From the NCBI GenBank assembly GCA_028718635.1, contig JAQULK010000001.1:396818-460817 (forward strand): DNA of 64,000 bases, written 5' to 3'. The stretch is from Minisyncoccota bacterium (GTDB lineage Bacteria; Patescibacteriota; Minisyncoccia; Phycocordibacterales; UBA9973). The notes beneath the pieces are model-generated. The model worked only from the letters and a program-made list of their open reading frames with translations. It was not told the origin of the DNA and made no database searches. Positions 1-64,000 of this stretch are shown one piece after another. Each line of letters opens with the position of its first letter. Position 1 is the stretch's first letter. The position numbers and the translations under genes are program-made.

Positions 1-396
1 TTGAATAATGATAATTGGCTTAAAAAGAAAAAGGGCTTCGCCTTTATGCCCGAACATGAGCGCAAAGAAATTATTGAGGCATTTGACGCCGTTGATAGAG
101 TTATCATAAGCAATCATCCAGAAAATCCTGAAGATATGAGTGTGTGTATGGGTTTAATAGAAATTAAGCCACACATTTTTGCGAATGGGGGCGATAGGGA
201 TACTAAAGATTCTCTTGATCCAAAATCTTCTTTATATAGAGAAAGAGAAATACATAAAAAACTTGGTATTGATATGATATACAATGTAGGACATGGGGGA
301 AAAGTCCAAAGCTCATCAGATTTAGTAAAGAAAGCCAAAGTAAATAAAAAGAATCCCAGTAGTAAAGCAAAGCTTACTACGGGACGAAGAAAATAA
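1..396 (+). CDS. C-terminal fragment of a cytidylyl/adenylyltransferase-like nucleotidyltransferase (HldE domain II / TagD-like). The N-terminus lies outside the window
   Basis: The ORF is open at position 1. The C-terminal 'ANGGDRD' segment resembles the KGGDY region of the cytidylyltransferase superfamily. Stop at 394-396. Confidence 0.5.
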   Translation: MNNDNWLKKKKGFAFMPEHERKEIIEAFDAVDRVIISNHPENPEDMSVCMGLIEIKPHIFANGGDRDTKDSLDPKSSLYREREIHKKLGIDMIYNVGHGGKVQSSSDLVKKAKVNKKNPSSKAKLTTGRRK

Positions 397-397
397 A

Positions 398-1150
398 ATG
401 AAACCTTTAAACGAAATGTCAAAAAAAGATATCAGTAAAATCAAGTTAGTAGTTTTTGATGTTGACGGAGTAATAGTGCCAAGAGGCACAAAAATAAAAC
501 AGATTGGAAACACAACCACCTTAGAAACAAAAGTCATTGCGCCTAGGCAAATAGAGCAAATTAAAAAATTACACAAAAAAGGATTTCTAATAAATATTAG
601 TTCTGGAAGGGGGTTATATATGCTTCAAGAAATGTTTCGAGACATTTTGCCTTTTATCAGTCTTACTTATGAATGCGGCAGCGCCACTTGGTACAAAGGG
701 AAAATCTACCAGCATATCAACAGCTTTGAACGTTTAAAAGATATTTTGCCAAAATTAAAAAAAGTGGCAATTAAAAAGAAAGATTTCAAAGGATTTGAAC
801 CTAAAGAATTCATCATAACGATTCATTGCAAAAAACAAATAAAAGAAATCGAAGACGTGGTAAAAAGTGATAAAAATCTTGTCACTCTCTGGAATGGTGA
901 AGCGTATGATGTTTTGATAAAAAAAGATCAAACAAAGGCTCTCGGTTTGAGACATACGATGAAACTTTTTAAATTAAAGAAAGAAAATGTGATGGCCATA
1001 GGGGATAATTACAATGATCAAGAACTTTTAGAAGAGAGCGGAATGCCTATATCAGCTGATAAAAGCAGAGTTCAAGGAAAGTTCTATGTTCCATTAAAAG
1101 GTAAGTTTCTTCCTGCAGACGAGTTAATGCAGAAGATTTTAAAACTTTAA
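398..1150 (+). CDS. HAD-superfamily (Cof-like, type IIB) sugar-phosphate phosphatase
   Basis: Motif I 'VVFDVDGVIV' near the N-terminus and motif IV 'GDNYNDQELL' near the C-terminus, with cap-domain length (250 aa). The ATG is 1 nt after the upstream stop. Confidence 0.7.
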   Translation: MKPLNEMSKKDISKIKLVVFDVDGVIVPRGTKIKQIGNTTTLETKVIAPRQIEQIKKLHKKGFLINISSGRGLYMLQEMFRDILPFISLTYECGSATWYKGKIYQHINSFERLKDILPKLKKVAIKKKDFKGFEPKEFIITIHCKKQIKEIEDVVKSDKNLVTLWNGEAYDVLIKKDQTKALGLRHTMKLFKLKKENVMAIGDNYNDQELLEESGMPISADKSRVQGKFYVPLKGKFLPADELMQKILKL

Positions 1151-1161
1151 AATTAAAACAA

Positions 1162-1524
1162 ATGGAAAGATTTGAAACATATCAAGAGGAACGTCCATGG
1201 GGAAATTTTAGGCAATTTACTCACAACGAAGTAACTACCGTAAAAATTATTTCAATTAAAAAAGGTTGTTCTTTAAGTCTACAATATCACAATCATCGGA
1301 TAGAGTTTTGGAAAGTTCTTTCGGGTCATCCACTTGTTACGATTGGCGAAGAGAAAATCAACGCAGAGCCTGAAAATGAGTTTAGGGTAAATAATTTGCA
1401 GATACATCAGTTGGAGGCTCCAATTGATGATGTAAAAGTTTTAGAAATAGCTTATGGGAATTTTGATGAAAATGATATTATAAGGATAAAAGATAAATAT
1501 GGCCGCGTTAAAAAAGAAAATTAA
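1162..1524 (+). CDS. Cupin-domain protein, type II phosphomannose isomerase / GDP-mannose pyrophosphorylase C-terminal domain-like
   Basis: 'EERPWGNF' matches the cupin_2 signature of mannose-6-phosphate isomerase. 120 aa. Confidence 0.6.
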   Translation: MERFETYQEERPWGNFRQFTHNEVTTVKIISIKKGCSLSLQYHNHRIEFWKVLSGHPLVTIGEEKINAEPENEFRVNNLQIHQLEAPIDDVKVLEIAYGNFDENDIIRIKDKYGRVKKEN

Positions 1525-2677
1525 AAAGATAGCTGAAAAGAAAACAGTAAAAAAAACTTCTGTAAAAAAGAAAGTCCATCTTAACTCAGCAAATCGAGCC
1601 AGAATTATAAAACGAAAAACTATATTTAAAAAAATAGTAGTAAAAAAAACTACTAAAAAATTTACTGCTCTTAATTTAGAAAGGTCAAAAAAGAATCCAA
1701 TCATTGAACCAGAAAATCATTCATACTGGGAATCAAAAGCGACGTTTAATCCCAGTGCTATCCATCATGATGGGAAGATTCATGTTATTTATCGAGCGAT
1801 TGGAGATAGTGATATTTCCGTAATGGGCTACGCAAAAAGTTCTGATGGTTATTTTTTTGATAAAAATTCAAAAGAACTGGCTTATTACCACAAAGGAAAA
1901 GTGGCAGTAAAAAAAGATCCAAAAACTAAATTATCAAATTATTCTTCGGGGGGTGGATGGGGCGGTGGTTGTGAAGATCCTCGCTTAACACTTTTAGGCA
2001 ACACTGTGTATATGATATATACAGCTTTTGATGGTTGGGGATCATTGCGAATGGCTTTGACTTCTATTAGCTTGGATGATTTTATAGCTAAACGTTGGAA
2101 CTGGAAAGAACCTGTTTTGATTTCTCCACCTGGACAAATACATAAAAATTGGGTGCTTTTTCCAGAAAAAGTAAATGGAAAATTCGCAATATTACACAGT
2201 TTTGCTCCGAAAATTCTTATTGATTATTTTGATAGTCTAGATGGGCTTGATGGTGAAAAATTTATAAATAGTAACAATACTAGACCTGTAGATGAGACGA
2301 GAGAGTGGGATAGTTGGTTTCGCGGTGTCGGTCCTTCTCCCATTAAAACAAAATATGGCTGGCTTGTTTTATATCATGCTATGGATCACAAAAATCCGGA
2401 TAAATATAAAATGGGCGCAATGATTTTAGATATGAAAGATCCAACTAAGGTTCTTTATCGTTCCAATCAACCAATTCTTGAACCGGAAGAGTGGTACGAG
2501 AATGAGGGATATAAAAGCGGAGTAATTTATTCCTGTGGAGCTGTTGTAAAGGATGGACAATTGTTTGTATACTATGGAGGAGCAGATAAAGTTTCTTGCG
2601 TAGCTACGGCGAATTTAGACTCATTTTTAAATGAGTTAGTGCATTCGAATGTCACAGTAATGAAAAAAATAAATTAA
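1499..2677 (+). CDS. GH130-family glycoside phosphorylase/hydrolase (beta-mannoside phosphorylase-like, DUF377-like) with a ~60-aa Lys-rich N-terminal tail
   Basis: 'ESKATFNPSAI..G.IHVIYRA', 'GCEDPRLT' and 'YYGGADK' five-bladed beta-propeller motifs. The N-terminus is KKK/KKT-rich. Overlaps the previous ORF by 26 nt. Confidence 0.7.
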   Translation: MAALKKKIKKIAEKKTVKKTSVKKKVHLNSANRARIIKRKTIFKKIVVKKTTKKFTALNLERSKKNPIIEPENHSYWESKATFNPSAIHHDGKIHVIYRAIGDSDISVMGYAKSSDGYFFDKNSKELAYYHKGKVAVKKDPKTKLSNYSSGGGWGGGCEDPRLTLLGNTVYMIYTAFDGWGSLRMALTSISLDDFIAKRWNWKEPVLISPPGQIHKNWVLFPEKVNGKFAILHSFAPKILIDYFDSLDGLDGEKFINSNNTRPVDETREWDSWFRGVGPSPIKTKYGWLVLYHAMDHKNPDKYKMGAMILDMKDPTKVLYRSNQPILEPEEWYENEGYKSGVIYSCGAVVKDGQLFVYYGGADKVSCVATANLDSFLNELVHSNVTVMKKIN

Positions 2678-2694
2678 AAATAAAAATTTAAATA

Positions 2695-4629
2695 ATGTAC
2701 GCAACAAAAAGATCACATCACAATCCGGTTCTTTTTCCCTATAGAGACCATTATTGGGAATCTTTTGCCACTTTTAATATGAGTGTTATTAAAAAAGGCA
2801 AGACTTTTTATGGCGTTTATCGCGCTATTGGAGCTGTCGATAAGCTGCGCGTACCGGAGCAGATTTCCATTATCGGTCTGGGGTCTAGCAAAGACAAAAC
2901 TCATTTTGAAAACTGTGTGCCGTTTATTGAACCTATAGAGGAATGGGAAAAATACGGATGTGAAGATCCTCGCATTACTTTTTTTGAAGGAAATTACTAC
3001 ATATTTTATACTGCTCTTTCCAAATATCCATTCGAGGCAAGCGGTATCAAAGTCGCCTTGGCAATTTCAAAAGATTTAAAGAAAATCGATGAACGCCATT
3101 TAATAACCCCTTTCAACGCTAAAGCCATGACTCTTTTTCCAAAACGCATAAATGGCAAAATTACTGTAATTGTAACTGTAAATACAGACATGCCTCCTTC
3201 TAAAATTGCCATTGTACAGGTTGATAAAATTGAAGATTTATGGAATCAAAAATTTTGGGAAAAATGGTACGCGAATATAGATAAAAACGCTCTTGATTTC
3301 AAAAGATTTCCGACTGATCATACCGAAATAGGCACTGCTCCTATTTATACTTCGCAAGGTTGGTTTCTTTTGTATTCTCATATTCAAAATTATTTTAAAG
3401 GGGGAGAAAATTCCGATAGAATTTTTGGAATTGAAGCGGTGCTTCTCGATTTAAAGAATCCTCTTAAAATTGTCGGGCGGACAAAAGGACCTATTTTGGT
3501 GCCGAGAGAGCCATATGAACTTCTTGGACATGTTCCCAATATAGTTTTTCCTTCCGGAGCAATTCTAGAAAAAGATACCCTTTTTATGTATTATGGAGCA
3601 GCCGATACGACGACCTGTATGGCTCATGTGAACATGACTGATCTAGTGGGTACCATGCTTCCGAAAACATCTGCTAGATGGCATTTCAAACGTTATGCCA
3701 AAAATCCTATTATTACCAAGAATGAAACACATCCCTGGGAATCCAAGGCTACCTTCAATCCAGCCGCTTTGAGGATAAAAGATACAATCCACATATTGTA
3801 TAGAGCGCTTTCGGATGATAATACTTCTTCTCTCGGTTATGCATCGAGCAAAGATGGTTTTTTGATCAATGAGAGACAAGCCCTGCCAGCTTATGTGCCG
3901 AGAGAAGGTTTTGAATTAAAAAAAATTTCGGGAGGAAATTCCGGTTGTGAAGATCCGCGGTTGACGAAAATAGGGAAAAATATTTATATGTGCTACACCG
4001 CTTTTGACGGTGTTGGTCCTGCACGGGTTGCCATTACCTCCATTACAGAAAATAATTTTTTGCAGAAAAACTGGCAATGGGAAAAGCCTGTTTTGATCAC
4101 TCCCAGAGGTTTCGATGATAAAGATACGTGTATTTTTCCTGAAAAGACAAATGGTAAATATTTTGTTTTGCATCGAGTGGGAAATGAAATATGCGGAGAT
4201 TATCTAAAGTCGCTTGATTTTAACCAAGAAACTATCCGAAAATGCATCAGGATAATCGGGCCAAGGATAAACAAATGGGACAATGCCAAAGTGGGGATTT
4301 CTGCCCCGCCTATCAAGACAAAGTATGGCTGGTTGCTCCTTTACCACGGAATTTCAAAAAATCACAATACTTACAGGATTGGAGCTGTTTTGCTTGATCT
4401 TCATGATCCAGCCACTGTTCTCACCCGCACTTCTGATCCTATTTTTGAACCGGAAGAACCATATGAAAAAAACGGCATAGTAAATAACGTTGTTTTTCCT
4501 TGTGGAATGGTAGAGAAGGATGGCTTGCTTTACATTTATTATGGGGGAGCGGATACCGTCGTCGGAGTGGCGACGATAGAACTCAGCGTATTGCTTAGAG
4601 CTCTCACTCGAGATATAATCAAGGGATGA
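2695..4629 (+). CDS. Tandem-duplicated GH130 protein (two complete GH130/DUF377 domains fused)
   Basis: Two repeats of 'W/ESxATFN...YRAxG...CEDPR..YTA...YYGxAD': residues ~20-320 and ~330-640. Confidence 0.7.
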   Translation: MYATKRSHHNPVLFPYRDHYWESFATFNMSVIKKGKTFYGVYRAIGAVDKLRVPEQISIIGLGSSKDKTHFENCVPFIEPIEEWEKYGCEDPRITFFEGNYYIFYTALSKYPFEASGIKVALAISKDLKKIDERHLITPFNAKAMTLFPKRINGKITVIVTVNTDMPPSKIAIVQVDKIEDLWNQKFWEKWYANIDKNALDFKRFPTDHTEIGTAPIYTSQGWFLLYSHIQNYFKGGENSDRIFGIEAVLLDLKNPLKIVGRTKGPILVPREPYELLGHVPNIVFPSGAILEKDTLFMYYGAADTTTCMAHVNMTDLVGTMLPKTSARWHFKRYAKNPIITKNETHPWESKATFNPAALRIKDTIHILYRALSDDNTSSLGYASSKDGFLINERQALPAYVPREGFELKKISGGNSGCEDPRLTKIGKNIYMCYTAFDGVGPARVAITSITENNFLQKNWQWEKPVLITPRGFDDKDTCIFPEKTNGKYFVLHRVGNEICGDYLKSLDFNQETIRKCIRIIGPRINKWDNAKVGISAPPIKTKYGWLLLYHGISKNHNTYRIGAVLLDLHDPATVLTRTSDPIFEPEEPYEKNGIVNNVVFPCGMVEKDGLLYIYYGGADTVVGVATIELSVLLRALTRDIIKG

Positions 4630-4745
4630 ATCCCGAACAAAATCGCGGACGCATAAAATAAACATAATTATGATTATTCAAAAAAATATTATTAACAATA
4701 AAACAAAGGATATCGCGTAAGCGTACGCGTCCTATTTTGTACGGG
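4630..4745 (+). repeat. Family A stop-to-start element, copy 1, with a mini-ORF at 4670..4720
   Basis: Starts 2 nt after the GH130 TGA and ends at the hpf ATG. tcccgaacaaaatcgcggacgc ... cgcgtaagcgtacgcgtcctattttgtacggg. Encodes MIIQKNIINNKTKDIA*. Confidence 0.7.
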
Positions 4746-5144
4746 ATGAAGATAAATTTACAAGGAAAAGGTATTGAGCTGACGGAGTCCATTAAAGACT
4801 ATGTATTAAAAAGAGTTACCAATTTAGAGAAATTGCTCTCTGGTATTGAAGCAGGGAAGGGAGAAGCGATGGTAAATTTTGAAGTGGTAAAGACTACTAA
4901 TCATCATAAGACAGGTGAGATTTTTCATGCTAGTTGTGCGATAAAGGTAGATGGAAAAAAGTTTTATAGTGAAAGTGATAATGAAGATTTATATAGTGCA
5001 GTGGATGAGGTGAAAGAAACTCTCTTTAACGAAATAAGTAAAAACAAAGACAGAAAACAAACTCTCTATAAACGTGGAGCCACCAGCGTGAAAAAAATGT
5101 TCAAAGGTCTTTCTAAAAGAAACCCTTTTACTTCAAAGTATTAG
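4746..5144 (+). CDS. hpf: Ribosome hibernation promoting factor (HPF/RaiA, short form)
   Basis: 'MKINLQGKGIELTESIKDYVLKRV..LEK' is classic HPF. I prefer the ATG at 4746 over the ORF-caller's TTG at 4737. Confidence 0.85.
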   Translation: MKINLQGKGIELTESIKDYVLKRVTNLEKLLSGIEAGKGEAMVNFEVVKTTNHHKTGEIFHASCAIKVDGKKFYSESDNEDLYSAVDEVKETLFNEISKNKDRKQTLYKRGATSVKKMFKGLSKRNPFTSKY

Positions 5145-5193
5145 TCTTCAAGAAATCCTTAAGAAATCCTCGTATTTTATTTCTTTTTTTCCT

Positions 5194-5243
5194 TCAGGAA
5201 GAACCCCATACTAGAGCGAAGCTCAGTACGGGGCATGCTTTTT
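5194..5243. terminator. Bidirectional intrinsic terminator between convergent hpf and fmt
   Basis: Imperfect GC-rich hairpin ccccatact(a)gagc-gaa-gctcagtacgggg followed by catgcttttttt. On the other strand the hairpin is preceded by an A-run. Confidence 0.6.
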
Positions 5244-6095
5244 TTAATTTACATAATCTATTTCTTTTCCATTTTCTGGTATTATTTTTTTTATCACTAA
5301 TTTTTTATTTTCTAATTTAGCTTCGGTTATTTTTATTCTTTTGCCATTTTTTATGAAATATATACCCGGCCAGCCGTAAAGCGCGCAATATTTAGTGTAA
5401 ATTTCTTTTGGCGAATCATTTAACAAATCCACCAAACCATCTTCTTTTTTGATTTTTTCACAATAGGTTGCTTTAGATTCATCTTGAGGTTTTGGAGTTA
5501 TTTTTTCTTTTATATAATCCTCCAGTACTTTTACTAATAATTTTCCGCCTTCTCGAAAAAGTTTTTCTTCTAAAATAGGCAAAAGAGGAGGCCAATCCTT
5601 GTCATCTATTTCGACATTTTTTTGCGCCACGATCGGTCCATGATCCATTTTCTCATCTAAAATTATTACTGTTGCTCCAATATCTCTTTCATTGTTGAGT
5701 ATCGATGATCTTACAGGGGAAGGTCCGCGCAATCGAGGCAACATTGAGGGATGTACATTTAAAATTCCATGCTTCGGCATGTTTAGGATTTTTTGGGGCA
5801 GAATTTTTCCATAAGCAGTTAAGACAAAAACATCATATTCCATAAGCCCTGTCGGGTGTCCAACACCCGACAGGAAGTTTTCATCAATAACTTTAGGCTG
5901 GAGTGTCGGTATCCCATGAGCCTCTGCCCATTTTTTTACTGGCGGAGCTTCAAAATGGTGACCTCGTCCGATTTTTAAGTCTGGGGCAGTTACCACAAGA
6001 GAAGGGAAATATCCATCTTCTGCAAGTTCTTCTAATACATACACAGCCAAGTCTGGTGTTCCAAAGAATACAAATTTTAAGTTTTTGTTTTGCAT
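5244..6095 (-). CDS. fmt: Methionyl-tRNA formyltransferase
   Basis: 'FFGTPDLAV..L..L......VVTAPD...GRG.....PVK..A..HGIP' N-terminal formyltransferase domain plus a C-terminal domain. Start probably at the internal Met (MQNKNLKF). Confidence 0.85.
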   Translation of the reverse strand: MQNKNLKFVFFGTPDLAVYVLEELAEDGYFPSLVVTAPDLKIGRGHHFEAPPVKKWAEAHGIPTLQPKVIDENFLSGVGHPTGLMEYDVFVLTAYGKILPQKILNMPKHGILNVHPSMLPRLRGPSPVRSSILNNERDIGATVIILDEKMDHGPIVAQKNVEIDDKDWPPLLPILEEKLFREGGKLLVKVLEDYIKEKITPKPQDESKATYCEKIKKEDGLVDLLNDSPKEIYTKYCALYGWPGIYFIKNGKRIKITEAKLENKKLVIKKIIPENGKEIDYVN

Positions 6096-6099
6096 AAAT

Positions 6100-6921
6100 T
6101 TATAAGCTATCAAATGGGCTTTTAATATTTTTTATCGCAGGATTGGTTACTTTTGTGTATAATTGTGTGGTTCTGATATTGGCGTGGCCTAAAAGCTCTT
6201 GCACATAACGCACGTCCACACCATTTTCCAAAAGGTGAGTGGCAAAACTATGACGAAGTGAGTGAAAAGTAGCTTCTTTATTAATATTGCATTTTTTTAA
6301 AGCGTTTTCAAAAATCTTTTGTGCGGTTCTTTCTGTTAATTTGCCGCCACGTTCACTAGCAAAAACATAGTCATTTAAATTTCTTCCAGTTATTGATTTT
6401 TCAATTTTTTTACTTAGTTTTTTCGGGAAAATAGTAATTCTATCTTTGTTGCCTTTTGCCCCTTTGATATGAATAGTTAATTCTGCTAAATTTAAGTCTT
6501 TAATTTTTAAATTTGTTGTTTCACTGACCCTGAATCCGGAAGCATATGATAGAGAAATTAATAGTTGATGTTTTTCATTACTTATTGAATCAATAATTTT
6601 TTCAATTTCATTTCTTGACAATACGATTGGCAATTTACTCGGTGTTTTTGCAAATTTAATGTCAATTTTATTATGAAACTTTAGTACATTCCAACAGAAA
6701 AAATTAATAGCTTGTAAGCTTTGATTGATGGTTTGCGAAGACATTTTTTTATCAATTTTTGACAATAAATATCGCTTAATAAAATCAACATCTACCGAAT
6801 CAAAATTGTTTTGCTTAGTACGCAAATATTCAGCTACACAGCCCACGTAACTTTTAATAGTTTTAGGACTATAATTTCTGAGTTTTAGCTCGTCTTCTAG
6901 TTTTTTTAAATATACTTTCAT
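6100..6921 (-). CDS. Tyrosine site-specific recombinase (XerC/XerD / phage-integrase family)
   Basis: 'HSLRHSFATHLLENGVDVRYVQELLGHANIRTTQLYTKV' carries the R-H-R-Y catalytic box. N-terminal SAM-like core-binding domain. Confidence 0.85.
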   Translation of the reverse strand: MKVYLKKLEDELKLRNYSPKTIKSYVGCVAEYLRTKQNNFDSVDVDFIKRYLLSKIDKKMSSQTINQSLQAINFFCWNVLKFHNKIDIKFAKTPSKLPIVLSRNEIEKIIDSISNEKHQLLISLSYASGFRVSETTNLKIKDLNLAELTIHIKGAKGNKDRITIFPKKLSKKIEKSITGRNLNDYVFASERGGKLTERTAQKIFENALKKCNINKEATFHSLRHSFATHLLENGVDVRYVQELLGHANIRTTQLYTKVTNPAIKNIKSPFDSL

Positions 6922-7164
6922 TTATTTATTTGTTATAATTAAACTAATATAAATATACACAATAGTCGTAAAAAGTGCAATATTATACATACTATACGAA
7001 AACACTTCGTATATAAACGAGTTAGGCGAAATAATTTTTTTCTCTCTTTTAGAAATGTTTCCTTCTGGTCTTCTTTTTTTGAATAAGGAATGCAAAATAA
7101 GATTTTCTTTTTATTTTATAGAGGGGAATAAGGTGTTTTCTTCCGCTACGCTACAGAAAACGGA

Positions 7165-7214
7165 TTTTTTATATAAGTAAGAAAAAGCCCCAAATGGTTA
7201 TACCACCGGGGCTT
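7165..7214 (-). terminator. Intrinsic terminator downstream of the GC-rich islet gene 7280..8473
   Basis: Minus-strand hairpin aagcccc-N14-ggggctt followed by a T-run. Confidence 0.6.
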
Positions 7215-7279
7215 GAGTGAACTTGAAAGAACTATTTTACTCCCTGATTCGGCAGAGAGCTTACCGACCGCGATGGTTA

Positions 7280-8473
7280 TTAGGATTTGCCGACTGCATC
7301 CAACGCGTGTTTCAACGTTTTTTGGATGCACATAAATTGGCTAATCCCTTTTTCCCAGCAATCTGGGTTAGGGACCGAAACTTCCCTATTTCCGAATTTG
7401 CCTCTTTTTTCCTCCATTACTTTTTGAATCTCGGGATCCCTTCTCTGCTCAGCAGAGAGGTCTTGATAGTAATGAAGGATGATTTGAGGTTTGTCGCTCG
7501 CTCCGATCGCCTCCACCATTAATCTGGTGTTTTTTTTGAGGTAATCGCACGAGGGACATGCAACGTTGAGCATGTCGGGCTGCTGTCTGACCGCCCTTGA
7601 CATAATGTCAAGGCTGTCAAGCACTTCCTTTGACCCAGCAATAAGCCAATGTGGGCCCTCTTCATGCTCGAACATCGCCTCAATCACATCAGAATCCTTC
7701 TGCAGTTCAGGAGTAATTCCGACGTAATTGTTGGTTGCCAAGCTGATCGCCGCAAGGGCAACATCCTTGTCGCCTTTCAACCGTTCGGAGATAAAGCACA
7801 TGTGAGAATTCAAGGCTTCAACTCTCTTCTCGATCAGCCCGAGAACAAACTCCTTGTCATCCGCCATTTCAGGCAGCAGATGCTCTTCGCAAAATGCCCC
7901 TGGATTCTCAAGGAGGTACTTTTTTATCGCCTCGGCATCCCCGACAATTTCATCAGGAAGACAACTGCCGTGATCTACCTCAGTCGAGAAACCTCCCTCT
8001 TTCAGAAGGTCCACAACCGCGGCGTAACCATCGACTTCACCATGGCCGATGATCTGGAGAAAAACCGGGATAGGGATGCAGTTTTCGTCCTCGGTGCCAC
8101 GATTGACCCAGAGGAGATCATAGTAGGTATCTCCATCACACGATCTCCGTTCGTAGGAAATCTCATTGACACCAAAAAGAGTACCGAAGAAATCTCTGTT
8201 CTTATCTTCGTACTCCGCCTCACAGCCGTCAAAATTCAATCTGTCAAATATCATTTTCTTTTCTCCTTCTTTCAGAATTTTTGCCCGCAACTGCCGGAAT
8301 TGCTTCGCGACAGAAGTCGGGATGAGGTTTTGAGCGACAAGATTCTCAAGCCCGTCTTGAAGCGTCTTGAAAACTTTTTTGGCCTGGCCTTGCTCAAGGG
8401 TCAGGACTCCTCGCACCAACTGCTCAACCGTTAGCTCCGAGGACAAACTCCCGGTGCCGTCCATTTGGTCCAT
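7280..8473 (-). CDS. Hypothetical protein with DUF4116-like repeats, in a GC-rich islet
   Basis: Repeats 'DKEFVLGLIEK', 'DKDVALAAISL', 'DSDVIEAMFE' and 'DPEIQKVMEE'. Strong SD AAGGAGG 7 nt upstream of the ATG at 8473 (the ORF-caller start at 8575 is rejected). GC visibly higher than flanks. Confidence 0.6.
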   Translation of the reverse strand: MDQMDGTGSLSSELTVEQLVRGVLTLEQGQAKKVFKTLQDGLENLVAQNLIPTSVAKQFRQLRAKILKEGEKKMIFDRLNFDGCEAEYEDKNRDFFGTLFGVNEISYERRSCDGDTYYDLLWVNRGTEDENCIPIPVFLQIIGHGEVDGYAAVVDLLKEGGFSTEVDHGSCLPDEIVGDAEAIKKYLLENPGAFCEEHLLPEMADDKEFVLGLIEKRVEALNSHMCFISERLKGDKDVALAAISLATNNYVGITPELQKDSDVIEAMFEHEEGPHWLIAGSKEVLDSLDIMSRAVRQQPDMLNVACPSCDYLKKNTRLMVEAIGASDKPQIILHYYQDLSAEQRRDPEIQKVMEEKRGKFGNREVSVPNPDCWEKGISQFMCIQKTLKHALDAVGKS

Positions 8474-8551
8474 AGCGGATCCTCCTTTTTGGAATTTTAC
8501 TACTGTCCCGCCATCTGGTCGGTAATTCCGCTTATGCGGAAAATAGCTTGC

Positions 8552-8603
8552 TACGAAGTAGCAATAAAATGGCAAAAAATTGCCGTCTTATTGCTACTTC
8601 GTA
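8552..8603. promoter_or_regulatory. Long perfect hairpin/palindrome (16-bp arms, nested 5-bp inner hairpin) ~80 nt upstream of the islet gene
   Basis: tacgaagtagcaataa ... ggcaa-aaaa-ttgcc ... ttattgctacttcgta. No T-tract on either side, so it is not a terminator. Possible operator or 5' leader structure. Confidence 0.4.
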
Positions 8604-8730
8604 ATCCATTATTCAGTTTTCAAAGTGCTGTCAATTTTGATTTTTCAGTATAGCACCTTTTCAATAATCTGTCAATAGTAATATCGTAAAATGGCTTATT
8701 TTGGCTAAATAATCCAAAAAGCAACAAGGA

Positions 8731-8785
8731 GTTTTGGGCTTTGGGCATTCACCTCTTTAATTCCCCTCTGCCCAAAGCCCAAAAC
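8731..8785. repeat. 17-bp perfect inverted repeat (gttttgggctttgggca / tgcccaaagcccaaaac) with a 21-nt loop
   Basis: Seen directly. Lies in the non-coding spacer of the islet. Confidence 0.5.
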
Positions 8786-9007
8786 GGAAAATCTTATTTT
8801 GCTCTATATTATATAAAAGAAGACCAGAAGGAAACGAATAATAAGGATGAGAAAAAATTACATCGCCTAACAAGTTGTATCAGGTTCCAGAAATTCGCCT
8901 CAATTATCTTCCAAAGGAGTGCAAATTTCTTCCACCCAAATTTTTGCCTTCTTCTTTCTTTTATATTACACTAAGGAAAGAAGGCAAAAACTTCTGATAC
9001 AACTAAC

Positions 9008-9033
9008 GTTGTCTGAAATGACGAAAAACAAAA
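9008..9033. repeat. Left 26-bp terminal inverted repeat bracketing the small islet gene
   Basis: gttgtctgaaatgacgaaaaacaaaa. The partner at 9595..9620 matches 24 of 26 in inverted orientation. Confidence 0.55.
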
Positions 9034-9054
9034 AATGCAAAGTTATTTTTGGAA

Positions 9055-9098
9055 ATTTTTAAAAACAAAAAAAGGAGGGCAACAAAATGAAGCCCTCC
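9055..9098 (-). terminator. Intrinsic terminator of gene 9122..9457
   Basis: Minus-strand ggagggc-N11-gccctcc followed by TTTTTTTTGTTTTT. Confidence 0.7.
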
Positions 9099-9121
9099 GA
9101 AGTGTGCGTTAAAAAACGCTG

Positions 9122-9457
9122 TTAAATATCTTTGACATACAACCTGAATCCGCCGCCACCCCACGCCGACCACTGCTCAAGGCTGATTGTCCTTTCGGGG
9201 CTTATTACATCCTTGAGTTCCTCGATGTCGGCCTGGTCAAGCTCGGCACTGAACTCGCCAGGAAAGTCACATTTGGGGTGTTTGAACACGATTTTATTGC
9301 CCTCAAATGCGATGTCGGCGGTTCCGTCCCTAAACAGTGCCTTCGGAAATGACGCGCAAAAATCGATTGACTCCGTGTGTGGTTTTGCGCTCAGCTTAAC
9401 GCCGTTTATTCTTCCTGCATCATTCTTTGTTACCTCAACGTCAATCTCGTAGTTCAT
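9122..9457 (-). CDS. Hypothetical 111-aa protein, GC-rich islet cargo
   Basis: SD AGAGGAGG 6 nt upstream of the ATG at 9457. No recognisable motifs (ends SAWGGGGFRLYVKDI). Confidence 0.5.
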   Translation of the reverse strand: MNYEIDVEVTKNDAGRINGVKLSAKPHTESIDFCASFPKALFRDGTADIAFEGNKIVFKHPKCDFPGEFSAELDQADIEELKDVISPERTISLEQWSAWGGGGFRLYVKDI

Positions 9458-9594
9458 GGCCGCCTCCTCTTTTGGATTGTTTTTAAAAATTTCCAAAAAT
9501 AACTTGGAAATCGATGTGGTTAGATGTCGTTACTACCTTTAAAGAACTTCAAAGTAGTATACAGATTGTAGCGAAAATGTCAATATCGATTTCC

Positions 9595-9620
9595 TTTTGT
9601 TTTTCGTCACATCAGACAAC
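9595..9620. repeat. Right 26-bp terminal inverted repeat (partner of 9008..9033)
   Basis: ttttgtttttcgtcacatcagacaac. Confidence 0.55.
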
Positions 9621-9660
9621 ACAGCACATGCGGTTCAGAAATTTCTCATTTAAAGAGAAA

Positions 9661-9676
9661 GGGGTCAGGTACCTTT
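9661..9676. repeat. REP-like sequence, left flank of the RAYT
   Basis: ggggtcaggtaccttt. Its inverse complement occurs twice at the 3' flank. Confidence 0.6.
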
Positions 9677-9703
9677 AATTTAAAAATATGATATAATAAA
9701 AAA

Positions 9704-10375
9704 ATGCCACGTTCACCACGAGTCGATGTTGGAAATGAGTTATACCATGTGATCAACCGTGCTAATGCTCGTTTACCTATTTTCTTCAAAGAAGAAGATT
9801 TTGAACTTTTTGTTTCTATTTTAGAAGATGCACAAAAAAAATACGACATGAGAATTATTGCATATTGTTTAATGCCAAATCACTTTCATCTTGTTTTATA
9901 TCCAAGACAAGATAATGATTTGCAGAAATTTATGCAATGGGTAACACTTACTCACACTCAAAGATGGCACATCCATAACAAAACAATTGGTAGTGGACAT
10001 CTGTATCAAGGGAGATATAAATCTTTTTTAATAGAAGGGGATAAGCATCTTTTGTCTGTGATTCGTTATGTAGAACGCAATCCATTACGCGCAAAATTAG
10101 TTAAAAAAGCAGAGAATTGGAAATTTAACAGTTTGTCATATAGGCTTTTTAAAAATACTAATAAAAAACTTCTATCCAAATGGCCAATAGAAGAACCGAA
10201 AGATTATCTTTCTTTTGTAAATACACCGCAAACAAATTTTGAAGAGGAAAGTATTAGAATACCAATAATTAAAAGTAACCCATTTGGAAGCATTGATTGG
10301 TCGATTAAAACTATTAAAAAATTTGGTCTTGAATCAACAATTAGACAAAAAGGAAGACCTAGAAAAGGTACCTGA
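9704..10375 (+). CDS. REP-associated tyrosine transposase (RAYT; IS200/IS605-family Y1 transposase-like)
   Basis: 'YHVINRANARLPIF', 'IIAYCLMPNHFHLVLYP' (HUH motif) and 'GHLYQGRYKSFLIEGDKHLLSVIRYVERNPLRAKLV' (catalytic Y). The stop lies inside the 3' REP. Confidence 0.8.
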   Translation: MPRSPRVDVGNELYHVINRANARLPIFFKEEDFELFVSILEDAQKKYDMRIIAYCLMPNHFHLVLYPRQDNDLQKFMQWVTLTHTQRWHIHNKTIGSGHLYQGRYKSFLIEGDKHLLSVIRYVERNPLRAKLVKKAENWKFNSLSYRLFKNTNKKLLSKWPIEEPKDYLSFVNTPQTNFEEESIRIPIIKSNPFGSIDWSIKTIKKFGLESTIRQKGRPRKGT

Positions 10376-10419
10376 CCCCTTTTATTCCTAGAAAAGGTAC
10401 CTGACCCCTTTTATTCCTT
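10364..10419. repeat. Two tandem 28-bp REP copies (aaaaggtacctgaccccttttattcc x2), inverted relative to 9661..9676
   Basis: Direct tandem duplication seen in the sequence. Only two copies and no spacer periodicity, so not CRISPR. Confidence 0.6.
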
Positions 10420-10423
10420 TTAT

Positions 10424-10744
10424 TTGGTTACAAGAGAAAAAGGGGAATTCTCAGGTTGTTGGGAGACGCCTGGGGGACATATAGAACAGGGAGAAACACC
10501 AGAAGAGGCACTCATCAGAGAAGTCAAGGAAGAAGCAGGAGTTGATGTAAGAATTATAAAATTTTTAGGCATTTTTGAAAACAACAATAGTATTTGTAAT
10601 TATTTTGATTGTGAATTAGTGTCACCTAGGCAAATTGAGGGAAATAATCAAATAAGATTAATTTCCGTTAATGATATTTCAAAATATACAATAACACCAT
10701 TTGCCCTTGAGAATTTAATCAAGCTAGGGCTTTATAAAAAGTAA
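10424..10744 (+). CDS. NUDIX hydrolase, apparently N-terminally truncated (TTG start abutting the REP)
   Basis: Nudix box 'GGHIEQGETPEEALIREVKEEAGV'. Only ~15 aa precede the box, where ~35 would be expected. Confidence 0.6.
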   Translation: MVTREKGEFSGCWETPGGHIEQGETPEEALIREVKEEAGVDVRIIKFLGIFENNNSICNYFDCELVSPRQIEGNNQIRLISVNDISKYTITPFALENLIKLGLYKK

Positions 10745-10771
10745 ATGTAAAATATATGACGAATAGTTAGT

Positions 10772-11224
10772 TTATAGTTCCAACCTTAGATAATCTCTCC
10801 CATTTACCTCATCGAGTTCTTCACTAAATCCTTCTTTAAGTAAAAATTCTTCACCTTCTTCAGTGTCAGCAATTGCAGTGATATATTCGCAATTGTTTTT
10901 TGTAGCAATATTCTTGAGTTCCAAAATTAAATTTTTCATTACACCCCCACCTTGTGATTCTTTTTTAGTTAACATTATGCCGATAGAAAGATATTGCATA
11001 CCTTTTTCATCTTTATTAATGACATAGCTAATCATTCCCTCGATTTCATTGTCTTTGTTTCTCTTTTCTATAACATCCATTCCTTCTAACCCACTATTTA
11101 TGAGTTCATCCATTTTATAATTGCTTTTTTTCTGAGGATAGTTTTCTTTAACAAAACGCTCTCTTTCTACAAAAAGAATTTTGTCATCTTTTCTTTCATT
11201 TTTAATTTGATCAAAATTTGTCAT
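10772..11224 (-). CDS. Putative GNAT-family acetyltransferase-like protein
   Basis: 'QGGGVMKNLILELKNIA...YITAIADTEEGEEFLLKEGF' resembles the GNAT acetyl-CoA-binding motif. Weak. Confidence 0.35.
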   Translation of the reverse strand: MTNFDQIKNERKDDKILFVERERFVKENYPQKKSNYKMDELINSGLEGMDVIEKRNKDNEIEGMISYVINKDEKGMQYLSIGIMLTKKESQGGGVMKNLILELKNIATKNNCEYITAIADTEEGEEFLLKEGFSEELDEVNGRDYLRLEL

Positions 11225-11233
11225 AGATTTTAG

Positions 11234-11767
11234 CTATCTAGGTAATTCTTCCCTTATGTCTTTTGCATGGTCGATAAAGAGTATGCCTTTTAGGTGGTCA
11301 GTCTCGTGTTGGAAGATCTGCGCCAAAAGACCCGAGGCGCCGCGAGTGAATTTTTTGCCATTTTCATCATAAGCTGTAACTGTTGCTTTTTTTGATCTAA
11401 AAGTATTCCCATAGAGCCATCTGACGGACAGACATCCTTCTGGCACCCACATTTTCTCACGGGAAAGTTTGGAAATTTTTGGATTGATAAAAATTAAATC
11501 TTTAGGGATTTCTTTTTTGTTAATTTCTTTTAATTCATCTTTTCCTCTTAAAAAATCTTTATGAAAAATTTTTCCAGAAACGACAAAAATTTGTAAATTA
11601 TATCCGATCTGCGGTGCCGCTATGGCCACGCCGTCATCTTGGCTCTTGAGAGCCGCAGACATTTCTTTTAAAACCTTTTTTATTTTAGGAGTTGTAATTT
11701 CTTTTACGGATATTTCTTTTGCTTGTTCGCGTAAAACTTTATTTTCTTTTTGAACTATTTTCTTCAT
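11234..11767 (-). CDS. def: Peptide deformylase
   Basis: 'GVAIAAPQIG', 'EGCLS' and 'QHETDHLKG' are the three Def motifs. Confidence 0.9.
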   Translation of the reverse strand: MKKIVQKENKVLREQAKEISVKEITTPKIKKVLKEMSAALKSQDDGVAIAAPQIGYNLQIFVVSGKIFHKDFLRGKDELKEINKKEIPKDLIFINPKISKLSREKMWVPEGCLSVRWLYGNTFRSKKATVTAYDENGKKFTRGASGLLAQIFQHETDHLKGILFIDHAKDIREELPR

Positions 11768-11804
11768 TGTTTTTTCCGTAGTGAGCTTTGTTCTACTACT
11801 GGGA

Positions 11805-13121
11805 CTATTTAAGTTCTTTAAGATATTCCAGAAGCTTAGTCAACTTAACTGTTTCTTGCGATCTATTTGACATATCTCGAACAATAACAGAATTATCAAG
11901 AGCTTCTTTTAATCCAAAGATTATGGCGTGGGGAATAGAAAGCTTTTCCGCGATAGCTAGTTGAGACCCAAGACTGTCTTTGGAGAGCGATTGGGCTATA
12001 GGAATGCGTGCTTTGCGCAATATTTCAATAATATTCAAGCTTTTTAATTTTGCCTCAGGGCCTAATTGGATGAAATAAATTTTTGGTTTCTTGAGAATGC
12101 GGGGTGAAAGTTTTTTATACCAATCTGATGCGATTATTCTATCTACTCCGATGGATATTCCCACTGCCGGCACATCGCGCTTGTTTCCCATTTGGCGAGC
12201 CAAATAATCATAACGTCCGCCACCAGCCAAAGTGAGCGGAGCGCCTTCTTCACCGCCTGTTTGCTCAATAATTTCAAAAACTGTCCGGGTATAATAGGAA
12301 ATTCCCCGCACTAAATTTTTATTCACATTGTAAGATATGCCCATTTCCTCCAAGTATTCCAGCACTTCTTTGAAATGTTTTTTGCATGAGGCGCAAAGAA
12401 AGGAAACTGAATCGGGGGCATTTTCATTGATTTCTTTTGTTTTTGGATCTTTTGAATCTAAAATCCGAAGCGGATTTGTTTTTAGGCGCTCTCTGTCTAT
12501 TGCTCCTAAATTATTCAGGTGTTTTTTATAATAACTTGTAAGTTCTTTGAGATACACATTTCGACATTCTTTATCGCCGATTGAATTTATGTCAATTGTC
12601 AGGTTCGTTGCTCCCGCTTCTTCTAAAATACTCATACCCACTTTTATTACCAATGCATCCATAATGCTTTTATCATTACCAAGGCAATCTAAATCAAATT
12701 GCCAAAATTGCCGGTAGCGTCCTCTCTGAGGTTTGTCATGTCTAAAAACCGGACCGTATTGATAAAACATTACAGGCTGAGGCAGGGTTTGCATTCCATG
12801 TTCTATATAAGCGCGCATTAGGGGAGCAGTGTGTTCGGGACGCAACGCTAGGTGATCTCCGCCTTTGGTTTTGAGGGTGTACATCTCTTTATCTATAATA
12901 TCTGTCCCCAGGCCGATCGTTCTAGAAAAAATTTCTTCATTTTCCAATATCGGAGTATCTATCGGTTTGAAACCATAATGCACGGCTACTTCTTGCGCTT
13001 TTTCAAAAAAACCTTGGAAAGAATAATATTCTTCATTCATCAAATCCCTCATCCCCTTAGACGAGGATATTTCCATTGTTTTATTCTTAATTGTCTTTTT
13101 CATATTTTTTGTAGAAAGCAC
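11805..13121 (-). CDS. hisS: Histidyl-tRNA synthetase
   Basis: Class II motifs including 'AGGGRYDYLARQMG'. Start uncertain among Met1, Met7 and Met16. Confidence 0.85.
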   Translation of the reverse strand: MLSTKNMKKTIKNKTMEISSSKGMRDLMNEEYYSFQGFFEKAQEVAVHYGFKPIDTPILENEEIFSRTIGLGTDIIDKEMYTLKTKGGDHLALRPEHTAPLMRAYIEHGMQTLPQPVMFYQYGPVFRHDKPQRGRYRQFWQFDLDCLGNDKSIMDALVIKVGMSILEEAGATNLTIDINSIGDKECRNVYLKELTSYYKKHLNNLGAIDRERLKTNPLRILDSKDPKTKEINENAPDSVSFLCASCKKHFKEVLEYLEEMGISYNVNKNLVRGISYYTRTVFEIIEQTGGEEGAPLTLAGGGRYDYLARQMGNKRDVPAVGISIGVDRIIASDWYKKLSPRILKKPKIYFIQLGPEAKLKSLNIIEILRKARIPIAQSLSKDSLGSQLAIAEKLSIPHAIIFGLKEALDNSVIVRDMSNRSQETVKLTKLLEYLKELK

Positions 13122-13691
13122 CTAAGGTACTATTTGTTGGTAATTACCAGGCAACAGGTTTAATTTGCTTATCGGCAACAAACGAAGAAATGCTCTTCCT
13201 GTAAATAAATCTTTTTTTACCGGGCCCCAAGCTCTTGAGTCTGAGCTGGCACTTCTGTTGTCGCCCATAACAAAATATTCATCGCTTTTCAGCACAATGT
13301 GCTCTTCGTTGTTGGAAGTATTTTTTACGAAAGGCTGGTCTATCTTGAAACCCTCCGGATGGGCGCTGTTGGTAATAGTTACGTCGTTACCTTTTATATC
13401 CACTGTTTCGTTTGGCAAGCCGATGACTCTCTTAATGAAAAATTTTGTGGTGTCTCCTGGGTATCGGAAAACTACCACATCGTCCCTTTTTGGATTGCCT
13501 AATTCATAAGATATTTTGTCTATTATAAGATAATCTCCGTTTGTAAATGTCGGGACCATCGAACTTCCCGAGACTATAAAAGGCTCAGCGACAAAGGCTC
13601 TGATAGGGACGACGATAATCAATGCTACAAGGGCAAAACGTACTAGCTCCCAAAATGACTGCCATTTGGTTTTTTTAATTTGTTCTTCCAT
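13122..13691 (-). CDS. lepB: Signal peptidase I
   Basis: 'SGSSMVPT' (catalytic Ser) and 'GDNRSASSDSRAWG' box. Confidence 0.9.
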   Translation of the reverse strand: MEEQIKKTKWQSFWELVRFALVALIIVVPIRAFVAEPFIVSGSSMVPTFTNGDYLIIDKISYELGNPKRDDVVVFRYPGDTTKFFIKRVIGLPNETVDIKGNDVTITNSAHPEGFKIDQPFVKNTSNNEEHIVLKSDEYFVMGDNRSASSDSRAWGPVKKDLFTGRAFLRLLPISKLNLLPGNYQQIVP

Positions 13692-13753
13692 TGCTATAAT
13701 ATAGCATATAATGTCCTTGACAGCTCAGTGTTTTTTGTTGGGTAATATTAAAT

Positions 13754-13800
13754 TCACCTCTCCCCAACCCTCTCCTGTCAGGAGAGGGCGAAGGGTGAGG
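13754..13800. repeat. GC-rich palindromic element (family E, short copy) in the lepB/pth divergent intergenic region
   Basis: cacctctccccaaccctctcc-tgtc-aggagagggcgaagggtgagg. Same consensus as the in-frame insert in lepA at 26480..26551. Confidence 0.5.
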
Positions 13801-13807
13801 TTTTGTG

Positions 13808-13813
13808 TTATAA
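13808..13813 (+). promoter_or_regulatory. -10 box TATAAT 8 nt upstream of the pth ATG (leaderless or near-leaderless)
   Basis: gtgttataatcctaaccATG. Confidence 0.4.
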
Positions 13814-13821
13814 TCCTAACC

Positions 13822-14349
13822 ATGAAATTAGTAGTAGGTTTGGGAAATCCGGGAAAAGAATATGAAAATACTAGACACAATACTGGGCGGATTTTGGTTG
13901 GGATTTTGGAAAAAAAATTGGCGGACAGCAAGATAAAATTTCTTACCCCGGATACTTTTATGAATAATTCTGGAAAAGCTGTTGCGCCTCTGATAAAAAG
14001 TAAAAAAGATTTAAAAGATCTTATAGTGATTTATGATGATATTGATTTGCCAATTGGTAAAATGAAAATTTCCTTTGATAAAAGTTCCGGCGGGCACAAT
14101 GGATTAGAATCGGTTATTAAAAAATTAAAATCACGAGAATTTGTAAGAATCAGGATTGGCATTTCACCTGCCACTCCGAAAGGCGTAGTAAAAAAACCAA
14201 AAGGGGAGAAAGCGGTTTTGAATTTCTTGCTTGGCGAATATAAAAAATCAGAATTGGAAACATTAAAAAAGCTTTCGAAAAAAGTTGCCGAAGCGGTGGA
14301 GATGATTTTTACCGAAAGCAAAGAAAAGGCAATGAGTTTGTATAATTAA
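13822..14349 (+). CDS. pth: Peptidyl-tRNA hydrolase
   Basis: 'MKLVVGLGNPGKEYENTRHNTG'. The ORF-caller's upstream extension (13711) runs through the GC-rich hairpin and is rejected. Confidence 0.9.
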   Translation: MKLVVGLGNPGKEYENTRHNTGRILVGILEKKLADSKIKFLTPDTFMNNSGKAVAPLIKSKKDLKDLIVIYDDIDLPIGKMKISFDKSSGGHNGLESVIKKLKSREFVRIRIGISPATPKGVVKKPKGEKAVLNFLLGEYKKSELETLKKLSKKVAEAVEMIFTESKEKAMSLYN

Positions 14350-14353
14350 ATAT

Positions 14354-17300
14354 TTAGATCTCTTTTACCGCTTCGATAATGATGCTTTTTTCTCCGTTTT
14401 TATTAGAGACTTTTCCAGAGAGAGCGATACATTTTTCGGCGATAAGTATCTCGATAGATTCTTTAAAGAGGGAAGGGAAAGCAACGGCTTCTATAGAATC
14501 AGTCAAATCTGCAATTTTAAGGAAGGCCATGCGTTCATTATTTCTTGTCACTACTTGCCTGGAAGTTTCTATAATTCCAGCGATGGTGATCTGCATTCCG
14601 TTGCCGAATTCCTCTTTTATTTTTTTGATGTTAACAGTTCTTTTTTCAAGTTTTTCACGCAAGCGATCCAGCGGATGTCCTGAAATATAAAGTCCTAATA
14701 GTTCCTTTTCCCAAAGCAATTTTTCTGCTTGGCTGGCAGTTTGGGCGGTCTGTAATTTGAATTCCGGAGCCTTGATAGAATTTTCACCTCCAAAAAGAGA
14801 AATTTGATTTTGGTTTTGTTTAGAATTTTCATGACTATATTTCAACATTGCCTCTAGATTAGCAAGAAGCACTCCGCGATCCTCCCAATCATCCATGCAT
14901 CCAGATTTGATCAATGCTTCCATTGATTTTTTATTTAAATTTTTATGCTTTATTCTATTTAGAAAATCCGTGATGGATTTGAATTTTCCATTCAATTTTC
15001 TTTCCGCAATTATTGCGTCTGAAATATCAGTGCCTAAATTTTTAATAGTATAAAATCCAAACCTAATCCTTCCTACTTTTTTTTGAGTGGTCGACGTGGC
15101 AGGTTGACCATTTTTGTTTTCTCGAATTACAGTAAAACCCCCATAACTTTCATTGATGTTCGGAGGAAGAATATCAATCTTCATTTTTTTACATTCCTCA
15201 ATTATTTCTGAGATTTTTTCTACGTCCCCTGATTCAGCAGTGAGGATCGCAGCCATATATTCGACTGGATAATGCGCTTTCATATAAGCTGTCTGGTAGG
15301 CCACTCTGCCGTATGAAGCCGCGTGCGCTTTATTGAAACCATATGCCTGAAACGGTTCAAAAAGTTTCCATAATTTTTCAGCAAATTCTGGAGTCTGGCC
15401 GTTTGCGATTATGCCTTTGGTAAATTTCTCTCTCTGGGCAGCCATTTCTTTTGGAATTTTTTTACCAACAGCCTTACGGAACTTATCTGCTTCTTCCCAA
15501 TTGTATCCCGCGAGTTCTATCGCCGAGAAAAGCAAGTCGTCTTGATAGACGATGAGCCCGTATGATTCTCCTAAGAATTTTTTCATTCGAGGATCCAAAT
15601 ATTTTACGAGATTAGGATTATGTTTGCGTTTTATGTATTCCGGTATTGATTCCATAGGTCCCGGACGATAAAGCGCGACCATGGCATTAATATCATGAAT
15701 TGAAGTAGGCTTTAATTCTTTTAGATATCTGGTCATACCGCTGCCGTTTAATTGGAACAAGCCTTCTGTCTGACCACTAGCTAAAAGTTCAAAGGTTTTC
15801 CGGTCGTTCAATGGAATGCGATCTATATCTATATCTATATTGTAGAATTTTTTTACAAGATTTACTGCGTCTGAAAGAATGGCTAAGTTCCTTATTCCCA
15901 AAAAGTCGAATTTAAGCAACCCAGCCTCTTCGGCGCTATACATATCATATTGCGTGATTATCTTTCCTCCTTTTGGATCAAACTGAGTCGGCATATATTC
16001 ATAGATTGGTTGCGGGGCGATGACTACTCCAGCCGCATGCACCGAAATATGCCTGACGCAGCCCTCCAATTTTTTAGCTAAATCAATTATCTCTTTCGTG
16101 TCTTTTTCTTTTTGATACGCCTCTTTTAATTCTGGAACTATCTCCATCGCATGGTCTATGGTCATCGGCATACCTTGCGAACCGAGTGGAATCATTTTTG
16201 AAATTCTATCTCCAGTAGCATAAGGATAGGCAAGTGCTCGAGCGACGTCGCGGATGGCGCCTTTGGCCATCATGGTGCCGAAAGTTCCTATCTGGGCAAC
16301 TTTATCTTCCCCGTATTTTCTTTTAACATATTCAATCATTTCATCTCGTCTGTTGTCGGCATAGTCCATATCGATATCAGGAGGTGAAGGACGAAATGGA
16401 TTTAAAAATCTTTCAAAAGGGAGTTTGTATTCAATTGGGTTTATATTAGTAATACCTAACAGATAAGTAACCATTGATCCCGCGACCGAGCCTCGGATAG
16501 CGCTTAAAATACCATTTTCTTTAGCGTAACGTAGCAGATCACCAACCACCAAGAAATATGGCGAATATCCTTTTTTAAAAATAACTTGTAATTCATATTC
16601 TACTCTTTCTTTGATTTCCGGAGTTTCTTTTAAGTTAAGCCTTTCAAATCCAGCATAGGTGAGTTCTCGCAGTTTCTCATCAGGAGTTTTTCCATCGGGT
16701 ATTTTAAAATCTGGAAAAACCCAACGTCCTAATTCCAATTCCAAATTGCACATTTCTACCACTTTCATAGTATTGGTCACAGCCTCCGGTGTTTCTTTGA
16801 AAAGTTCTTTTGCCTGCTCGGTGTTTACAAAAAAATAATCATCCTCGCCAAAAGTAAATTTATTTTCATCCTTGATGTCTGAGTTGGTCTGAATAGCGAG
16901 CAGAGTTTCATGCGCCTTTCGGTCTTCATGACAAGGATAGTGTGAATCAATTGTCCCTACTAAGGGAATGTTAAATTTTTTTCCAAGAGCAATGATTCTT
17001 TTGTGGACTTCCTCATCGTTGGGTGATTTTGGATGTCTTTGAATTTCTAGAAAATAATTTTCTTTTCCAAAAATTTCCTGATATTCTTTTATTATCGATT
17101 CTCCCTTTTCTTCATCTTTATTCATGAGCGCCTGAGCAAGTTCTCCGCCGAGACATCCTGAAAGAGCAATTATTCCTTCTGAATATTGTCTTAATATTTC
17201 TTTATCCATTCGAGGTTTGTAATAGTATCCTTCCAAGTTTGAGATAGTCACCAGCCTCATCAAATTTTTATAGCCTTGGAGGTTTTTTGCTAGGAGAGTG

Positions 17301-17590
17301 AGATGGTAGTAACGCTTAGCTCCATTTTCTAGTGTCTTATCTTTCCGTGAACCTGCGGTCATATAAGCCTCTACTCCGAGAATTGGTTTGATACCAGCTT
17401 TTTTAGCTAATTTATAGAATTCAATTGCACCGTACATATTTCCGTGGTCGGTAATAGCCAGAGCTCCCATTCCGTTTTTTTTAACTAAATCCACCAAATC
17501 CTCAAGCTTTGAAAGCCCATCCAGTAATGAATAATGGGAGTGAGTATGGAGGTGTATAAACTTTATTTCTGTGTCTTTTTCCATTTTCAT
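14354..17590 (-). CDS. dnaE: DNA polymerase III alpha subunit
   Basis: PHP domain 'HLHTHSHYSLLDG', polymerase core, C-terminal OB fold. 1078 aa. Confidence 0.95.
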   Translation of the reverse strand: MKMEKDTEIKFIHLHTHSHYSLLDGLSKLEDLVDLVKKNGMGALAITDHGNMYGAIEFYKLAKKAGIKPILGVEAYMTAGSRKDKTLENGAKRYYHLTLLAKNLQGYKNLMRLVTISNLEGYYYKPRMDKEILRQYSEGIIALSGCLGGELAQALMNKDEEKGESIIKEYQEIFGKENYFLEIQRHPKSPNDEEVHKRIIALGKKFNIPLVGTIDSHYPCHEDRKAHETLLAIQTNSDIKDENKFTFGEDDYFFVNTEQAKELFKETPEAVTNTMKVVEMCNLELELGRWVFPDFKIPDGKTPDEKLRELTYAGFERLNLKETPEIKERVEYELQVIFKKGYSPYFLVVGDLLRYAKENGILSAIRGSVAGSMVTYLLGITNINPIEYKLPFERFLNPFRPSPPDIDMDYADNRRDEMIEYVKRKYGEDKVAQIGTFGTMMAKGAIRDVARALAYPYATGDRISKMIPLGSQGMPMTIDHAMEIVPELKEAYQKEKDTKEIIDLAKKLEGCVRHISVHAAGVVIAPQPIYEYMPTQFDPKGGKIITQYDMYSAEEAGLLKFDFLGIRNLAILSDAVNLVKKFYNIDIDIDRIPLNDRKTFELLASGQTEGLFQLNGSGMTRYLKELKPTSIHDINAMVALYRPGPMESIPEYIKRKHNPNLVKYLDPRMKKFLGESYGLIVYQDDLLFSAIELAGYNWEEADKFRKAVGKKIPKEMAAQREKFTKGIIANGQTPEFAEKLWKLFEPFQAYGFNKAHAASYGRVAYQTAYMKAHYPVEYMAAILTAESGDVEKISEIIEECKKMKIDILPPNINESYGGFTVIRENKNGQPATSTTQKKVGRIRFGFYTIKNLGTDISDAIIAERKLNGKFKSITDFLNRIKHKNLNKKSMEALIKSGCMDDWEDRGVLLANLEAMLKYSHENSKQNQNQISLFGGENSIKAPEFKLQTAQTASQAEKLLWEKELLGLYISGHPLDRLREKLEKRTVNIKKIKEEFGNGMQITIAGIIETSRQVVTRNNERMAFLKIADLTDSIEAVAFPSLFKESIEILIAEKCIALSGKVSNKNGEKSIIIEAVKEI

Positions 17591-17614
17591 GATTATACAC
17601 TTTTTTTATTTTTT

Positions 17615-17623
17615 GGTATAATT
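17615..17623 (+). promoter_or_regulatory. Extended -10 (TGgTATAAT) 5 nt upstream of the gap ATG
   Basis: ttggtataatttaattATG implies a leaderless gap transcript. Confidence 0.4.
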
Positions 17624-17628
17624 TAATT

Positions 17629-18651
17629 ATGAAAAAAATACGAGTAGGTATAAATGGTTTTGGAAGGATTGGTAGAGCTTTTTTAAAGATTGCTTGGGAT
17701 AAGCCGGAGATTGAGATTGTGGCGGTGAATGACCTAGGGTCACTCGAAAGCCTTTCTTATTTATTAAAATATGACACCGTGTACAAGACCTGGTCTCACG
17801 ATGTGAAGCACGATGCCGGTAATATTATTATTGACGGCAAAATGGTTAAATTCTTGTCGTTGAAAGATACCTCGAAACTGCCCTGGAAAGAACTCAACAT
17901 TGATCTAGTCGTAGAGTCTACGGGACTTTTTACTTCTTATGAAAAAGCAAAATTTCATATTGATCAAGGTGCAAAGAAAGTTGTGATTTCAGCACCATCA
18001 AAAGGAGATGTGGGAGGAGCTCACGGCGAGACTATTTTATTGGGTGTGAATGAAGAAAAATTTGGTACATGTGACATTACTTCAAACGCTTCTTGTACGA
18101 CCAATGCAGCCAGTCCTCTTATCGCAATACTCTTTGAAGAGATTGGCATAGAGAAAGCAATCTTAAATACTGTGCATGGATATACTGCATCTCAAGCGCT
18201 TGTCGATGGACCAAGTAAAAAAGATTTGCGTGAAGGACGAGCTGCTGCGCAAAACATTGTGCCTTCTTCTACTGGGGCGGCTGTGGCGGTGACAGAGGCA
18301 TTTCCTGCCTTGACGGGTTTGTTTGACGGTATCTCTATTCGGGTGCCTGTGCCAGCTGGGTCAATCGTAGATATTACATTTATTGCAAATAAAAATACAA
18401 GTGTAGAAGAAGTAAATAAAATATTAAAAAAACAAGCTGGTTCAGATAAGTGGAAAAATATTTTTTCAGTTACAGAAGAGCCCCTTGTGTCCTCGGATAT
18501 TTTAGGGAGCAAATATGCTTCAATCGCAGACCTTGCCATGACGCGCGTCGTCGGAGGCAATTTAGTAAAAGTGATGGCTTGGTATGATAATGAGATGGGG
18601 TATACCCATACGTTGGTGGACCATGTTATTAAGACAGGGAACACTGTATAA
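17629..18651 (+). CDS. gap: Glyceraldehyde-3-phosphate dehydrogenase, type I
   Basis: 'INGFGRIGR' Rossmann and active-site 'SNASCTTNAASP'. Confidence 0.95.
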   Translation: MKKIRVGINGFGRIGRAFLKIAWDKPEIEIVAVNDLGSLESLSYLLKYDTVYKTWSHDVKHDAGNIIIDGKMVKFLSLKDTSKLPWKELNIDLVVESTGLFTSYEKAKFHIDQGAKKVVISAPSKGDVGGAHGETILLGVNEEKFGTCDITSNASCTTNAASPLIAILFEEIGIEKAILNTVHGYTASQALVDGPSKKDLREGRAAAQNIVPSSTGAAVAVTEAFPALTGLFDGISIRVPVPAGSIVDITFIANKNTSVEEVNKILKKQAGSDKWKNIFSVTEEPLVSSDILGSKYASIADLAMTRVVGGNLVKVMAWYDNEMGYTHTLVDHVIKTGNTV

Positions 18652-18731
18652 TAAAAACAATACTTGTCCCGTTATAAATTCAACAAATGGGACACAGTAG
18701 ATAAAAATTATTAATTAAAATTTATAATGGG

Positions 18732-19217
18732 ATGAAAATTTATATTGGAACAGATCATGCAGGGTACGTATTAAAAGAGGCTCTTGTGGTTTTTTTAAAA
18801 ACTCAAGGGCATGAAGTCATAGATGAAGGTGCGTATGATTATGACGAAAATGATGATTATCCGGATTTCATTTCCAAAGTTGCCCGAGCTGTCTCTAAAG
18901 ACGTGCATGATTCAACAAAAGTAAGAGGCATTATTTTAGGAGGTACTGGACAAGGAGAGGCAATAGTCGCCAATAGATTCCCCTATGTAAGAGCTATCGT
19001 TTATTACGGTAGAGCAACAGCAGTGGTGGAAGCTGAGTCAGGAATTCTCGCTAGATCAAGAGCGCACAATGACGCCAATATTCTTTCCTTGGGCGCTCGA
19101 TATTTTACCGAAGCGGATTTGGTAGAAATTGTTAACTTTTGGTTAAATGCCCCGTATAGCGGAGATGAAAGACATATTCGTCGTTTGGCAAAAATAGATG
19201 AGTTAAAAATAGACTAA
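18732..19217 (+). CDS. rpiB: Ribose-5-phosphate isomerase B
   Basis: 'MKIYIGTDHAGYVLKEAL' and 'GILLGGTGQGEAIVANR' (LacAB_rpiB family). Confidence 0.85.
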   Translation: MKIYIGTDHAGYVLKEALVVFLKTQGHEVIDEGAYDYDENDDYPDFISKVARAVSKDVHDSTKVRGIILGGTGQGEAIVANRFPYVRAIVYYGRATAVVEAESGILARSRAHNDANILSLGARYFTEADLVEIVNFWLNAPYSGDERHIRRLAKIDELKID

Positions 19218-19220
19218 ATT

Positions 19221-19916
19221 ATGGCAGAAATAATTCCGGCAATTTTAGAAAAAGATTATGAAAACTTAAAAAATAAAATTGCTTTAGCGCGAGGCGTGGC
19301 GCCTGTGGTGCAAATAGATCTTTGTGATGGAATTTTTGTGCCTACTCGCACTTGGCCGTTTTCTTCCGGTGGTGGAGCAGATCTCCATTTTCAAAGAATT
19401 TTGAATGAACAAGAAGGAATGCCTTTTTGGGAAGACATTGATTTTGAGCTTGATTTAATGGTGGCTGACGCTGTGGAAAATTTCGATATTTATACCAAGC
19501 TCGGTCCAAAGAGAATAATATTTCATATTGAGGCTGTGGGGGAAATTGAAAGTTTCCATCATTTCTTAGAAGGAATAGATATGTATATTAGAGATTGTAT
19601 CGAAATAGGTATCGCTATAAATCCGTCAACACCACTTGAGCAAATTTATCCATTGATTTCTTCTGTAGATTTTGTGCAATGTATGGGAAACGATATCATA
19701 GGACATAAAGGGATTCCCTTAGATGAACAGGTTTATGAAAAAATTAAAATTTTAAGAGAGAAGTACCCTGATCTACCTATTGCAATTGACATCGGTGTCA
19801 ACAAAACAACAGCGCCACTTTTAATCAAAGCAGGAGCGACAAAACTTGTTGCCGGTTCGGCTATTTTTAATGTTGATGATATAATTGGAACGATAGAAGA
19901 ATTTGAAAGCTTATAA
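19221..19916 (+). CDS. rpe: Ribulose-phosphate 3-epimerase-like (TIM barrel)
   Basis: 'IPAILEKDY...VQIDLCDGIFVP' matches the Rpe 'SILSAD...HVDVMDGHFVP' pattern. Divergent. Confidence 0.7.
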   Translation: MAEIIPAILEKDYENLKNKIALARGVAPVVQIDLCDGIFVPTRTWPFSSGGGADLHFQRILNEQEGMPFWEDIDFELDLMVADAVENFDIYTKLGPKRIIFHIEAVGEIESFHHFLEGIDMYIRDCIEIGIAINPSTPLEQIYPLISSVDFVQCMGNDIIGHKGIPLDEQVYEKIKILREKYPDLPIAIDIGVNKTTAPLLIKAGATKLVAGSAIFNVDDIIGTIEEFESL

Positions 19917-20760
19917 AAACATGCTTACTGAAGAAAAAATTTTGGAGTTGGAAAAGAAGGCGAACGAGATTCGCATCTCTATTATTGAAATGCTTATGGA
20001 GGCGGGGAGTGGACATACTGCTGGGCCTCTCGGGATGGCGGATATTTTTACTCTTTTTTATTTTCATATTCTTAAACATGATCCCAAAAATCCTTCTTGG
20101 GAAGAACGGGATAGAGTGGTGCTTTCTAATGGTCATATTTGCCCAGTGTTGTATTCGGTAATGGCGCATGCTGGATATTTCCCAGTTGAAGAATTGAAAA
20201 CCTTAAGAAAATTTGGCACTAGGCTTCAAGGGCATCCTCATAGGGAATATCTGCCATATATGGAAACTTCTTCTGGCCCGCTCGGCTCTGGTCTTTCACA
20301 AGCAGTCGGTATGGCACTTGCTGACAAGATAGATGGTAAAGACAAAGATAGATTTATTTATTGTTTTATGTCTGATGGAGAGATGGACGAAGGAAATACT
20401 TGGGAAGCAATCATGCTTGCAGGGAAAAATAAATTACATAATTTGATTGCAGTTGTCGATAGAAATAACATTCAGATTGAAGGATATACCGAAGATGTAA
20501 TGCCTCTTGAACCTTTTCACGCAAAATGGAAAAGTTTTAATTGGCACGTGATAGAAGTTTCCGGACACGATTTTAGATCATTGAATGAAGTGATAGAAGA
20601 AGCGCAAGCTATCTATGAAAAGCCGACGGTCATAATAGCGCATACCATACCAGGCAAAGGCGTAAAAGAATTTGAAAGAAATTATAAATGGCATGGCAAG
20701 GCTCCAAACAAAGAAGAGGGGGAGATGGCAATAAAAGAATTGCGGGAAGTAAGATTTTAA
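19903..20760 (+). CDS. tkt: Transketolase, N-terminal (TPP-binding) subunit of a split enzyme
   Basis: 'SGHTAGPLGMADIFTLFYFH...NGHICPVLYSVMAHAGY'. Confidence 0.9.
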   Translation: MKAYKNMLTEEKILELEKKANEIRISIIEMLMEAGSGHTAGPLGMADIFTLFYFHILKHDPKNPSWEERDRVVLSNGHICPVLYSVMAHAGYFPVEELKTLRKFGTRLQGHPHREYLPYMETSSGPLGSGLSQAVGMALADKIDGKDKDRFIYCFMSDGEMDEGNTWEAIMLAGKNKLHNLIAVVDRNNIQIEGYTEDVMPLEPFHAKWKSFNWHVIEVSGHDFRSLNEVIEEAQAIYEKPTVIIAHTIPGKGVKEFERNYKWHGKAPNKEEGEMAIKELREVRF

Positions 20761-20775
20761 AATTATTTTATTTTT

Positions 20776-21774
20776 ATGTTGAATCCGAAATTAAAATTGA
20801 ATCCCAAAATTTTCAATGACGATGTCGAACAGGTCCCCATACGTAAAGGTTTCGGGCAGGGGCTGTTGATAGCGGGTGGGGTTAGTGAAAATGTCGTAGG
20901 ACTTTGCGCCGACCTGACAGAAAGCACTCAAATGAATTTATTTGCGGAAAAATTTCCCAATAGATTTATCCAAGTCGGAGTAGCAGAACAAAACCTAGTA
21001 ACAGTGGCTTCGGGTATGGCAGCTATGGGCAAGATTCCTTTTTGTTCTTCTTATGCGATGTTTTCTCCCGGGAGAAATTGGGAACAAATCAGAACAACAA
21101 TAACTTACAATGATAGGCCGGTAAAAATCGTGGGCTCTCATTCGGGTATTTCTGTGGGTCCTGATGGCGGTACGCACCAAGCGCTTGAAGACATAGCTTT
21201 GATGCGGGTGATGCCGAACGTTGACGTCATTTCTCCTTGTGACGCCCTTGAAGCTAAAAAAGCGACAATAGCGCTTGCAAAAACGGGGAAACCAGCATAC
21301 TTGCGTCTTGTTCGTGAAAAAACGCCAATCATTACCACGGAGGAAACTCCTATGCAAATAGGTAAAGCAGAAATTTTTTGGATGCCGGATGTAGGGTTGG
21401 CCCAGGTGGGAATAATCGTTACTGGCGGACTCATGTCGCACGCGCTTTTTGCCGCCAAAGAATTAGAGCAAGAAGGCATAAAAACAAAAGTGATGAATTT
21501 ATCAAGTATAAAACCAATAGATTCTGAAGCAATTGTCGCTTTAGCAAAAGAATGTAAAGCAATAGTGACAGCAGAAGAACATCAAATTGCCGGAGGCATG
21601 GGTTCGGCTGTAGCAGAGGTTTTAGCGGCCAATTATCCAACTGCCATTGAATTCATCGGTGTGCATGACCGATTCGGCCAATCCGGTACTCCAAAAGAAC
21701 TTATCGAACATTATGGTATGGGCAAAAATTCTATCAAAGAAGCGGTGAGGAAAGTTTTAAAAAGAAAAATTTAA
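20776..21774 (+). CDS. tkt: Transketolase, C-terminal (pyrimidine-binding) subunit
   Basis: 'GVAEQNLVTVASGMA', 'GPDGGTHQALEDIALMR'. Confidence 0.9.
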   Translation: MLNPKLKLNPKIFNDDVEQVPIRKGFGQGLLIAGGVSENVVGLCADLTESTQMNLFAEKFPNRFIQVGVAEQNLVTVASGMAAMGKIPFCSSYAMFSPGRNWEQIRTTITYNDRPVKIVGSHSGISVGPDGGTHQALEDIALMRVMPNVDVISPCDALEAKKATIALAKTGKPAYLRLVREKTPIITTEETPMQIGKAEIFWMPDVGLAQVGIIVTGGLMSHALFAAKELEQEGIKTKVMNLSSIKPIDSEAIVALAKECKAIVTAEEHQIAGGMGSAVAEVLAANYPTAIEFIGVHDRFGQSGTPKELIEHYGMGKNSIKEAVRKVLKRKI

Positions 21775-21785
21775 AATAGAACTTT

Positions 21786-21866
21786 TTTCGGTACGGATTT
21801 TTTGAAGCTTAAAAAATCCTGAAGTTTTCGGCTCGACAGCCTCAAAACCCCTTCAAAAGTTTATTT
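21786..21866 (+). repeat. Family C ~80-nt REP-like intergenic element, copy 1
   Basis: aactttttcggtacgg-GGATTTTTT-gaagctta-AAAAAATCC-tgaagtt-GC hairpin (ggct-cgac-agcc)-aaaaccccttcaaaagtt. Confidence 0.7.
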
Positions 21867-22867
21867 TAAATTTTTACAGTTTTATAGCTTTCTGGTATAT
21901 TTTCTAGATATTCTTCCAATTTTTCTTTTGTCAAAAGTCCTCTTTGCGCTCCGACTTCTTGGACCACGGACATAGAGTTTATGCCTGCCCAAGCCAAAGC
22001 TTCAGGCAAAGTTTTACCCAATATGGTTGCAATTACAATAGTGGAGGAAAAAGCATCTCCAGCGCCGGTGCGTTCATGGGGAGGTTTTGGATCAGGGTAA
22101 GGGGGCATAAATAAGTACTCTGCGCCGTCAAAAGTATAAGCGCCTTTTGGTCCGTCTGTAATTATCACAGTCTTTGGCCCGAGAGAATAAATCTTTTGGA
22201 GTAATTCTTTGATTTCTCCGCTATCTAACCCTAATATTTTTTTTGCTTCCTCAACATTGCAGAAAAACATATCAGTATGTTTATAGAGTCTTTGCAATTT
22301 TTCTTTTCCCAATTTTATTTCAAATTTTCCCGGCTCGAAAGCGAATTTTGTTTCTGGATGGGCATCTAAATAGTCGGCTATAGTGTAATGAAAAGGAAAG
22401 GCTGTTTCATTTACAGAACTGAAATAAATCCATTTTGGTTCGTCAAATTCTGGCAAGCTGTATGGATAAATTTCATGTTTTATTAAAATAGTTCTTTCAG
22501 CTTCATACCATAGAACAAAATGTTGATTAGTTTTTATTCCAGAATTTATTTTTATCAACTCGGTGCCGACCCCGTCCTTTTTAAGTGAATCTAAACAATC
22601 TATTCCTGCTTTATCATCCCCAACGTTGGAAACGAGCTTTGTCTCAAGTCCTAGCCGAGCAGCTGCCACCGCAACATTGCCTGCATTACCTACGGCGGGG
22701 AGAGCAAAAACATCTTCGTATGGAACTTTGTCCGCAAAAGGCAGGCATATCTCGTAATCTTTATTGTCAGGAGTCCCCTTGATGCTTGCGTCTTTTAATT
22801 TAATAAAAACATCTATCACAATATCCCCAATTGCTAAAAAATCAATTTTTTTATTGTCTTCACTCAT
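21866..22867 (-). CDS. PfkB-family carbohydrate kinase (ribokinase/fructokinase-like)
   Basis: N-terminal GG motif 'GDIVIDV' and C-terminal 'TGAGDAFSS'. Confidence 0.8.
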   Translation of the reverse strand: MSEDNKKIDFLAIGDIVIDVFIKLKDASIKGTPDNKDYEICLPFADKVPYEDVFALPAVGNAGNVAVAAARLGLETKLVSNVGDDKAGIDCLDSLKKDGVGTELIKINSGIKTNQHFVLWYEAERTILIKHEIYPYSLPEFDEPKWIYFSSVNETAFPFHYTIADYLDAHPETKFAFEPGKFEIKLGKEKLQRLYKHTDMFFCNVEEAKKILGLDSGEIKELLQKIYSLGPKTVIITDGPKGAYTFDGAEYLFMPPYPDPKPPHERTGAGDAFSSTIVIATILGKTLPEALAWAGINSMSVVQEVGAQRGLLTKEKLEEYLENIPESYKTVKI

Positions 22868-22881
22868 GGTATCATTCTACC

Positions 22882-24207
22882 ATGTTTAAAAAACTGATTC
22901 TAGTGGGGTTTGTTTTTTTATTTTTGGGATTTAAGTTGGTATTAGCTACAGAAGTGACACCGATTATTTCTTATACTTTAAATGGAACTTCTTCCAATAT
23001 TGTGGCAAATCCTGTTGTTAATCCTGTAGAAATTAAGTTCTCTGCTAATGAAAACATACCTAATTGGGTTTCAATAAAAATTGAAAAAAACGATGATTCT
23101 AGTATTTATAAAACATTTTCTCCTAATTCTTGTGACGGCACCGCTTATTGTACTGAAACATGGAATGGTGCCATATCTCCTAAAAATAAAGTCTTAGTTG
23201 ATGGTATATATAATATTTCTGTTCATGTGAAGAAAGATGTTGCAAGCCCAGTTACTTACGATTTCATATTGACTTCGCCTTATACAATAACAGTTGATAG
23301 CTCTTTATCTACTCCGTTACCTGTCTCTGATTCACCTAGTAATGATTCAAATTCTTCAACCAACACTTCAACAACTCAGCCAGAACCCAAGCCAAAAGTG
23401 ATTGAAAATCCGACCATGAAAGTAAAAATTTTAGCCAATGCTTTAGCTTTTACCGGGCAACCGCTTGAAATAAAAACTAATGTCTTAGGGTTTTCCAATG
23501 AAAATGTTGTTCTCGGCAGGGCTTCGTGGAATTTTGGCGACGGCGGTTCGTTGGAACAAATAAATAATTTTGAAAAATTTTCTCATACTTATTATTATTC
23601 AGGCGAGTATGTTTTATTTTTGGAATACTACCAAAATAATTTTTCAAAAACCCCCGAAGCGACCAGCAAAATGGTGGTAAAAGTTCTTCCGACTTCTGTT
23701 TTTATTTCTAAAGTAGGGGATGCAAAAGATTTTTTTATTGAACTCTCAAACAATGCCAGCTCGGACATAGATATCTCAAATTGGGTCATTAATGCAAATG
23801 GAAAAATTTTTATTTTTCCCAAAAACAGCGTGATTATGTCTAAAAAACAAGTAATTGTTCCTGGTAAAATAACCGGATTTACCCAGAACGATCAAAACAA
23901 CTTAAAACTTTATTCTGGAACTGGTGAATTGATATCTGATTATAATGCGGAAATACAACCCCCTAAATCTCCCCATCAAAATATGACGAGTAAAGTTTCT
24001 ACAGCGGTTCAACCGCTGGGAAATTCAGGAACTATCAATTTACAAAGCAATGTTATGAATAGTAGCAGTGAAGACAATTACTCTGTGCCCATCATTCCCA
24101 TCGCTTCTTTTGTTTTTATTGGAGCTAGCGCGGGCGCAGTTTATTTTATTCGCCGGAAAAAAGCCGTTGTCCAAGAAGGGGATGATTTTGATATTTTAGA
24201 TGAATAA
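22882..24207 (+). CDS. Membrane-anchored surface protein with a lamin-tail-like domain
   Basis: Signal peptide MFKKLILVGFVFLFLGF, Ser/Thr/Pro linker, LTD-like 'DFFIELSNNASSDIDISNWVINANGKIFIFP', C-terminal TM plus 'RRKK'. Confidence 0.6.
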   Translation: MFKKLILVGFVFLFLGFKLVLATEVTPIISYTLNGTSSNIVANPVVNPVEIKFSANENIPNWVSIKIEKNDDSSIYKTFSPNSCDGTAYCTETWNGAISPKNKVLVDGIYNISVHVKKDVASPVTYDFILTSPYTITVDSSLSTPLPVSDSPSNDSNSSTNTSTTQPEPKPKVIENPTMKVKILANALAFTGQPLEIKTNVLGFSNENVVLGRASWNFGDGGSLEQINNFEKFSHTYYYSGEYVLFLEYYQNNFSKTPEATSKMVVKVLPTSVFISKVGDAKDFFIELSNNASSDIDISNWVINANGKIFIFPKNSVIMSKKQVIVPGKITGFTQNDQNNLKLYSGTGELISDYNAEIQPPKSPHQNMTSKVSTAVQPLGNSGTINLQSNVMNSSSEDNYSVPIIPIASFVFIGASAGAVYFIRRKKAVVQEGDDFDILDE

Positions 24208-24223
24208 AAGTTACGAAACATAA

Positions 24224-24306
24224 ACTTTTCTTTGGTACGGATTTTTCGAAGCTTGAAAAATCCTGAAGTTCTCGCGCCGTCGCGCTCGAAACCCCTTCGA
24301 AAAGTT
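24224..24306 (+). repeat. Family C element, copy 2, itself nested inside a 14-bp outer inverted repeat (gttacgaaacataa / ttatgtttcgtaac)
   Basis: cttttctttggtacggatttttcgaagcttgaaaaatcctgaagttctcgcgccgtcgcgctcgaaaccccttcgaaaag. Confidence 0.7.
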
Positions 24307-24396
24307 ATGTTTCGTAACTCACGATTATAATGCCCTTTGAAATAAGGGTTTTTTCTGCTAGAATAAAAAATAGGGCAAAAATTGTCCTCTTTTTAT

Positions 24397-26166
24397 ATGG
24401 AAAAAGATTTTTCAAATTTAGATGTTGGGTTGGTGCTCAAATATTATTGGCAGGTAATTAAGAATTTTAAATTCTCCTTTTTTTGCGTTCTTGTCTCCAC
24501 AACACTTTTTTCTGCTCTCGATATCTATATACCGCTCCAATTTTTAAAACTTTGGGATATTCTTAATACCAATAATTTTGCCGTCGTTTCGACTGCTAAA
24601 TCGATTATTATTCTGATATTAATATTGGGACTAATTGGCTGGGTGCTTCGCAGGACTTCTGGATTTTTCCTATCATATTTCGAATCAGGAGTGATGGCCG
24701 GCCTCCGAGAACAGGCTTTTTCTTATATGATCGGTCATTCCCATTCTTTTTTTGCAAATAATTTTTCAGGTTCATTAACCAGGAAAATAAATAAATATGC
24801 TAATGCTTTTGAAAAATTAACAGACAGAATGGCTGCCGATGCTTTACCGCTTTTTGTCCGCAGTATCGGCGTATTCATTGCTGTTTATTCTTTGATTCCG
24901 AAATATGCATATATTTTAGGAATATTCTGTTTAGTTTTTTTATTAACTGCCTTTTTTTATATTCGATTTAAAATTAAATATGATGTGATCTCAGCTTTGG
25001 CTGACACCAGAACCACAGGAGTTTTTGCTGATGCCATTGGCAATCATTCCTCAATCCAGATTTTTACTGGTCATAAGTATGAGGAAAATCGAACAAGAAA
25101 AATAATTCAAAAACAACGGAAAGCGACAGTCTTTAATTGGTATTTATGGGAGGGACTTAATGCCATTCAAAGTTTTTATTCGGTCATCGTTCAATTTATT
25201 ATTTTTTGGGTAGCAATTAATGATTGGAGACTATCTCTCGTTACTTTACCCTTTATGGTATTACTTCAAAGTTATCTAGTTCGTTTGATTGATAGTTTAT
25301 GGAGTTTTGGCGGTATTGTGCGTACTTTTTATAACAGCTTTGCTGATGCTCAAGAAATGGCTATAGTTTTAGATTCGCCGTATGAAATAAGTGATAATGT
25401 AGAAAAAGTCGCGGAAAATATTAAAGGAGAAGTTGTTTTTAATAATGTTACTTACACATATAAAAATAATAAAAATAAAGTATTAGATAATTTTTCTTTA
25501 ACCATACCACCAGGACAAAAGATTGCATTGGTCGGTTCGTCTGGCGCCGGCAAGACGACCTTGGTTCGCTTATTGATGAGGTTGTTTAATATTCCTTCAG
25601 GGAAGATTACTATTGATGGAATTGATATCAGTAAAATTTCCCAAGAAAATCTTCGAGAGCAAATAGCTTTTGTTCCGCAAGACCCTGTTCTTTTTCATCG
25701 TACCTTGATGGAAAATATTCGTTATGGTAAAAGAAACGCCACAGACGAAGAAGTCATGAGAGCAGCCAAGCTCGCGCATTGTGATGAGTTTATTGATTCT
25801 TTGCCATTTCGCTATGAGACATACGTGGGAGAACGGGGAATAAAACTCTCGGGTGGGGAGCGTCAGAGGGTGGCTATCGCCCGCGCCATTATCAAAAATG
25901 CGCCGATTCTTATTTTAGATGAAGCTACTTCTTCGCTTGATTCCCATTCTGAATCTTTGATCCAAGATGCCCTTACTAAACTTATTGCCGGGAAAACTAC
26001 TATTGTTATCGCTCATCGACTTTCCACTATTAGGCAGATGGATAGAATAATCGTATTAGAAAAAGGAAAAATTGTCGAAGACGGAATCCACAGCGAACTG
26101 ATAAATAAAAAAGATGGATATTATAAAAAATTATGGGATCTTCAAGCGGGAGGATTTTTAGATTAA
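24397..26166 (+). CDS. ABC transporter, fused permease/ATPase (MsbA-like exporter)
   Basis: 6-TM N-terminus, Walker A 'GSSGAGKTT', signature 'LSGGERQRVAIARA', Walker B 'ILILDEATS'. I prefer the ATG at 24397 over the TTG at 24382. Confidence 0.85.
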   Translation: MEKDFSNLDVGLVLKYYWQVIKNFKFSFFCVLVSTTLFSALDIYIPLQFLKLWDILNTNNFAVVSTAKSIIILILILGLIGWVLRRTSGFFLSYFESGVMAGLREQAFSYMIGHSHSFFANNFSGSLTRKINKYANAFEKLTDRMAADALPLFVRSIGVFIAVYSLIPKYAYILGIFCLVFLLTAFFYIRFKIKYDVISALADTRTTGVFADAIGNHSSIQIFTGHKYEENRTRKIIQKQRKATVFNWYLWEGLNAIQSFYSVIVQFIIFWVAINDWRLSLVTLPFMVLLQSYLVRLIDSLWSFGGIVRTFYNSFADAQEMAIVLDSPYEISDNVEKVAENIKGEVVFNNVTYTYKNNKNKVLDNFSLTIPPGQKIALVGSSGAGKTTLVRLLMRLFNIPSGKITIDGIDISKISQENLREQIAFVPQDPVLFHRTLMENIRYGKRNATDEEVMRAAKLAHCDEFIDSLPFRYETYVGERGIKLSGGERQRVAIARAIIKNAPILILDEATSSLDSHSESLIQDALTKLIAGKTTIVIAHRLSTIRQMDRIIVLEKGKIVEDGIHSELINKKDGYYKKLWDLQAGGFLD

Positions 26167-26286
26167 TCCCGTTAGAAGCCGCGATCGCAATTTAAAAACA
26201 AACAAAAACATGAAATTAGAAATTATAAAAATTAATAATATTAAACATCAGATACGCGAGTTGATCGCGATCTGCTTCTAAACGGG
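26167..26286 (+). repeat. Family B ~120-nt stop-to-start intergenic element, copy 1, with a mini-ORF at 26210..26281
   Basis: Terminal inverted repeats tcccgttagaagccgcgatcgc / gcgatcgcgatctgcttctaaacggga. Starts 1 nt after the ABC-transporter TAA and ends at the lepA ATG. Encodes MKLEIIKINNIKHQIRELIAICF*. Confidence 0.7.
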
Positions 26287-28170
26287 ATGGATTTAAAACA
26301 CATTAGAAACTTTAGCATAATAGCGCACATTGACCACGGTAAAAGTACTTTAGCGGATAGAATGCTTGAAATTACGCATACAATAGAAACACGGAAAATG
26401 CGCAACCAGTTTTTAGACTCTATGGAACTGGAGCGCGAAAGAGGAATTACTATAAAAATGCAACCCGTTCGAATGGAATACACCCCTCCCCAAACCCCTC
26501 CCCAAAAGGGAGGGGCACCTTCTCTTTTGGAGAAGGCGGGGGAAGGGGTGTATATTTTAAATCTTATTGATACGCCCGGTCATATAGATTTTTCTTATGA
26601 AGTTTCTCGAGCATTAAAGGCGGTAGAGGGTTCTATTTTGCTTATTGACTCAACTCAAGGGGTGCAAGCGCAAACGCTTACCACTCTCGCTATGGCGCGA
26701 GAGGGAGGTCTTAAAATAATCCCAGTACTCTCTAAGATTGATTCGCCTTTATCCAGAGTTTCGGAGGTAAAAGATGAAGTAGTGGATCTTTTAAATTGCG
26801 ATCCGGATGAAATTTTATTAGTTTCTGGACGCACAGGAGAAGGAGTTGAAAATCTTCTTAAGGAAGTAATAAAACGAGTACCAGAACCAAAAGAAACCAT
26901 TTCGGACGTTGGACGTCTGGATTCCGGACGTCCAACGTCCGAAATCCTGCGCGCCTTAGTTTTTGATTTTAAATATTCAAATCATAGAGGGGTGATAGTT
27001 TTTGTGCGCGTCTTTGATGGAAAAGTCGCAAAGGGCGACAGTTTGGTTTTTGCAGTTTCTGGCGAGAAATTTACCGCTCTTGAAGTCGGAACTTTTTCTC
27101 CAGAAGAAACCCCGCGCGATTTTCTTTCTCCTGGGGACACGGGTTATATCGTCACTGGCATAAAGAAGCCCGGCATAGCATCCGTTGGAGATACTATTAC
27201 GATGTTTAAAAATCCTTTGCCTGCATTTGAGGGATATATGCAACCATTGCCCGTAGTGTGGGCGAGCGTTTTTCCAGAAGATGCGGATGATTTTGCAGAA
27301 TTAAAACTTGCTTTAGGAAAATTAAAACTTTCTGATTCAGCGTTTTCCTACGAAGAAGAATCTTCTGGGTCCTTGGGCAGGGGATTCAGATGCGGATTCT
27401 TAGGAATGCTTCATTTGGAAATTATCACTGAGAGACTAAAACGCGAATTTAATTTGGAATTAGTCATCACTACGCCTTCCATCACTTATGAAGTTTTGTT
27501 AAAAAATGGAAAAAGAGAAAAAGTTTATTCCCCGTTTCATTTTCCGGACGATGGCCTAATCGAGAAGGTTTTCGAGCCTTGGGTAAGTTTGAAGATTATT
27601 ACTCCAGTCCAATATGTCGGCAGTGTTATCCAACTTCTTTTTGACCATGAGGGAGAAGTAGGTGATACAGAGAATTTTGGAGACAATCGCTCTACTATCT
27701 CCGTGAAAATGCCCTTACGAGAGCTTATGCGGAATTTTTTCGATGAATTAAAAAGTATTTCTTCTGGTTATGCTTCAATTTCTTATTCCATTGGGGAATT
27801 GCGGGAGGCAAATGTCACTAGGCTTGATCTACTAGTAGCAGACGAAGTGGTGCCAGCTTTTTCTCGGGTGGTGGCTAAAAAGAGAGCTGAAGTTGAAGCA
27901 GAAAATGCCGTCTTAAAATTAGATAATTTATTGCCGAGACAAATGTTTACTTTGAAAATTCAAGGCCGAGCGCTTGGACGGATTATTTCTTCCCGCACGA
28001 AATTCGGCATGAAAAAGGATGTGACTCAGCATATGTATGGAGGCGATATTACGCGAAAAATGAAACTTCGAGAGAAACAAAAGAAAGGCAAAAAGAAGAT
28101 GAAGGAAAGGGGACGAGTGAACATTCCGCAAGATGTGTTTTTGAAAATGATGCGAACGGGGGAAAAGTAA
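26287..28170 (+). CDS. lepA: Elongation factor 4 (LepA) carrying two in-frame palindromic insertions
   Basis: 'IIAHIDHGKSTLADR' and 'DTPGHIDF' G-domain motifs. Extra segments 'TPPQTPPQKGGAPSLLEKAGEGV' and 'ISDVGRLDSGRPTSEI' relative to canonical LepA. Confidence 0.9.
   Translation: MDLKHIRNFSIIAHIDHGKSTLADRMLEITHTIETRKMRNQFLDSMELERERGITIKMQPVRMEYTPPQTPPQKGGAPSLLEKAGEGVYILNLIDTPGHIDFSYEVSRALKAVEGSILLIDSTQGVQAQTLTTLAMAREGGLKIIPVLSKIDSPLSRVSEVKDEVVDLLNCDPDEILLVSGRTGEGVENLLKEVIKRVPEPKETISDVGRLDSGRPTSEILRALVFDFKYSNHRGVIVFVRVFDGKVAKGDSLVFAVSGEKFTALEVGTFSPEETPRDFLSPGDTGYIVTGIKKPGIASVGDTITMFKNPLPAFEGYMQPLPVVWASVFPEDADDFAELKLALGKLKLSDSAFSYEEESSGSLGRGFRCGFLGMLHLEIITERLKREFNLELVITTPSITYEVLLKNGKREKVYSPFHFPDDGLIEKVFEPWVSLKIITPVQYVGSVIQLLFDHEGEVGDTENFGDNRSTISVKMPLRELMRNFFDELKSISSGYASISYSIGELREANVTRLDLLVADEVVPAFSRVVAKKRAEVEAENAVLKLDNLLPRQMFTLKIQGRALGRIISSRTKFGMKKDVTQHMYGGDITRKMKLREKQKKGKKKMKERGRVNIPQDVFLKMMRTGEK
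26480..26551 (+). repeat. Family E GC-rich palindromic element inserted in frame in lepA (72 nt, 24 codons)
   Basis: acacccctccccaaacccctcccc-aaaa-gggaggggcaccttctc-tttt-ggagaaggcgggggaaggggtgt. Nested inverted repeats. Confidence 0.65.
26899..26945 (+). repeat. Family F 19-bp-arm perfect palindrome inserted in frame in lepA
   Basis: atttcggacgttggacgtc-tggattccg-gacgtccaacgtccgaaat. Confidence 0.65.
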
Positions 28171-28172
28171 TG

Positions 28173-28300
28173 AAATGCGAAACTCTTTCTTGGCACAAGT
28201 TTTCTGTCAGCACACATAAAAATCTGCTGATTTTTTGCTATGCTCGGCTACCCGCCTGCGCAATGCTTCCATAAAACTATGCCTGCGACGAGTTTCGCAT
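28173..28300 (+). repeat. Family D element, second (rearranged) copy, intergenic after lepA
   Basis: Shares ~60 nt with the tsaD in-frame insert (43672..43800): ctgctgatttttt-gctatgctcggct..cctgcgcaatgcttcc and cacaagttttctg. Confidence 0.55.
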
Positions 28301-28442
28301 TTAAAATTACCTACCTAAAAATCGGCGAGTAGAGCAGGATCATGCTGATGATAATCAGTATACTTACTACTGCCCAAACTATTTGTATTTTCTTTTGATG
28401 TTTTTTATTAAAAAGCATACAATAAGGATAGCATATTATGAG

Positions 28443-28565
28443 TCCCGTTAGAAGCCGCGGTCGCAGTTTAATATAATAAAATAATGTTGTCAAAATAAAT
28501 ATGAAATTTAATCACATAATTGAGCATAGTATCGGTATACAGACCGCGACCTGCTTCTAAACGGG
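28443..28565 (+). repeat. Family B element, copy 2, with a mini-ORF at 28501..28560, ending at the ATG of the ftsB-like gene
   Basis: tcccgttagaagccgcggtcgcag ... cagaccgcgacctgcttctaaacggg ATG. Encodes MKFNHIIEHSIGIQTATCF*. Confidence 0.7.
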
Positions 28566-28940
28566 ATGAGAAATTTTCAAGAAAAAAGAGGCTGGAGAAA
28601 TATAGTCCAATCAAAACCATTTTTGATACTTTTTTGCATTGTAATTTTATTTTTTTCATGGAATGTTTTTGTTTTCTGGAATAAAATGCAAGAGACCGTA
28701 AAAAATAAAAGAATAGTCGAAGACAAAATTGCTTTGCTGGAAAAACAAAAACAAGATATTTCTTCTGAAATAAGTAGTTTAAATACGCCGGAAGGCAAGG
28801 AAAAGTTCTTTAGGGAAAATTTGGGCTTAGCAAAAGAAGGGGAAGACGTGACGGTGGTGATAGAAGACAAAAACCCGCCTGCAGCTTCCAAACCGGCGTC
28901 TTCGGGTTTTTGGTCCTTTTTTACCAATTTGTTTAGATAA
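28566..28940 (+). CDS. Septum formation initiator (FtsB/DivIC-like)
   Basis: N-terminal TM, coiled coil 'IALLEKQKQDISSEISSL', C-terminal 'EKFFRENLGLAKEGEDVTVV' (DivIC signature). Confidence 0.7.
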   Translation: MRNFQEKRGWRNIVQSKPFLILFCIVILFFSWNVFVFWNKMQETVKNKRIVEDKIALLEKQKQDISSEISSLNTPEGKEKFFRENLGLAKEGEDVTVVIEDKNPPAASKPASSGFWSFFTNLFR

Positions 28941-28962
28941 TATCTATGATATAATATAGATT

Positions 28963-29970
28963 ATGAAAATAGCATTTTTTGAGGTGCCTAAAGAAGAACA
29001 ATCCTTTTTCTCCCAAGCTTTTAGCGGAGCGGAGGTTTCTTTTTTTGAGGAAAAATTAACTGAGCATAACGCGGAAAAAGCAAAAGACGCGGAGATTCTT
29101 TCCGTTTTTATTAATTCAATTATTAGTAAAAGTGTTATCGAATTATTGCCGAATTTAAAATTTATCACTACTCGCTCCACAGGCTTCGAACACACAGATC
29201 TCGAGTATTGTGCCACCAAAGGTATCTTGGTTTCCAACGTTCCTTCTTACGGTTCTCACACTGTGGCTGAATTCGCTTTCTCTTTGATATTGAATCTCTC
29301 CCGAAAGATAATAAATGCAAACAATCATCTGCGGGATTCAATGGACTTCAATTTTTACTCTTCTTTACAGGGTTTCGATCTAGATGGCAAGACCTTGGGA
29401 GTCATCGGCACGGGGAAAATTGGTAAAAATTCCATAAAGATAGGGAAGGGTTTCGGAATGAATATTGTCGCTTACGATTTGTTCCCAGATTTAGCTTTTG
29501 CCAAGGAAAATAATTTTACGTATAAGAGTTTATTAGAAGTCTTGGGAGAGTCTGACATTGTGACCATTCACACTCCTTACACTAAAGAAAATCATCACTT
29601 AATAAATAAAGAGAATATTTCCAAAATGAAAAAAGGAATATTGGTCATAAACACCGCGAGGGGAGCCTTGGTAGACACAGAGGCCTTAATTTGGGGAATA
29701 AATGAAGGGATTATCGCAGGCGCTGGGCTGGATGTTTTGGAAGGGGAAAGGGATTTGAAGATCAAAAAAGAGATTATCGGTTTTAATACCACTGAAAAAA
29801 TAGACTATAAAATAGTAGTCGAGGATCAAGTCTTGATTGATATGCCACAAGTCATAGTCACTCCACACATTGCTTTTTATTCTAAAGAAGCCGTAAGAGA
29901 AATTACCAAAACAACCATAGAAAACATCGAAGGATTCATTCAAAATCAGCCAAAGAATCTTGTAAAATAA
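28963..29970 (+). CDS. D-isomer-specific 2-hydroxyacid dehydrogenase (D-lactate/phosphoglycerate dehydrogenase family)
   Basis: NAD-binding 'GVIGTGKIGKN', catalytic R...E..H pattern ('NTARGALVD', 'VTPHIAFYS'). Confidence 0.8.
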   Translation: MKIAFFEVPKEEQSFFSQAFSGAEVSFFEEKLTEHNAEKAKDAEILSVFINSIISKSVIELLPNLKFITTRSTGFEHTDLEYCATKGILVSNVPSYGSHTVAEFAFSLILNLSRKIINANNHLRDSMDFNFYSSLQGFDLDGKTLGVIGTGKIGKNSIKIGKGFGMNIVAYDLFPDLAFAKENNFTYKSLLEVLGESDIVTIHTPYTKENHHLINKENISKMKKGILVINTARGALVDTEALIWGINEGIIAGAGLDVLEGERDLKIKKEIIGFNTTEKIDYKIVVEDQVLIDMPQVIVTPHIAFYSKEAVREITKTTIENIEGFIQNQPKNLVK

Positions 29971-29974
29971 TATT

Positions 29975-31273
29975 ATGACTAAGCATTGGATAAAAAATTT
30001 TGATCAGTTAGCTACGACTGAAAACAGGAAGAATGCGATGGAAATCATGGAAGCTGGGCTCGACGCTATAAATACACAAGAAGTAATTCGAAATAAAATA
30101 AAACTTGAAAATAATATTTTAACTATAAACGGCGAGAGTTTTGACTTAACGAAATTTAAAAATATAAAAGTTGTCGGTTTTGGCAAGTCCTCTTGCGAGG
30201 GTGCTTTAGTATTAGAAGAAATTCTAGGTTCTAGAATTAAAGAAGGCGCAGTCATCGGGCTTTGCAAAGCGAACACTGTGCATATAGAAACTTTTGAAGG
30301 AACTCATCCCAAACCGAGCGAGGTAAATGTTTTAGCCGGAAAAAGAATATATGAAATAGTAAAAGACTCCACTATTGATGATTTAATCATCGTTTTGGTT
30401 TCTGGCGGAGGTTCGGCTCTTTTGTGCTATCCGGAGACCGAGAGCGCCATGGGAGCAAAACTTTATGATGCATTTTTAGGATCAGGCAAAACAATAATTG
30501 AAATAAATACGATCAGAAAGCATTTATCGCTTCTCAAAGGCGGAGGTTTGGCAAAATTAGCTTATCCTGCGACGATTGTCGGGCTTATTTTTTCGGATAT
30601 TCCCGGGGATGATTTTGAAAATGTCGCTTCCGGTCCGACTTGTAAAGATGAAACGACTGTAAGCGATGCAAAGAAAATCATTAAAGAAAGTAATTTAGGG
30701 GAATTTGATCTGATTGAAACACCTAAAGAAGATAAATATTTTGAGAAAGTTCATAATTTCGTTTTGGTTTCAAATAAGATTGCCGTAGAAGCGATGGCGA
30801 AAAAAGCGGAGGAGCTTAATTTTAAAACAAATATTGTTTCGACTAATTTATACGACGAAGAAGAAAAAGCCACTCAAAAAATATTTTCTGCCAAAGAAGA
30901 AAACACAGTAGTGCTTGTTGCGGGTGAACCAGAGATTGTAATAACAAAAAAAGGAGGAAAGGGCGGGAGAAATTTGCATATGGGATTAGAAGTAATAAAA
31001 AATGAAATGATAAATAAAAAAAATACAAAAGAAAATTACAGTGATTTTGTTTTTATATCGTTTGCAAGTGACGGTATGGACAATAGCGATGTGGCTGGAG
31101 CGGTGGTGGACAAAAACACGCTAGAAAAAGCTGAGAAGCTTAGCTTATCAATTGATGATTATCTGGAAAGATTTGACTCTTATAATTTTTTCCAAAAGAC
31201 TGGCGATATGATTATTACCGGTCCGACTGGGGCAAATGTTTCGGATCTGATGATTTTATTGAAAAAAAAATAA
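29975..31273 (+). CDS. Glycerate kinase (MOFRL family, glycerate 2-kinase)
   Basis: DUF4147 N-terminal domain 'LVSGGGSALL' and C-terminal MOFRL 'ITGPTGANVSDLMILL'. Confidence 0.8.
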   Translation: MTKHWIKNFDQLATTENRKNAMEIMEAGLDAINTQEVIRNKIKLENNILTINGESFDLTKFKNIKVVGFGKSSCEGALVLEEILGSRIKEGAVIGLCKANTVHIETFEGTHPKPSEVNVLAGKRIYEIVKDSTIDDLIIVLVSGGGSALLCYPETESAMGAKLYDAFLGSGKTIIEINTIRKHLSLLKGGGLAKLAYPATIVGLIFSDIPGDDFENVASGPTCKDETTVSDAKKIIKESNLGEFDLIETPKEDKYFEKVHNFVLVSNKIAVEAMAKKAEELNFKTNIVSTNLYDEEEKATQKIFSAKEENTVVLVAGEPEIVITKKGGKGGRNLHMGLEVIKNEMINKKNTKENYSDFVFISFASDGMDNSDVAGAVVDKNTLEKAEKLSLSIDDYLERFDSYNFFQKTGDMIITGPTGANVSDLMILLKKK

Positions 31274-31275
31274 AA

Positions 31276-31773
31276 ATGAAAGAAAAAGAAAACAACGTTG
31301 CGTATATAGATGGGGCAAACTTACACAAAGGAGTGGAAAACCTAGATTGGGATTTTGACTACGGACGTTTTAGAATTTGGTTGAAAGAAAAATATGGTGT
31401 TCAACAGGCGTATTTATTTTTGGGATTAATTCCAAAGTATAAAGATCTTTATACAAGACTGCAGGAACAAGGTTACACTTTAGTTTTTAAAGAAGTAATT
31501 TTTGACGGTGATGGAAAAGCAAAAGGTAATTGCGACGCAGATATTGTTGTCCATGCTATGAAAAGTGCATATGAAAACAGATTTGAAAAGGCAATTTTAG
31601 TGACTAGCGATGGTGATTATGCTCCTTTAGTAAAATTTTTAAAAGAAAAAAATAAAATCGGATTTATTTTATCGCCATATGAAACAAAAAAATGTTCTAT
31701 TTTATTAAAAAGAACCGGAGTGAAAATATCTTATCTTACTGATCAGAAGAATATTCTTAAAAAAGATATATAA
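31276..31773 (+). CDS. NYN-domain (LabA/PIN-like) putative RNase
   Basis: 'AYIDGANL', 'GNCDADIVV' and 'VTSDGDYAPLV' acidic residues. Confidence 0.7.
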   Translation: MKEKENNVAYIDGANLHKGVENLDWDFDYGRFRIWLKEKYGVQQAYLFLGLIPKYKDLYTRLQEQGYTLVFKEVIFDGDGKAKGNCDADIVVHAMKSAYENRFEKAILVTSDGDYAPLVKFLKEKNKIGFILSPYETKKCSILLKRTGVKISYLTDQKNILKKDI

Positions 31774-31885
31774 AAAGAAAAAGCCCCCGGTGTGGACGAA
31801 CCACACAAGGGTCTTTTTCGTAAGGATGCTTACATTATAACAAGATCTTAAACAAAAAGTCAATAATTATCCACAAGCAGTAAAT

Positions 31886-33127
31886 ATGTTAAAATATAAA
31901 GGTGTTATGGAAACTAAAATTACAAAAATCACAGCAGAAGAAATAAAAGATTCGAGAGGGAATCCAACTCTAAAGGTTAAGGTGTTTGTCGGCAATGTTG
32001 AAGATGATTTTTCTGACCCGTCCGGAGCTTCAACAGGCATTCATGAAGCTCATGAATTGCGTGACCTGGATGGTAGGGGTGTACAGAATGCTATAAAAGA
32101 GGTAGACAGTGTAATTGCTCCAGCATTAATTGGATTGAACGTCTTAAATCAGAATGAAATAGATAAAAGGATGCTTGAATTGGACGGTACTACCAACAAA
32201 GACAGGCTGGGTGGAAATTCTATGATTGGGGTTTCCATTGCTTGCGCCAAAGTGGCAGCGAAAGTCTCTGGAGTAGAAGTTTATGAACACTTACGCACTC
32301 TAGCGGAAATCAAACCTTCTCGTAAAATACCATTTTTATATATGAATTTAATTAATGGTGGGAAACACGCGAAAGATGGGCTTGCTTTTCAGGAATATCA
32401 TATTGTCCCTGATACAGAAAATATCAAGGAAGCCATAGAAATTGGAATAAGTGTAGATAACACATTAAAGGAAATAATCTTGAAGGATTTGGGAGAAGAA
32501 TCTGTGATCATGGGGGATGAGGGAGGTTTTGCTCCGCAAATTTCAGACATCAGAAAACCACTTTTTTATTTGAGAGAAGCGATAAAACAAAATGATTTAG
32601 AGGGAAAAGTGAGACTGGCTTTAGACGTTGCTTCTTCTTCTTTTTATAAAAATTATTTTTATAAAATTGATGGCAGAGATGTATCAAAAGAAGAATTGCT
32701 GGGGATCTATATTTCTCTTATAAAAGAATTTAATTTACTTTCCATTGAAGATCCTTTTAATGAAGAAGATTTTGAAAGTTTTGCAAAATTAAAAGAACAA
32801 AATGATGGTCTTTATGTAGTGGGAGATGATTTAACGGTGACAAATGTTTTACTTCTTAAAAAAGCGATTGAAAATAAAAGCATCAATGCAATGATTATAA
32901 AACCAAATCAAATAGGTACGCTTTCTGAAACGCTAGAAACCATGAAATTAGCTCGAGAAAATGACATAGAGCTTATTGTAAGCCATCGAAGTGGAGAAAC
33001 AGAGGATAGTTTTATCGCGGATCTGGCTTATGCATTTGGTTGTTTCGGATTGAAAGCCGGTGCCCCCACAAAACCAGAAAGAATGGTAAAATACAATAGA
33101 TTGATTAAAATTTCAACAAATTTGTAA
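31886..33127 (+). CDS. eno: Enolase
   Basis: 'SRGNPTLKV' and 'IKPNQIGTLSETLETMKLARENDIELIVSHRSGETEDSFIADLA'. Confidence 0.95.
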   Translation: MLKYKGVMETKITKITAEEIKDSRGNPTLKVKVFVGNVEDDFSDPSGASTGIHEAHELRDLDGRGVQNAIKEVDSVIAPALIGLNVLNQNEIDKRMLELDGTTNKDRLGGNSMIGVSIACAKVAAKVSGVEVYEHLRTLAEIKPSRKIPFLYMNLINGGKHAKDGLAFQEYHIVPDTENIKEAIEIGISVDNTLKEIILKDLGEESVIMGDEGGFAPQISDIRKPLFYLREAIKQNDLEGKVRLALDVASSSFYKNYFYKIDGRDVSKEELLGIYISLIKEFNLLSIEDPFNEEDFESFAKLKEQNDGLYVVGDDLTVTNVLLLKKAIENKSINAMIIKPNQIGTLSETLETMKLARENDIELIVSHRSGETEDSFIADLAYAFGCFGLKAGAPTKPERMVKYNRLIKISTNL

Positions 33128-33147
33128 ATTATGATATTATATATTCT

Positions 33148-33435
33148 ATGAGTATTAAAGATTTACAAAATAAATTATCCCCAATATTTAAGCAATATGG
33201 TGTCAAACATGCTGCAATTTTTGGATCCGTGTCCAGGGGAGAAGATACCCCAGAAAGTGATGTTGACGTGCTTGTAAAATTAGGTAAGCCAATGGGTTTA
33301 GTGGGCTTTTCGGGATTAGTGATAAAGATGGAAGAAATACTAGGACGAAAAGTTGATCTATTAGCTGAAGGTGGTGTAAATAAATTTTTAGAACCTTACA
33401 TTTTACCAGATCTAAAAACCATCTATGAAGAATAA
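33148..33435 (+). CDS. Nucleotidyltransferase (MNT-type antitoxin)
   Basis: 'IFGSVSRGEDTPESDVDVLV' minimal NTase fold. Confidence 0.8.
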   Translation: MSIKDLQNKLSPIFKQYGVKHAAIFGSVSRGEDTPESDVDVLVKLGKPMGLVGFSGLVIKMEEILGRKVDLLAEGGVNKFLEPYILPDLKTIYEE

Positions 33436-33745
33436 TAAAGTTTACATAGATCAAATTCTTGATTCGATTAAAAAAATTGAGTTATTTGTAAATGGAATTG
33501 ATAAAGAAAATTTTCTAACAAATTCTTTAGTTCAAAGTGGAGTGATTATGCAACTCACATTAATTGGAGAAATTTCAAAAAAAATTTCTAATGATTTAAA
33601 ATTAAAAATAAATTTGCCATGGAAAGAAATAGCTGGATTTAGAGATAAAGCTATTCATAATTATTTTGATATTAATTTAGATGTGGTTTGGAATACAATT
33701 ATTATTGATTTACCACCGTTAAAAGAAGAATTGATTAAGCAATAA
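33425..33745 (+). CDS. HepT-like HEPN (DUF86) toxin, overlapping the MNT gene by 11 nt
   Basis: 'WKEIAGFRDKAIHNYFDINLDVVW' is the Rx4-6H HEPN motif. Confidence 0.8.
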   Translation: MKNNKVYIDQILDSIKKIELFVNGIDKENFLTNSLVQSGVIMQLTLIGEISKKISNDLKLKINLPWKEIAGFRDKAIHNYFDINLDVVWNTIIIDLPPLKEELIKQ

Positions 33746-33783
33746 ATTAAAAATTTTATATGACGACAATTTTAACCACGAAT

Positions 33784-33802
33784 CGAGAGAGAGAGAGAGA
33801 GA
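33784..33802 (+). repeat. (GA)9 dinucleotide repeat abutting the GTG start codon of the beta-helix protein
   Basis: cgagagagagagagagagag-tg. Confidence 0.8.
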
Positions 33803-36427
33803 GTGAATGACGCTCGCCAATTTTGTCATCCTGAACTTGTTTCAGGATCTAATGCGTTTGCCAAAATAATAAAACTTTTCCGTTTCATTTTTTTCTTCTC
33901 GATATTTCTGGGAAGCTTTTTTGTTTTGGCAAACGAAGCAAGCGCGGCGACGTATTATGTGGATGCGACTCTTGGAAAGGATACATATAATGGTATAACC
34001 ACAACTATAAATGATGGAGCAAGTGAAGGTCCATGGAAAACACTAACTAAAGTAAATGCCGCGCTGAATGCCGCTTCTATTCATGCTGGTGATAGTGTTT
34101 TATTTAAAGCAGGGGAGACTTTCTTTGGCTATTTGTATGTTAAGGTAACGGGAACGGTAGGAAATATATTAACATTTGATTCCTATGGAAGTGGAAATAA
34201 ACCTATAATCGACGCTACTGGAAATAATAGCGGTATCGATCTTCGTGGAATAAATTATGTTACGTTTAATAATTTGGATGTTAGAAATGCAACATTCCAA
34301 GGATACTTTTTTCTCAATGGAAATGACCACATAACAATAAATAATGGAAGTATATCTTCTTCTGCAAAGGCTATCCATCTCTATAACAATACAATTTCAA
34401 ATCTAACAATTTCAAATCTAAATGCCAGTAATAATACATATGGTATTTATGGATTTGCCGGGGTTACTGTTAACACATTGTCCATATCCAATAGCCATTT
34501 CGACGACAACACATCAGAAGGTTTTTTCACCGATGGCACTGCGAACGGGAGTAATTTTACGATAACAGATACCACCATGTCCCGTAATGGGATCGGATCT
34601 GATAAAAATGGATTTTTACTACAAGGGACCGGCAGTACAGTTATCCTTACCAGGGTAACATCAGCCAACAACGGAGGGGATGGATTTGGTGTCCATAACA
34701 CTTGGATTGGTGTTATTTTTGATTATTGTACGGCGGATACTAACGGAACAGACGGGATAGGATCAGATGGAGACGGATTCAGTTTCCATGAGACTTCTTC
34801 TGGAATAATCAGGTATTCAATCAGCAAAAATAATTTAAAAACTGCGATTGCTCACGTTAATAGCTCCGCTGTTGAAATGTATTATGATCTTTTTTATCAT
34901 GCAACCAATGGCACCTTGCCGCTTGTTTTATTACAAAATACTGGAAATCATAAATTATATAATAATATTATTTACAGTGGAAGTCAGACTGGTGATGCAG
35001 TAAGCGTTGAAGGGACCGTTGATATGCAAAACAATATAATAGATGGTTTCAATCGTGGCCTTATAAAAACTGGAGGAACAATATCCAATGACCATGATAT
35101 TATTTATGGAGTATTAACTTCTAATTATGTTGGTATTTCTGCCGGTGCTTATTCAATTATACAGGATCCAAAATTTTTTAATTCCAGTATTTATAACTTT
35201 TCCCTTCTCCCCACTTCCCCCGCCATCGACTCTGGCACCGATGTCTCATTAACCACCGACTACGCCGGCAATTCCATCTACGGTACGCCCGACATCGGCG
35301 CTTATGAATACCAGCCGCCATATACCATGGGCACGGATGCAGTAAACACTTCCACCAGTGTCAGAATGTACGGAGACGAAAAGTTCAGAAACAAAACCGC
35401 CACCACCACGGAAACCACGGCTGATCTCTCAATTACCATTCCCGACTCGGATAAAACCAAGTGGCTGGACATAGCAGTTTCCACCTGGGACAACTCCGGA
35501 ACTTATCACAAAACCTGGACGGAAAACACTACCAGCACCATTACCAACACCCTCCATACCATCGGAGACCTGGAACCCAACAAATACTACAATGTGTCCG
35601 TGGATTCCGTTCTGGGAAACAACATTACCGGCGATAACTGTTCAAACGGCCTCTGTCTTTCCAACGCGGAAGGTAAAATATCTTTTACCTATACTGGTTC
35701 ATATTCCGAACACACCTTTGACGTGGAAGAAGGAGATAATACCGCCCCCATCCGTTCCGCCGGTTTGCCTTCCGGCAGTCAACCTGCTGGCACAACGCAA
35801 GTAACAATGTCTTTGACCACCGACGAAAACGCCACCTGCAAATACTCCACCTCTGCCGACACCGCTTACGCTTCCATGACCGATACCTTTACCACAACTG
35901 GCACCCAATCCCATTCCACCACCATTTCCGGTCTCTCCAACGGCAATACATACAATTACTATGTCCGCTGCACTGACGGCTCAAATGCTAACAGCAACGA
36001 TTACCCTATTTCTTTTTCCATTACTAACCCTACCGCGCATTCTTCAGGCAACAGTGCTCAGAGTCGAATCAACAATCTGCTCTCCATGGGCAACTACACC
36101 CAAGCGCAACAATTGGCTAATCAATACAATATTTCAATTCCAGTAATTACCACCCCGCCTACAGCACCCCTCCTGAATCAAGGAGGGGAAAGAAGTGTTA
36201 ATGCTTACAACTTTGGTCTCTCTGTTCTCAAAAAAGGAAGCAAGGGTGAGGCTGTGAAAGAATTGCAGAAGTTCTTAAACCAAGATCTGAAACTAAACTT
36301 GAAAATAGACGGCATCTTGGGATCAAAAACAACTATGGCTATCAAACAATACCAAAAAGCGCATAATCTAAAAGTGGATGGGGTAGTGGGGGAGAAGACG
36401 AGGGGGAGGATGAATGGGGAGAAATAG
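33803..36427 (+). CDS. Large secreted right-handed beta-helix protein with a C-terminal peptidoglycan-binding domain
   Basis: Signal/TM 'FRFIFFFSIFLGSFFVLANEASA', repeated 'NNxI.N' beta-helix rungs, C-terminal PG_binding_1-like 'GSKGEAVKELQKFLN...DGILGSKTTMAIKQYQKAHNLKVDGVVG'. GTG start. Confidence 0.7.
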   Translation: MNDARQFCHPELVSGSNAFAKIIKLFRFIFFFSIFLGSFFVLANEASAATYYVDATLGKDTYNGITTTINDGASEGPWKTLTKVNAALNAASIHAGDSVLFKAGETFFGYLYVKVTGTVGNILTFDSYGSGNKPIIDATGNNSGIDLRGINYVTFNNLDVRNATFQGYFFLNGNDHITINNGSISSSAKAIHLYNNTISNLTISNLNASNNTYGIYGFAGVTVNTLSISNSHFDDNTSEGFFTDGTANGSNFTITDTTMSRNGIGSDKNGFLLQGTGSTVILTRVTSANNGGDGFGVHNTWIGVIFDYCTADTNGTDGIGSDGDGFSFHETSSGIIRYSISKNNLKTAIAHVNSSAVEMYYDLFYHATNGTLPLVLLQNTGNHKLYNNIIYSGSQTGDAVSVEGTVDMQNNIIDGFNRGLIKTGGTISNDHDIIYGVLTSNYVGISAGAYSIIQDPKFFNSSIYNFSLLPTSPAIDSGTDVSLTTDYAGNSIYGTPDIGAYEYQPPYTMGTDAVNTSTSVRMYGDEKFRNKTATTTETTADLSITIPDSDKTKWLDIAVSTWDNSGTYHKTWTENTTSTITNTLHTIGDLEPNKYYNVSVDSVLGNNITGDNCSNGLCLSNAEGKISFTYTGSYSEHTFDVEEGDNTAPIRSAGLPSGSQPAGTTQVTMSLTTDENATCKYSTSADTAYASMTDTFTTTGTQSHSTTISGLSNGNTYNYYVRCTDGSNANSNDYPISFSITNPTAHSSGNSAQSRINNLLSMGNYTQAQQLANQYNISIPVITTPPTAPLLNQGGERSVNAYNFGLSVLKKGSKGEAVKELQKFLNQDLKLNLKIDGILGSKTTMAIKQYQKAHNLKVDGVVGEKTRGRMNGEK

Positions 36428-36501
36428 TACTAATTAATTTTATGTTATAATACACTCATATTTAGTGAGGTATATTTATTATTAATTAAAAAAATATTTT
36501 T

Positions 36502-38919
36502 ATGGCAGAACAGGAAGGACAAAGTTTTATAAAATGGTTCAATGAAGTGAATATTGATGATGTCGGAATTGTGGGAGGAAAGAATGCAGCTTTGGGAGAA
36601 ATGTTTTCTAATCTTGTACCGCTTGGTATAAAAATTCCTGACGGATTTGCTCTTACCGCGGATGCATATAGACATTTTTTTAAGGATACTGGGTTAGATG
36701 AAAAAATAAAAGAAATTTTAGCAGATCTTAATACTAAAGACCTTCGTAATCTTCAAAAGAGAGGAGAAAAAGTCCGCTCAGCTATTTTAAAAGCTAAGTT
36801 ACCACAAGACCTAAATGATGTAATTAAAGAGTATTACATAGAATTAGGAAATAAATACGGCAAGGATCCAGATGTGGCTGTGCGTTCCTCTGCTACTGCG
36901 GAGGATCTTCCCGGGGCATCTTTTGCCGGTCAGCAAGAAACTTTTTTAAACGTGCGTGGTATAAACAATGTTTTAGAAGCGACAAAAAAATGTATTGCCT
37001 CTCTTTTTACTGATAGAGCTATATCCTATCGCGCTGACAAAGGATTTTCACATTTTGATGTAGCGCTTTCGGTGGGTATTCAGTGTATGGTACGTTCCGA
37101 TCTCGCAGCTTCAGGCGTAGCTTTTACGATAGACACGGAAACAGGTTTTGATAAAGCAATAGTAATTACTAGTATTTATGGTCTGGGAGAATTTATAGTG
37201 CAAGGGAAAGTTATTCCTGATGAATATATAATTTTCAAACCTGCTCTTGATAATGAAAAAAAGTATCCTATTATTTCAAAAAGCATAGGCAAGAAAAATA
37301 TTAAACTTGTCTATTCCTCTAATGGAACCAAGGAAGAAAAAGTTTCCAAAGATGATCAACAAAAATTCTGCCTTACAGATGAAGAAGTAGTTAAGCTTGC
37401 AAAATGGTGTTATGAGATAGAAAAATATTTTTCAAAAAGACATGGACATTATCAGCCTATGGATATTGAGTGGGCAAAAGATGGAAAAACAGGAGAGCTT
37501 TACATAGTTCAGGCTCGTCCAGAGACTGTCGCTTCAGCCGTAGATAGAAAAATCTTGAAAGAATACAAACTTGAGAAAACTAGCAATGTTAGATTGAAAG
37601 GTATAGCTGTAGGTTCTAAGATTGGTGCAGGCAAAGTGAGGGTTTTAGATAATGCAAAAGACATTAATGCTTTTAAAGAAGGCGAAGTTTTAGTTACAGA
37701 GATTACGGATCCAGATTGGGAGCCTATTATGAAGATAGCTAGCGCTATTGTGACAGACGAAGGCGGACGCACGTCTCATGCGGCCATAGTCTCACGAGAG
37801 CTTGGGATTCCTTGTATAGTAGGTTCTAATAATGCTACGACATTGTTAAAGACAGGGGAGGAAGTGACTATTGACTGTTCTTCTGGAAATGTCGGCAATG
37901 TTTATGAAGGAATTTTGCCATTCAAAATAAACGAACATCATTTAGACAAAATACCTCAAATAGAGACAAAGATCATGATGAACATTGGTTCTCCCGATGA
38001 AGCATTTAAGAATTACAATCTTCCTGCGCAGGGTGTTGGTCTCGGGAGATTAGAATTTATAATCGCTTCTCACATCGGGGTACACCCAAATGTTTTGATT
38101 GATTATGATAAATTACAAAAAGAAAAGAAAACTCCTGAAATTCAAAAAGTTTTAAATAAGATTGACGAGCTTACGCCTTTATATAAAGACAAAAAACAAT
38201 ACTACGTGGACAATCTCGCTTTGGGTATCGCCAAGATCGGCGCTGCTTTTTATCCAAATAAAGTTATTATTCGTTTTTCTGATTTTAAGACGAATGAATA
38301 TCGCACCTTGCTTGGGGGAGAAATGTATGAACCCCATGAAGAGAACCCTATGATAGGTTGGCGCGGGGCATCTCGTTATTATGATCCAAAGTTTAAAGAA
38401 GCTTTTGGTCTTGAGTGTGTGGCTATGAAGCGGGTGCGGGAAGACATGGGTCTTACAAATGTTCTTCCTATGATTCCATTTTGCAGAACTCCAGAAGAAG
38501 GCAAACAAGTGATTGAAGAAATGAGAGTAAATGGTTTAGATCGAGCTAAAGATGAAACACTCAAAGTGTACGTCATGTGTGAAATTCCTTCAAATATTCT
38601 TTTGGCTGATGATTATCTGGAGATTTTTGATGGCATGTCGATTGGCTCAAACGACCTGACTCAGCTTACTCTTGGGCTCGATCGTGATTCTGGAATAGTC
38701 ACTCACATTGCAAATGAAAATAATGGAGCAGTGAAGAAACTTATTGCTGAAATCATCCATAAATGCAAAGAAAAAGGAAAGTACATAGGCATTTGCGGTC
38801 AAGCGCCTTCAGACTATCCTGATTTTGCTCAATTTCTCGTAGATGAAGGCATAGAGAGCATGTCGCTCAATCCTGATACCGTGATTAAAATAATCATGGC
38901 GCTTGGAGAAAAGAAATAA
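36502..38919 (+). CDS. ppsA: Phosphoenolpyruvate synthase (pyruvate, water dikinase)
   Basis: 'GGRTSHAAIVSRELGIPCIVG' phosphohistidine domain, N-terminal ATP-grasp, C-terminal PEP-utilizing TIM barrel. Confidence 0.9.
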   Translation: MAEQEGQSFIKWFNEVNIDDVGIVGGKNAALGEMFSNLVPLGIKIPDGFALTADAYRHFFKDTGLDEKIKEILADLNTKDLRNLQKRGEKVRSAILKAKLPQDLNDVIKEYYIELGNKYGKDPDVAVRSSATAEDLPGASFAGQQETFLNVRGINNVLEATKKCIASLFTDRAISYRADKGFSHFDVALSVGIQCMVRSDLAASGVAFTIDTETGFDKAIVITSIYGLGEFIVQGKVIPDEYIIFKPALDNEKKYPIISKSIGKKNIKLVYSSNGTKEEKVSKDDQQKFCLTDEEVVKLAKWCYEIEKYFSKRHGHYQPMDIEWAKDGKTGELYIVQARPETVASAVDRKILKEYKLEKTSNVRLKGIAVGSKIGAGKVRVLDNAKDINAFKEGEVLVTEITDPDWEPIMKIASAIVTDEGGRTSHAAIVSRELGIPCIVGSNNATTLLKTGEEVTIDCSSGNVGNVYEGILPFKINEHHLDKIPQIETKIMMNIGSPDEAFKNYNLPAQGVGLGRLEFIIASHIGVHPNVLIDYDKLQKEKKTPEIQKVLNKIDELTPLYKDKKQYYVDNLALGIAKIGAAFYPNKVIIRFSDFKTNEYRTLLGGEMYEPHEENPMIGWRGASRYYDPKFKEAFGLECVAMKRVREDMGLTNVLPMIPFCRTPEEGKQVIEEMRVNGLDRAKDETLKVYVMCEIPSNILLADDYLEIFDGMSIGSNDLTQLTLGLDRDSGIVTHIANENNGAVKKLIAEIIHKCKEKGKYIGICGQAPSDYPDFAQFLVDEGIESMSLNPDTVIKIIMALGEKK

Positions 38920-38922
38920 ATT

Positions 38923-38996
38923 TGGTGCGAGTAGGGGGAATCGAACCCCCGTCTAATCCTTGGGAAGGACTCATTCTACCACTAAACCATACTCGC
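38923..38996 (-). tRNA. tRNA-Gly (CCC), CCA encoded
   Basis: Cloverleaf folded by eye: acceptor gcgagta/tactcgc, anticodon loop ttCCCaa, T-loop ttcgatt. Confidence 0.8.
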
Positions 38997-39041
38997 ATAT
39001 TATGCTATAATAGCTTATTACAAATAATTTACAATATTTTT

Positions 39042-39275
39042 ATGCAAAATGTAACAATTTATTCTACCAATACGTGTCATTTTTGCCACATAGCAAAAGA
39101 TTTTTTTACGGCAAATGGAGTAGTTTTTACAGAATATAATGTAGGAACTGATCAAGAAAAAAGAAAGGAAATGATGGAAAAAAGCGGGCAAATGGGCGTG
39201 CCGGTTATTGTGATCGGGAATGAAATTATCGTGGGTTTTGATCAGTCAAGAATTTCCAAATTACTTGGACTTTAG
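39042..39275 (+). CDS. Glutaredoxin-like (NrdH/Grx)
   Basis: 'CHFC' active site, 77 aa. The ORF-caller's upstream extension is the antisense of tRNA-Gly. Confidence 0.8.
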   Translation: MQNVTIYSTNTCHFCHIAKDFFTANGVVFTEYNVGTDQEKRKEMMEKSGQMGVPVIVIGNEIIVGFDQSRISKLLGL

Positions 39276-39303
39276 TCTATTTCTACTATATGATTGTTCT
39301 GTT

Positions 39304-39375
39304 GCCCTCGTAGTTCAATGGATAGAACAGTTCCGTCCTAAGGAATAGATGCACGTTCGATTCGTACCGAGGGCA
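39304..39375 (+). tRNA. tRNA-Arg (CCU)
   Basis: Acceptor gccctcg/cgagggc, anticodon loop gtCCTaa, T-loop ttcgatt. One C-A mismatch in the T-stem. CCA not encoded. Confidence 0.65.
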
Positions 39376-39433
39376 CAAAAAAGAAAACCTTTTTTAAATT
39401 GGTATTTTTGAATTTTTATGTTAAATTATATCT

Positions 39434-39691
39434 ATGGATCCTGAATCCAAAAAGCTTTTAGAAGATACCCTTGTTCTTGCACAAGAGAACAATAAAATGC
39501 TTCATTCTGTAATGCGTTCCATGCGTCTTGCTCGCATAATGCGCATTATTTATTGGGTTATTATTATCGGTTCTGCTTTGGGTGCTTATTATTTCATCCA
39601 GCCATATATTGATCAATTAATTGGCGTATATAGTGGAGCAAAGAGTGATTTAGATAATGTCGGTTCCTTTTTGAACAAAATACCAAATTAA
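39434..39691 (+). CDS. Small hypothetical membrane protein (1 TM)
   Basis: 'IIYWVIIIGSALGAYYFI' hydrophobic segment. 85 aa. Confidence 0.4.
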   Translation: MDPESKKLLEDTLVLAQENNKMLHSVMRSMRLARIMRIIYWVIIIGSALGAYYFIQPYIDQLIGVYSGAKSDLDNVGSFLNKIPN

Positions 39692-39696
39692 ATATT

Positions 39697-39769
39697 GCCG
39701 AGGTAGCTCAGTGGTAGTAGCGCTTCCCTGAAGAGGAAGATGTCGGCGGTTCGAGCCCGCCCCTCGGCA
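39697..39769 (+). tRNA. tRNA-Phe (GAA)
   Basis: Acceptor gccgagg/cctcggc, anticodon stem cttcc/ggaag with loop ctGAAga, T-arm ggcgg-ttcgagc-ccgcc. Confidence 0.8.
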
Positions 39770-39783
39770 CAAAAAAAGTTTAC

Positions 39784-40269
39784 CTAGATTGATTTCACTT
39801 TGACGGTATTTTTCTTTTCTTTGTCTACTTTTTTAATTTTAATGGTGACTAATCCATGTCTCTCAGTTGCTTCCACTTCTTCTGGCTCCACTTCTAGGGG
39901 AAGCGATATGGTGCGGGAAAACTTTCCCCAATAAAGTTCTTTGGTGAAATAATTTTCATCGTCGATATTTCTATTTTCTTCACGCTTACCGGAAATGGTG
40001 ATAATATCTCGCGCAATTGATAATTCTAGATCTTCCGGCTTAACTCCGGCTATCATTGTTTGCACAACGATATCAGTCGGCGTTTGATAAACGTCGACTG
40101 ACAATTCCGCCTCTTCGTTTTCTTCTTCAATCCAATTGCTGTTTCTTTTGTCTCCGTTGTTTTCTTTTATGTTTTTCAACGAATAATTCTTTCTGTAGGT
40201 TATTTCTTCCTCTTCATTATTTACGCTTCCAGTTAATCTTTCAAAAAAACTTCTTTTTCTATTTTCCAT
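39784..40269 (-). CDS. Hsp20/alpha-crystallin small heat-shock protein
   Basis: 'VDVYQT.TDIVVQTMIAGVKPEDLELSI' ACD core and C-terminal 'GLVTIKI'. Confidence 0.8.
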   Translation of the reverse strand: MENRKRSFFERLTGSVNNEEEEITYRKNYSLKNIKENNGDKRNSNWIEEENEEAELSVDVYQTPTDIVVQTMIAGVKPEDLELSIARDIITISGKREENRNIDDENYFTKELYWGKFSRTISLPLEVEPEEVEATERHGLVTIKIKKVDKEKKNTVKVKSI

Positions 40270-40284
40270 AATTTATTTTGTTAG

Positions 40285-40989
40285 TTAATAATTTTTGCTC
40301 ATTCTTCTTACTTTTTCAAAAAGTAACATTATTATAATTGTGACGACCCACAGAAAAGTTAAAACTTTCAAGGAATCATTTCCATCGTTTCTTATTATAA
40401 AAAAATTAAAGGCGGTATGCAAGGCAATAGCAATCAAAAAACCAACGAAAAGAGAAATATTTTTTTCCCATTTTTTTGCGTAAAAGGAAATTCCTATGGA
40501 AATACCCACAATTCCGCTTGAGATGGCATGAAGCAGATTGGCTCCAAGAAATCTTAAGTTGCCAGTACTCAGGCTCTGGGTGGTGCCGATCGATGCAGGG
40601 AAAATTTTGAGCAAAAATAACATATTTTCAAGAGCGGCAAAGCCCAAAGCTGCGGTAATGATATATATTGGCCAATCGATCGGCTTACTAGCATTGTTTG
40701 TTTTACACAGGATTATCAATACCGCCAAATATTTCAAAATTTCTTCTACACTTGCCCACAATATAAGTTTACCTTCATATGAACCCACATTGTCTTGGAT
40801 AAATTTTTGAATAGGCAAAACCAATATAACCGCTATCATGCCCATAATAAATATTATGGTGACTAATCCTTTAGGTTCAGGATGCTCTTCATCTTCTTTT
40901 AGCCAAAACCAAAGCCATAAAAGAGAGGGGATGATCCCGCCAAAGAATGCTATCAGCAAAGTTTTGGGATCGATTGTTAAGATGGCCAT
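40285..40989 (-). CDS. PrsW-family intramembrane metalloprotease-like membrane protein
   Basis: Multi-TM. 'EEILKY' (EExxK), 'HAISSG' and 'HTAFNF' motifs. Confidence 0.55.
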   Translation of the reverse strand: MAILTIDPKTLLIAFFGGIIPSLLWLWFWLKEDEEHPEPKGLVTIIFIMGMIAVILVLPIQKFIQDNVGSYEGKLILWASVEEILKYLAVLIILCKTNNASKPIDWPIYIITAALGFAALENMLFLLKIFPASIGTTQSLSTGNLRFLGANLLHAISSGIVGISIGISFYAKKWEKNISLFVGFLIAIALHTAFNFFIIRNDGNDSLKVLTFLWVVTIIIMLLFEKVRRMSKNY

Positions 40990-43169
40990 TGTCCAATCAT
41001 TAAAAGTCCCGACCTATGTCGGGATCCCGACTCTGGTCGGGAATTTATAATTTGCCAAATTTCTTCTGTGACGAAAGGCATAAAAGGATGAAGTATTTTT
41101 AAACAATCTTTCCAGATTGAGGCTAAAGCAATTCTTCTTTCATCCGCTTTTTCACCGTTCGTTTTGAGAATCTCTTTTGTTTCCTCAATAATCTGATCAG
41201 CAAACCTGTGCCAAATATATTGGTATATTTTTTCTGACGCCAAATGGAAACGATAATTTTCCATATCAGTCGTTATATCTTCTTTGATTTCTTTAAACTC
41301 TTTTGTTAGTTTATTTTCTATAGTTTTTCCAAAGTTGTTTTCATCCACATTGTCTAAAATAAAACGGGTAATGTTCCAAATTTTATTTGCAAAATTTTTG
41401 TAGCCTTTTATTTTGTCCTCTGAAATTTTACTATCTGTGCCAGGCGCAGTGCCCACGATGAGCGCCATTCGTCCAGCATCGGCTCCGAATTTTTCCGCTA
41501 TATCAATAGGATCAAGCCCGTTATTTAGGGATTTAGACATCTTTCTTCCTTTTGCGTCCCGAACAGTTCCATGAAGGAATATATTTTTGAAAGGGACTTC
41601 ACCCAAAGCATATTCTGACATTAATACCATTCTCGCCACCCAAAAGAAAAGAATATCATAACCAGTTTCTAGGACGTCTGTGGGGTGATAGGTTTTTAGG
41701 TCTCCTGTTTTTTCGGGTTTACCCGCCGTAGTGGAAACGGAGGCGGGCCAGCCTAGAGTGGAAAAAGTCCAAAGTCCGGAAGAAAACCAAGTATCTAAGG
41801 TATCCTCATCTTGTTTCCAATTTTCACCAACAGGAGCTTTTGTGTCGCAATAAACTCCACCTTTACTGTCGTACCAAACTGGAATCCTGTGTCCATACCA
41901 AATTTGCCTTGAAATGCACCAATCGCGTAAATTTTCTATCCAGTGAAAATATGTTTTAGAAAAATAATCCGGAATAATTTTTATTTCTCCCTTGGAGAAT
42001 GGCTCACGCATCAAATCCTTGAGAGTTTTATTACCGCGTTCTTTTATAGGCTTATTTACGTTTATAAACCATTGCAATTTAGGAAGTGGTTCTATTGTTC
42101 CGCCAGTACGTTCAGCGGTAGCGATATTTTGTTTTATTTCTTCTTCTTTTTCTAGTAGATTTTGGGAGCGAAGCCATTCTACAATAATTTTTCTTGCTTC
42201 CGTTGTCTTTTTGCCTAGTAAACTTTCTCCGCCAATAGACATTTTGGCATATTCATTTATGACTTGCGGGCGAGGTAAGTCATGTCTGTCAGCCATTTCC
42301 CAGTCAATCATAGAATGGGCTGGAGTGACTCCAAGTGCTCCGGTGCCAAACTCTGGATCAACTTCTTTGTCAGCTATTATTTTAATATGAATTGGTACTT
42401 CACAAAACTTTAAATCATATTCTTTTCCAATAAATTTCTCATATCTTTTATCGTCAGGATGCACCGCTACAGCGGTGTCGCCGATCTTTGTTTCAGGTCT
42501 GGTGGTTGAAATTGCAATGGGAAATTCGTGGGAATACTTAAAAGTATAAAGCTTCGCTTCGCGTTCCTCATAAACTATTTCATCATCAGAAATTGTGGTT
42601 TGGCCTTTTGGGTCCCAATTTACTATTCTATTACCACGATAGATAAGTTCATCGTCATACATTTTCTTGAATATCGTGTTTACAGCAAGATTTCTTTTAT
42701 CATCTAAAGTAAAAGCTTCACGAGACCAGTCACATGAGGCGCCCATCGTTCTCATCTGCGATGTCATAATATCTCTATTTTTTTCTACAAATTCATCAAT
42801 GCGTTTTAGCAACTTTTCTCTCCCCAAATCATGCCTGGAAAGACCTTCCTTTTTTTGAATTTCTTTTTCAACTTTTGATTGGGTAGCAATGGAGGCATGA
42901 TCTGTTCCGGGCAACCAAAGCGTTTTATATCCTCGCATACGCTTGTAACGAATCATAATGTCTTCGAGCGTTAAAAAAAGGGCATGCCCCATGTGCAAAG
43001 TGCCGGTAGCGTTTGGCGGAGGCATCATGATAGTGAAAGCTTCTTTTTGCTGTCCGTCTTCCTTGCCAGGCAGATTGTCTGGGTTAAAAAAACCGCTTTC
43101 TTCCCAAAGTTTGTAAATTCTTTTTTCTGTATTTTTGGGGTCGTACGGCTTGAGTAACTTTTCGTTCAT
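40977..43169 (-). CDS. valS: Valyl-tRNA synthetase (short form, 730 aa, no C-terminal coiled coil)
   Basis: HIGH 'GTLHMGHA', KMSKS 'RKMSKS'. Two tandem cccgac-N4-gtcggg hairpins lie in the 3' end. Confidence 0.9.
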   Translation of the reverse strand: MNEKLLKPYDPKNTEKRIYKLWEESGFFNPDNLPGKEDGQQKEAFTIMMPPPNATGTLHMGHALFLTLEDIMIRYKRMRGYKTLWLPGTDHASIATQSKVEKEIQKKEGLSRHDLGREKLLKRIDEFVEKNRDIMTSQMRTMGASCDWSREAFTLDDKRNLAVNTIFKKMYDDELIYRGNRIVNWDPKGQTTISDDEIVYEEREAKLYTFKYSHEFPIAISTTRPETKIGDTAVAVHPDDKRYEKFIGKEYDLKFCEVPIHIKIIADKEVDPEFGTGALGVTPAHSMIDWEMADRHDLPRPQVINEYAKMSIGGESLLGKKTTEARKIIVEWLRSQNLLEKEEEIKQNIATAERTGGTIEPLPKLQWFINVNKPIKERGNKTLKDLMREPFSKGEIKIIPDYFSKTYFHWIENLRDWCISRQIWYGHRIPVWYDSKGGVYCDTKAPVGENWKQDEDTLDTWFSSGLWTFSTLGWPASVSTTAGKPEKTGDLKTYHPTDVLETGYDILFFWVARMVLMSEYALGEVPFKNIFLHGTVRDAKGRKMSKSLNNGLDPIDIAEKFGADAGRMALIVGTAPGTDSKISEDKIKGYKNFANKIWNITRFILDNVDENNFGKTIENKLTKEFKEIKEDITTDMENYRFHLASEKIYQYIWHRFADQIIEETKEILKTNGEKADERRIALASIWKDCLKILHPFMPFVTEEIWQIINSRPESGSRHRSGLLMIGQWPS

Positions 43170-43207
43170 AGTTAGATAATATCACATTTATCTTGACTCG
43201 AGAAGGA

Positions 43208-44422
43208 TTAGAGCCTTAAATCACCAATTGCTTTTATGCTATCTAATTTAGGAACTTTCTTTTTATTTTTTATATAATTTAAGTACCCAGCAATCCCGAT
43301 CATTATGGAATTATCTCCAATAAGTCCTTTTGGTGGAAACATAAACTTGATTTTACTTTTAGTAATTTTCTTTATTTCATCTTGCAAATATTTATTTGCT
43401 GCAACCCCTCCGGCAACAATGAGAGTTTTTATATCGTATTTTTCTAAAGCTTTTTTTGTTTTATAGGTTAGACATTCGATGGCGGCGTTCTCAAATTCCA
43501 AAGCAATTTGTTTTTTTGTATTCTGATCGATTTTCTCAATTCCGCCTAGGTCTCTTATTAAATATAAAACTGCCGTTTTAAGACCAGAAAAAGAAAAATT
43601 AAAATCTTTTGTATGCAGCATCGGGCGGGGGAGGGAGAAAGAAAGAGAATCAATCTTTATAGTGTCGCGCGAGAGAGAGAAGCGAGAAACTTGTGCGGAC
43701 TCAGCACGCATAATTTTCTGCTGAAAATTTGCTATGCTCGGCTCGACAGCCTGCGCAATGCTTCCCTCGCACAAGTTTCTCGCTTCTCCAGCTAATTTTG
43801 AAATTTGTGGCCCTCCAGGGTAAGGCAGATCAAGCATTCTGGCTACTTTATCAAAAGCTTCTCCGACTGCATCATCAAGCGTTTTGCCAATGATTTCATA
43901 ATCCATCCACTTTTTCGAAAGTACTAATTGCGTATGTCCGCCAGACACTAGAAGCGTTAGGATTGGTGTTTCCACTTTTTTTATTTTAAAAGTTCCTTTT
44001 TCTTTTCCAAAAACGGAAAGAACATGTCCTTCCATATGATTGACCGGTATCAAGGGCACTTTCCATTTTTGGGCGAGTTCTTTGGCAAAGGCGATTCCGG
44101 TCCAAAGAGACATCTCAAGACCTGGACCATAAGTTATCATTATCGCGTCTATTGGCTTTTTCTTTTTATCTAATTTGGCTTGTTTAAGACAAAGCTCAAG
44201 TAAAATAGGTAGATTCTTGATATGTTCTTGTTTAGCGAGTTTTGGGAAAACACCTCCAAAAGGAATGTGAATATTTATTTGAGAATTTGAATTATTCGCC
44301 AACACTTTAAAGGAAGCATTTGTAATGCCTCCTTTCTTGCCCGCCTTCGGCGGGTGAACTTCCATAATACTTATTGCTGTATCATCGCAAGATGTTTCGA
44401 TGCTTAAGATTTTCATTGTCAT
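43208..44422 (-). CDS. tsaD: tRNA t6A37 threonylcarbamoyladenosine synthase TsaD (Kae1/Gcp), with a ~43-aa in-frame insertion
   Basis: 'HMEGH' metal site, 'GGPQISKLA' and 'DFNFSFSGLKTAV'. Extra ~43 aa between GGP and PRPM. Confidence 0.85.
   Translation of the reverse strand: MTMKILSIETSCDDTAISIMEVHPPKAGKKGGITNASFKVLANNSNSQINIHIPFGGVFPKLAKQEHIKNLPILLELCLKQAKLDKKKKPIDAIMITYGPGLEMSLWTGIAFAKELAQKWKVPLIPVNHMEGHVLSVFGKEKGTFKIKKVETPILTLLVSGGHTQLVLSKKWMDYEIIGKTLDDAVGEAFDKVARMLDLPYPGGPQISKLAGEARNLCEGSIAQAVEPSIANFQQKIMRAESAQVSRFSLSRDTIKIDSLSFSLPRPMLHTKDFNFSFSGLKTAVLYLIRDLGGIEKIDQNTKKQIALEFENAAIECLTYKTKKALEKYDIKTLIVAGGVAANKYLQDEIKKITKSKIKFMFPPKGLIGDNSIMIGIAGYLNYIKNKKKVPKLDSIKAIGDLRL
43672..43800. repeat. 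Family D palindromic element inserted in frame in tsaD (19-bp TIRs gaagcgagaaacttgtgcg / cgcacaagtttctcgcttc)
   Basis: TIRs seen directly. The core shares gctatgctcggctcgacagcctgcgcaatgcttcc with 28173..28300. Confidence 0.65.
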
Positions 44423-44429
44423 ATTCTTG

Positions 44430-44501
44430 TGCGCGATGAGGGGATTGAACCCCCGGCCTACCCCACGTCAAGGGGTCGCTCTACCACTGAGCTAATCGCG
44501 C
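44430..44501 (-). tRNA. tRNA-Val (GAC)
   Basis: Acceptor gcgcgat/atcgcgc, D-arm gctcagtggtagagc, anticodon loop ttGACgt. Confidence 0.8.
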
Positions 44502-44510
44502 ATTTAGACA

Positions 44511-45266
44511 CTATACTACCAATTTCTCTAATGTTTCAAGTTCTTCTTTTGAATTTACACCTAAAGCTTCACGTGGATCTATGTTTATAGATTGTATTTG
44601 ATTTTTTTCTTTCATGGCTATTTTTACTAAATCAGTCAAATAATATTCTTTTTGAGCGTTGTTGGTATTTAATTTTTTAAGATTCTCCCAAAGCCATTTT
44701 GCTTCAAAACAAAAATAACAAGGATTTAACTCCTTTATATTTTTTTCTTCGTCATTAGTATCTTTGAATTGTACATCTTTTACAATGTATCCATTTAGAT
44801 CTCGAATTATGCGAGAAAAATTTTTATAAAATACAGTCCTCCAATCATTAAAATCTTGAACGATAAAAGTGGCCATGGTTATTTTTTTATTAGAAGCTAA
44901 GTGTGTATCTTTTAATTTCTTTATTGTTTCAGGGCTAACAAGTGGGTGATCTCCATAAAGAACCATTATGTGGTCTGCATTATTTTCAAGTATTTTTTGG
45001 GTATTTATTACTGCATGTCCTGTGCCGAGTTGTTCTTCCTGAACCACATAATCATAATTTTTACCAAGGGCTTCCATTACTTTTTCTTTGCCATAGCCGA
45101 CGACAATGATAGGTTTGTCGCTTATTCCAGATTTTTCAATAGATTCGAGCAAATACTCGATCATTATTTTACCCCTTATGGTTTCTAGAACCTTGGGCAA
45201 ATCACTCTGCATCCTTTTACCTTTACCGGCAGCCAAGATTATTATTTTTATTTTATTTTCGCTCAT
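44511..45266 (-). CDS. GlmU-like sugar-1-phosphate nucleotidyltransferase (N-terminal uridyltransferase domain only)
   Basis: 'ILAAGKGKRM' and 'QEEQLGTGHAV' match the GlmU N-domain. No LbH acetyltransferase domain. Confidence 0.7.
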   Translation of the reverse strand: MSENKIKIIILAAGKGKRMQSDLPKVLETIRGKIMIEYLLESIEKSGISDKPIIVVGYGKEKVMEALGKNYDYVVQEEQLGTGHAVINTQKILENNADHIMVLYGDHPLVSPETIKKLKDTHLASNKKITMATFIVQDFNDWRTVFYKNFSRIIRDLNGYIVKDVQFKDTNDEEKNIKELNPCYFCFEAKWLWENLKKLNTNNAQKEYYLTDLVKIAMKEKNQIQSINIDPREALGVNSKEELETLEKLVV

Positions 45267-45270
45267 ACTG

Positions 45271-45342
45271 TGACCCTACCGGGAGTCGGACCCGGATTTA
45301 GTGCTTGAAAAGCACTCGTCCTAACCGTTAGACGATAGGGCC
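45271..45342 (-). tRNA. tRNA-Glu (UUC)
   Basis: Acceptor ggcccta/tagggtc, anticodon stem agtgc/gcact with loop ttTTCaa, T-arm ccggg-tccgact-cccgg. Confidence 0.75.
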
Positions 45343-45416
45343 TTCTTGTTGCTTAAAAACATTAGTATCATAACATTTTTTGAAAAAACTGCAAAAAATG
45401 CTAGATTATCAAACGA

Positions 45417-45498
45417 GGAGGGTTCGCCTAATGGTATGGCACTGGTTTCGAAAACCAGCGGGAGCAATCCCTTACAGGTTCAAGTCCTGTACCCTCCG
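45417..45498 (+). tRNA. tRNA-Ser (CGA), long variable arm
   Basis: Acceptor ggagggt/accctcc, anticodon stem ctggt/accag with loop ttCGAaa, 15-nt variable arm, T-arm acagg-ttcaagt-cctgt. Confidence 0.75.
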
Positions 45499-45511
45499 CA
45501 AATACTTTTCT

Positions 45512-45553
45512 ACTTGTGCAACATCCGATGTTGCACAAGTTTATTTTGCTTTT
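45512..45553. terminator. Intrinsic terminator (13-bp stem acttgtgcaacat/atgttgcacaagt) after tRNA-Ser, overlapping the trxB stop
   Basis: Hairpin followed by ttattttgctttt. Confidence 0.6.
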
Positions 45554-46545
45554 AGAGTAATATAGATATCTTCTATGGCGCGGACGGCATCGCCGGCTGC
45601 GATGAGGTTTTGATGATAGTGAATATTAGTGCAGTCCCCAGCAGCCCAAATTCCAAGGACTTCTGTTTTTTGGGACCAAGCATCTATTTTTACTTTACCT
45701 ATTTCATCTAAAGGAACCAAATCTTTTACAAAGTCAGTATTTGGAATCTGTCCGATTTCTACGAAAATGCCTGCTACTTTTAATTCTTTTTGTTCTCCGG
45801 AAATTTTATCCTTATAAATTATTCCTTCTACAAATTTATCGCCCTGTATTTCTAAAATATCAGCATTTTTTATTATTTTTATTTTTGGATTTTTTAAAAT
45901 TTTATCAATTGTAGTTTGGTCAGCGCGAAAAGAGTCGCTTCTGATTATAAGCGTGACAGATTTACAATATGCTAAAAGCTGGGAGGCTGATCCGAAAGCG
46001 GCATTACCTCCGCCGATCACAGCCACATCCATGTCTGCAAAAAGTGGACCATCACAACTGGCGCAGTAGGTAAGGCCTTTGTGCTCTAAAGTATCTGCAT
46101 TCTTAGCGGTGAGTTTTCTGTGTCCACTGCCGCTCCCTATTAAAATTGTTTTAGTTTCAAATTCCTTTCCAGATTCTGTTTTTACAGAAAAAAAGGAAGC
46201 AAGGCTTCCTTCAGCTCTTCCTTCAGCTGAAGGAAGCCTTGCTTCCTTTTTTTTAATTGCTGTTACTTTTTCGCCTTCTTTTACTTCTAGACTTTCTCCC
46301 ACATTTTCTAAAACATGTTTTTTAAAATTTTCTGCAAGTTGTGCTCCGGAGATAGCAGGGGATCCTATCCAATTTTTAATTTCTTCTGAAGCTATGCTCT
46401 GCCCACCCCACTCTGAAATAACAAAAAGTGTCTTCAGTTTCTTTCGAGCTGCGTAAACAGCCGCTGCGCTCCCAGCCGGCCCACCTCCAATAATTATTAG
46501 ATCGTAAATCATTTGCATATTATACATCATGAATAGGAATTTCAA
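45541..46545 (-). CDS. trxB: Thioredoxin-disulfide reductase with an in-frame palindromic insertion
   Basis: 'IIGGGPAGSAAAVYAAR' FAD site, 'CASCDG' redox centre. Extra 'KKEARLPSAEGRAEGSLASFF' segment. Confidence 0.85.
   Translation of the reverse strand: MKFLFMMYNMQMIYDLIIIGGGPAGSAAAVYAARKKLKTLFVISEWGGQSIASEEIKNWIGSPAISGAQLAENFKKHVLENVGESLEVKEGEKVTAIKKKEARLPSAEGRAEGSLASFFSVKTESGKEFETKTILIGSGSGHRKLTAKNADTLEHKGLTYCASCDGPLFADMDVAVIGGGNAAFGSASQLLAYCKSVTLIIRSDSFRADQTTIDKILKNPKIKIIKNADILEIQGDKFVEGIIYKDKISGEQKELKVAGIFVEIGQIPNTDFVKDLVPLDEIGKVKIDAWSQKTEVLGIWAAGDCTNIHYHQNLIAAGDAVRAIEDIYITLKAK
46187..46253. repeat. Family G 21-bp-arm perfect palindrome flanked by A7/T9, inserted in frame in trxB
   Basis: aaaaaaa-ggaagcaaggcttccttcagc-tcttccttca-gctgaaggaagccttgcttcc-ttttttttt. 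Confidence 0.7.
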
Positions 46546-46550
46546 AATAA

Positions 46551-46633
46551 ACTTTTGCAGGGGTTTTCCGAGCGACGGCGAGGAAACTTCAGGAATTTTT
46601 AAGCTTAAAAAATTCCGTACCGGAAAAAGTTTA
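46551..46633 (-). repeat. Family C element, copy 4 (minus orientation), between ftsZ and trxB
   Basis: Reverse complement reads aactttttccggtacgg-GGAATTTTTT-aagctt-AAAAATTCC-tgaagtt...aaaacccctgcaaaagtt. Confidence 0.7.
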
Positions 46634-46645
46634 ATTTTGGAATTC

Positions 46646-47851
46646 CTATTTCTTGTTGCGTCTCAAGAATGCTGGAACAGCGCTCCAGTCATCGCCATCA
46701 TCTTCTATGATATCTTCTTTGGTTTCTTTTTTTTCTATCTTTTTTATAAAATCATTATTGTGGATATTTGTACTGTGGGTATTGTGCAGATTGCTTTGGA
46801 TAGTATTGTGAATTTCTTTTTTTACTACTGCTGGAGTTTCATCTTTTAAAAGCTGGCCTGCTGTTGTTCCACTAAAAAGATTCTTGCGAGGCATATCGGC
46901 AGGGAACGAAGTGGCGATAACAGTGACTTTGATTTCTCCTTTTTTTAATTTTTCATCTCGGATTGTTCCAAAGATTACTTTAGCATCTTTATCGATTGAC
47001 TCTGTGATAATTTTTGCAGCTTCCTGAATTTCATTGATAGTCAAATCATCACCGCCAGAAATAGCAAACAATACTCCCTTGGCGCCGTGGATGGAGACCT
47101 CAAGAAGAGGTGAATTGATAGCGGCCAAAGCTGCTTTTTCAGCACGTTTCTCGCCAGAAGATGCGCCGATACCCATAAGTGCCGAGCCGGCGTTTGACAT
47201 TACAGCTCTAATGTCTGCAAAATCAACATTGATAATACCTGGAGTGGTAATCAAATCGGAAATTCCTTCTACGGCTTGGCGCAAGATATCATCGCATTTT
47301 GCAAAAGCGTCTTTGAAGTTAGTGTTTTTATCAGTCAATTGAAGTAATTTGTCGTTCGGAATAATAATGATCGCATCCACTTCTTTAGCCAAATCCTCAA
47401 TTCCTTTTTCCGCTATTTTCATACGGTGATTTCCTTCAAAAAAGAAAGGCTTGGTAGTGACTGCTACGGTCAAGATTCCTTGTTCTCTCGCTGCGCGAGC
47501 GACGATAGGAGCAGCTCCTGTGCCGGTGCCTCCACCCATTCCACAAGCAAGAAAAATCATGTCCGCCCCTTTGATGACGTCTTGGATTTCAGATTTTGTT
47601 TCTTCGGCTGCCTTTTTCCCAACTTCTGGATCCATGCCTGCGCCAAGACCCTTGGTAAGATTTTTTCCGATATGAATTTTTTTCTCAGCGAGGGAGTGGT
47701 GCAAGTCTTGAGTGTCAGTATTCATACAGATAAAAGAGACACCTTTGACTTTAGAATTTATCATATGGTTCACCGCGTTCTTGCCTGATCCACCGATTCC
47801 GATGACCATAATGCGAGCAAAACTTTGTATTTCTTGGTTTATTTTTGGCAT
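46646..47851 (-). CDS. ftsZ: Cell division GTPase FtsZ
   Basis: 'GGGTGTGAAPIVA' tubulin signature. Confidence 0.95.
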   Translation of the reverse strand: MPKINQEIQSFARIMVIGIGGSGKNAVNHMINSKVKGVSFICMNTDTQDLHHSLAEKKIHIGKNLTKGLGAGMDPEVGKKAAEETKSEIQDVIKGADMIFLACGMGGGTGTGAAPIVARAAREQGILTVAVTTKPFFFEGNHRMKIAEKGIEDLAKEVDAIIIIPNDKLLQLTDKNTNFKDAFAKCDDILRQAVEGISDLITTPGIINVDFADIRAVMSNAGSALMGIGASSGEKRAEKAALAAINSPLLEVSIHGAKGVLFAISGGDDLTINEIQEAAKIITESIDKDAKVIFGTIRDEKLKKGEIKVTVIATSFPADMPRKNLFSGTTAGQLLKDETPAVVKKEIHNTIQSNLHNTHSTNIHNNDFIKKIEKKETKEDIIEDDGDDWSAVPAFLRRNKK

Positions 47852-47950
47852 ATTTTATACTTAAAAATGATTAGGTTTATATAGAATCATACTAGCACTA
47901 GCGCAAAAAAAAGCAAACCCCCACAACTTATGAAATAAGTGTGGGGCAAC

Positions 47951-49114
47951 CTACGGCATCAATTGCTTGAGGTTTGATTTTAAAAGGTTTTTGAAATCTT
48001 TGAAAAGATTACCCAAAGAGCTGTCGGAATAACTGTCGCCGTCCTTGCCGGAAGAGAGAAGGCCAATAGCGGTGAAATAAGACGGGTCGCGAAGTTTTGT
48101 CTTGGCATTGCCGAAGATTTCTATAGCGCCAATATTCGATGGAAGCTTGAGAATCGATTTTGATAATTCTGTCAAACGAGGAGTATTTGCTCCGCCGCCT
48201 ACGAATACTATGCCCGCCGGCAAGAGTTCTGATCTTTTTATTTTTCTTAAATTATTTTCTATTGATTCAAAAATATCGCACAATCGCGCTTCGATAATCT
48301 CATCGAGTTTTTTCTTAGAAAATTCTCCCGTATCGTTTCCGAGTTTTAAAGCTTCCGCTTTCTCTAGTGGGATTTTAAAACCAAGAGCGATGTCGTTGGT
48401 TATTTTATTCGAGCCTATAAGAAAGGTGCTCATTGATACCAATAATCCATTTTCAAAAACAGAAAGGGAAGTCGTCTGGTCTCCGATGTCTACCAATGCC
48501 ACTCCCACGATTTTTTGTTTTTCTGACAAGGCTATGTCCGCAATGGCGACCGGCGATGCTATGACATCCAAGGTATCGACTCCGGCTTCTGCAATAGCTT
48601 TTACCAAATCTTCTAAATATACGATAGAATAAGTGACAAAAAGAGTTTTAACTTCAAGCTTCGTTCCAAACATTCCCTCTAATCTTCCCAGCACTTCTTT
48701 TCCATCAAGCCTGAAAGTTTGCGGATAAATATGAATGATTTTTTTATTGCTTAGGTTTAAATTGTTTTCACAATCTTGAACGGCTTTATTGATGTCGAGA
48801 GCAGTTACTTCGCCGTTTGCTTTTGAAATAATTGTTTCCCCTGAACTTGCGATGCTCTGCAAAGTGGCGCCAGAGATCGAAACAAAGCATCGTTTGATTT
48901 TTAGGCCGGAAGTTTTTTCAGCCATCTTCACGGCAGAACTTACCGAAGCGGTTACGAGAGAAGAGTTTACGACATAACCATTCCGCATGCCGAGCGTCAC
49001 ACTTTCACCCATACCAATAATTTTAGGATTTTTTTCTCCCTTGATGAATTCTCCGACTACGACTCGCGTCATGGACGATCCCACGTCTATGCCTACCGAA
49101 ATATTTCTTATCAT
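47951..49114 (-). CDS. ftsA: Cell division protein FtsA
   Basis: Actin-like ATPase fold, 'VGIDVGSSMTRVVV', 'VFVGGGANTPRL'. Confidence 0.9.
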   Translation of the reverse strand: MIRNISVGIDVGSSMTRVVVGEFIKGEKNPKIIGMGESVTLGMRNGYVVNSSLVTASVSSAVKMAEKTSGLKIKRCFVSISGATLQSIASSGETIISKANGEVTALDINKAVQDCENNLNLSNKKIIHIYPQTFRLDGKEVLGRLEGMFGTKLEVKTLFVTYSIVYLEDLVKAIAEAGVDTLDVIASPVAIADIALSEKQKIVGVALVDIGDQTTSLSVFENGLLVSMSTFLIGSNKITNDIALGFKIPLEKAEALKLGNDTGEFSKKKLDEIIEARLCDIFESIENNLRKIKRSELLPAGIVFVGGGANTPRLTELSKSILKLPSNIGAIEIFGNAKTKLRDPSYFTAIGLLSSGKDGDSYSDSSLGNLFKDFKNLLKSNLKQLMP

Positions 49115-49175
49115 CCCGATACTAAAATTTTAACTTTTAATACCCTTATTATATCACTTTCTCAAAAATTAGGCG

Positions 49176-49556
49176 CTAGCCGTTACGGGATAAATATTTT
49201 TCTTCCATTTCTTCCATTTTCGAGCCGTGTTCATATCCTTTTAGATGCAGCATTCCGTGGATAACTAAAAAGCCCAAAAAGTCGCTGAAAGTTTTGTTAA
49301 AATTTTTAGCCTCCTTTTTTATAACAGCGGGGCACAATATTATTTCTCCTTCATTTTTACTTAACAAAAAAGATAAAATGTTTGTGGGTTTATTTTTGTT
49401 CCTATATTTTTTATTTATTTCTTTAGAAGTTTTTTCATCGACGCAAGCGATGGACAAGGAATATTTCTTACCTAAAATATCTTCTTTTAAAAGTACAAAA
49501 GGCAAGCGAGGAAGCTTGCCTTTTGTTTTGTTTATTAAAGAAAAATTCTCCTCCAT
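49176..49556 (-). CDS. ybeY: Endoribonuclease YbeY (rRNA maturation)
   Basis: 'HGMLHLKGYEH' zinc-binding H3xH5xH motif. Confidence 0.85.
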   Translation of the reverse strand: MEENFSLINKTKGKLPRLPFVLLKEDILGKKYSLSIACVDEKTSKEINKKYRNKNKPTNILSFLLSKNEGEIILCPAVIKKEAKNFNKTFSDFLGFLVIHGMLHLKGYEHGSKMEEMEEKYLSRNG

Positions 49557-49560
49557 GTTT

Positions 49561-49794
49561 TTACTTAGATATCATTTTGCCCAGTTTGCGAAGCTTCTCT
49601 ATTTCTTTTCTTCTGCTGATTTTCTTTAGAGCGCCTTTTTTTAATTTAAGTTTTGATTCTTTTCTCAAATTATAGCGAGAACCTTTGACTTTGCGAATGA
49701 TGCCGGATTCTTGAATCTTGCGCGAAAAACGGCGCAAGACGCTCGAATTGTTTTCGTTCGGATTTTTTCTCACTTCAATTACTGTTTTTGCCAT
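49561..49794 (-). CDS. rpsU: 30S ribosomal protein S21
   Basis: 'VLRRFSRKIQESGIIRKVKGSRYNLRKESK' S21-like basic pattern. Confidence 0.75.
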   Translation of the reverse strand: MAKTVIEVRKNPNENNSSVLRRFSRKIQESGIIRKVKGSRYNLRKESKLKLKKGALKKISRRKEIEKLRKLGKMISK

Positions 49795-49851
49795 AACCTA
49801 CACTATCATATAATTGACTCTTTTGTCAAAAAAAGATAAGATATTCAAATA

Positions 49852-50319
49852 ATGCAACAAACAGCGGATTATATAACCGAAGAAAAAAAGCAAATGCTTT
49901 TAGCGGAGTTGAAAGATTTAAAAGGTCCTAAAAGGAAAGAAATTTTGCAAAATTTGGAGTACGCAAAATCACTTGGGGATTTATCAGAAAATGCAGAATA
50001 TCATCAATCTCGCGAAGATCAAGGCAAACTAGAAGCGCGTATCGCTAAAATAGAGCAGATTTTACAATCCTCCCAAGTCGTCAAAGGTGGAGGAGGAGAT
50101 GTGGTTAGTATTGGCTCTAATGTAATAGTCCAAAAAGTTGGTACCAAAGAAGAGAAAAACTATATCATAGTCGGGTCAGAAGAAGCAGATATGGCATCGG
50201 GGAAAATTTCTAATCGTTCCCCTGTAGGGACTGCGCTTTTTGGAAAAAAGAAAGGCGACAATGTTTCTTTTCAAACTCCGAACGGCTTGGTTAATTATAA
50301 AATCATTAATGTATCTTAA
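49852..50319 (+). CDS. greA: Transcription elongation factor GreA
   Basis: N-terminal coiled coil and 'SLGDLSENAEYH' acidic tip, C-terminal FKBP-like domain. Confidence 0.85.
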   Translation: MQQTADYITEEKKQMLLAELKDLKGPKRKEILQNLEYAKSLGDLSENAEYHQSREDQGKLEARIAKIEQILQSSQVVKGGGGDVVSIGSNVIVQKVGTKEEKNYIIVGSEEADMASGKISNRSPVGTALFGKKKGDNVSFQTPNGLVNYKIINVS

Positions 50320-51779
50320 TGTCTTCAATTGATGAAATTAGGGACGCTCGAATAAAAAAACTCGAACTTTTAAAAAAGAAAGGGCATGAGGCGTATCCCG
50401 CAAATTCAAAAAGAGAAATTTCTTTGAAGGATGCAGTTGATGATTTTGAAAATCTTGAGAAAGAAAAACAAGCAAAATGGATTGCCGGTAGAATAATGTC
50501 TATTCGTGGACAGGGGGCAATTATTTTTATTACCTTGAATGATGGTACTGGACTCTTCCAAGGACTTTTGAAAAAAGATGTTCTTGGCGATGAGAAATTC
50601 GATTTTTGGAATGAAGTGGTTGATATTGGAGATTTTGTAGAAATCCAAGGAACTTTTTTTACGACTAAAAGAGGAGAGAAAACATTAGAAGCAAAAGATT
50701 GGCGGATGCTCTCAAAGAGTTTGCGCCCGCTTCCCGAAAAATGGCATGGATTAGTGGATGTGGAAGAAAGATTCCGCAAAAGATATTTGGATATTTTAAT
50801 GAATCCTGAGATAAAGGATCTTTTTGAAAAAAAAGCAAAATTTTGGGATGTTGTGCGTAATTTTATGAAAGAAAAAGGTTTTTTAGAAGTTGAAACTCCA
50901 ACTTTAGAAACTACGACCGGTGGAGCAGAGGCCACTCCTTTTAAAACCCACCATAATGATTATGATTTAGATGTTTATTTGCGTATTTCTGTTGGTGAAT
51001 TATGGCAAAAGAGATTGATGGCAGCTGGTTTTCCTAAAACTTTTGAAATTGGCAGAGTTTATAGAAACGAAGGCACTAGTCCAGAACATGCTCAAGAATT
51101 TACCAATATGGAGTTTTACTGGGCCTTTGCTAATTATAATGATGGCATGAAACTGGTTCGAGAAATGTATATTAAAATTGCTAAAGAAGTTTTCGGTACG
51201 ACAAAATTTACTGTGCACAAACATACTTTTGATTTAGCTGATGAATGGGAGAAGATTGACTATGTTTCTAAAATAAAAGAAATGACAGGAATTGATATTT
51301 TTAAAGCCAGTGAAAAAGATATAAAGGAAAAACTTAACAAGCTTGGTGTAAAATATGATGGAGACAATAAGGAACGTTTGATCGATTCACTTTGGAAATA
51401 TTGTCGTAAACAGATTTCTGGTCCAGCTTTTCTTGTTCATCATCCTGTGTTGGTTGCACCGCTTGCAAAAATAAATCGAGAGGATTCTCTTACCACTGAA
51501 CGATTTATGCCTATTATTGCTGGTAGTGAAGTAGGGAATGGATATTCAGAATTAAATGATCCGATTGATCAAAGGGAGAGATTTGAATCTCAGCAGAAGA
51601 TGTTGGATAAAGGGGATACTGAAGCCATGATGCCAGACGATGAATTTGTAGAAATGCTTGAGTATGGTATGCCTCCAACTTGCGGGTTTGGTTTTGGTGA
51701 AAGACTTTTTTCTATTCTATTAAACAAGCCTCTTCGCGAAACTCAAATGTTTCCACTAATGAAACCAATTAAAGAATAA
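50319..51779 (+). CDS. lysS: Lysyl-tRNA synthetase, class II
   Basis: OB anticodon-binding domain plus class II motifs 'RVYRNEGTSPEHAQEFTNMEFYWA' and 'GFGFGERL'. Confidence 0.9.
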   Translation: MSSIDEIRDARIKKLELLKKKGHEAYPANSKREISLKDAVDDFENLEKEKQAKWIAGRIMSIRGQGAIIFITLNDGTGLFQGLLKKDVLGDEKFDFWNEVVDIGDFVEIQGTFFTTKRGEKTLEAKDWRMLSKSLRPLPEKWHGLVDVEERFRKRYLDILMNPEIKDLFEKKAKFWDVVRNFMKEKGFLEVETPTLETTTGGAEATPFKTHHNDYDLDVYLRISVGELWQKRLMAAGFPKTFEIGRVYRNEGTSPEHAQEFTNMEFYWAFANYNDGMKLVREMYIKIAKEVFGTTKFTVHKHTFDLADEWEKIDYVSKIKEMTGIDIFKASEKDIKEKLNKLGVKYDGDNKERLIDSLWKYCRKQISGPAFLVHHPVLVAPLAKINREDSLTTERFMPIIAGSEVGNGYSELNDPIDQRERFESQQKMLDKGDTEAMMPDDEFVEMLEYGMPPTCGFGFGERLFSILLNKPLRETQMFPLMKPIKE

Positions 51780-51795
51780 ATTAAAAATTATTATA

Positions 51796-51828
51796 AAAAA
51801 CCATCAATAAATTGATGGTTTTTTATTG
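51796..51828 (+). terminator. Intrinsic terminator after lysS
   Basis: aaccatcaa-taaa-ttgatggtt followed by ttttatt. Confidence 0.7.
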
Positions 51829-51887
51829 TTATTAAGAACTACAAAGTTATCCACAGGGGAGGGGTTGGAGGTATTTTTTTAGTGGTT

Positions 51888-51925
51888 TATAATGTATATC
51901 AGGTGGGAAAAAGTGGGAAATTTTA
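51888..51925 (+). promoter_or_regulatory. dcw-cluster promoter -10 (TATAAT, 51888..51893) followed by MraZ-box direct repeats GTGGG-N5-GTGGG (51903..51917)
   Basis: ggtttataatgtatatcaGGTGGGaaaaaGTGGGaaatttt. MraZ is known to bind GTGGG-like repeats at 10-bp phasing near its own promoter. Confidence 0.55.
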
Positions 51926-52048
51926 AGAAGCGACAGCGACTGTAAAATTTCACCACCCTGTTAAATAATTTTTACAAAGCAAAAATTGCCAAAAGGCATT
52001 TAACAGGGTAAAGATTTTTATGTTCACTTTCCTCTCTAAAAATCATTT

Positions 52049-52492
52049 ATGTTAATTGGCGAATACATACACACAATAGATGAAAAGAATAGAATGTCTT
52101 TGCCAGCAAAGTTTCGCAAAGAGCTCGGCAAGAAAATAATTATCACCCCAGGACTCGGACAATGCTTGTTCATTTTTACAAGTAAAGAATGGGAAAAAGT
52201 AAGCAAGAAACTTTCTGATTCAGACAACGACCTTTCATTTTTAAAAGCAGATCAAAGAAATTTTAATAGATATATGTTTGGACGGGCGGCAGAAATAGAG
52301 ATAGATTCGATCGGCAGAATTTTGATTCCAGATTTTCTGAAAGAAAGAATCGGACTCAAAAATACGGCAGCGATCGTGGGAGTCAAAGACAGAGTAGAAG
52401 TTTGGAGCGAGAAGAAGTGGTCAGAGGAAAAAGCGTTAGTAGAGAAGCAAGCAGAAGCATTAGCAGAGAAGCTCGGAAACGACGGAAAATAA
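52049..52492 (+). CDS. mraZ: Transcriptional regulator MraZ
   Basis: Duplicated SpoVT/AbrB-like halves: 'MLIGEYIHTIDEKNRMSLP' and 'VGVKDRVEVWS'. Confidence 0.9.
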   Translation: MLIGEYIHTIDEKNRMSLPAKFRKELGKKIIITPGLGQCLFIFTSKEWEKVSKKLSDSDNDLSFLKADQRNFNRYMFGRAAEIEIDSIGRILIPDFLKERIGLKNTAAIVGVKDRVEVWSEKKWSEEKALVEKQAEALAEKLGNDGK

Positions 52493-52493
52493 G

Positions 52494-53390
52494 ATGGCCT
52501 CGCCTATAGGACAACGGCCGAAGGAGAGTATACACCAGACAGTTCTTTTAAATGAAACAATAGAAGGTTTGAACTTGAAAATAGATTCTGTCGTTTTGGA
52601 TTGCACTTTTGGGGGAGGCGGACATAGCCTCGAGATCTTAAAAAGATTTCCAAAAGTGAAAATTATTGCGCTTGATCAAGACAAAGGTGTGTGGAGAAAT
52701 AATGATAAGAGAATTTCTTTTCATAATGAAAATTTTTCCAATCTAGATAAAGTATTGAAGGAAGAAAAAGTGGATGGCATTATCTTTGATTTAGGTTTGA
52801 GTTCTGACCAATTGGAAAATTCTGGACGAGGATTTTCTTTTATGAAAAATGAGCCTTTGCTTATGACCATGAAAGAAAATCCTCAGGCAGAAGATCTCAC
52901 TGCGATGGATATCGTAAACACATGGAATGAGAAAAGTTTGGCTGACATTATTTATGGTTACGGAGAAGAAAGATACAGCAGAAGGATAGCCAAAGGAATC
53001 GTGGAAGCAAGAAAGAAAGGAAAGATAGAGACGACCTTCGATTTAGTAAAGATAATCAGCGAGTCAGTTCCAGCATCATATAAAAGAGGGAGATTGCATC
53101 CAGCCACCAAAACATTTCAAGCATTACGAATCGCAGTCAATGATGAGTTAGGAGTTTTAAAAGATGGTTTGGAAAAAGGATTTGGCAAATTAAAGACGGG
53201 TGGAAGGATGGCAGTAATTTCTTTCCATAGCCTAGAAGACAGGATAGTAAAAAGATTTTATAAAGAATTAGAAAAAGAAGGAAAAGTAAAATTAATAAAT
53301 AAGAAAATCATTTTAGCAAGCGATGAAGAGTTAAAAAATAATCCCCGATCAAGAAGCGCAAAATTAAGAGTTATGGAAAAAATAAAATAA
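52494..53390 (+). CDS. rsmH: 16S rRNA (cytosine1402-N4)-methyltransferase RsmH
   Basis: 'LDCTFGGGGHS' SAM motif, 'FDLGLSSDQL'. Confidence 0.9.
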   Translation: MASPIGQRPKESIHQTVLLNETIEGLNLKIDSVVLDCTFGGGGHSLEILKRFPKVKIIALDQDKGVWRNNDKRISFHNENFSNLDKVLKEEKVDGIIFDLGLSSDQLENSGRGFSFMKNEPLLMTMKENPQAEDLTAMDIVNTWNEKSLADIIYGYGEERYSRRIAKGIVEARKKGKIETTFDLVKIISESVPASYKRGRLHPATKTFQALRIAVNDELGVLKDGLEKGFGKLKTGGRMAVISFHSLEDRIVKRFYKELEKEGKVKLINKKIILASDEELKNNPRSRSAKLRVMEKIK

Positions 53391-53800
53391 TGAGACAAGC
53401 AACCTTACAATTAAAAACACGAATATCCAATGTAAATATTATGAACAATAATATTGAAATTAAAAAAAATATTTTGTATACAATGATCTTTATTTTTGCG
53501 GGTTTGGCGCTTTTTTATGTATTTATTTTGGGAAACATGGTTTTCAACATTGTGGAAAGAAGAAATTTAGAAAAAGAAATGCTTTCTTTGTCCAATGAGG
53601 TGGGCAACTTACAAGTTTCTTATTTAGCTGTTTCAAATAGTGTTGATATGAATCTTTCATCTTCTATGGGATTTAAGGAAACCAAGGCAACTTTTGCCAC
53701 TCGAAAAACCCTCGGCCGTAGCCCTACGGGCGAGGCTCTCGGATTCAATGCAAGCAGTGATCATCTTGGAAACGTAAAATTTGCCAATAATGAAATCTAG
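53390..53800 (+). CDS. FtsL-like cell-division protein (TM plus coiled coil). True start probably internal (MNNNIEI, ~53438)
   Basis: In the ftsL position between rsmH and ftsI. TM 'ILYTMIFIFAGLALFYVFIL' then coiled coil. Confidence 0.5.
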   Translation: MRQATLQLKTRISNVNIMNNNIEIKKNILYTMIFIFAGLALFYVFILGNMVFNIVERRNLEKEMLSLSNEVGNLQVSYLAVSNSVDMNLSSSMGFKETKATFATRKTLGRSPTGEALGFNASSDHLGNVKFANNEI

Positions 53801-55508
53801 TTTTGTTTTTAGATCCAGAATAATTCTTCTTTTTGTTTTGATTTTTGCCGGTGTGCTCGTAACAAAACTTTTTTTTGTGCAATTAGTACATAGCAATACT
53901 TATTCAGAAACCGCAGATCGCCAATATTCCACGCCTTCATCCAATATTTTTGAACGCGGAACTATTTATTTTGTACGCAAAGATGGAGCGCTTGTTCCGG
54001 CTGCGATCCAAACTGCCGGTTTTAAAATGGCTATCAATCCAAATAAAATTACCAATGGAGAAGCTGTCTATAAAAAATTATCAAAAATAGCAACTTTTGA
54101 TTACACGAATTTTATATTAAGAGCAGGACAAAAGAATGATCCATATGAAGAGATAGCGAACCATCTTTCTAAAGAACAAGCTGATGCCATCTCAGCATTA
54201 AAAATTCCCGGAGTAAATATTTTTAAAGAAAAATGGCGTTTTTACCCTGGAGGCAATTTGGCTGCGCACGCGCTCGGCTTTGTGGGGTATAAAGGTGATG
54301 AATTGGGAGGGCGTTATGGGCTTGAAAGGCAATATGATTCCATCCTTGCCCGAAACGTGGACAATCCTTATGTTAATTTTTTTGCTGAAGTTTTCTCCAA
54401 TATTAATGAAACTTTGTTTGAAAAAAATAAAGTGGCAGAGGGGGACATCGTGACGACAATCGAGCCTCAAGTTCAAAGTTTTTTAGAAAAAAAATTGGCT
54501 GAAGTAAAGAATAAATATCAGATTGATTCTGTCGGTGGAATAATTATGAATCCTATGGACGGATCCATCTATGCGCTCGGAGCGCTACCTTCTTTTGATC
54601 CGAATAATTTTGCTCAAAATAAAACTGTCTTAGTTTTCTCGGATCCATTAGTAGAAAATGTTTTAGAGTTTGGTTCCGTGGTTAAACCTTTAGTTATGGC
54701 ATCTGCTCTGGACGCAAAAGTAGTCACTGCCAACACGACGTACAACGATAAAGGCGAAGTTACTGTCGAAAAACACCAAATATTTAATTTCGATAAAAAA
54801 GGCAGAGGCCTAGGCACTACTATGCAGGATGTTCTTAATCAATCTCTCAACACCGGTATGGTTTTTGTAGAACAGAAATTAGGTAAAGTAAAATTACGCG
54901 ATTATTTATTGAGTTTTGGCATTAAAGATAAAACTGGGATAGATCTGCCGAATGAAACCTCGGGACTTGTTTCTGGGATACTGACTAGTCCTCGCGAGAT
55001 CGAGTATGCCAATGCGGCTTTTGGACAAGGAATTGCTTTTACCCCATTTGAATTAATTCGAGCTTTAGCCTCTCTTAGTAATGGCGGTAATTTAGTTACT
55101 CCTCATCTTGTTTCTGAAATAAAATATACTGATGGGACTTCTAAGAAAATTACTTATTCGGCAATTCCTACAAAAATTACCAAAGCCTCCTCGGAAGAGA
55201 TAACCAGAATGCTGGTGCAAGTTATGGATAAAGGAATAGCTGGAGATTCGAAAAAACTTGAGCATTTTAGCGTAGCAGCCAAGACAGGTACGGCGCAAGT
55301 TGCGGATAATCTAAATGGAGGATATTATAAAGATAGGCATAACCATTCTTTTGTAGGTTATTTCCCCGCTTACGATCCTAAATTTATAGTTTTTCTTTAT
55401 GCCATAAATCCTAAAGGGGTGCTTTATTCTGCTACGACTTGGACGGATCCTTTTTTGGAAATTGCGAAATTTTTATTAAATTATTACAATGTTCCGCCGG
55501 ATAGGTAA
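53781..55508 (+). CDS. ftsI: Penicillin-binding protein 2/3 (FtsI-like transpeptidase)
   Basis: N-terminal TM, 'GSVVKP' (SxxK), 'NQSLNTG' (SxN) and 'KTGTAQ' (KTG). Confidence 0.9.
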   Translation: MPIMKSSFVFRSRIILLFVLIFAGVLVTKLFFVQLVHSNTYSETADRQYSTPSSNIFERGTIYFVRKDGALVPAAIQTAGFKMAINPNKITNGEAVYKKLSKIATFDYTNFILRAGQKNDPYEEIANHLSKEQADAISALKIPGVNIFKEKWRFYPGGNLAAHALGFVGYKGDELGGRYGLERQYDSILARNVDNPYVNFFAEVFSNINETLFEKNKVAEGDIVTTIEPQVQSFLEKKLAEVKNKYQIDSVGGIIMNPMDGSIYALGALPSFDPNNFAQNKTVLVFSDPLVENVLEFGSVVKPLVMASALDAKVVTANTTYNDKGEVTVEKHQIFNFDKKGRGLGTTMQDVLNQSLNTGMVFVEQKLGKVKLRDYLLSFGIKDKTGIDLPNETSGLVSGILTSPREIEYANAAFGQGIAFTPFELIRALASLSNGGNLVTPHLVSEIKYTDGTSKKITYSAIPTKITKASSEEITRMLVQVMDKGIAGDSKKLEHFSVAAKTGTAQVADNLNGGYYKDRHNHSFVGYFPAYDPKFIVFLYAINPKGVLYSATTWTDPFLEIAKFLLNYYNVPPDR

Positions 55509-55518
55509 TAGGATATGA

Positions 55519-55634
55519 ATCCCGAACGAAATCGCGGACGCATAAAATAAATAAATTTATGAAATTGATTAAAGATATTTTTAATAGTAAAACAAAGGAA
55601 AAAGCGTAAGCGTACGCGTCCTATTTCGTACGGG
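55519..55634 (+). repeat. Family A ~116-nt stop-to-start element, copy 2, with a mini-ORF at 55559..55609
   Basis: tcccgaacgaaatcgcggacgc ... cgtaagcgtacgcgtcctatttcgtacggg ATG (murF). Encodes MKLIKDIFNSKTKEKA*. Confidence 0.7.
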
Positions 55635-56957
55635 ATGAAAACAACTTTCAAAAAAATAATAGTTTATATTTTAAGAATAGAGTCGGAGCTAGTGCTTTTA
55701 AAATATAAACCTAAGATCATAGCCATCACCGGATCAGTGGGAAAAACTTCCACCAAGGACGCAGTCTTTGCTGTCCTTTCAAAAATATCCCATGTACGAA
55801 AAAGTGAAAAAAGTTTTAATAGTGAGATAGGTTTGCCTCTTACCATTTTGGGTGTTCCGAATGGGTGGAACAATCCGCTTATCTGGCTTTTAAATATATT
55901 AAAAGGGTTGTGGCTTTTTCTCAATCCTTTTAATACTGACAAATATCCCAAATGGCTCGTGCTTGAGGTCGGCATAGGGAAGCCTGACGATATGAAAAAG
56001 ACAGCGTCCTGGCTTAAAACTGATGTCGTGATTATGACAGCGATAGGAGACACGCCTTCACATGTTGAGTTTTTCAATTCACACAAGCACCTCGTGGAAG
56101 AAAAAAGTCTGTTGATAAAAACCTTAAAAAAAGACGGTCTTTTGTTGTTAAACGCAGATGATCCGACGATCTTGGAAATGAAAGAAAAAAGCAAAAATCT
56201 TACTGTCACCTATGGATTTAAAGAAGGCGCTGATGTTTTGGGTTCAGGAGATACTATTTTTTACAACAAAGACAACAAACCCGAAGGAATAATATTCAGA
56301 GTAGATGTAGAAGGCAAGAGTTTGCCTATCGTAATAGAAAAAGTTTTTGGAAGAAATCATGTCTATGCGGCTCTCTCCGCTTTGGCATTATCCTTTGGCT
56401 TGAAATTTAATATGATGACAGCGGTAGATTCGCTCAAAGATTATGACGTGGCGCCTGGGCGAATGAGACTGCACAATGGGATAAACGGTAGTTTGATCAT
56501 TGATGATACTTACAATTCTTCTCCCTTTGCTTGCGAGTTTGCGCTTAGAACTTTGGGACAGATAAAAATAGAAAAAAATAAAAACGAAAAGGGGAGGAGG
56601 GTGGCTGTTTTGGGTGATATGCTCGAACTCGGCAAGCATACCAGTGAAGCTCATAAAAATATTGGGAAAATTGCCAAAGATAACGTAGATATTTTAATTG
56701 TTGTGGGTCCAAGAGCAGAAAAGATAAAAGAAGGGGCGATAGAAGCAAGAATGAATGAAGAAAGTATTATTCAATTTTTAAATTCACGTGAGGCAGGGAA
56801 TTTTATAAAAACTTTTGTAGAGAAAAATGACATTGTGCTGGTAAAAGGTTCGCAAGGGATGCGTATGGAGCGTGTCGTCGAGACTATTCTTTTAGATCAA
56901 GAAAATAAAAGCAAATTATTAGTGCGCCAAGAGAGAGAGTGGCTGGAGAAGAAATAA
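55635..56957 (+). CDS. murF: UDP-N-acetylmuramoyl-tripeptide--D-alanyl-D-alanine ligase
   Basis: 'IIAITGSVGKTSTKD' P-loop, Mur ligase middle and C-terminal domains. Confidence 0.9.
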   Translation: MKTTFKKIIVYILRIESELVLLKYKPKIIAITGSVGKTSTKDAVFAVLSKISHVRKSEKSFNSEIGLPLTILGVPNGWNNPLIWLLNILKGLWLFLNPFNTDKYPKWLVLEVGIGKPDDMKKTASWLKTDVVIMTAIGDTPSHVEFFNSHKHLVEEKSLLIKTLKKDGLLLLNADDPTILEMKEKSKNLTVTYGFKEGADVLGSGDTIFYNKDNKPEGIIFRVDVEGKSLPIVIEKVFGRNHVYAALSALALSFGLKFNMMTAVDSLKDYDVAPGRMRLHNGINGSLIIDDTYNSSPFACEFALRTLGQIKIEKNKNEKGRRVAVLGDMLELGKHTSEAHKNIGKIAKDNVDILIVVGPRAEKIKEGAIEARMNEESIIQFLNSREAGNFIKTFVEKNDIVLVKGSQGMRMERVVETILLDQENKSKLLVRQEREWLEKK

Positions 56958-57023
56958 AAAAGAGGGCCAGCTATACGCTAACCCCCAAAGTGCTCCTCAC
57001 CACTGAGGAGGGGATACTGAAAT

Positions 57024-57323
57024 TCAAGACTTTGGAGTCGAAGGACGATCGGGCTCAGGCAGATTTGCATATCTGCATAGCTGCCTCATTGGATTTTCTG
57101 GAAACAGACTGTACATGTACCTCGTACAGCCCTTATCCTGACCCAGTGCCCGTTTTATCTCTAAAACGAACACTTTAAAAGTGGGTACAATTCCCCACTT
57201 TTCATGATAAACCAAAAGAAAATTAAGTATCTCTAAGTGGTCTATCGTAAGATCTAAACCGTCCGCCTTGGCCAACTTAATGGCCAAATCTAAATCAAAA
57301 TCAGTCGGCATACTCACACTCAC
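57024..57323 (-). CDS. TusE/DsrC-family protein lacking the canonical penultimate cysteine
   Basis: 'LAIKLAKADGLDLTIDHLEILNFLLVYHEKWGIVPTFKVFVLEIKRALGQDKGCTRYMYSLFPENPMRQLCRYANLPEP' aligns with the TusE motifs (HWEV..F.R.YY, KG.SRYLY.LFP.GP..Q..KIAGLPKP). Ends ...DRPSTPKS rather than ...CV. GTG start. Confidence 0.6.
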   Translation of the reverse strand: MSVSMPTDFDLDLAIKLAKADGLDLTIDHLEILNFLLVYHEKWGIVPTFKVFVLEIKRALGQDKGCTRYMYSLFPENPMRQLCRYANLPEPDRPSTPKS

Positions 57324-57420
57324 TCCACCTCCTTTCTTTTCCTTCCTAAGAAGGAAATATTATTTTTTTGCTACATTATTGTCTTTTTTGAGATTACGCC
57401 TAAGTATGAAGAAAGTCAAA

Positions 57421-57672
57421 TCAGATCTCCCCGATAAATTCTTTTATTTTATTCTCGATTTTTTCTATTTTCTCAACCAAATGAGGGTGTTTGTGTAAAT
57501 ATCTTTTTAAAATAGTGTTGGTTTGGGGAAAATAAAAAGACAGTAGTAAAAATCCTATTATCAAAAAAAGAATTCCTTGCAAAAGAGGTACTACTAAACC
57601 AAGCAATCCAAGTAGAATAAAAAATATTCCAAGACCCAAGATTATTATTTTTTTGATTTTCTTTTTCATCAT
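57421..57672 (-). CDS. DUF454 (YbaN-like) small inner-membrane protein
   Basis: 'ILGLGIFFILLGLLGLVVPLLQGILFLIIGFLLLSFYFP' has the typical YbaN architecture. Confidence 0.6.
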   Translation of the reverse strand: MMKKKIKKIIILGLGIFFILLGLLGLVVPLLQGILFLIIGFLLLSFYFPQTNTILKRYLHKHPHLVEKIEKIENKIKEFIGEI

Positions 57673-57725
57673 AAATTTAATATAACATGAAAATATGATA
57701 TTATCATTAAAACTTATTATTCAAA

Positions 57726-58154
57726 ATGAGATTGGATCAGCTTACAAAATTAGCTATACGCCACACCTTGCACTGCCTATTTGGTTGTTCAATAGGGGAA
57801 ATGCTAGGTATGTCCATAACGACCTTGCTTGGCTGGGCAGTATTCGCGAAAGTGATTTTTTCTATACCGCTCGCATTCTTTTTCGGGTACCTTCTTACAT
57901 CTTGGTCGCTTAAAAAGAGTGGTATTTCCTGGCGTCATGCTATCAAGACCGCTTTGTCTATAGACACCGTCTCTATACTTTCCATGGAGGCTGTTGACAG
58001 TACTTTTCTGCTTTTCATTCCGGGTGCAACAAACGCACACCTTGGAGACTCGCTCTATTGGTTTAAATTATTGGCTTCACTCGTAGTCGCCTTTGTTATC
58101 ACTATTCCCGTCAATCGTTATTTCATCTCCCGTAAAAGCGATCATAAACATTAA
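57726..58154 (+). CDS. DUF4396-like membrane protein
   Basis: 'HCLFGCSIGE' signature followed by 3-4 TM segments. Confidence 0.55.
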   Translation: MRLDQLTKLAIRHTLHCLFGCSIGEMLGMSITTLLGWAVFAKVIFSIPLAFFFGYLLTSWSLKKSGISWRHAIKTALSIDTVSILSMEAVDSTFLLFIPGATNAHLGDSLYWFKLLASLVVAFVITIPVNRYFISRKSDHKH

Positions 58155-58163
58155 AAGATTTTT

Positions 58164-58742
58164 TTATCTTATACCTGTATCGCAAGAAATAGTTGTTGTG
58201 GTAAAAGTATTTGCGCTTACAGTGATTTGAGGATGATCGCATCTTGGTAGAGTGCCTTCTCCGGCGACTAAGGTATAGTCTCCGGGCGGTAGGGAAACTG
58301 AGAAAATTCCTTTTGTGTCACTGGTAGTCGTTGCAAATGAATGAGCGAGATCGCTTGCTTGAAATACAACAATGTTAGTTTTAAATGGCTTGTCGGCGCA
58401 ATTTGGATCTGGAGGAATGTGCTCGACTGGGCATGTCGGGCCCAACACGACTTTTCCTTTCACTCCTGATTTATACGGAAGAATATTCTTTGTTCCATTA
58501 TTATTGTTTGCGGGAGCAGCCTCGGGGCAAACAGCAAAGTCGCAATTTAATCCCATACGTCCCACATAAGAACCATCTGGGCAGAGTTTCGCTTCCATCG
58601 TGCATGCGACATGGTTAACTGGAATGGCATTATTTTTTTTATTGCTTTTTGCCAAGATACTGCATACTATAGTACATACAATAAACGCCAAGATTAAGAG
58701 CGAGATTGATATGTATAAAAAACGTTTTTCAAAATTTTTCAT
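58164..58742 (-). CDS. Secreted/membrane-anchored Cys-rich hypothetical protein
   Basis: Signal anchor 'ISISLLILAFIVCTIVCSILA'. 12 Cys in paired spacing, Thr-rich C-terminus. Confidence 0.45.
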   Translation of the reverse strand: MKNFEKRFLYISISLLILAFIVCTIVCSILAKSNKKNNAIPVNHVACTMEAKLCPDGSYVGRMGLNCDFAVCPEAAPANNNNGTKNILPYKSGVKGKVVLGPTCPVEHIPPDPNCADKPFKTNIVVFQASDLAHSFATTTSDTKGIFSVSLPPGDYTLVAGEGTLPRCDHPQITVSANTFTTTTISCDTGIR

Positions 58743-58856
58743 AATTAACTATAATGATGACACTAAAGCCAAAACTTTTCAACTGGCAAAATTTTCAATC
58801 AAAAAAAAAGTGTTTTAATAACAAATTAATGATATTATGCTTAAATAAATAATAAG

Positions 58857-59342
58857 ATGATTAAAAAAATTATATTAGCGGGAGGATGTTTCTGGGGATT
58901 GCAGGATCTGATACGAAAACAAGCAGGTGTCGTGAAAACGCGTGTGGGATATACCGGTGGAAAAGTAGGAAATCCAACTTATCGAAATCATGAGGGTCAT
59001 GCGGAAGCAGTAGAGATAGAATATGACACAGAAAAAACTTCTTATAAAAAATTGCTGGATTTTTTCTTTCAAATTCACAATCCTACGACCTTAAACCAGC
59101 AAGGGAATGACAGAGGGACTTCATATCGCTCCGCGATATTTTATAGCAATGAAGAGGAGAAAAAAGAAGCAGAAAATTTTATAGATATCGTAAATAAATC
59201 AAAACGCTGGAAAGATCCTGTGGTTACAACTCTTGAACCATTGGGTGATTTTTACGAAGCGGAGGAATATCATCAAGATTATTTACAAAAGAACCCTGGC
59301 GGATATTCTTGCCATGCCATTTATTTTGATAGTTATCTGTGA
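58857..59342 (+). CDS. msrA: Peptide methionine sulfoxide reductase MsrA
   Basis: 'LAGGCFWG' active site and '[11 protein letters not shown]'. Confidence 0.9.
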
Positions 59343-59361
59343 CGTATGGTAGAATCACTTT

Positions 59362-59901
59362 ATGAAACTTTTAATACTTTTTGGTCCTCCAGCGGTGGGG
59401 AAAACTACAGTAGGGAAGATAATAGAATCAAAATCAGATTTTAAGCTTTTTCATAACCACATGGCTTTGGATGGCGTTATGCATCTATTTGGAGTTGGAA
59501 CTTCTTCTGAAAATAAACTGAGCAGGATCATTCGAGAGAATATAATAAAAGAAGCTGCAGAAAATAAAATTAATCTTATCTTCACTTATGTTTGGGATTT
59601 TGGACAAGAGAGGGGAAAGAATAATATAGATTTTTACAAAAATATTTATGAATCTGCCGGAGGTAAAGTAATCTTTGTGGAATTAGTTGCGCCGCTTTCA
59701 ATTCGAGCAGAACGCGCAGATAATCCAATGCGTGGTGTAGAAAAAAAGTATGCGCCAAATAAAGAACACGTACTTGCTCTAGAAAATACTCTTAATTTTA
59801 CCAGCCCAACTCCTTTTTTCTATCCCAATTACACAAAAATCGACACAGAAAACAAAACACCAGAAGCTATCGCGGAAGAAATTCTACCTTTGCTTTTATA
59901 G
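59362..59901 (+). CDS. P-loop NTPase / small-molecule kinase-like protein
   Basis: Walker A 'GPPAVGKTT'. 179 aa. Adenylate-kinase / chloramphenicol-phosphotransferase-like size. Confidence 0.5.
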   Translation: MKLLILFGPPAVGKTTVGKIIESKSDFKLFHNHMALDGVMHLFGVGTSSENKLSRIIRENIIKEAAENKINLIFTYVWDFGQERGKNNIDFYKNIYESAGGKVIFVELVAPLSIRAERADNPMRGVEKKYAPNKEHVLALENTLNFTSPTPFFYPNYTKIDTENKTPEAIAEEILPLLL

Positions 59902-59914
59902 CATAAGGAATCTG

Positions 59915-59986
59915 TGACTCTACTGGGAATCGCACCCAGATTTGAAGCTTGAGAAGCTTCCGTCCTGACTATTAGACGATAGAGCC
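59915..59986 (-). tRNA. tRNA-Glu (CUC)
   Basis: Acceptor ggctcta/tagagtc, anticodon stem gaagc/gcttc with loop ttCTCaa, T-arm ctggg-tgcgatt-cccag. Confidence 0.75.
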
Positions 59987-60129
59987 TAAAGAAACTTACT
60001 TGGGAAAATATAGCATTTTTCATCAAAAAACTAAAGAAAATTAAAACTAAAGGCTAAATAATAATTCCGCTAGGAAAGACCTAGCGGTAGAGTAATAACA
60101 GTTTTTACCGCTCATGTTATAATCATCAT

Positions 60130-60597
60130 ATGAAAAAATTTATATCGGTGATAATTATTATCATTATTTTAGTAATTATGGCTTTGGTCTGGCAGATTAA
60201 TGTTAAAAAAGAAACGACCATGGAGCCGAGCCTGGTAAGTAATATGGATACAGGAAACGCTGAACAGAAAAAAGATCTTATTCGCGTATTTTCACCCCAG
60301 CCAAACGATGTGATAAAAAATTCAATCGACATAAAAGGCGAGGCGAGAGGGAATTGGTTTTTTGAAGCTTCTTTTCCTATTAAATTAATTAACACCGAAG
60401 GCAAGGAAGTTCCGCTTTCTCAAGGTTATATTATGACTTCAGCAAATTGGATGACGACCGATTTTGTTCCTTTTGAACAAGTTGTCACTTTCCATACACA
60501 AAAAGCCGGGAAGGGGAAACTAATCCTAATGAAAGACAATCCATCTGGACTTCCTCAAAATGCTGATGAACTCGTCATTCCTATTTCATTTGAGTAA
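60130..60597 (+). CDS. Gmad2 immunoglobulin-like domain protein (GerM-related), N-terminal TM
   Basis: 'IRVFSPQPNDVIKNSIDIKGEARGNWFFEASFPIKLIN' matches the Gmad2 pattern. Confidence 0.55.
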   Translation: MKKFISVIIIIIILVIMALVWQINVKKETTMEPSLVSNMDTGNAEQKKDLIRVFSPQPNDVIKNSIDIKGEARGNWFFEASFPIKLINTEGKEVPLSQGYIMTSANWMTTDFVPFEQVVTFHTQKAGKGKLILMKDNPSGLPQNADELVIPISFE

Positions 60598-60603
60598 TAA
60601 AAT

Positions 60604-61659
60604 TTAGTCTCCTGATTTTGGCTTCTCCACTTCAAGAAGCGCTAGCTCGGGTGAAGCGCCGGCTATGCGAAGCACATCTTTGTCTATCTTTTTTAGTTCT
60701 TTATTTGAAGCGTTGTAGTGGTTCACCACTGTGCCCAGGGCATTGCCGAGCTTGTTGTGATATTCATCATAAGATTTTAAATGTTTGCCGAGGTCTTCTA
60801 CTTTTTTAATTATTTCTTTAGCGGACTCTTCTATTTGCAGAGCCTTGAGTCCTTGCAGGACAGTTTGCAGATAAGCAAGAAATGAAGTGGGGGAGGTGAT
60901 AATGACTTTGTACTTTCCAGCCGCGCGTTGGATTAGGTTCTCATTATCGTCACTTGCGCCGACCTTATTGGTGATCAAATCATAGTAAATGGCTTCGTGG
61001 GGGATAAACATAAATGCAAAGTCAGTAGTGCCTTTGGTGGGCTGGATGTATTTTGATGTTTCAGTAATGCGATTTTTTAAATCATTTACAAAAATTGTTT
61101 CTAGTCTTTTTTTCTCGGTGCCGTCATGTTCCTCGGCCATTTTGTTGTAATTTTCTAAGGAGAATTTTGAATCGATAGGAATGATTTTATCTTTCACAAA
61201 AACAACTGCGTCCACGATGGTTCCATCGGGGAAAGCATACTGCATCTGATAGCTTCCAGGAGGCAATACATTTTTCAAAACTGTTTCTAAATAATATTCG
61301 CCTAAAATTCCGCGTTGTTTTGGATTTTTTAAGATATTTTCCAGGCTTTGGAGCTGGTCAGCGAAGGAGATGACTTGCTTGTTTGTCTCGTCCAGACGGG
61401 TGAGTCTCTCTGTGACGTCCCGAATTATTTTATTTGATTCAGAAGAATGGAACTTCAAACTTTCATTGACCTGTTTGTGGGACTCGCCGATCTTGCTATC
61501 TACAGTTCTAGAAAGTTCATTTATTTGCGTCAAGATAAGATTCAATCCGATGTCGTCTTTTCCATTTATGTTCTTTTTTCTATTATTAAGGTAAAGCAAG
61601 AAAAAAATAATAGTTATACAGACAATTATTATAATTATTAAAAAAATATTTTCTTCCAT
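60604..61659 (-). CDS. rmuC: DNA recombination protein RmuC
   Basis: N-terminal TM plus long coiled coil, C-terminal RmuC nuclease-like region 'FAFMFIPHEAIYYDL'. Confidence 0.75.
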   Translation of the reverse strand: MEENIFLIIIIIVCITIIFFLLYLNNRKKNINGKDDIGLNLILTQINELSRTVDSKIGESHKQVNESLKFHSSESNKIIRDVTERLTRLDETNKQVISFADQLQSLENILKNPKQRGILGEYYLETVLKNVLPPGSYQMQYAFPDGTIVDAVVFVKDKIIPIDSKFSLENYNKMAEEHDGTEKKRLETIFVNDLKNRITETSKYIQPTKGTTDFAFMFIPHEAIYYDLITNKVGASDDNENLIQRAAGKYKVIITSPTSFLAYLQTVLQGLKALQIEESAKEIIKKVEDLGKHLKSYDEYHNKLGNALGTVVNHYNASNKELKKIDKDVLRIAGASPELALLEVEKPKSGD

Positions 61660-61689
61660 ATTAGTAATTTTAGCATTTTTAATTTATAA

Positions 61690-61823
61690 ACAAAAACTCT
61701 GGCCTTATGCCAGAGTTGCGTAGTCTTCTAAAGACTAAAGTTTTTGTAGTGGGTACGTCTTTGAAAGGTCTTTGGTTAAAAGTAGGATCCAACCATTCCT
61801 AAACAGTTGGCAGAAAACCTCAA
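61690..61823 (-). ncRNA. Candidate small RNA (~135 nt) with its own -10 box and intrinsic terminator. Identity unknown
   Basis: Minus-strand TATAAT at 61835..61830. Internal hairpins ccaac..gttgg and agtctt-taga-agact. Terminator ctctggc-ataag-gccagag plus TTTTTGTTT at 61715..61688. No ORF. Confidence 0.35.
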
Positions 61824-61966
61824 ACTCATATTATAAGTATGTAATTACTAATCCCCATACAAGTGAGTTGCCTCACACATTCGCAGTCGTCAGCATAGCT
61901 GGCTTTACTTCAGGGCTATACGCCTGTACAACTACTATTGTAAAATAAGTATGTTTTTTTGTAAAG

Positions 61967-62671
61967 GTGGATAACTTAAATTATTTATATAACCAGTGTG
62001 TTATGATTGCATTTATGGATTTATTTGAATTTAAAGATAAACATTTTCAAGAGGCTTATTTATTTGATCCAAAAGAATACGGGAGAATTTTTTCTTTTGT
62101 AGATTTTGCTAACGTAAGGAATTGGGCGAAAGTTTTTTGGAAAAAAGAAAATAAAGAATATTTAAAAAAAGAAATTGATATAGAAAAAATTCATAAATTA
62201 ATTAATCATATTAAGGCAAGCAAAAAATATTTTTATTATGGGCATTATAAAGAGCATATAGATTTACCTGAGGAACATACTTTAAATTTGAAATATCGCC
62301 AATCAATATTTCGTATAGATAAAGCTAGAAAATGTGGTTTCAGAGTTCGTACTAAAGATATAAAAGAAATAAACAATTTTGATGAAGATGGTAAATTTTT
62401 AGGAAAAATAAATAAATGTAACTTTGATGTAGAAATGACAATGGACATAATACAACAAATGGAAAAATACGATACAATATTTCTTTGGTCTGGAGATAGT
62501 GATTTTCATACCCTTTTACAATATTTAAAATCAAAAAAGAAAAAAGCTATTGTTATTTGTGCTAGGGATTTTGTTAGCGAAGAACTTAAGATGAATTGTG
62601 ATAAATATATTCCAGCTGATTCTTTAAAAGATCATTTAGAGTATGTAAAAACAAACTCGCCCAAGCGGTAA
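61967..62671 (+). CDS. NYN-domain protein (second paralog)
   Basis: 'FVDFANV', 'NFDVEMTMDIIQ' and 'LWSGDSDFHTLLQYLK' acidic residues. Confidence 0.65.
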   Translation: MDNLNYLYNQCVMIAFMDLFEFKDKHFQEAYLFDPKEYGRIFSFVDFANVRNWAKVFWKKENKEYLKKEIDIEKIHKLINHIKASKKYFYYGHYKEHIDLPEEHTLNLKYRQSIFRIDKARKCGFRVRTKDIKEINNFDEDGKFLGKINKCNFDVEMTMDIIQQMEKYDTIFLWSGDSDFHTLLQYLKSKKKKAIVICARDFVSEELKMNCDKYIPADSLKDHLEYVKTNSPKR

Positions 62672-62783
62672 AGCTTGGGCGAGGCATAAATACAATCCTA
62701 ATATCCTATAGGCGAGGGTAATTTTCATTACAAGTTTAGTATAATATATTTGTTGTAAAAAAACAACAATATGTGGATAACTA

Positions 62784-63515
62784 TTATTTTTCTAAATAAT
62801 GCTTCAAAGTGTAAATCCAATCTTCGTCTATGCCGTCGCCGTTTAATTTTTGGTCTAAAAGCCATTGCAAATAGCCTCTATCTACTTTTATTACATCCTC
62901 AATTCTTTTACCATTATGTTTGCCGAATTTGAAAGTGTGCAAAAGGGAAGGATGCGAAGAAATTTCTATCATTTTATTTATAACTTCCTCTTCTGTAAGT
63001 TCTTTTTCTTTCTCTGTTAGCATCTTCGACATTTTATTTTTCAATCTTTCGAAAAGTTTTTCTAACACTAAAACATCCCCCATAGCATCGTGGGCAGTGG
63101 CTTCTACTTCGATATCCAACAAATAGCGCAAATATTGCAGAGTGTACCGGTCAATTTTTTCTTCTTTATCTAAATATCTGGCGAGCCTTAGAGTGCAGAT
63201 GAAATTTTTTGGTTCTATACTTTCTTTTTTAATTATTGCCAAATCGAAGGGGGCATTGTGGGCAACGACAACAGAATCTTTGTCTTCAAAAAGTTTTTTA
63301 ATTATTGCCTGATCAGTGCTTTCTTTAAAAGTAGGTTTATCAGCTACCATTTTATTGGTGATGTGGTGCACAGCTGAAGCCTCCGGAGGAATCTTTATTT
63401 CAGGCTTATAGAGGCCTGTAAAACTTTCGTCTTTGCTTTTATAGGCGATTTGAACCAAAAAATCCTTTTCTGTATTGCCTGTGGTTTCTGTATCAAAAAA
63501 TATCAACTTAGACAT
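62784..63515 (-). CDS. DEDDh 3'-5' exonuclease (ExoX-like) with a C-terminal DUF3820-like domain
   Basis: Exo I 'FFDTETTG', Exo II 'VAHNAPFDLAII', Exo III 'HDAMGDVLVLEKLF'. C-terminal 'FKFGKHNGKRIEDV...DRGYLQWLL'. Confidence 0.75.
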   Translation of the reverse strand: MSKLIFFDTETTGNTEKDFLVQIAYKSKDESFTGLYKPEIKIPPEASAVHHITNKMVADKPTFKESTDQAIIKKLFEDKDSVVVAHNAPFDLAIIKKESIEPKNFICTLRLARYLDKEEKIDRYTLQYLRYLLDIEVEATAHDAMGDVLVLEKLFERLKNKMSKMLTEKEKELTEEEVINKMIEISSHPSLLHTFKFGKHNGKRIEDVIKVDRGYLQWLLDQKLNGDGIDEDWIYTLKHYLEK

Positions 63516-63637
63516 CCCATTAAAAATTTTAATTAATAATCTATATCATTATAACATGTTTTTTGAATTTCTAACGGGACAGGTAGTGCTATTTTAGCAT
63601 ACTTCTGGTATGATTTATATAGATTTATAAAATATCA

Positions 63638-63720
63638 ATTTTTCTTCGGTACGGATTTTTTTCTGTTGAAAAAAATCCTGAAGTTCTCGCGCCGTCGCGC
63701 TCGAAACCCCTTCAAAAATT
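63638..63720 (+). repeat. Family C element, copy 3
   Basis: aatttttcttcggtacgg-GGATTTTTTT-ctgttg-AAAAAAATCC-tgaagttctcgcgccgtcgcgctcgaaaccccttcaaaaatt. Confidence 0.7.
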
Positions 63721-63750
63721 ATATTTTATAAATTTTTGTTATGTTACACG

Positions 63751-64000
63751 AACAAATAAAAAATGGAATAAAAGAAGCGATGATGGCAAAGGATGCTTTA
63801 CGGCTGAAGGCTTTTCGCGCGATGTCCTCGGCCTTTACAAATGAACTGGTAGCGAAGAATAAAAAACCGCAAGACATGCTTTCGGATGAAGAAGCCTTGG
63901 CGGTGATTACCAGGCTGGCAAAACAGAGGAAAGACTCTATCGAGCAATTTAAAAAAGGGAATCGAGAGGATTTAGTAAAAGAAGAACAAGAAGAGCTCTC
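63751..64000 (+). CDS. GatB/YqeY-domain protein (partial, continues beyond the window)
   Basis: 'MLHEQIKNGIKEAMMAKDALRLKAFRAMSSAFTNELVAK' is YqeY-like. Confidence 0.7.

Follow-up and report, generated by a model that had tools for sequence, protein, structure and literature searches.

An in-frame palindrome in trxB of a Paceibacteria genome: a probable copy of a dispersed REP/RPE-like hairpin element

Introduction

In Rickettsia, palindromic repeats are known that sit in frame within working housekeeping genes; these are the Rickettsia palindromic elements (RPE; Ogata et al., 2000, in the account given by PMC3733652). Intragenic REP dimers that encode 20–30 residues are a documented minority, reported from Opitutus terrae, Thauera, and Rickettsia conorii (Di Nocera et al., 2013, PMC3733652).

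The palindrome analyzed here lies in trxB of a Paceibacteria (CPR) genome of ~672 kb, in a 64-kb window, by which we mean the whole stretch of DNA analyzed. By length and host, it lies outside RPE-1 to RPE-8. Long perfect palindromes are rare in essential genes because they conflict with protein function and DNA stability, and ultra-small CPR genomes have almost no intergenic space. The mobilization of REPs by RAYTs has reportedly been demonstrated only in part, through in vitro work on E. coli TnpA-REP. In the literature searched, no paper tied REP, RAYT, or palindromic insertions to Patescibacteria, CPR, or Parcubacteria.

Results

Geometry of the palindrome

The repeat search revealed a perfect palindrome of 66 nt inside trxB (46188–46253), in frame at approximately codons 87–108 of 323. 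The arms (46188–46216 and 46225–46253) are 29 nt long, 100% complementary, and separated by a loop of 8 nt; each consists of A7, the 21-mer GGAAGCAAGGCTTCCTTCAGC, and a T. An earlier sequence-only reading had reported a perfect palindrome at 46187–46253, translated in frame. The exact inverted arms were confirmed, and so was the translation, KKKEARLPSAEGRAEGSLASFF. The start was one base early (46187 is a G), and the run reported as T9 is T8 (46247–46254).

Each arm holds one mini-hairpin of the form GGAAGC-NNN-GCTTCC. Unit 1 (46195–46209), which is REP-like, has AAG between its halves, and unit 2 (46232–46246), the inverse of unit 1, has CTT. At the center there is a tandem duplication of the 12-nt CTTCCTTCAGCT (46205–46216 and 46217–46228), read as AEGR/AEGS in the protein. 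This duplication makes the apparent 8-nt loop and adds four residues relative to the version in the orthologues L201 and L202. With one copy fewer, the palindrome would be 54 nt long with zero loop and an AGCT center; an alternative zero-loop palindrome spans 46217–46236. None of GTAG, CTAC, CGTC, and GACG occurs in 46188–46253, so the tag of classical REPs (GTAG or CGTC) is missing from the element.

In the window, the 21-mer occurs only as the two arms, with zero matches expected from 100 shuffles. The sense RNA had a folding energy of −54.7 kcal/mol, compared with −22.3 ± 3.4 for shuffled sequences (z = −9.65). Eight GC-containing palindromes with a stem of at least 10 bp were found in the real window, the longest of 29, against 0–1 in Markov-simulated windows, the longest of 11. 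A search for further copies, allowing up to three mismatches in the 21-mer and up to two in the 15-nt core, recovered the two arms and chance-level matches only; the GGAAGC element is thus single-copy within the 64 kb. The exact 21-mer had no match in the GTDB genome collection, in which the source species apparently has no representatives. At gathering thresholds, Rfam found only seven tRNAs in the window and matched neither the palindrome nor the 115-nt repeats described below. Resequencing had been proposed as a check, and the palindrome is retained in a second assembly of public reads (Logan, SRR22315506; possibly the same sample as the source MAG), which is identical over 45417–47012 (1596/1596 bases).

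Host gene and position in the protein

The host gene (45541–46512, minus strand, annotated start 46512) encodes a low-Mr thioredoxin-reductase/AhpF-C-like flavoprotein, which is 323 aa long and has the redox motif CASC. Insert-free orthologues have 308 aa. The lengthening noted earlier is therefore real, but the length of 334 aa given for it had been counted from an upstream TTG. In the matches to solved TrxR/AhpF structures (E = 1e-57), the insert aligns to a variable turn. Taking the domain boundaries to be those of E. coli TrxR and AhpF, this alignment puts the insert in the FAD-domain beta-meander, ahead of the crossover to the NADPH domain, and not in the NADPH domain itself, where it had been placed before.

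The AlphaFold2 model (mean pLDDT 70.7) has strands at 83–92 and 104–112 around a low-confidence tip at 94–104, and the insert is predicted to form an extended surface beta-hairpin tip, away from the catalytic residues. The loop is best read as permissive, with extra residues tolerated at the beta-hairpin tip of this TrxR-like protein. The filled site persists in L201 and L202, orthologues only 75–83% identical at the protein level, so enough full-length trxB expression must survive.

The spacer between ftsZ and trxB is filled by one copy of a structured intergenic repeat of ~115 nt (46532–46651, minus strand). This repeat belongs to a second element family, which also invades genes.

The trxB site across orthologues

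In insert-free orthologues, the site reads KK-DGN-F, encoded by AAAAAA-N8/9-TTTTTT. We found that 78 of 182 distinct orthologues (43%) have extra residues (at least four) at the exact tip of the beta-hairpin. The other 57% have no hairpin there; the site is empty in L001, P0004, and 99 other orthologues. In the window gene and in L201/L202, the GGAAGC palindrome stands in place of DGN. The insert replaces ~9 nt and is not a clean insertion. The A and T runs beside it are lysine and phenylalanine codons that already exist at the same turn in insert-free genes. By this comparison, the palindrome is an insertion and not ancestral sequence.

Among 80 GTDB loci, 15 had a perfect stem of 13–22 bp at the trxB site, and three more had one of 9–11 bp. 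Most inserts were palindromic in the loci whose DNA was examined, and the palindromes belong to at least six unrelated sequence families. In the nearest relatives of the window gene, the site is empty (P0004, L001) or holds EALLP (P0002), AVKPL (P0003, P0005), or DVGRP (P0006). Insertion points vary by a few bases, even inside the GGAAGC family. No convincing target-site duplication or common target motif was found at the trxB junctions; only L019 and L034 have TTAC ahead of the element. The pattern across orthologues points to a hot spot with independent insertion events, whose number could be inflated by allele recombination of trxB between lineages.

The two arms co-vary. In nine orthologous trxB copies, 92% of the cells were paired and both sides had changed in 16 of 27 pairs. 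No shuffle out of 500 reached this level, and slid controls gave 2–6 such pairs. The flanking K and F codons also change in step with the arms (in L202, AAG is matched by CTT).

Hairpin families in other genes and genomes

At least five genes of the window carry an in-gene hairpin element. In lepA, there is an in-frame palindrome (SDVGRLDSGRPTSE; 26899–26945) that contains GACG/CGTC and belongs to the GACGTTGGACGTC family, which is found at the trxB hot spot in L034 and L042 as well. The in-frame hairpin of fmt (SGVGHPTG; 5848–5874) is of the TGTCGGGTGTTGGACACCCGACA type, and it shares an identical 23-nt core with the hairpin at the trxB hot spot in L023, a locus whose rsmH carries a GAAGCAAGGCTT palindrome. 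An in-frame double hairpin, TCCCGAC..GTCGGGA twice, is located at the C-terminus of valS (41003–41046). The in-frame inverted-repeat element of tsaD (43677–43788; ~126 nt, 42 aa) lies at a site that holds different inserts in most orthologues. Inserts in rsmH and tsaD occur in related genomes. The hot spots of lepA, fmt, rsmH, and tsaD are without A-run or T-run flanks. Outside genes, L002 has the single hairpin AAAAACGGAAGCAAGGCTTCCGTTTTT. Related single hairpins are intergenic, as at L002 4445–4471, and a hairpin with run flanks, A5-GGAAGCAAGGCTTCC-T5, is intergenic in L002.

The 15-nt mini-hairpin core is shared with other trxB orthologues and at least 120 metagenome contigs. Doublets of GGAAGCNNNGCTTCC were found in at least 120 metagenome contigs, and among the matches listed most lie within long ORFs. 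Some of the matches fall in lepA and tsaD, again at their hot spots, and the doublets are read in all three frames (LEARLPSGSRAS, RKLSFP, and WKLSFQ). In related genomes, GGAAGC-family doublets usually occur once per 5–15-kb locus.

The same families are thus present in unrelated genes and in intergenic DNA, which shows dispersal at the level of the lineage. In Paceibacteria, several hairpin families are found between genes, some of them terminator-like with A/T-run flanks, and within genes, where they are always open in frame. They recur at a few hot-spot loops, in trxB, rsmH, tsaD, and lepA.

Y1 transposase genes

A REP-associated tyrosine transposase gene (RAYT, Y1/HUH) is present in the window at 9704–10375 on the plus strand (Pfam Y1_Tnp, 61 bits; NCBIfam REP_Tyr_transpos, 78.4 bits). 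It is bracketed by inverted GGGGTCAGGTACC repeats (9661–9673, 10367–10379, and 10396–10408), which differ from the GGAAGC element. RAYT-like proteins were detected in 14 loci, with MPNHFH as the HUH motif and YIHLNP in the catalytic-Tyr region. The RAYT-like genes of L052, L007, L039, L031, L059, and L083 have two to four copies of a locus-specific hairpin beside and within the ORF, and one of these genes has GGAAGC units. In the metagenome locus L083, GGAAGCTCAGCTTCC units lie at the start of the gene, inside it, and 9 nt past it; in L031, the outer hairpins are followed by TAG, giving GGGGTAG. The hairpin-carrying proteins are distant from curated models (below the NCBIfam cutoff). This shows that hairpins are associated with Y1 transposase genes.

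We also considered a one-to-one match between the RAYT-adjacent hairpin of a locus and its own trxB palindrome. The sequences are mostly different, and no one-to-one cognate relation emerged; L052 shares only GCGGAAG. The rsmH doublet of L008 resembles the hairpins beside the related RAYT-like genes of L020 and L059.

Likeness to terminators

As the sequence-only reading had noted, the palindrome looks like a terminator in both directions: a consensus scan calls it an intrinsic terminator on each strand, with 20 counted pairs, a loop of 8 nt, and then a T-rich tail. The 9-bp mini-hairpin with the T run scores as a terminator alone. On the sense strand, a stem of 28 bp is followed by U7. The palindrome lies one-third along an ORF that is intact and conserved, and not at the end of a transcription unit, and its presence is not conserved among orthologues. 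In several of these (e.g., L034, L042, and L008), the hairpin has no T tract directly after it. A hairpin at the trxB stop codon (45512–45540) was evaluated as the real trxB terminator and rejected; its T tail belongs to the plus strand and serves a convergent tRNA (45417–45498).

Discussion

We propose, with a probability of about 0.7, that the trxB palindrome is an in-frame copy of a selfish hairpin element, a REP doublet similar to REPINs and RPEs, and not a dedicated trxB terminator. The unit would be the mini-hairpin, and two inverted units with their flanks would make the long palindrome. RAYT-like Y1 (HUH) transposases, acting on single-stranded DNA hairpins, may spread these elements and perhaps excise them. 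The perfect symmetry could be kept by a machinery that recognizes the hairpin or by intrastrand template-switch correction, and the 12-nt central duplication would be a secondary slippage event. The element is probably translated as an extension of the FAD-domain surface beta-hairpin. Its resemblance to a terminator would be a by-product of a GC-rich hairpin standing between lysine (AAA) and phenylalanine (TTT) codons. Ribosomes translating an ORF normally suppress hairpin formation. Transcription would be expected mostly to read through, as ribosomes at work on the message should prevent the hairpin from closing, though the hairpin might have a regulatory side effect.

The sequence-only reading thus holds for the palindrome, its in-frame position, the lengthening of a TrxR-family protein, and the terminator consensus. 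Besides the domain, what does not hold is the status of a regulatory feature peculiar to trxB: the site is a hot spot with different inserts, mostly palindromes, in a minority of the orthologues, and such palindromes are also present in unrelated genes and beside Y1 transposase genes.

A functional intragenic terminator or attenuator, in which the hairpin and the U tract halt RNA polymerase in trxB when translation lags and so tune TrxR, would fit the terminator consensus seen on both strands. The internal hairpin also looks more like a terminator on the trxB strand than does the one at 45512–45540, whose T tail serves the opposite strand only, and the A-run/hairpin/T-run geometry recurs in L183, L201, and L202. 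We nevertheless consider attenuation improbable. Most orthologues have no hairpin and the rest have unrelated sequences, the adjacent T tract is missing in several, and both runs are pre-existing K and F codons. Regulation specific to this gene is further argued against because the same elements lie in frame in many unrelated genes, in all three frames. Rather unlikely, in our view, is that the same dispersed hairpin family was copied without a transposase, by template switching or microhomology-mediated gene conversion, which would carry A-run/GC-hairpin/T-run terminators to places in genes where an A-run…T-run mini inverted repeat is already present. The empty site has this very form, its spacer is replaced with no target duplication, an intergenic A5…T5 hairpin is present in L002, and the flanking codons co-vary with the arms. 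This mechanism is difficult to reconcile with the hot spots of lepA, fmt, rsmH, and tsaD, which lack the run flanks, and with the clustering of hairpins around and inside RAYT-like genes, a REPtron-like pattern.

Template switching is a known route by which palindromes are made and perfected. An origin in situ, with nothing copied from elsewhere and the palindrome arising by quasi-palindrome correction or by a local inverted duplication where the loop accepts any sequence, would fit the perfectly matched arms and the central duplication as local slippage. It is very improbable, and largely refuted by identical or near-identical palindromes in unrelated genes, in intergenic DNA, and in many genomes. 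Barely credible is an insertion favored by selection on the peptide, the symmetry of the DNA being incidental, or an assembly artefact. The insert is in frame and has been kept in several lineages, but different proteins read the same DNA in three different frames, it is found outside genes too, and the peptides at the site are unrelated between families. An artefact is excluded because a second assembly has the identical sequence and many independent MAGs contain homologous elements.

The case has several implications. Several REP/RPE-like hairpin families reside within housekeeping genes of ultra-small CPR genomes. The repeated landing of different families in the same loops maps, by natural means, where conserved enzymes tolerate insertions. 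With many genomes and independent events, this is a data-rich system for studying the target choice of RAYT-type enzymes and the upkeep of perfect palindromes. For annotation, it should be noted that terminator predictors will call the in-gene hairpins and that the extra peptides are not functional motifs. A bolder version, which we regard as unlikely, is that a RAYT-like-driven hairpin system of Paceibacteria targets loop-coding hot spots in essential genes (trxB, rsmH, tsaD, lepA), inserting, swapping, and precisely excising in-frame palindromes. The hairpins would then be used by the cell, for instance as translation-dependent attenuators, RNase III sites, or a source of surface-loop variation, and would not be merely tolerated.

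Comparison with known systems

The trxB element shares with bidirectional Rho-independent terminators an A-tract, a GC-rich stem-loop, and a T-tract, and a related single hairpin is intergenic in L002. It differs from them in lying inside an intact ORF and in not being conserved among orthologues. A MITE was considered and rejected: there is no target-site duplication at the junctions, ~9 nt are replaced, and one hairpin makes up the entire element, in place of a core between TIRs.

The GC clusters or double-hairpin elements of fungal mitochondria are small, GC-rich mobile hairpins in AT-rich genomes, sometimes in coding regions, and they have a two-hairpin architecture. Unlike the present elements, they are organellar, have unrelated sequences, and have no associated Y1 transposase. 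The coding palindromes of Nematomorpha mitochondria are also perfect inverted repeats within genes that are translated, and both of their arms code for protein (Mikhailov et al., 2019, PMC6649704). However, they lie in conserved protein regions and are not described as dispersed, whereas those studied here are lineage-specific and occupy variable loops.

Classical REPs are extragenic and have tens to hundreds of copies, whereas the trxB element is intragenic and single-copy in the window. The likeness to REPs and REPINs lies in short GC-rich units, an inverted pair of which makes one long hairpin. It also lies in Y1/HUH transposase genes flanked by their own hairpins, as in REPtrons and in the related-genome loci analyzed here. 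In contrast to REPtrons, the RAYT-like proteins of these loci are distant from the curated models and have a hairpin inside their own ORF.

In the account of RPEs in PMC3733652, RPE-1 has 100–150 bp, compared with 54–66 bp for the trxB element; the ~126-nt insert of tsaD is closer in size. Judged by the same account, the system described here further differs in its host, which is a member of the Paceibacteria and not of the Rickettsiales, in the many families found at one codon position, and in the association with RAYT-like genes. As far as RPEs are characterized there, both kinds of element lie in frame in housekeeping genes, are absent from orthologues, occupy surface regions compatible with the fold, have intergenic members, and inhabit small AT-rich genomes.

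The trxB element and its host protein

The element at window 46188-46253, in trxB (45541..46512, minus strand), had been described as a perfect palindrome in frame within the gene. An inverted-repeat search bore this out, with 29-nt arms around an 8-nt spacer, each arm made of A7, GGAAGCAAGGCTTCCTTCAGC, and T. Both arms contain a mini-hairpin (GGAAGC-AAG-GCTTCC and GGAAGC-CTT-GCTTCC), the unit of what we call the GGAAGC family (GGAAGC-NNN-GCTTCC). At the centre, CTTCCTTCAGCT occurs in tandem (46205-46216 and 46217-46228), and without this duplication the element is a 54-nt loopless palindrome; a later 12-nt slippage duplication would have given the present form. The 21-mer had no further copy in the window, and none was expected from shuffles. 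Folding of the sense-strand RNA gave −54.7 kcal/mol, against −22.3 ± 3.4 for shuffles (z = −9.65), and the window held eight palindromes that contain GC and have a stem of 10 bp or longer, against 0-1 in composition-matched simulations. A second assembly, from a public read set, was identical at every base over 45417-47012.

The host gene encodes a low-Mr flavoprotein resembling thioredoxin reductase and the AhpF C-terminal part, with a CASC redox motif (Pfam Pyr_redox_2, 2e-38; structure matches to AhpF, 3e-57, and TrxR, 8e-51). The length of 334 aa given in the sequence-only reading counts from an upstream TTG; the identical protein is annotated with 323 aa in a "Candidatus Pacebacteria" MAG. 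The placement in the NADPH domain was also mistaken, because the insert aligns to a turn in the FAD-domain beta-meander, ahead of the crossover to the NADPH domain. In the AlphaFold2 model (mean pLDDT 70.7), strands 83-92 and 104-112 flank a tip of low confidence (94-104), and the insert is predicted to lengthen a pre-existing beta-hairpin.

A 14-bp perfect hairpin (45512-45540) that abuts the trxB stop was considered as the trxB terminator and rejected. Its T-rich tail lies only on the plus strand, so it resembles a terminator for the convergent tRNA at 45417-45498.

An insertion hot spot in trxB

Comparison with relatives, which had been proposed as a check, showed a base length of 308 aa for the best 120 homologues (72-83% identity), whose turn reads KK-DG-NF; about half of them carry additional residues at exactly the insert position. 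These peptides resemble translated palindromes (EALLPS..GSKAS, TRTVLKEVSPRTVLEN, DVGRLDSRRPTSV, PKALSK..ALG, AVKPL..SGFTA). At least four additional residues were present in 78 of 182 distinct orthologues (43%).

At the DNA level, among 80 GTDB species representatives, a perfect stem of 13-22 bp occupied the site in 15 loci and one of 9-11 bp in three more. The palindromes belong to mutually unrelated sequence families (L numbers are loci of related genomes or metagenomes): GGAAGCCTTGCTTCC in L019, L022, L032, L052, and L058; GACGTTGGACGTC in L034 and L042; AAGAACGGTTCTT in L008, L059, and L073; CCTAAAGCGCT in L021, L038, and L051; GAGGCCTTGCCTC in L028 and L029; TGTCGGGTGTTGGACACCCGACA in L023; and AGCGGTTGAAC in L050 and L056. 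Insert-free sites read AAAAAA-N8/9-TTTTTT, so the terminator-like A and T runs of the window element are native lysine and phenylalanine codons.

In a gene tree built with the insert region left out, the sequences closest to the window gene included empty sites (protein P0004, locus L001) and three differing insert types. Junctions of the GGAAGC family were shifted by a few bases between trxB copies, the insert standing after the KK codons in the window, L201, and L202, and before the K codon in L019, L052, L022, and L032. The site is a hot spot that has been hit independently many times, and its inserts do not go back to a single ancient insertion.

GGAAGC-family copies from nine trxB orthologues were aligned and pairs were counted for the long hairpin. 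Ninety-two percent of the cells were paired, and in 16 of 27 pairs both partners had changed. No observed pairing or co-variation value was attained in 500 shuffles, and sliding the partners by 1-3 columns lowered pairing to 35-58%. Co-variation reaches the flanking K and F codons (e.g., AAG with CTT in L202), and in the window copy the 3-nt mini-loop is flipped in both arms relative to its relatives (AAG/CTT vs CTT/AAG) with symmetry still perfect. Selection on the hairpin, template-switching correction, or recurrent insertion from master copies that had diverged could each produce this pattern.

Palindromes in other genes and between genes

Two families known from the trxB hot spot elsewhere were found in other window genes: lepA has an in-frame GACGTTGGACGTC-type palindrome (26899-26945) encoding SDVGRLDSGRPTSE, and fmt an in-frame TGTCGGGTGTTGGACACCCGACA-type hairpin (5848-5874). 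At the same lepA site, L081 and L174 carry a GGAAGC-type doublet. The C-terminus of valS contains an in-frame double hairpin (41003-41046), and tsaD (43208-44422, minus strand) an in-frame inverted-repeat element of ~126 nt (43677-43788), whose perfect 21-nt arms lie 70 nt apart and which adds 42 residues (LAGEARNLCEGSIAQAVEPSIANFQQKIMRAESAQVSRFSLS). Differing inserts of 20-45 residues occupy this site in most TsaD orthologues of Paceibacteria, several including the peptide FQQK, which corresponds to a translated hairpin. Among the related loci, one loop of rsmH and one of tsaD hold in-frame palindromes that differ from genome to genome. Single hairpins of the gene-invading families also occur between genes, such as AAAAACGGAAGCAAGGCTTCCGTTTTT in L002.

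When metagenomes were scanned for paired GGAAGCNNNGCTTCC units at most 30 nt apart, at least 120 contigs had such doublets. Among the matches listed, the majority lay within long ORFs, lepA and tsaD hot-spot positions were included, and all three frames were read (LEARLPSGSRAS, RKLSFP, WKLSFQ). Coding sequences tolerate the core because it is stop-free in every frame, unless the 3-nt loop makes a stop.

Further segments were seen in the window. LepA (26287-28170) has a second lineage-specific segment in the G domain, PPQTPPQKGGAPSLLEKAGEGV (residues ~66-88), which may be a decayed element. In ybeY (49176-49556, minus strand), a hairpin at 49495-49526 (ACAAAAGGCAAGC-loop-GCTTGCCTTTTGT) is translated as TKGKLPxLPF close to the N-terminus; its stem nucleotides are conserved in at least 12 related genomes and its loop is variable. 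This may be a coding hairpin that has become fixed, or a signal that acts in the RNA ~30 nt inside the ORF. The hairpin CCCTCTCCTGTCAGGAGAGGG (13768-13788) immediately precedes the probable start of pth, and this type (CCCTCTCC..GGAGAGGG) recurs in L023, L034, L038, and L076, once in frame in tsaD.

A structured repeat of ~115 nt has copies at 46532-46651 (−), 21760-21879 (+), 24204-24326 (+), and 63619-63739 (+), and a related subfamily at 28173-28302 and 43677-43788, the latter being the tsaD element. It has terminal inverted repeats of 20-25 nt and a conserved core, CGGTACGGATTTTTTGAAGCTTCAAAAAATCCTGAAGTTCTCGCGCCGTCGCGCTCGAAACCCCTTC, and one copy fills the ftsZ-trxB spacer. With nhmmer it was found in 19 fetched loci, directly upstream of trxB in 11 of them, in either orientation. 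The RNAalifold consensus of 18 copies has three helices, and compensation was seen at 18 of 30 pairs; no Rfam match was found.

RAYT-like transposases

Two hairpin-containing ORFs proved to be distant IS200/RAYT-type Y1 transposases (RAYT, REP-associated tyrosine transposase). Local searches found 14 RAYT-like genes among the fetched loci, besides a better-scoring one in the window (9704-10375, plus strand; Pfam Y1_Tnp, 61 bits; NCBIfam REP_Tyr_transpos, 78.4 bits, cutoff 80); HUH motif and catalytic-tyrosine region are preserved in all. Six of them (L052 3426-4450, L007 4015-4773, L031 3408-4805, L039 3918-4246, L059 7444-8569, and L083 11377-12149) carry a locus-specific hairpin in 2-4 copies, beside the ORF and within it. 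In the proteins of L052, L007, L039, and L031, one copy stands in frame immediately after the HUH motif, and the two outer copies in L031 are followed by TAG, giving GGGGTAG, the classical REP tag. This appears to be the REPtron arrangement, a RAYT gene flanked by its own hairpins; a gene that also has its hairpin inside it might regulate itself in this way.

The L083 hairpins are GGAAGCTCAGCTTCC units, of the family of the window's trxB element. The window RAYT gene is bracketed by inverted GGGGTCAGGTACC repeats (9661-9673, plus; 10367-10379 and 10396-10408, minus, the downstream copy being tandemly duplicated), which differ from the trxB-element hairpin. The ends of the ~115-nt repeat, GGTAC/ACCCCTT, loosely resemble the repeats around this gene. 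Upstream of the RAYT region, a ~1.1-kb stretch without a long ORF has three hairpins (8552-8603, 8731-8785, and 8938-8993).

Origin of the trxB element

The best-supported explanation is that the trxB element is a selfish hairpin element, resembling REP doublets and RPEs, in a permissive loop, where it would be translated as a beta-hairpin extension of the TrxR-like protein. That RAYT-like transposases are involved has roughly even odds. Alternatively, terminator-like hairpins may have been copied into the trxB site without a transposase, by microhomology of their A and T runs, which the empty sites also possess.

The sequence-only reading had asked whether the element acts as a terminator or attenuator, for which the fold and the flanking A and T runs speak. 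This role is weakened: over half of the orthologues have no hairpin at the site, its occupants are unrelated in sequence, some copies lack the T tract, and the same elements are present in many other genes. The element also persists between orthologues just 75-83% identical, and therefore full-length trxB expression must survive sufficiently. Ribosomes translating an ORF normally keep a hairpin melted, and we expect that full-length expression survives in this way.

Comparison with known systems

Rickettsia RPEs are in-frame palindromic elements, as are those in the window, and the tsaD element is the closest analogue here of RPE-1. Intragenic REP dimers encoding 20-30 residues are known from Opitutus, Thauera, and others (PMC3733652), and coding palindromes of a different kind from Nematomorpha mitochondria (PMC6649704). 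In the literature searched we found no report of such in-gene hairpin elements in CPR/Paceibacteria, which does not prove that there is no such report. Compared with the known systems, the present one differs in its CPR/Paceibacteria host lineage, in its high density (an element in at least five genes over 64 kb), in the way that differing families return to identical codon positions of several essential genes, and in RAYT-like genes with a hairpin inside their own reading frame.
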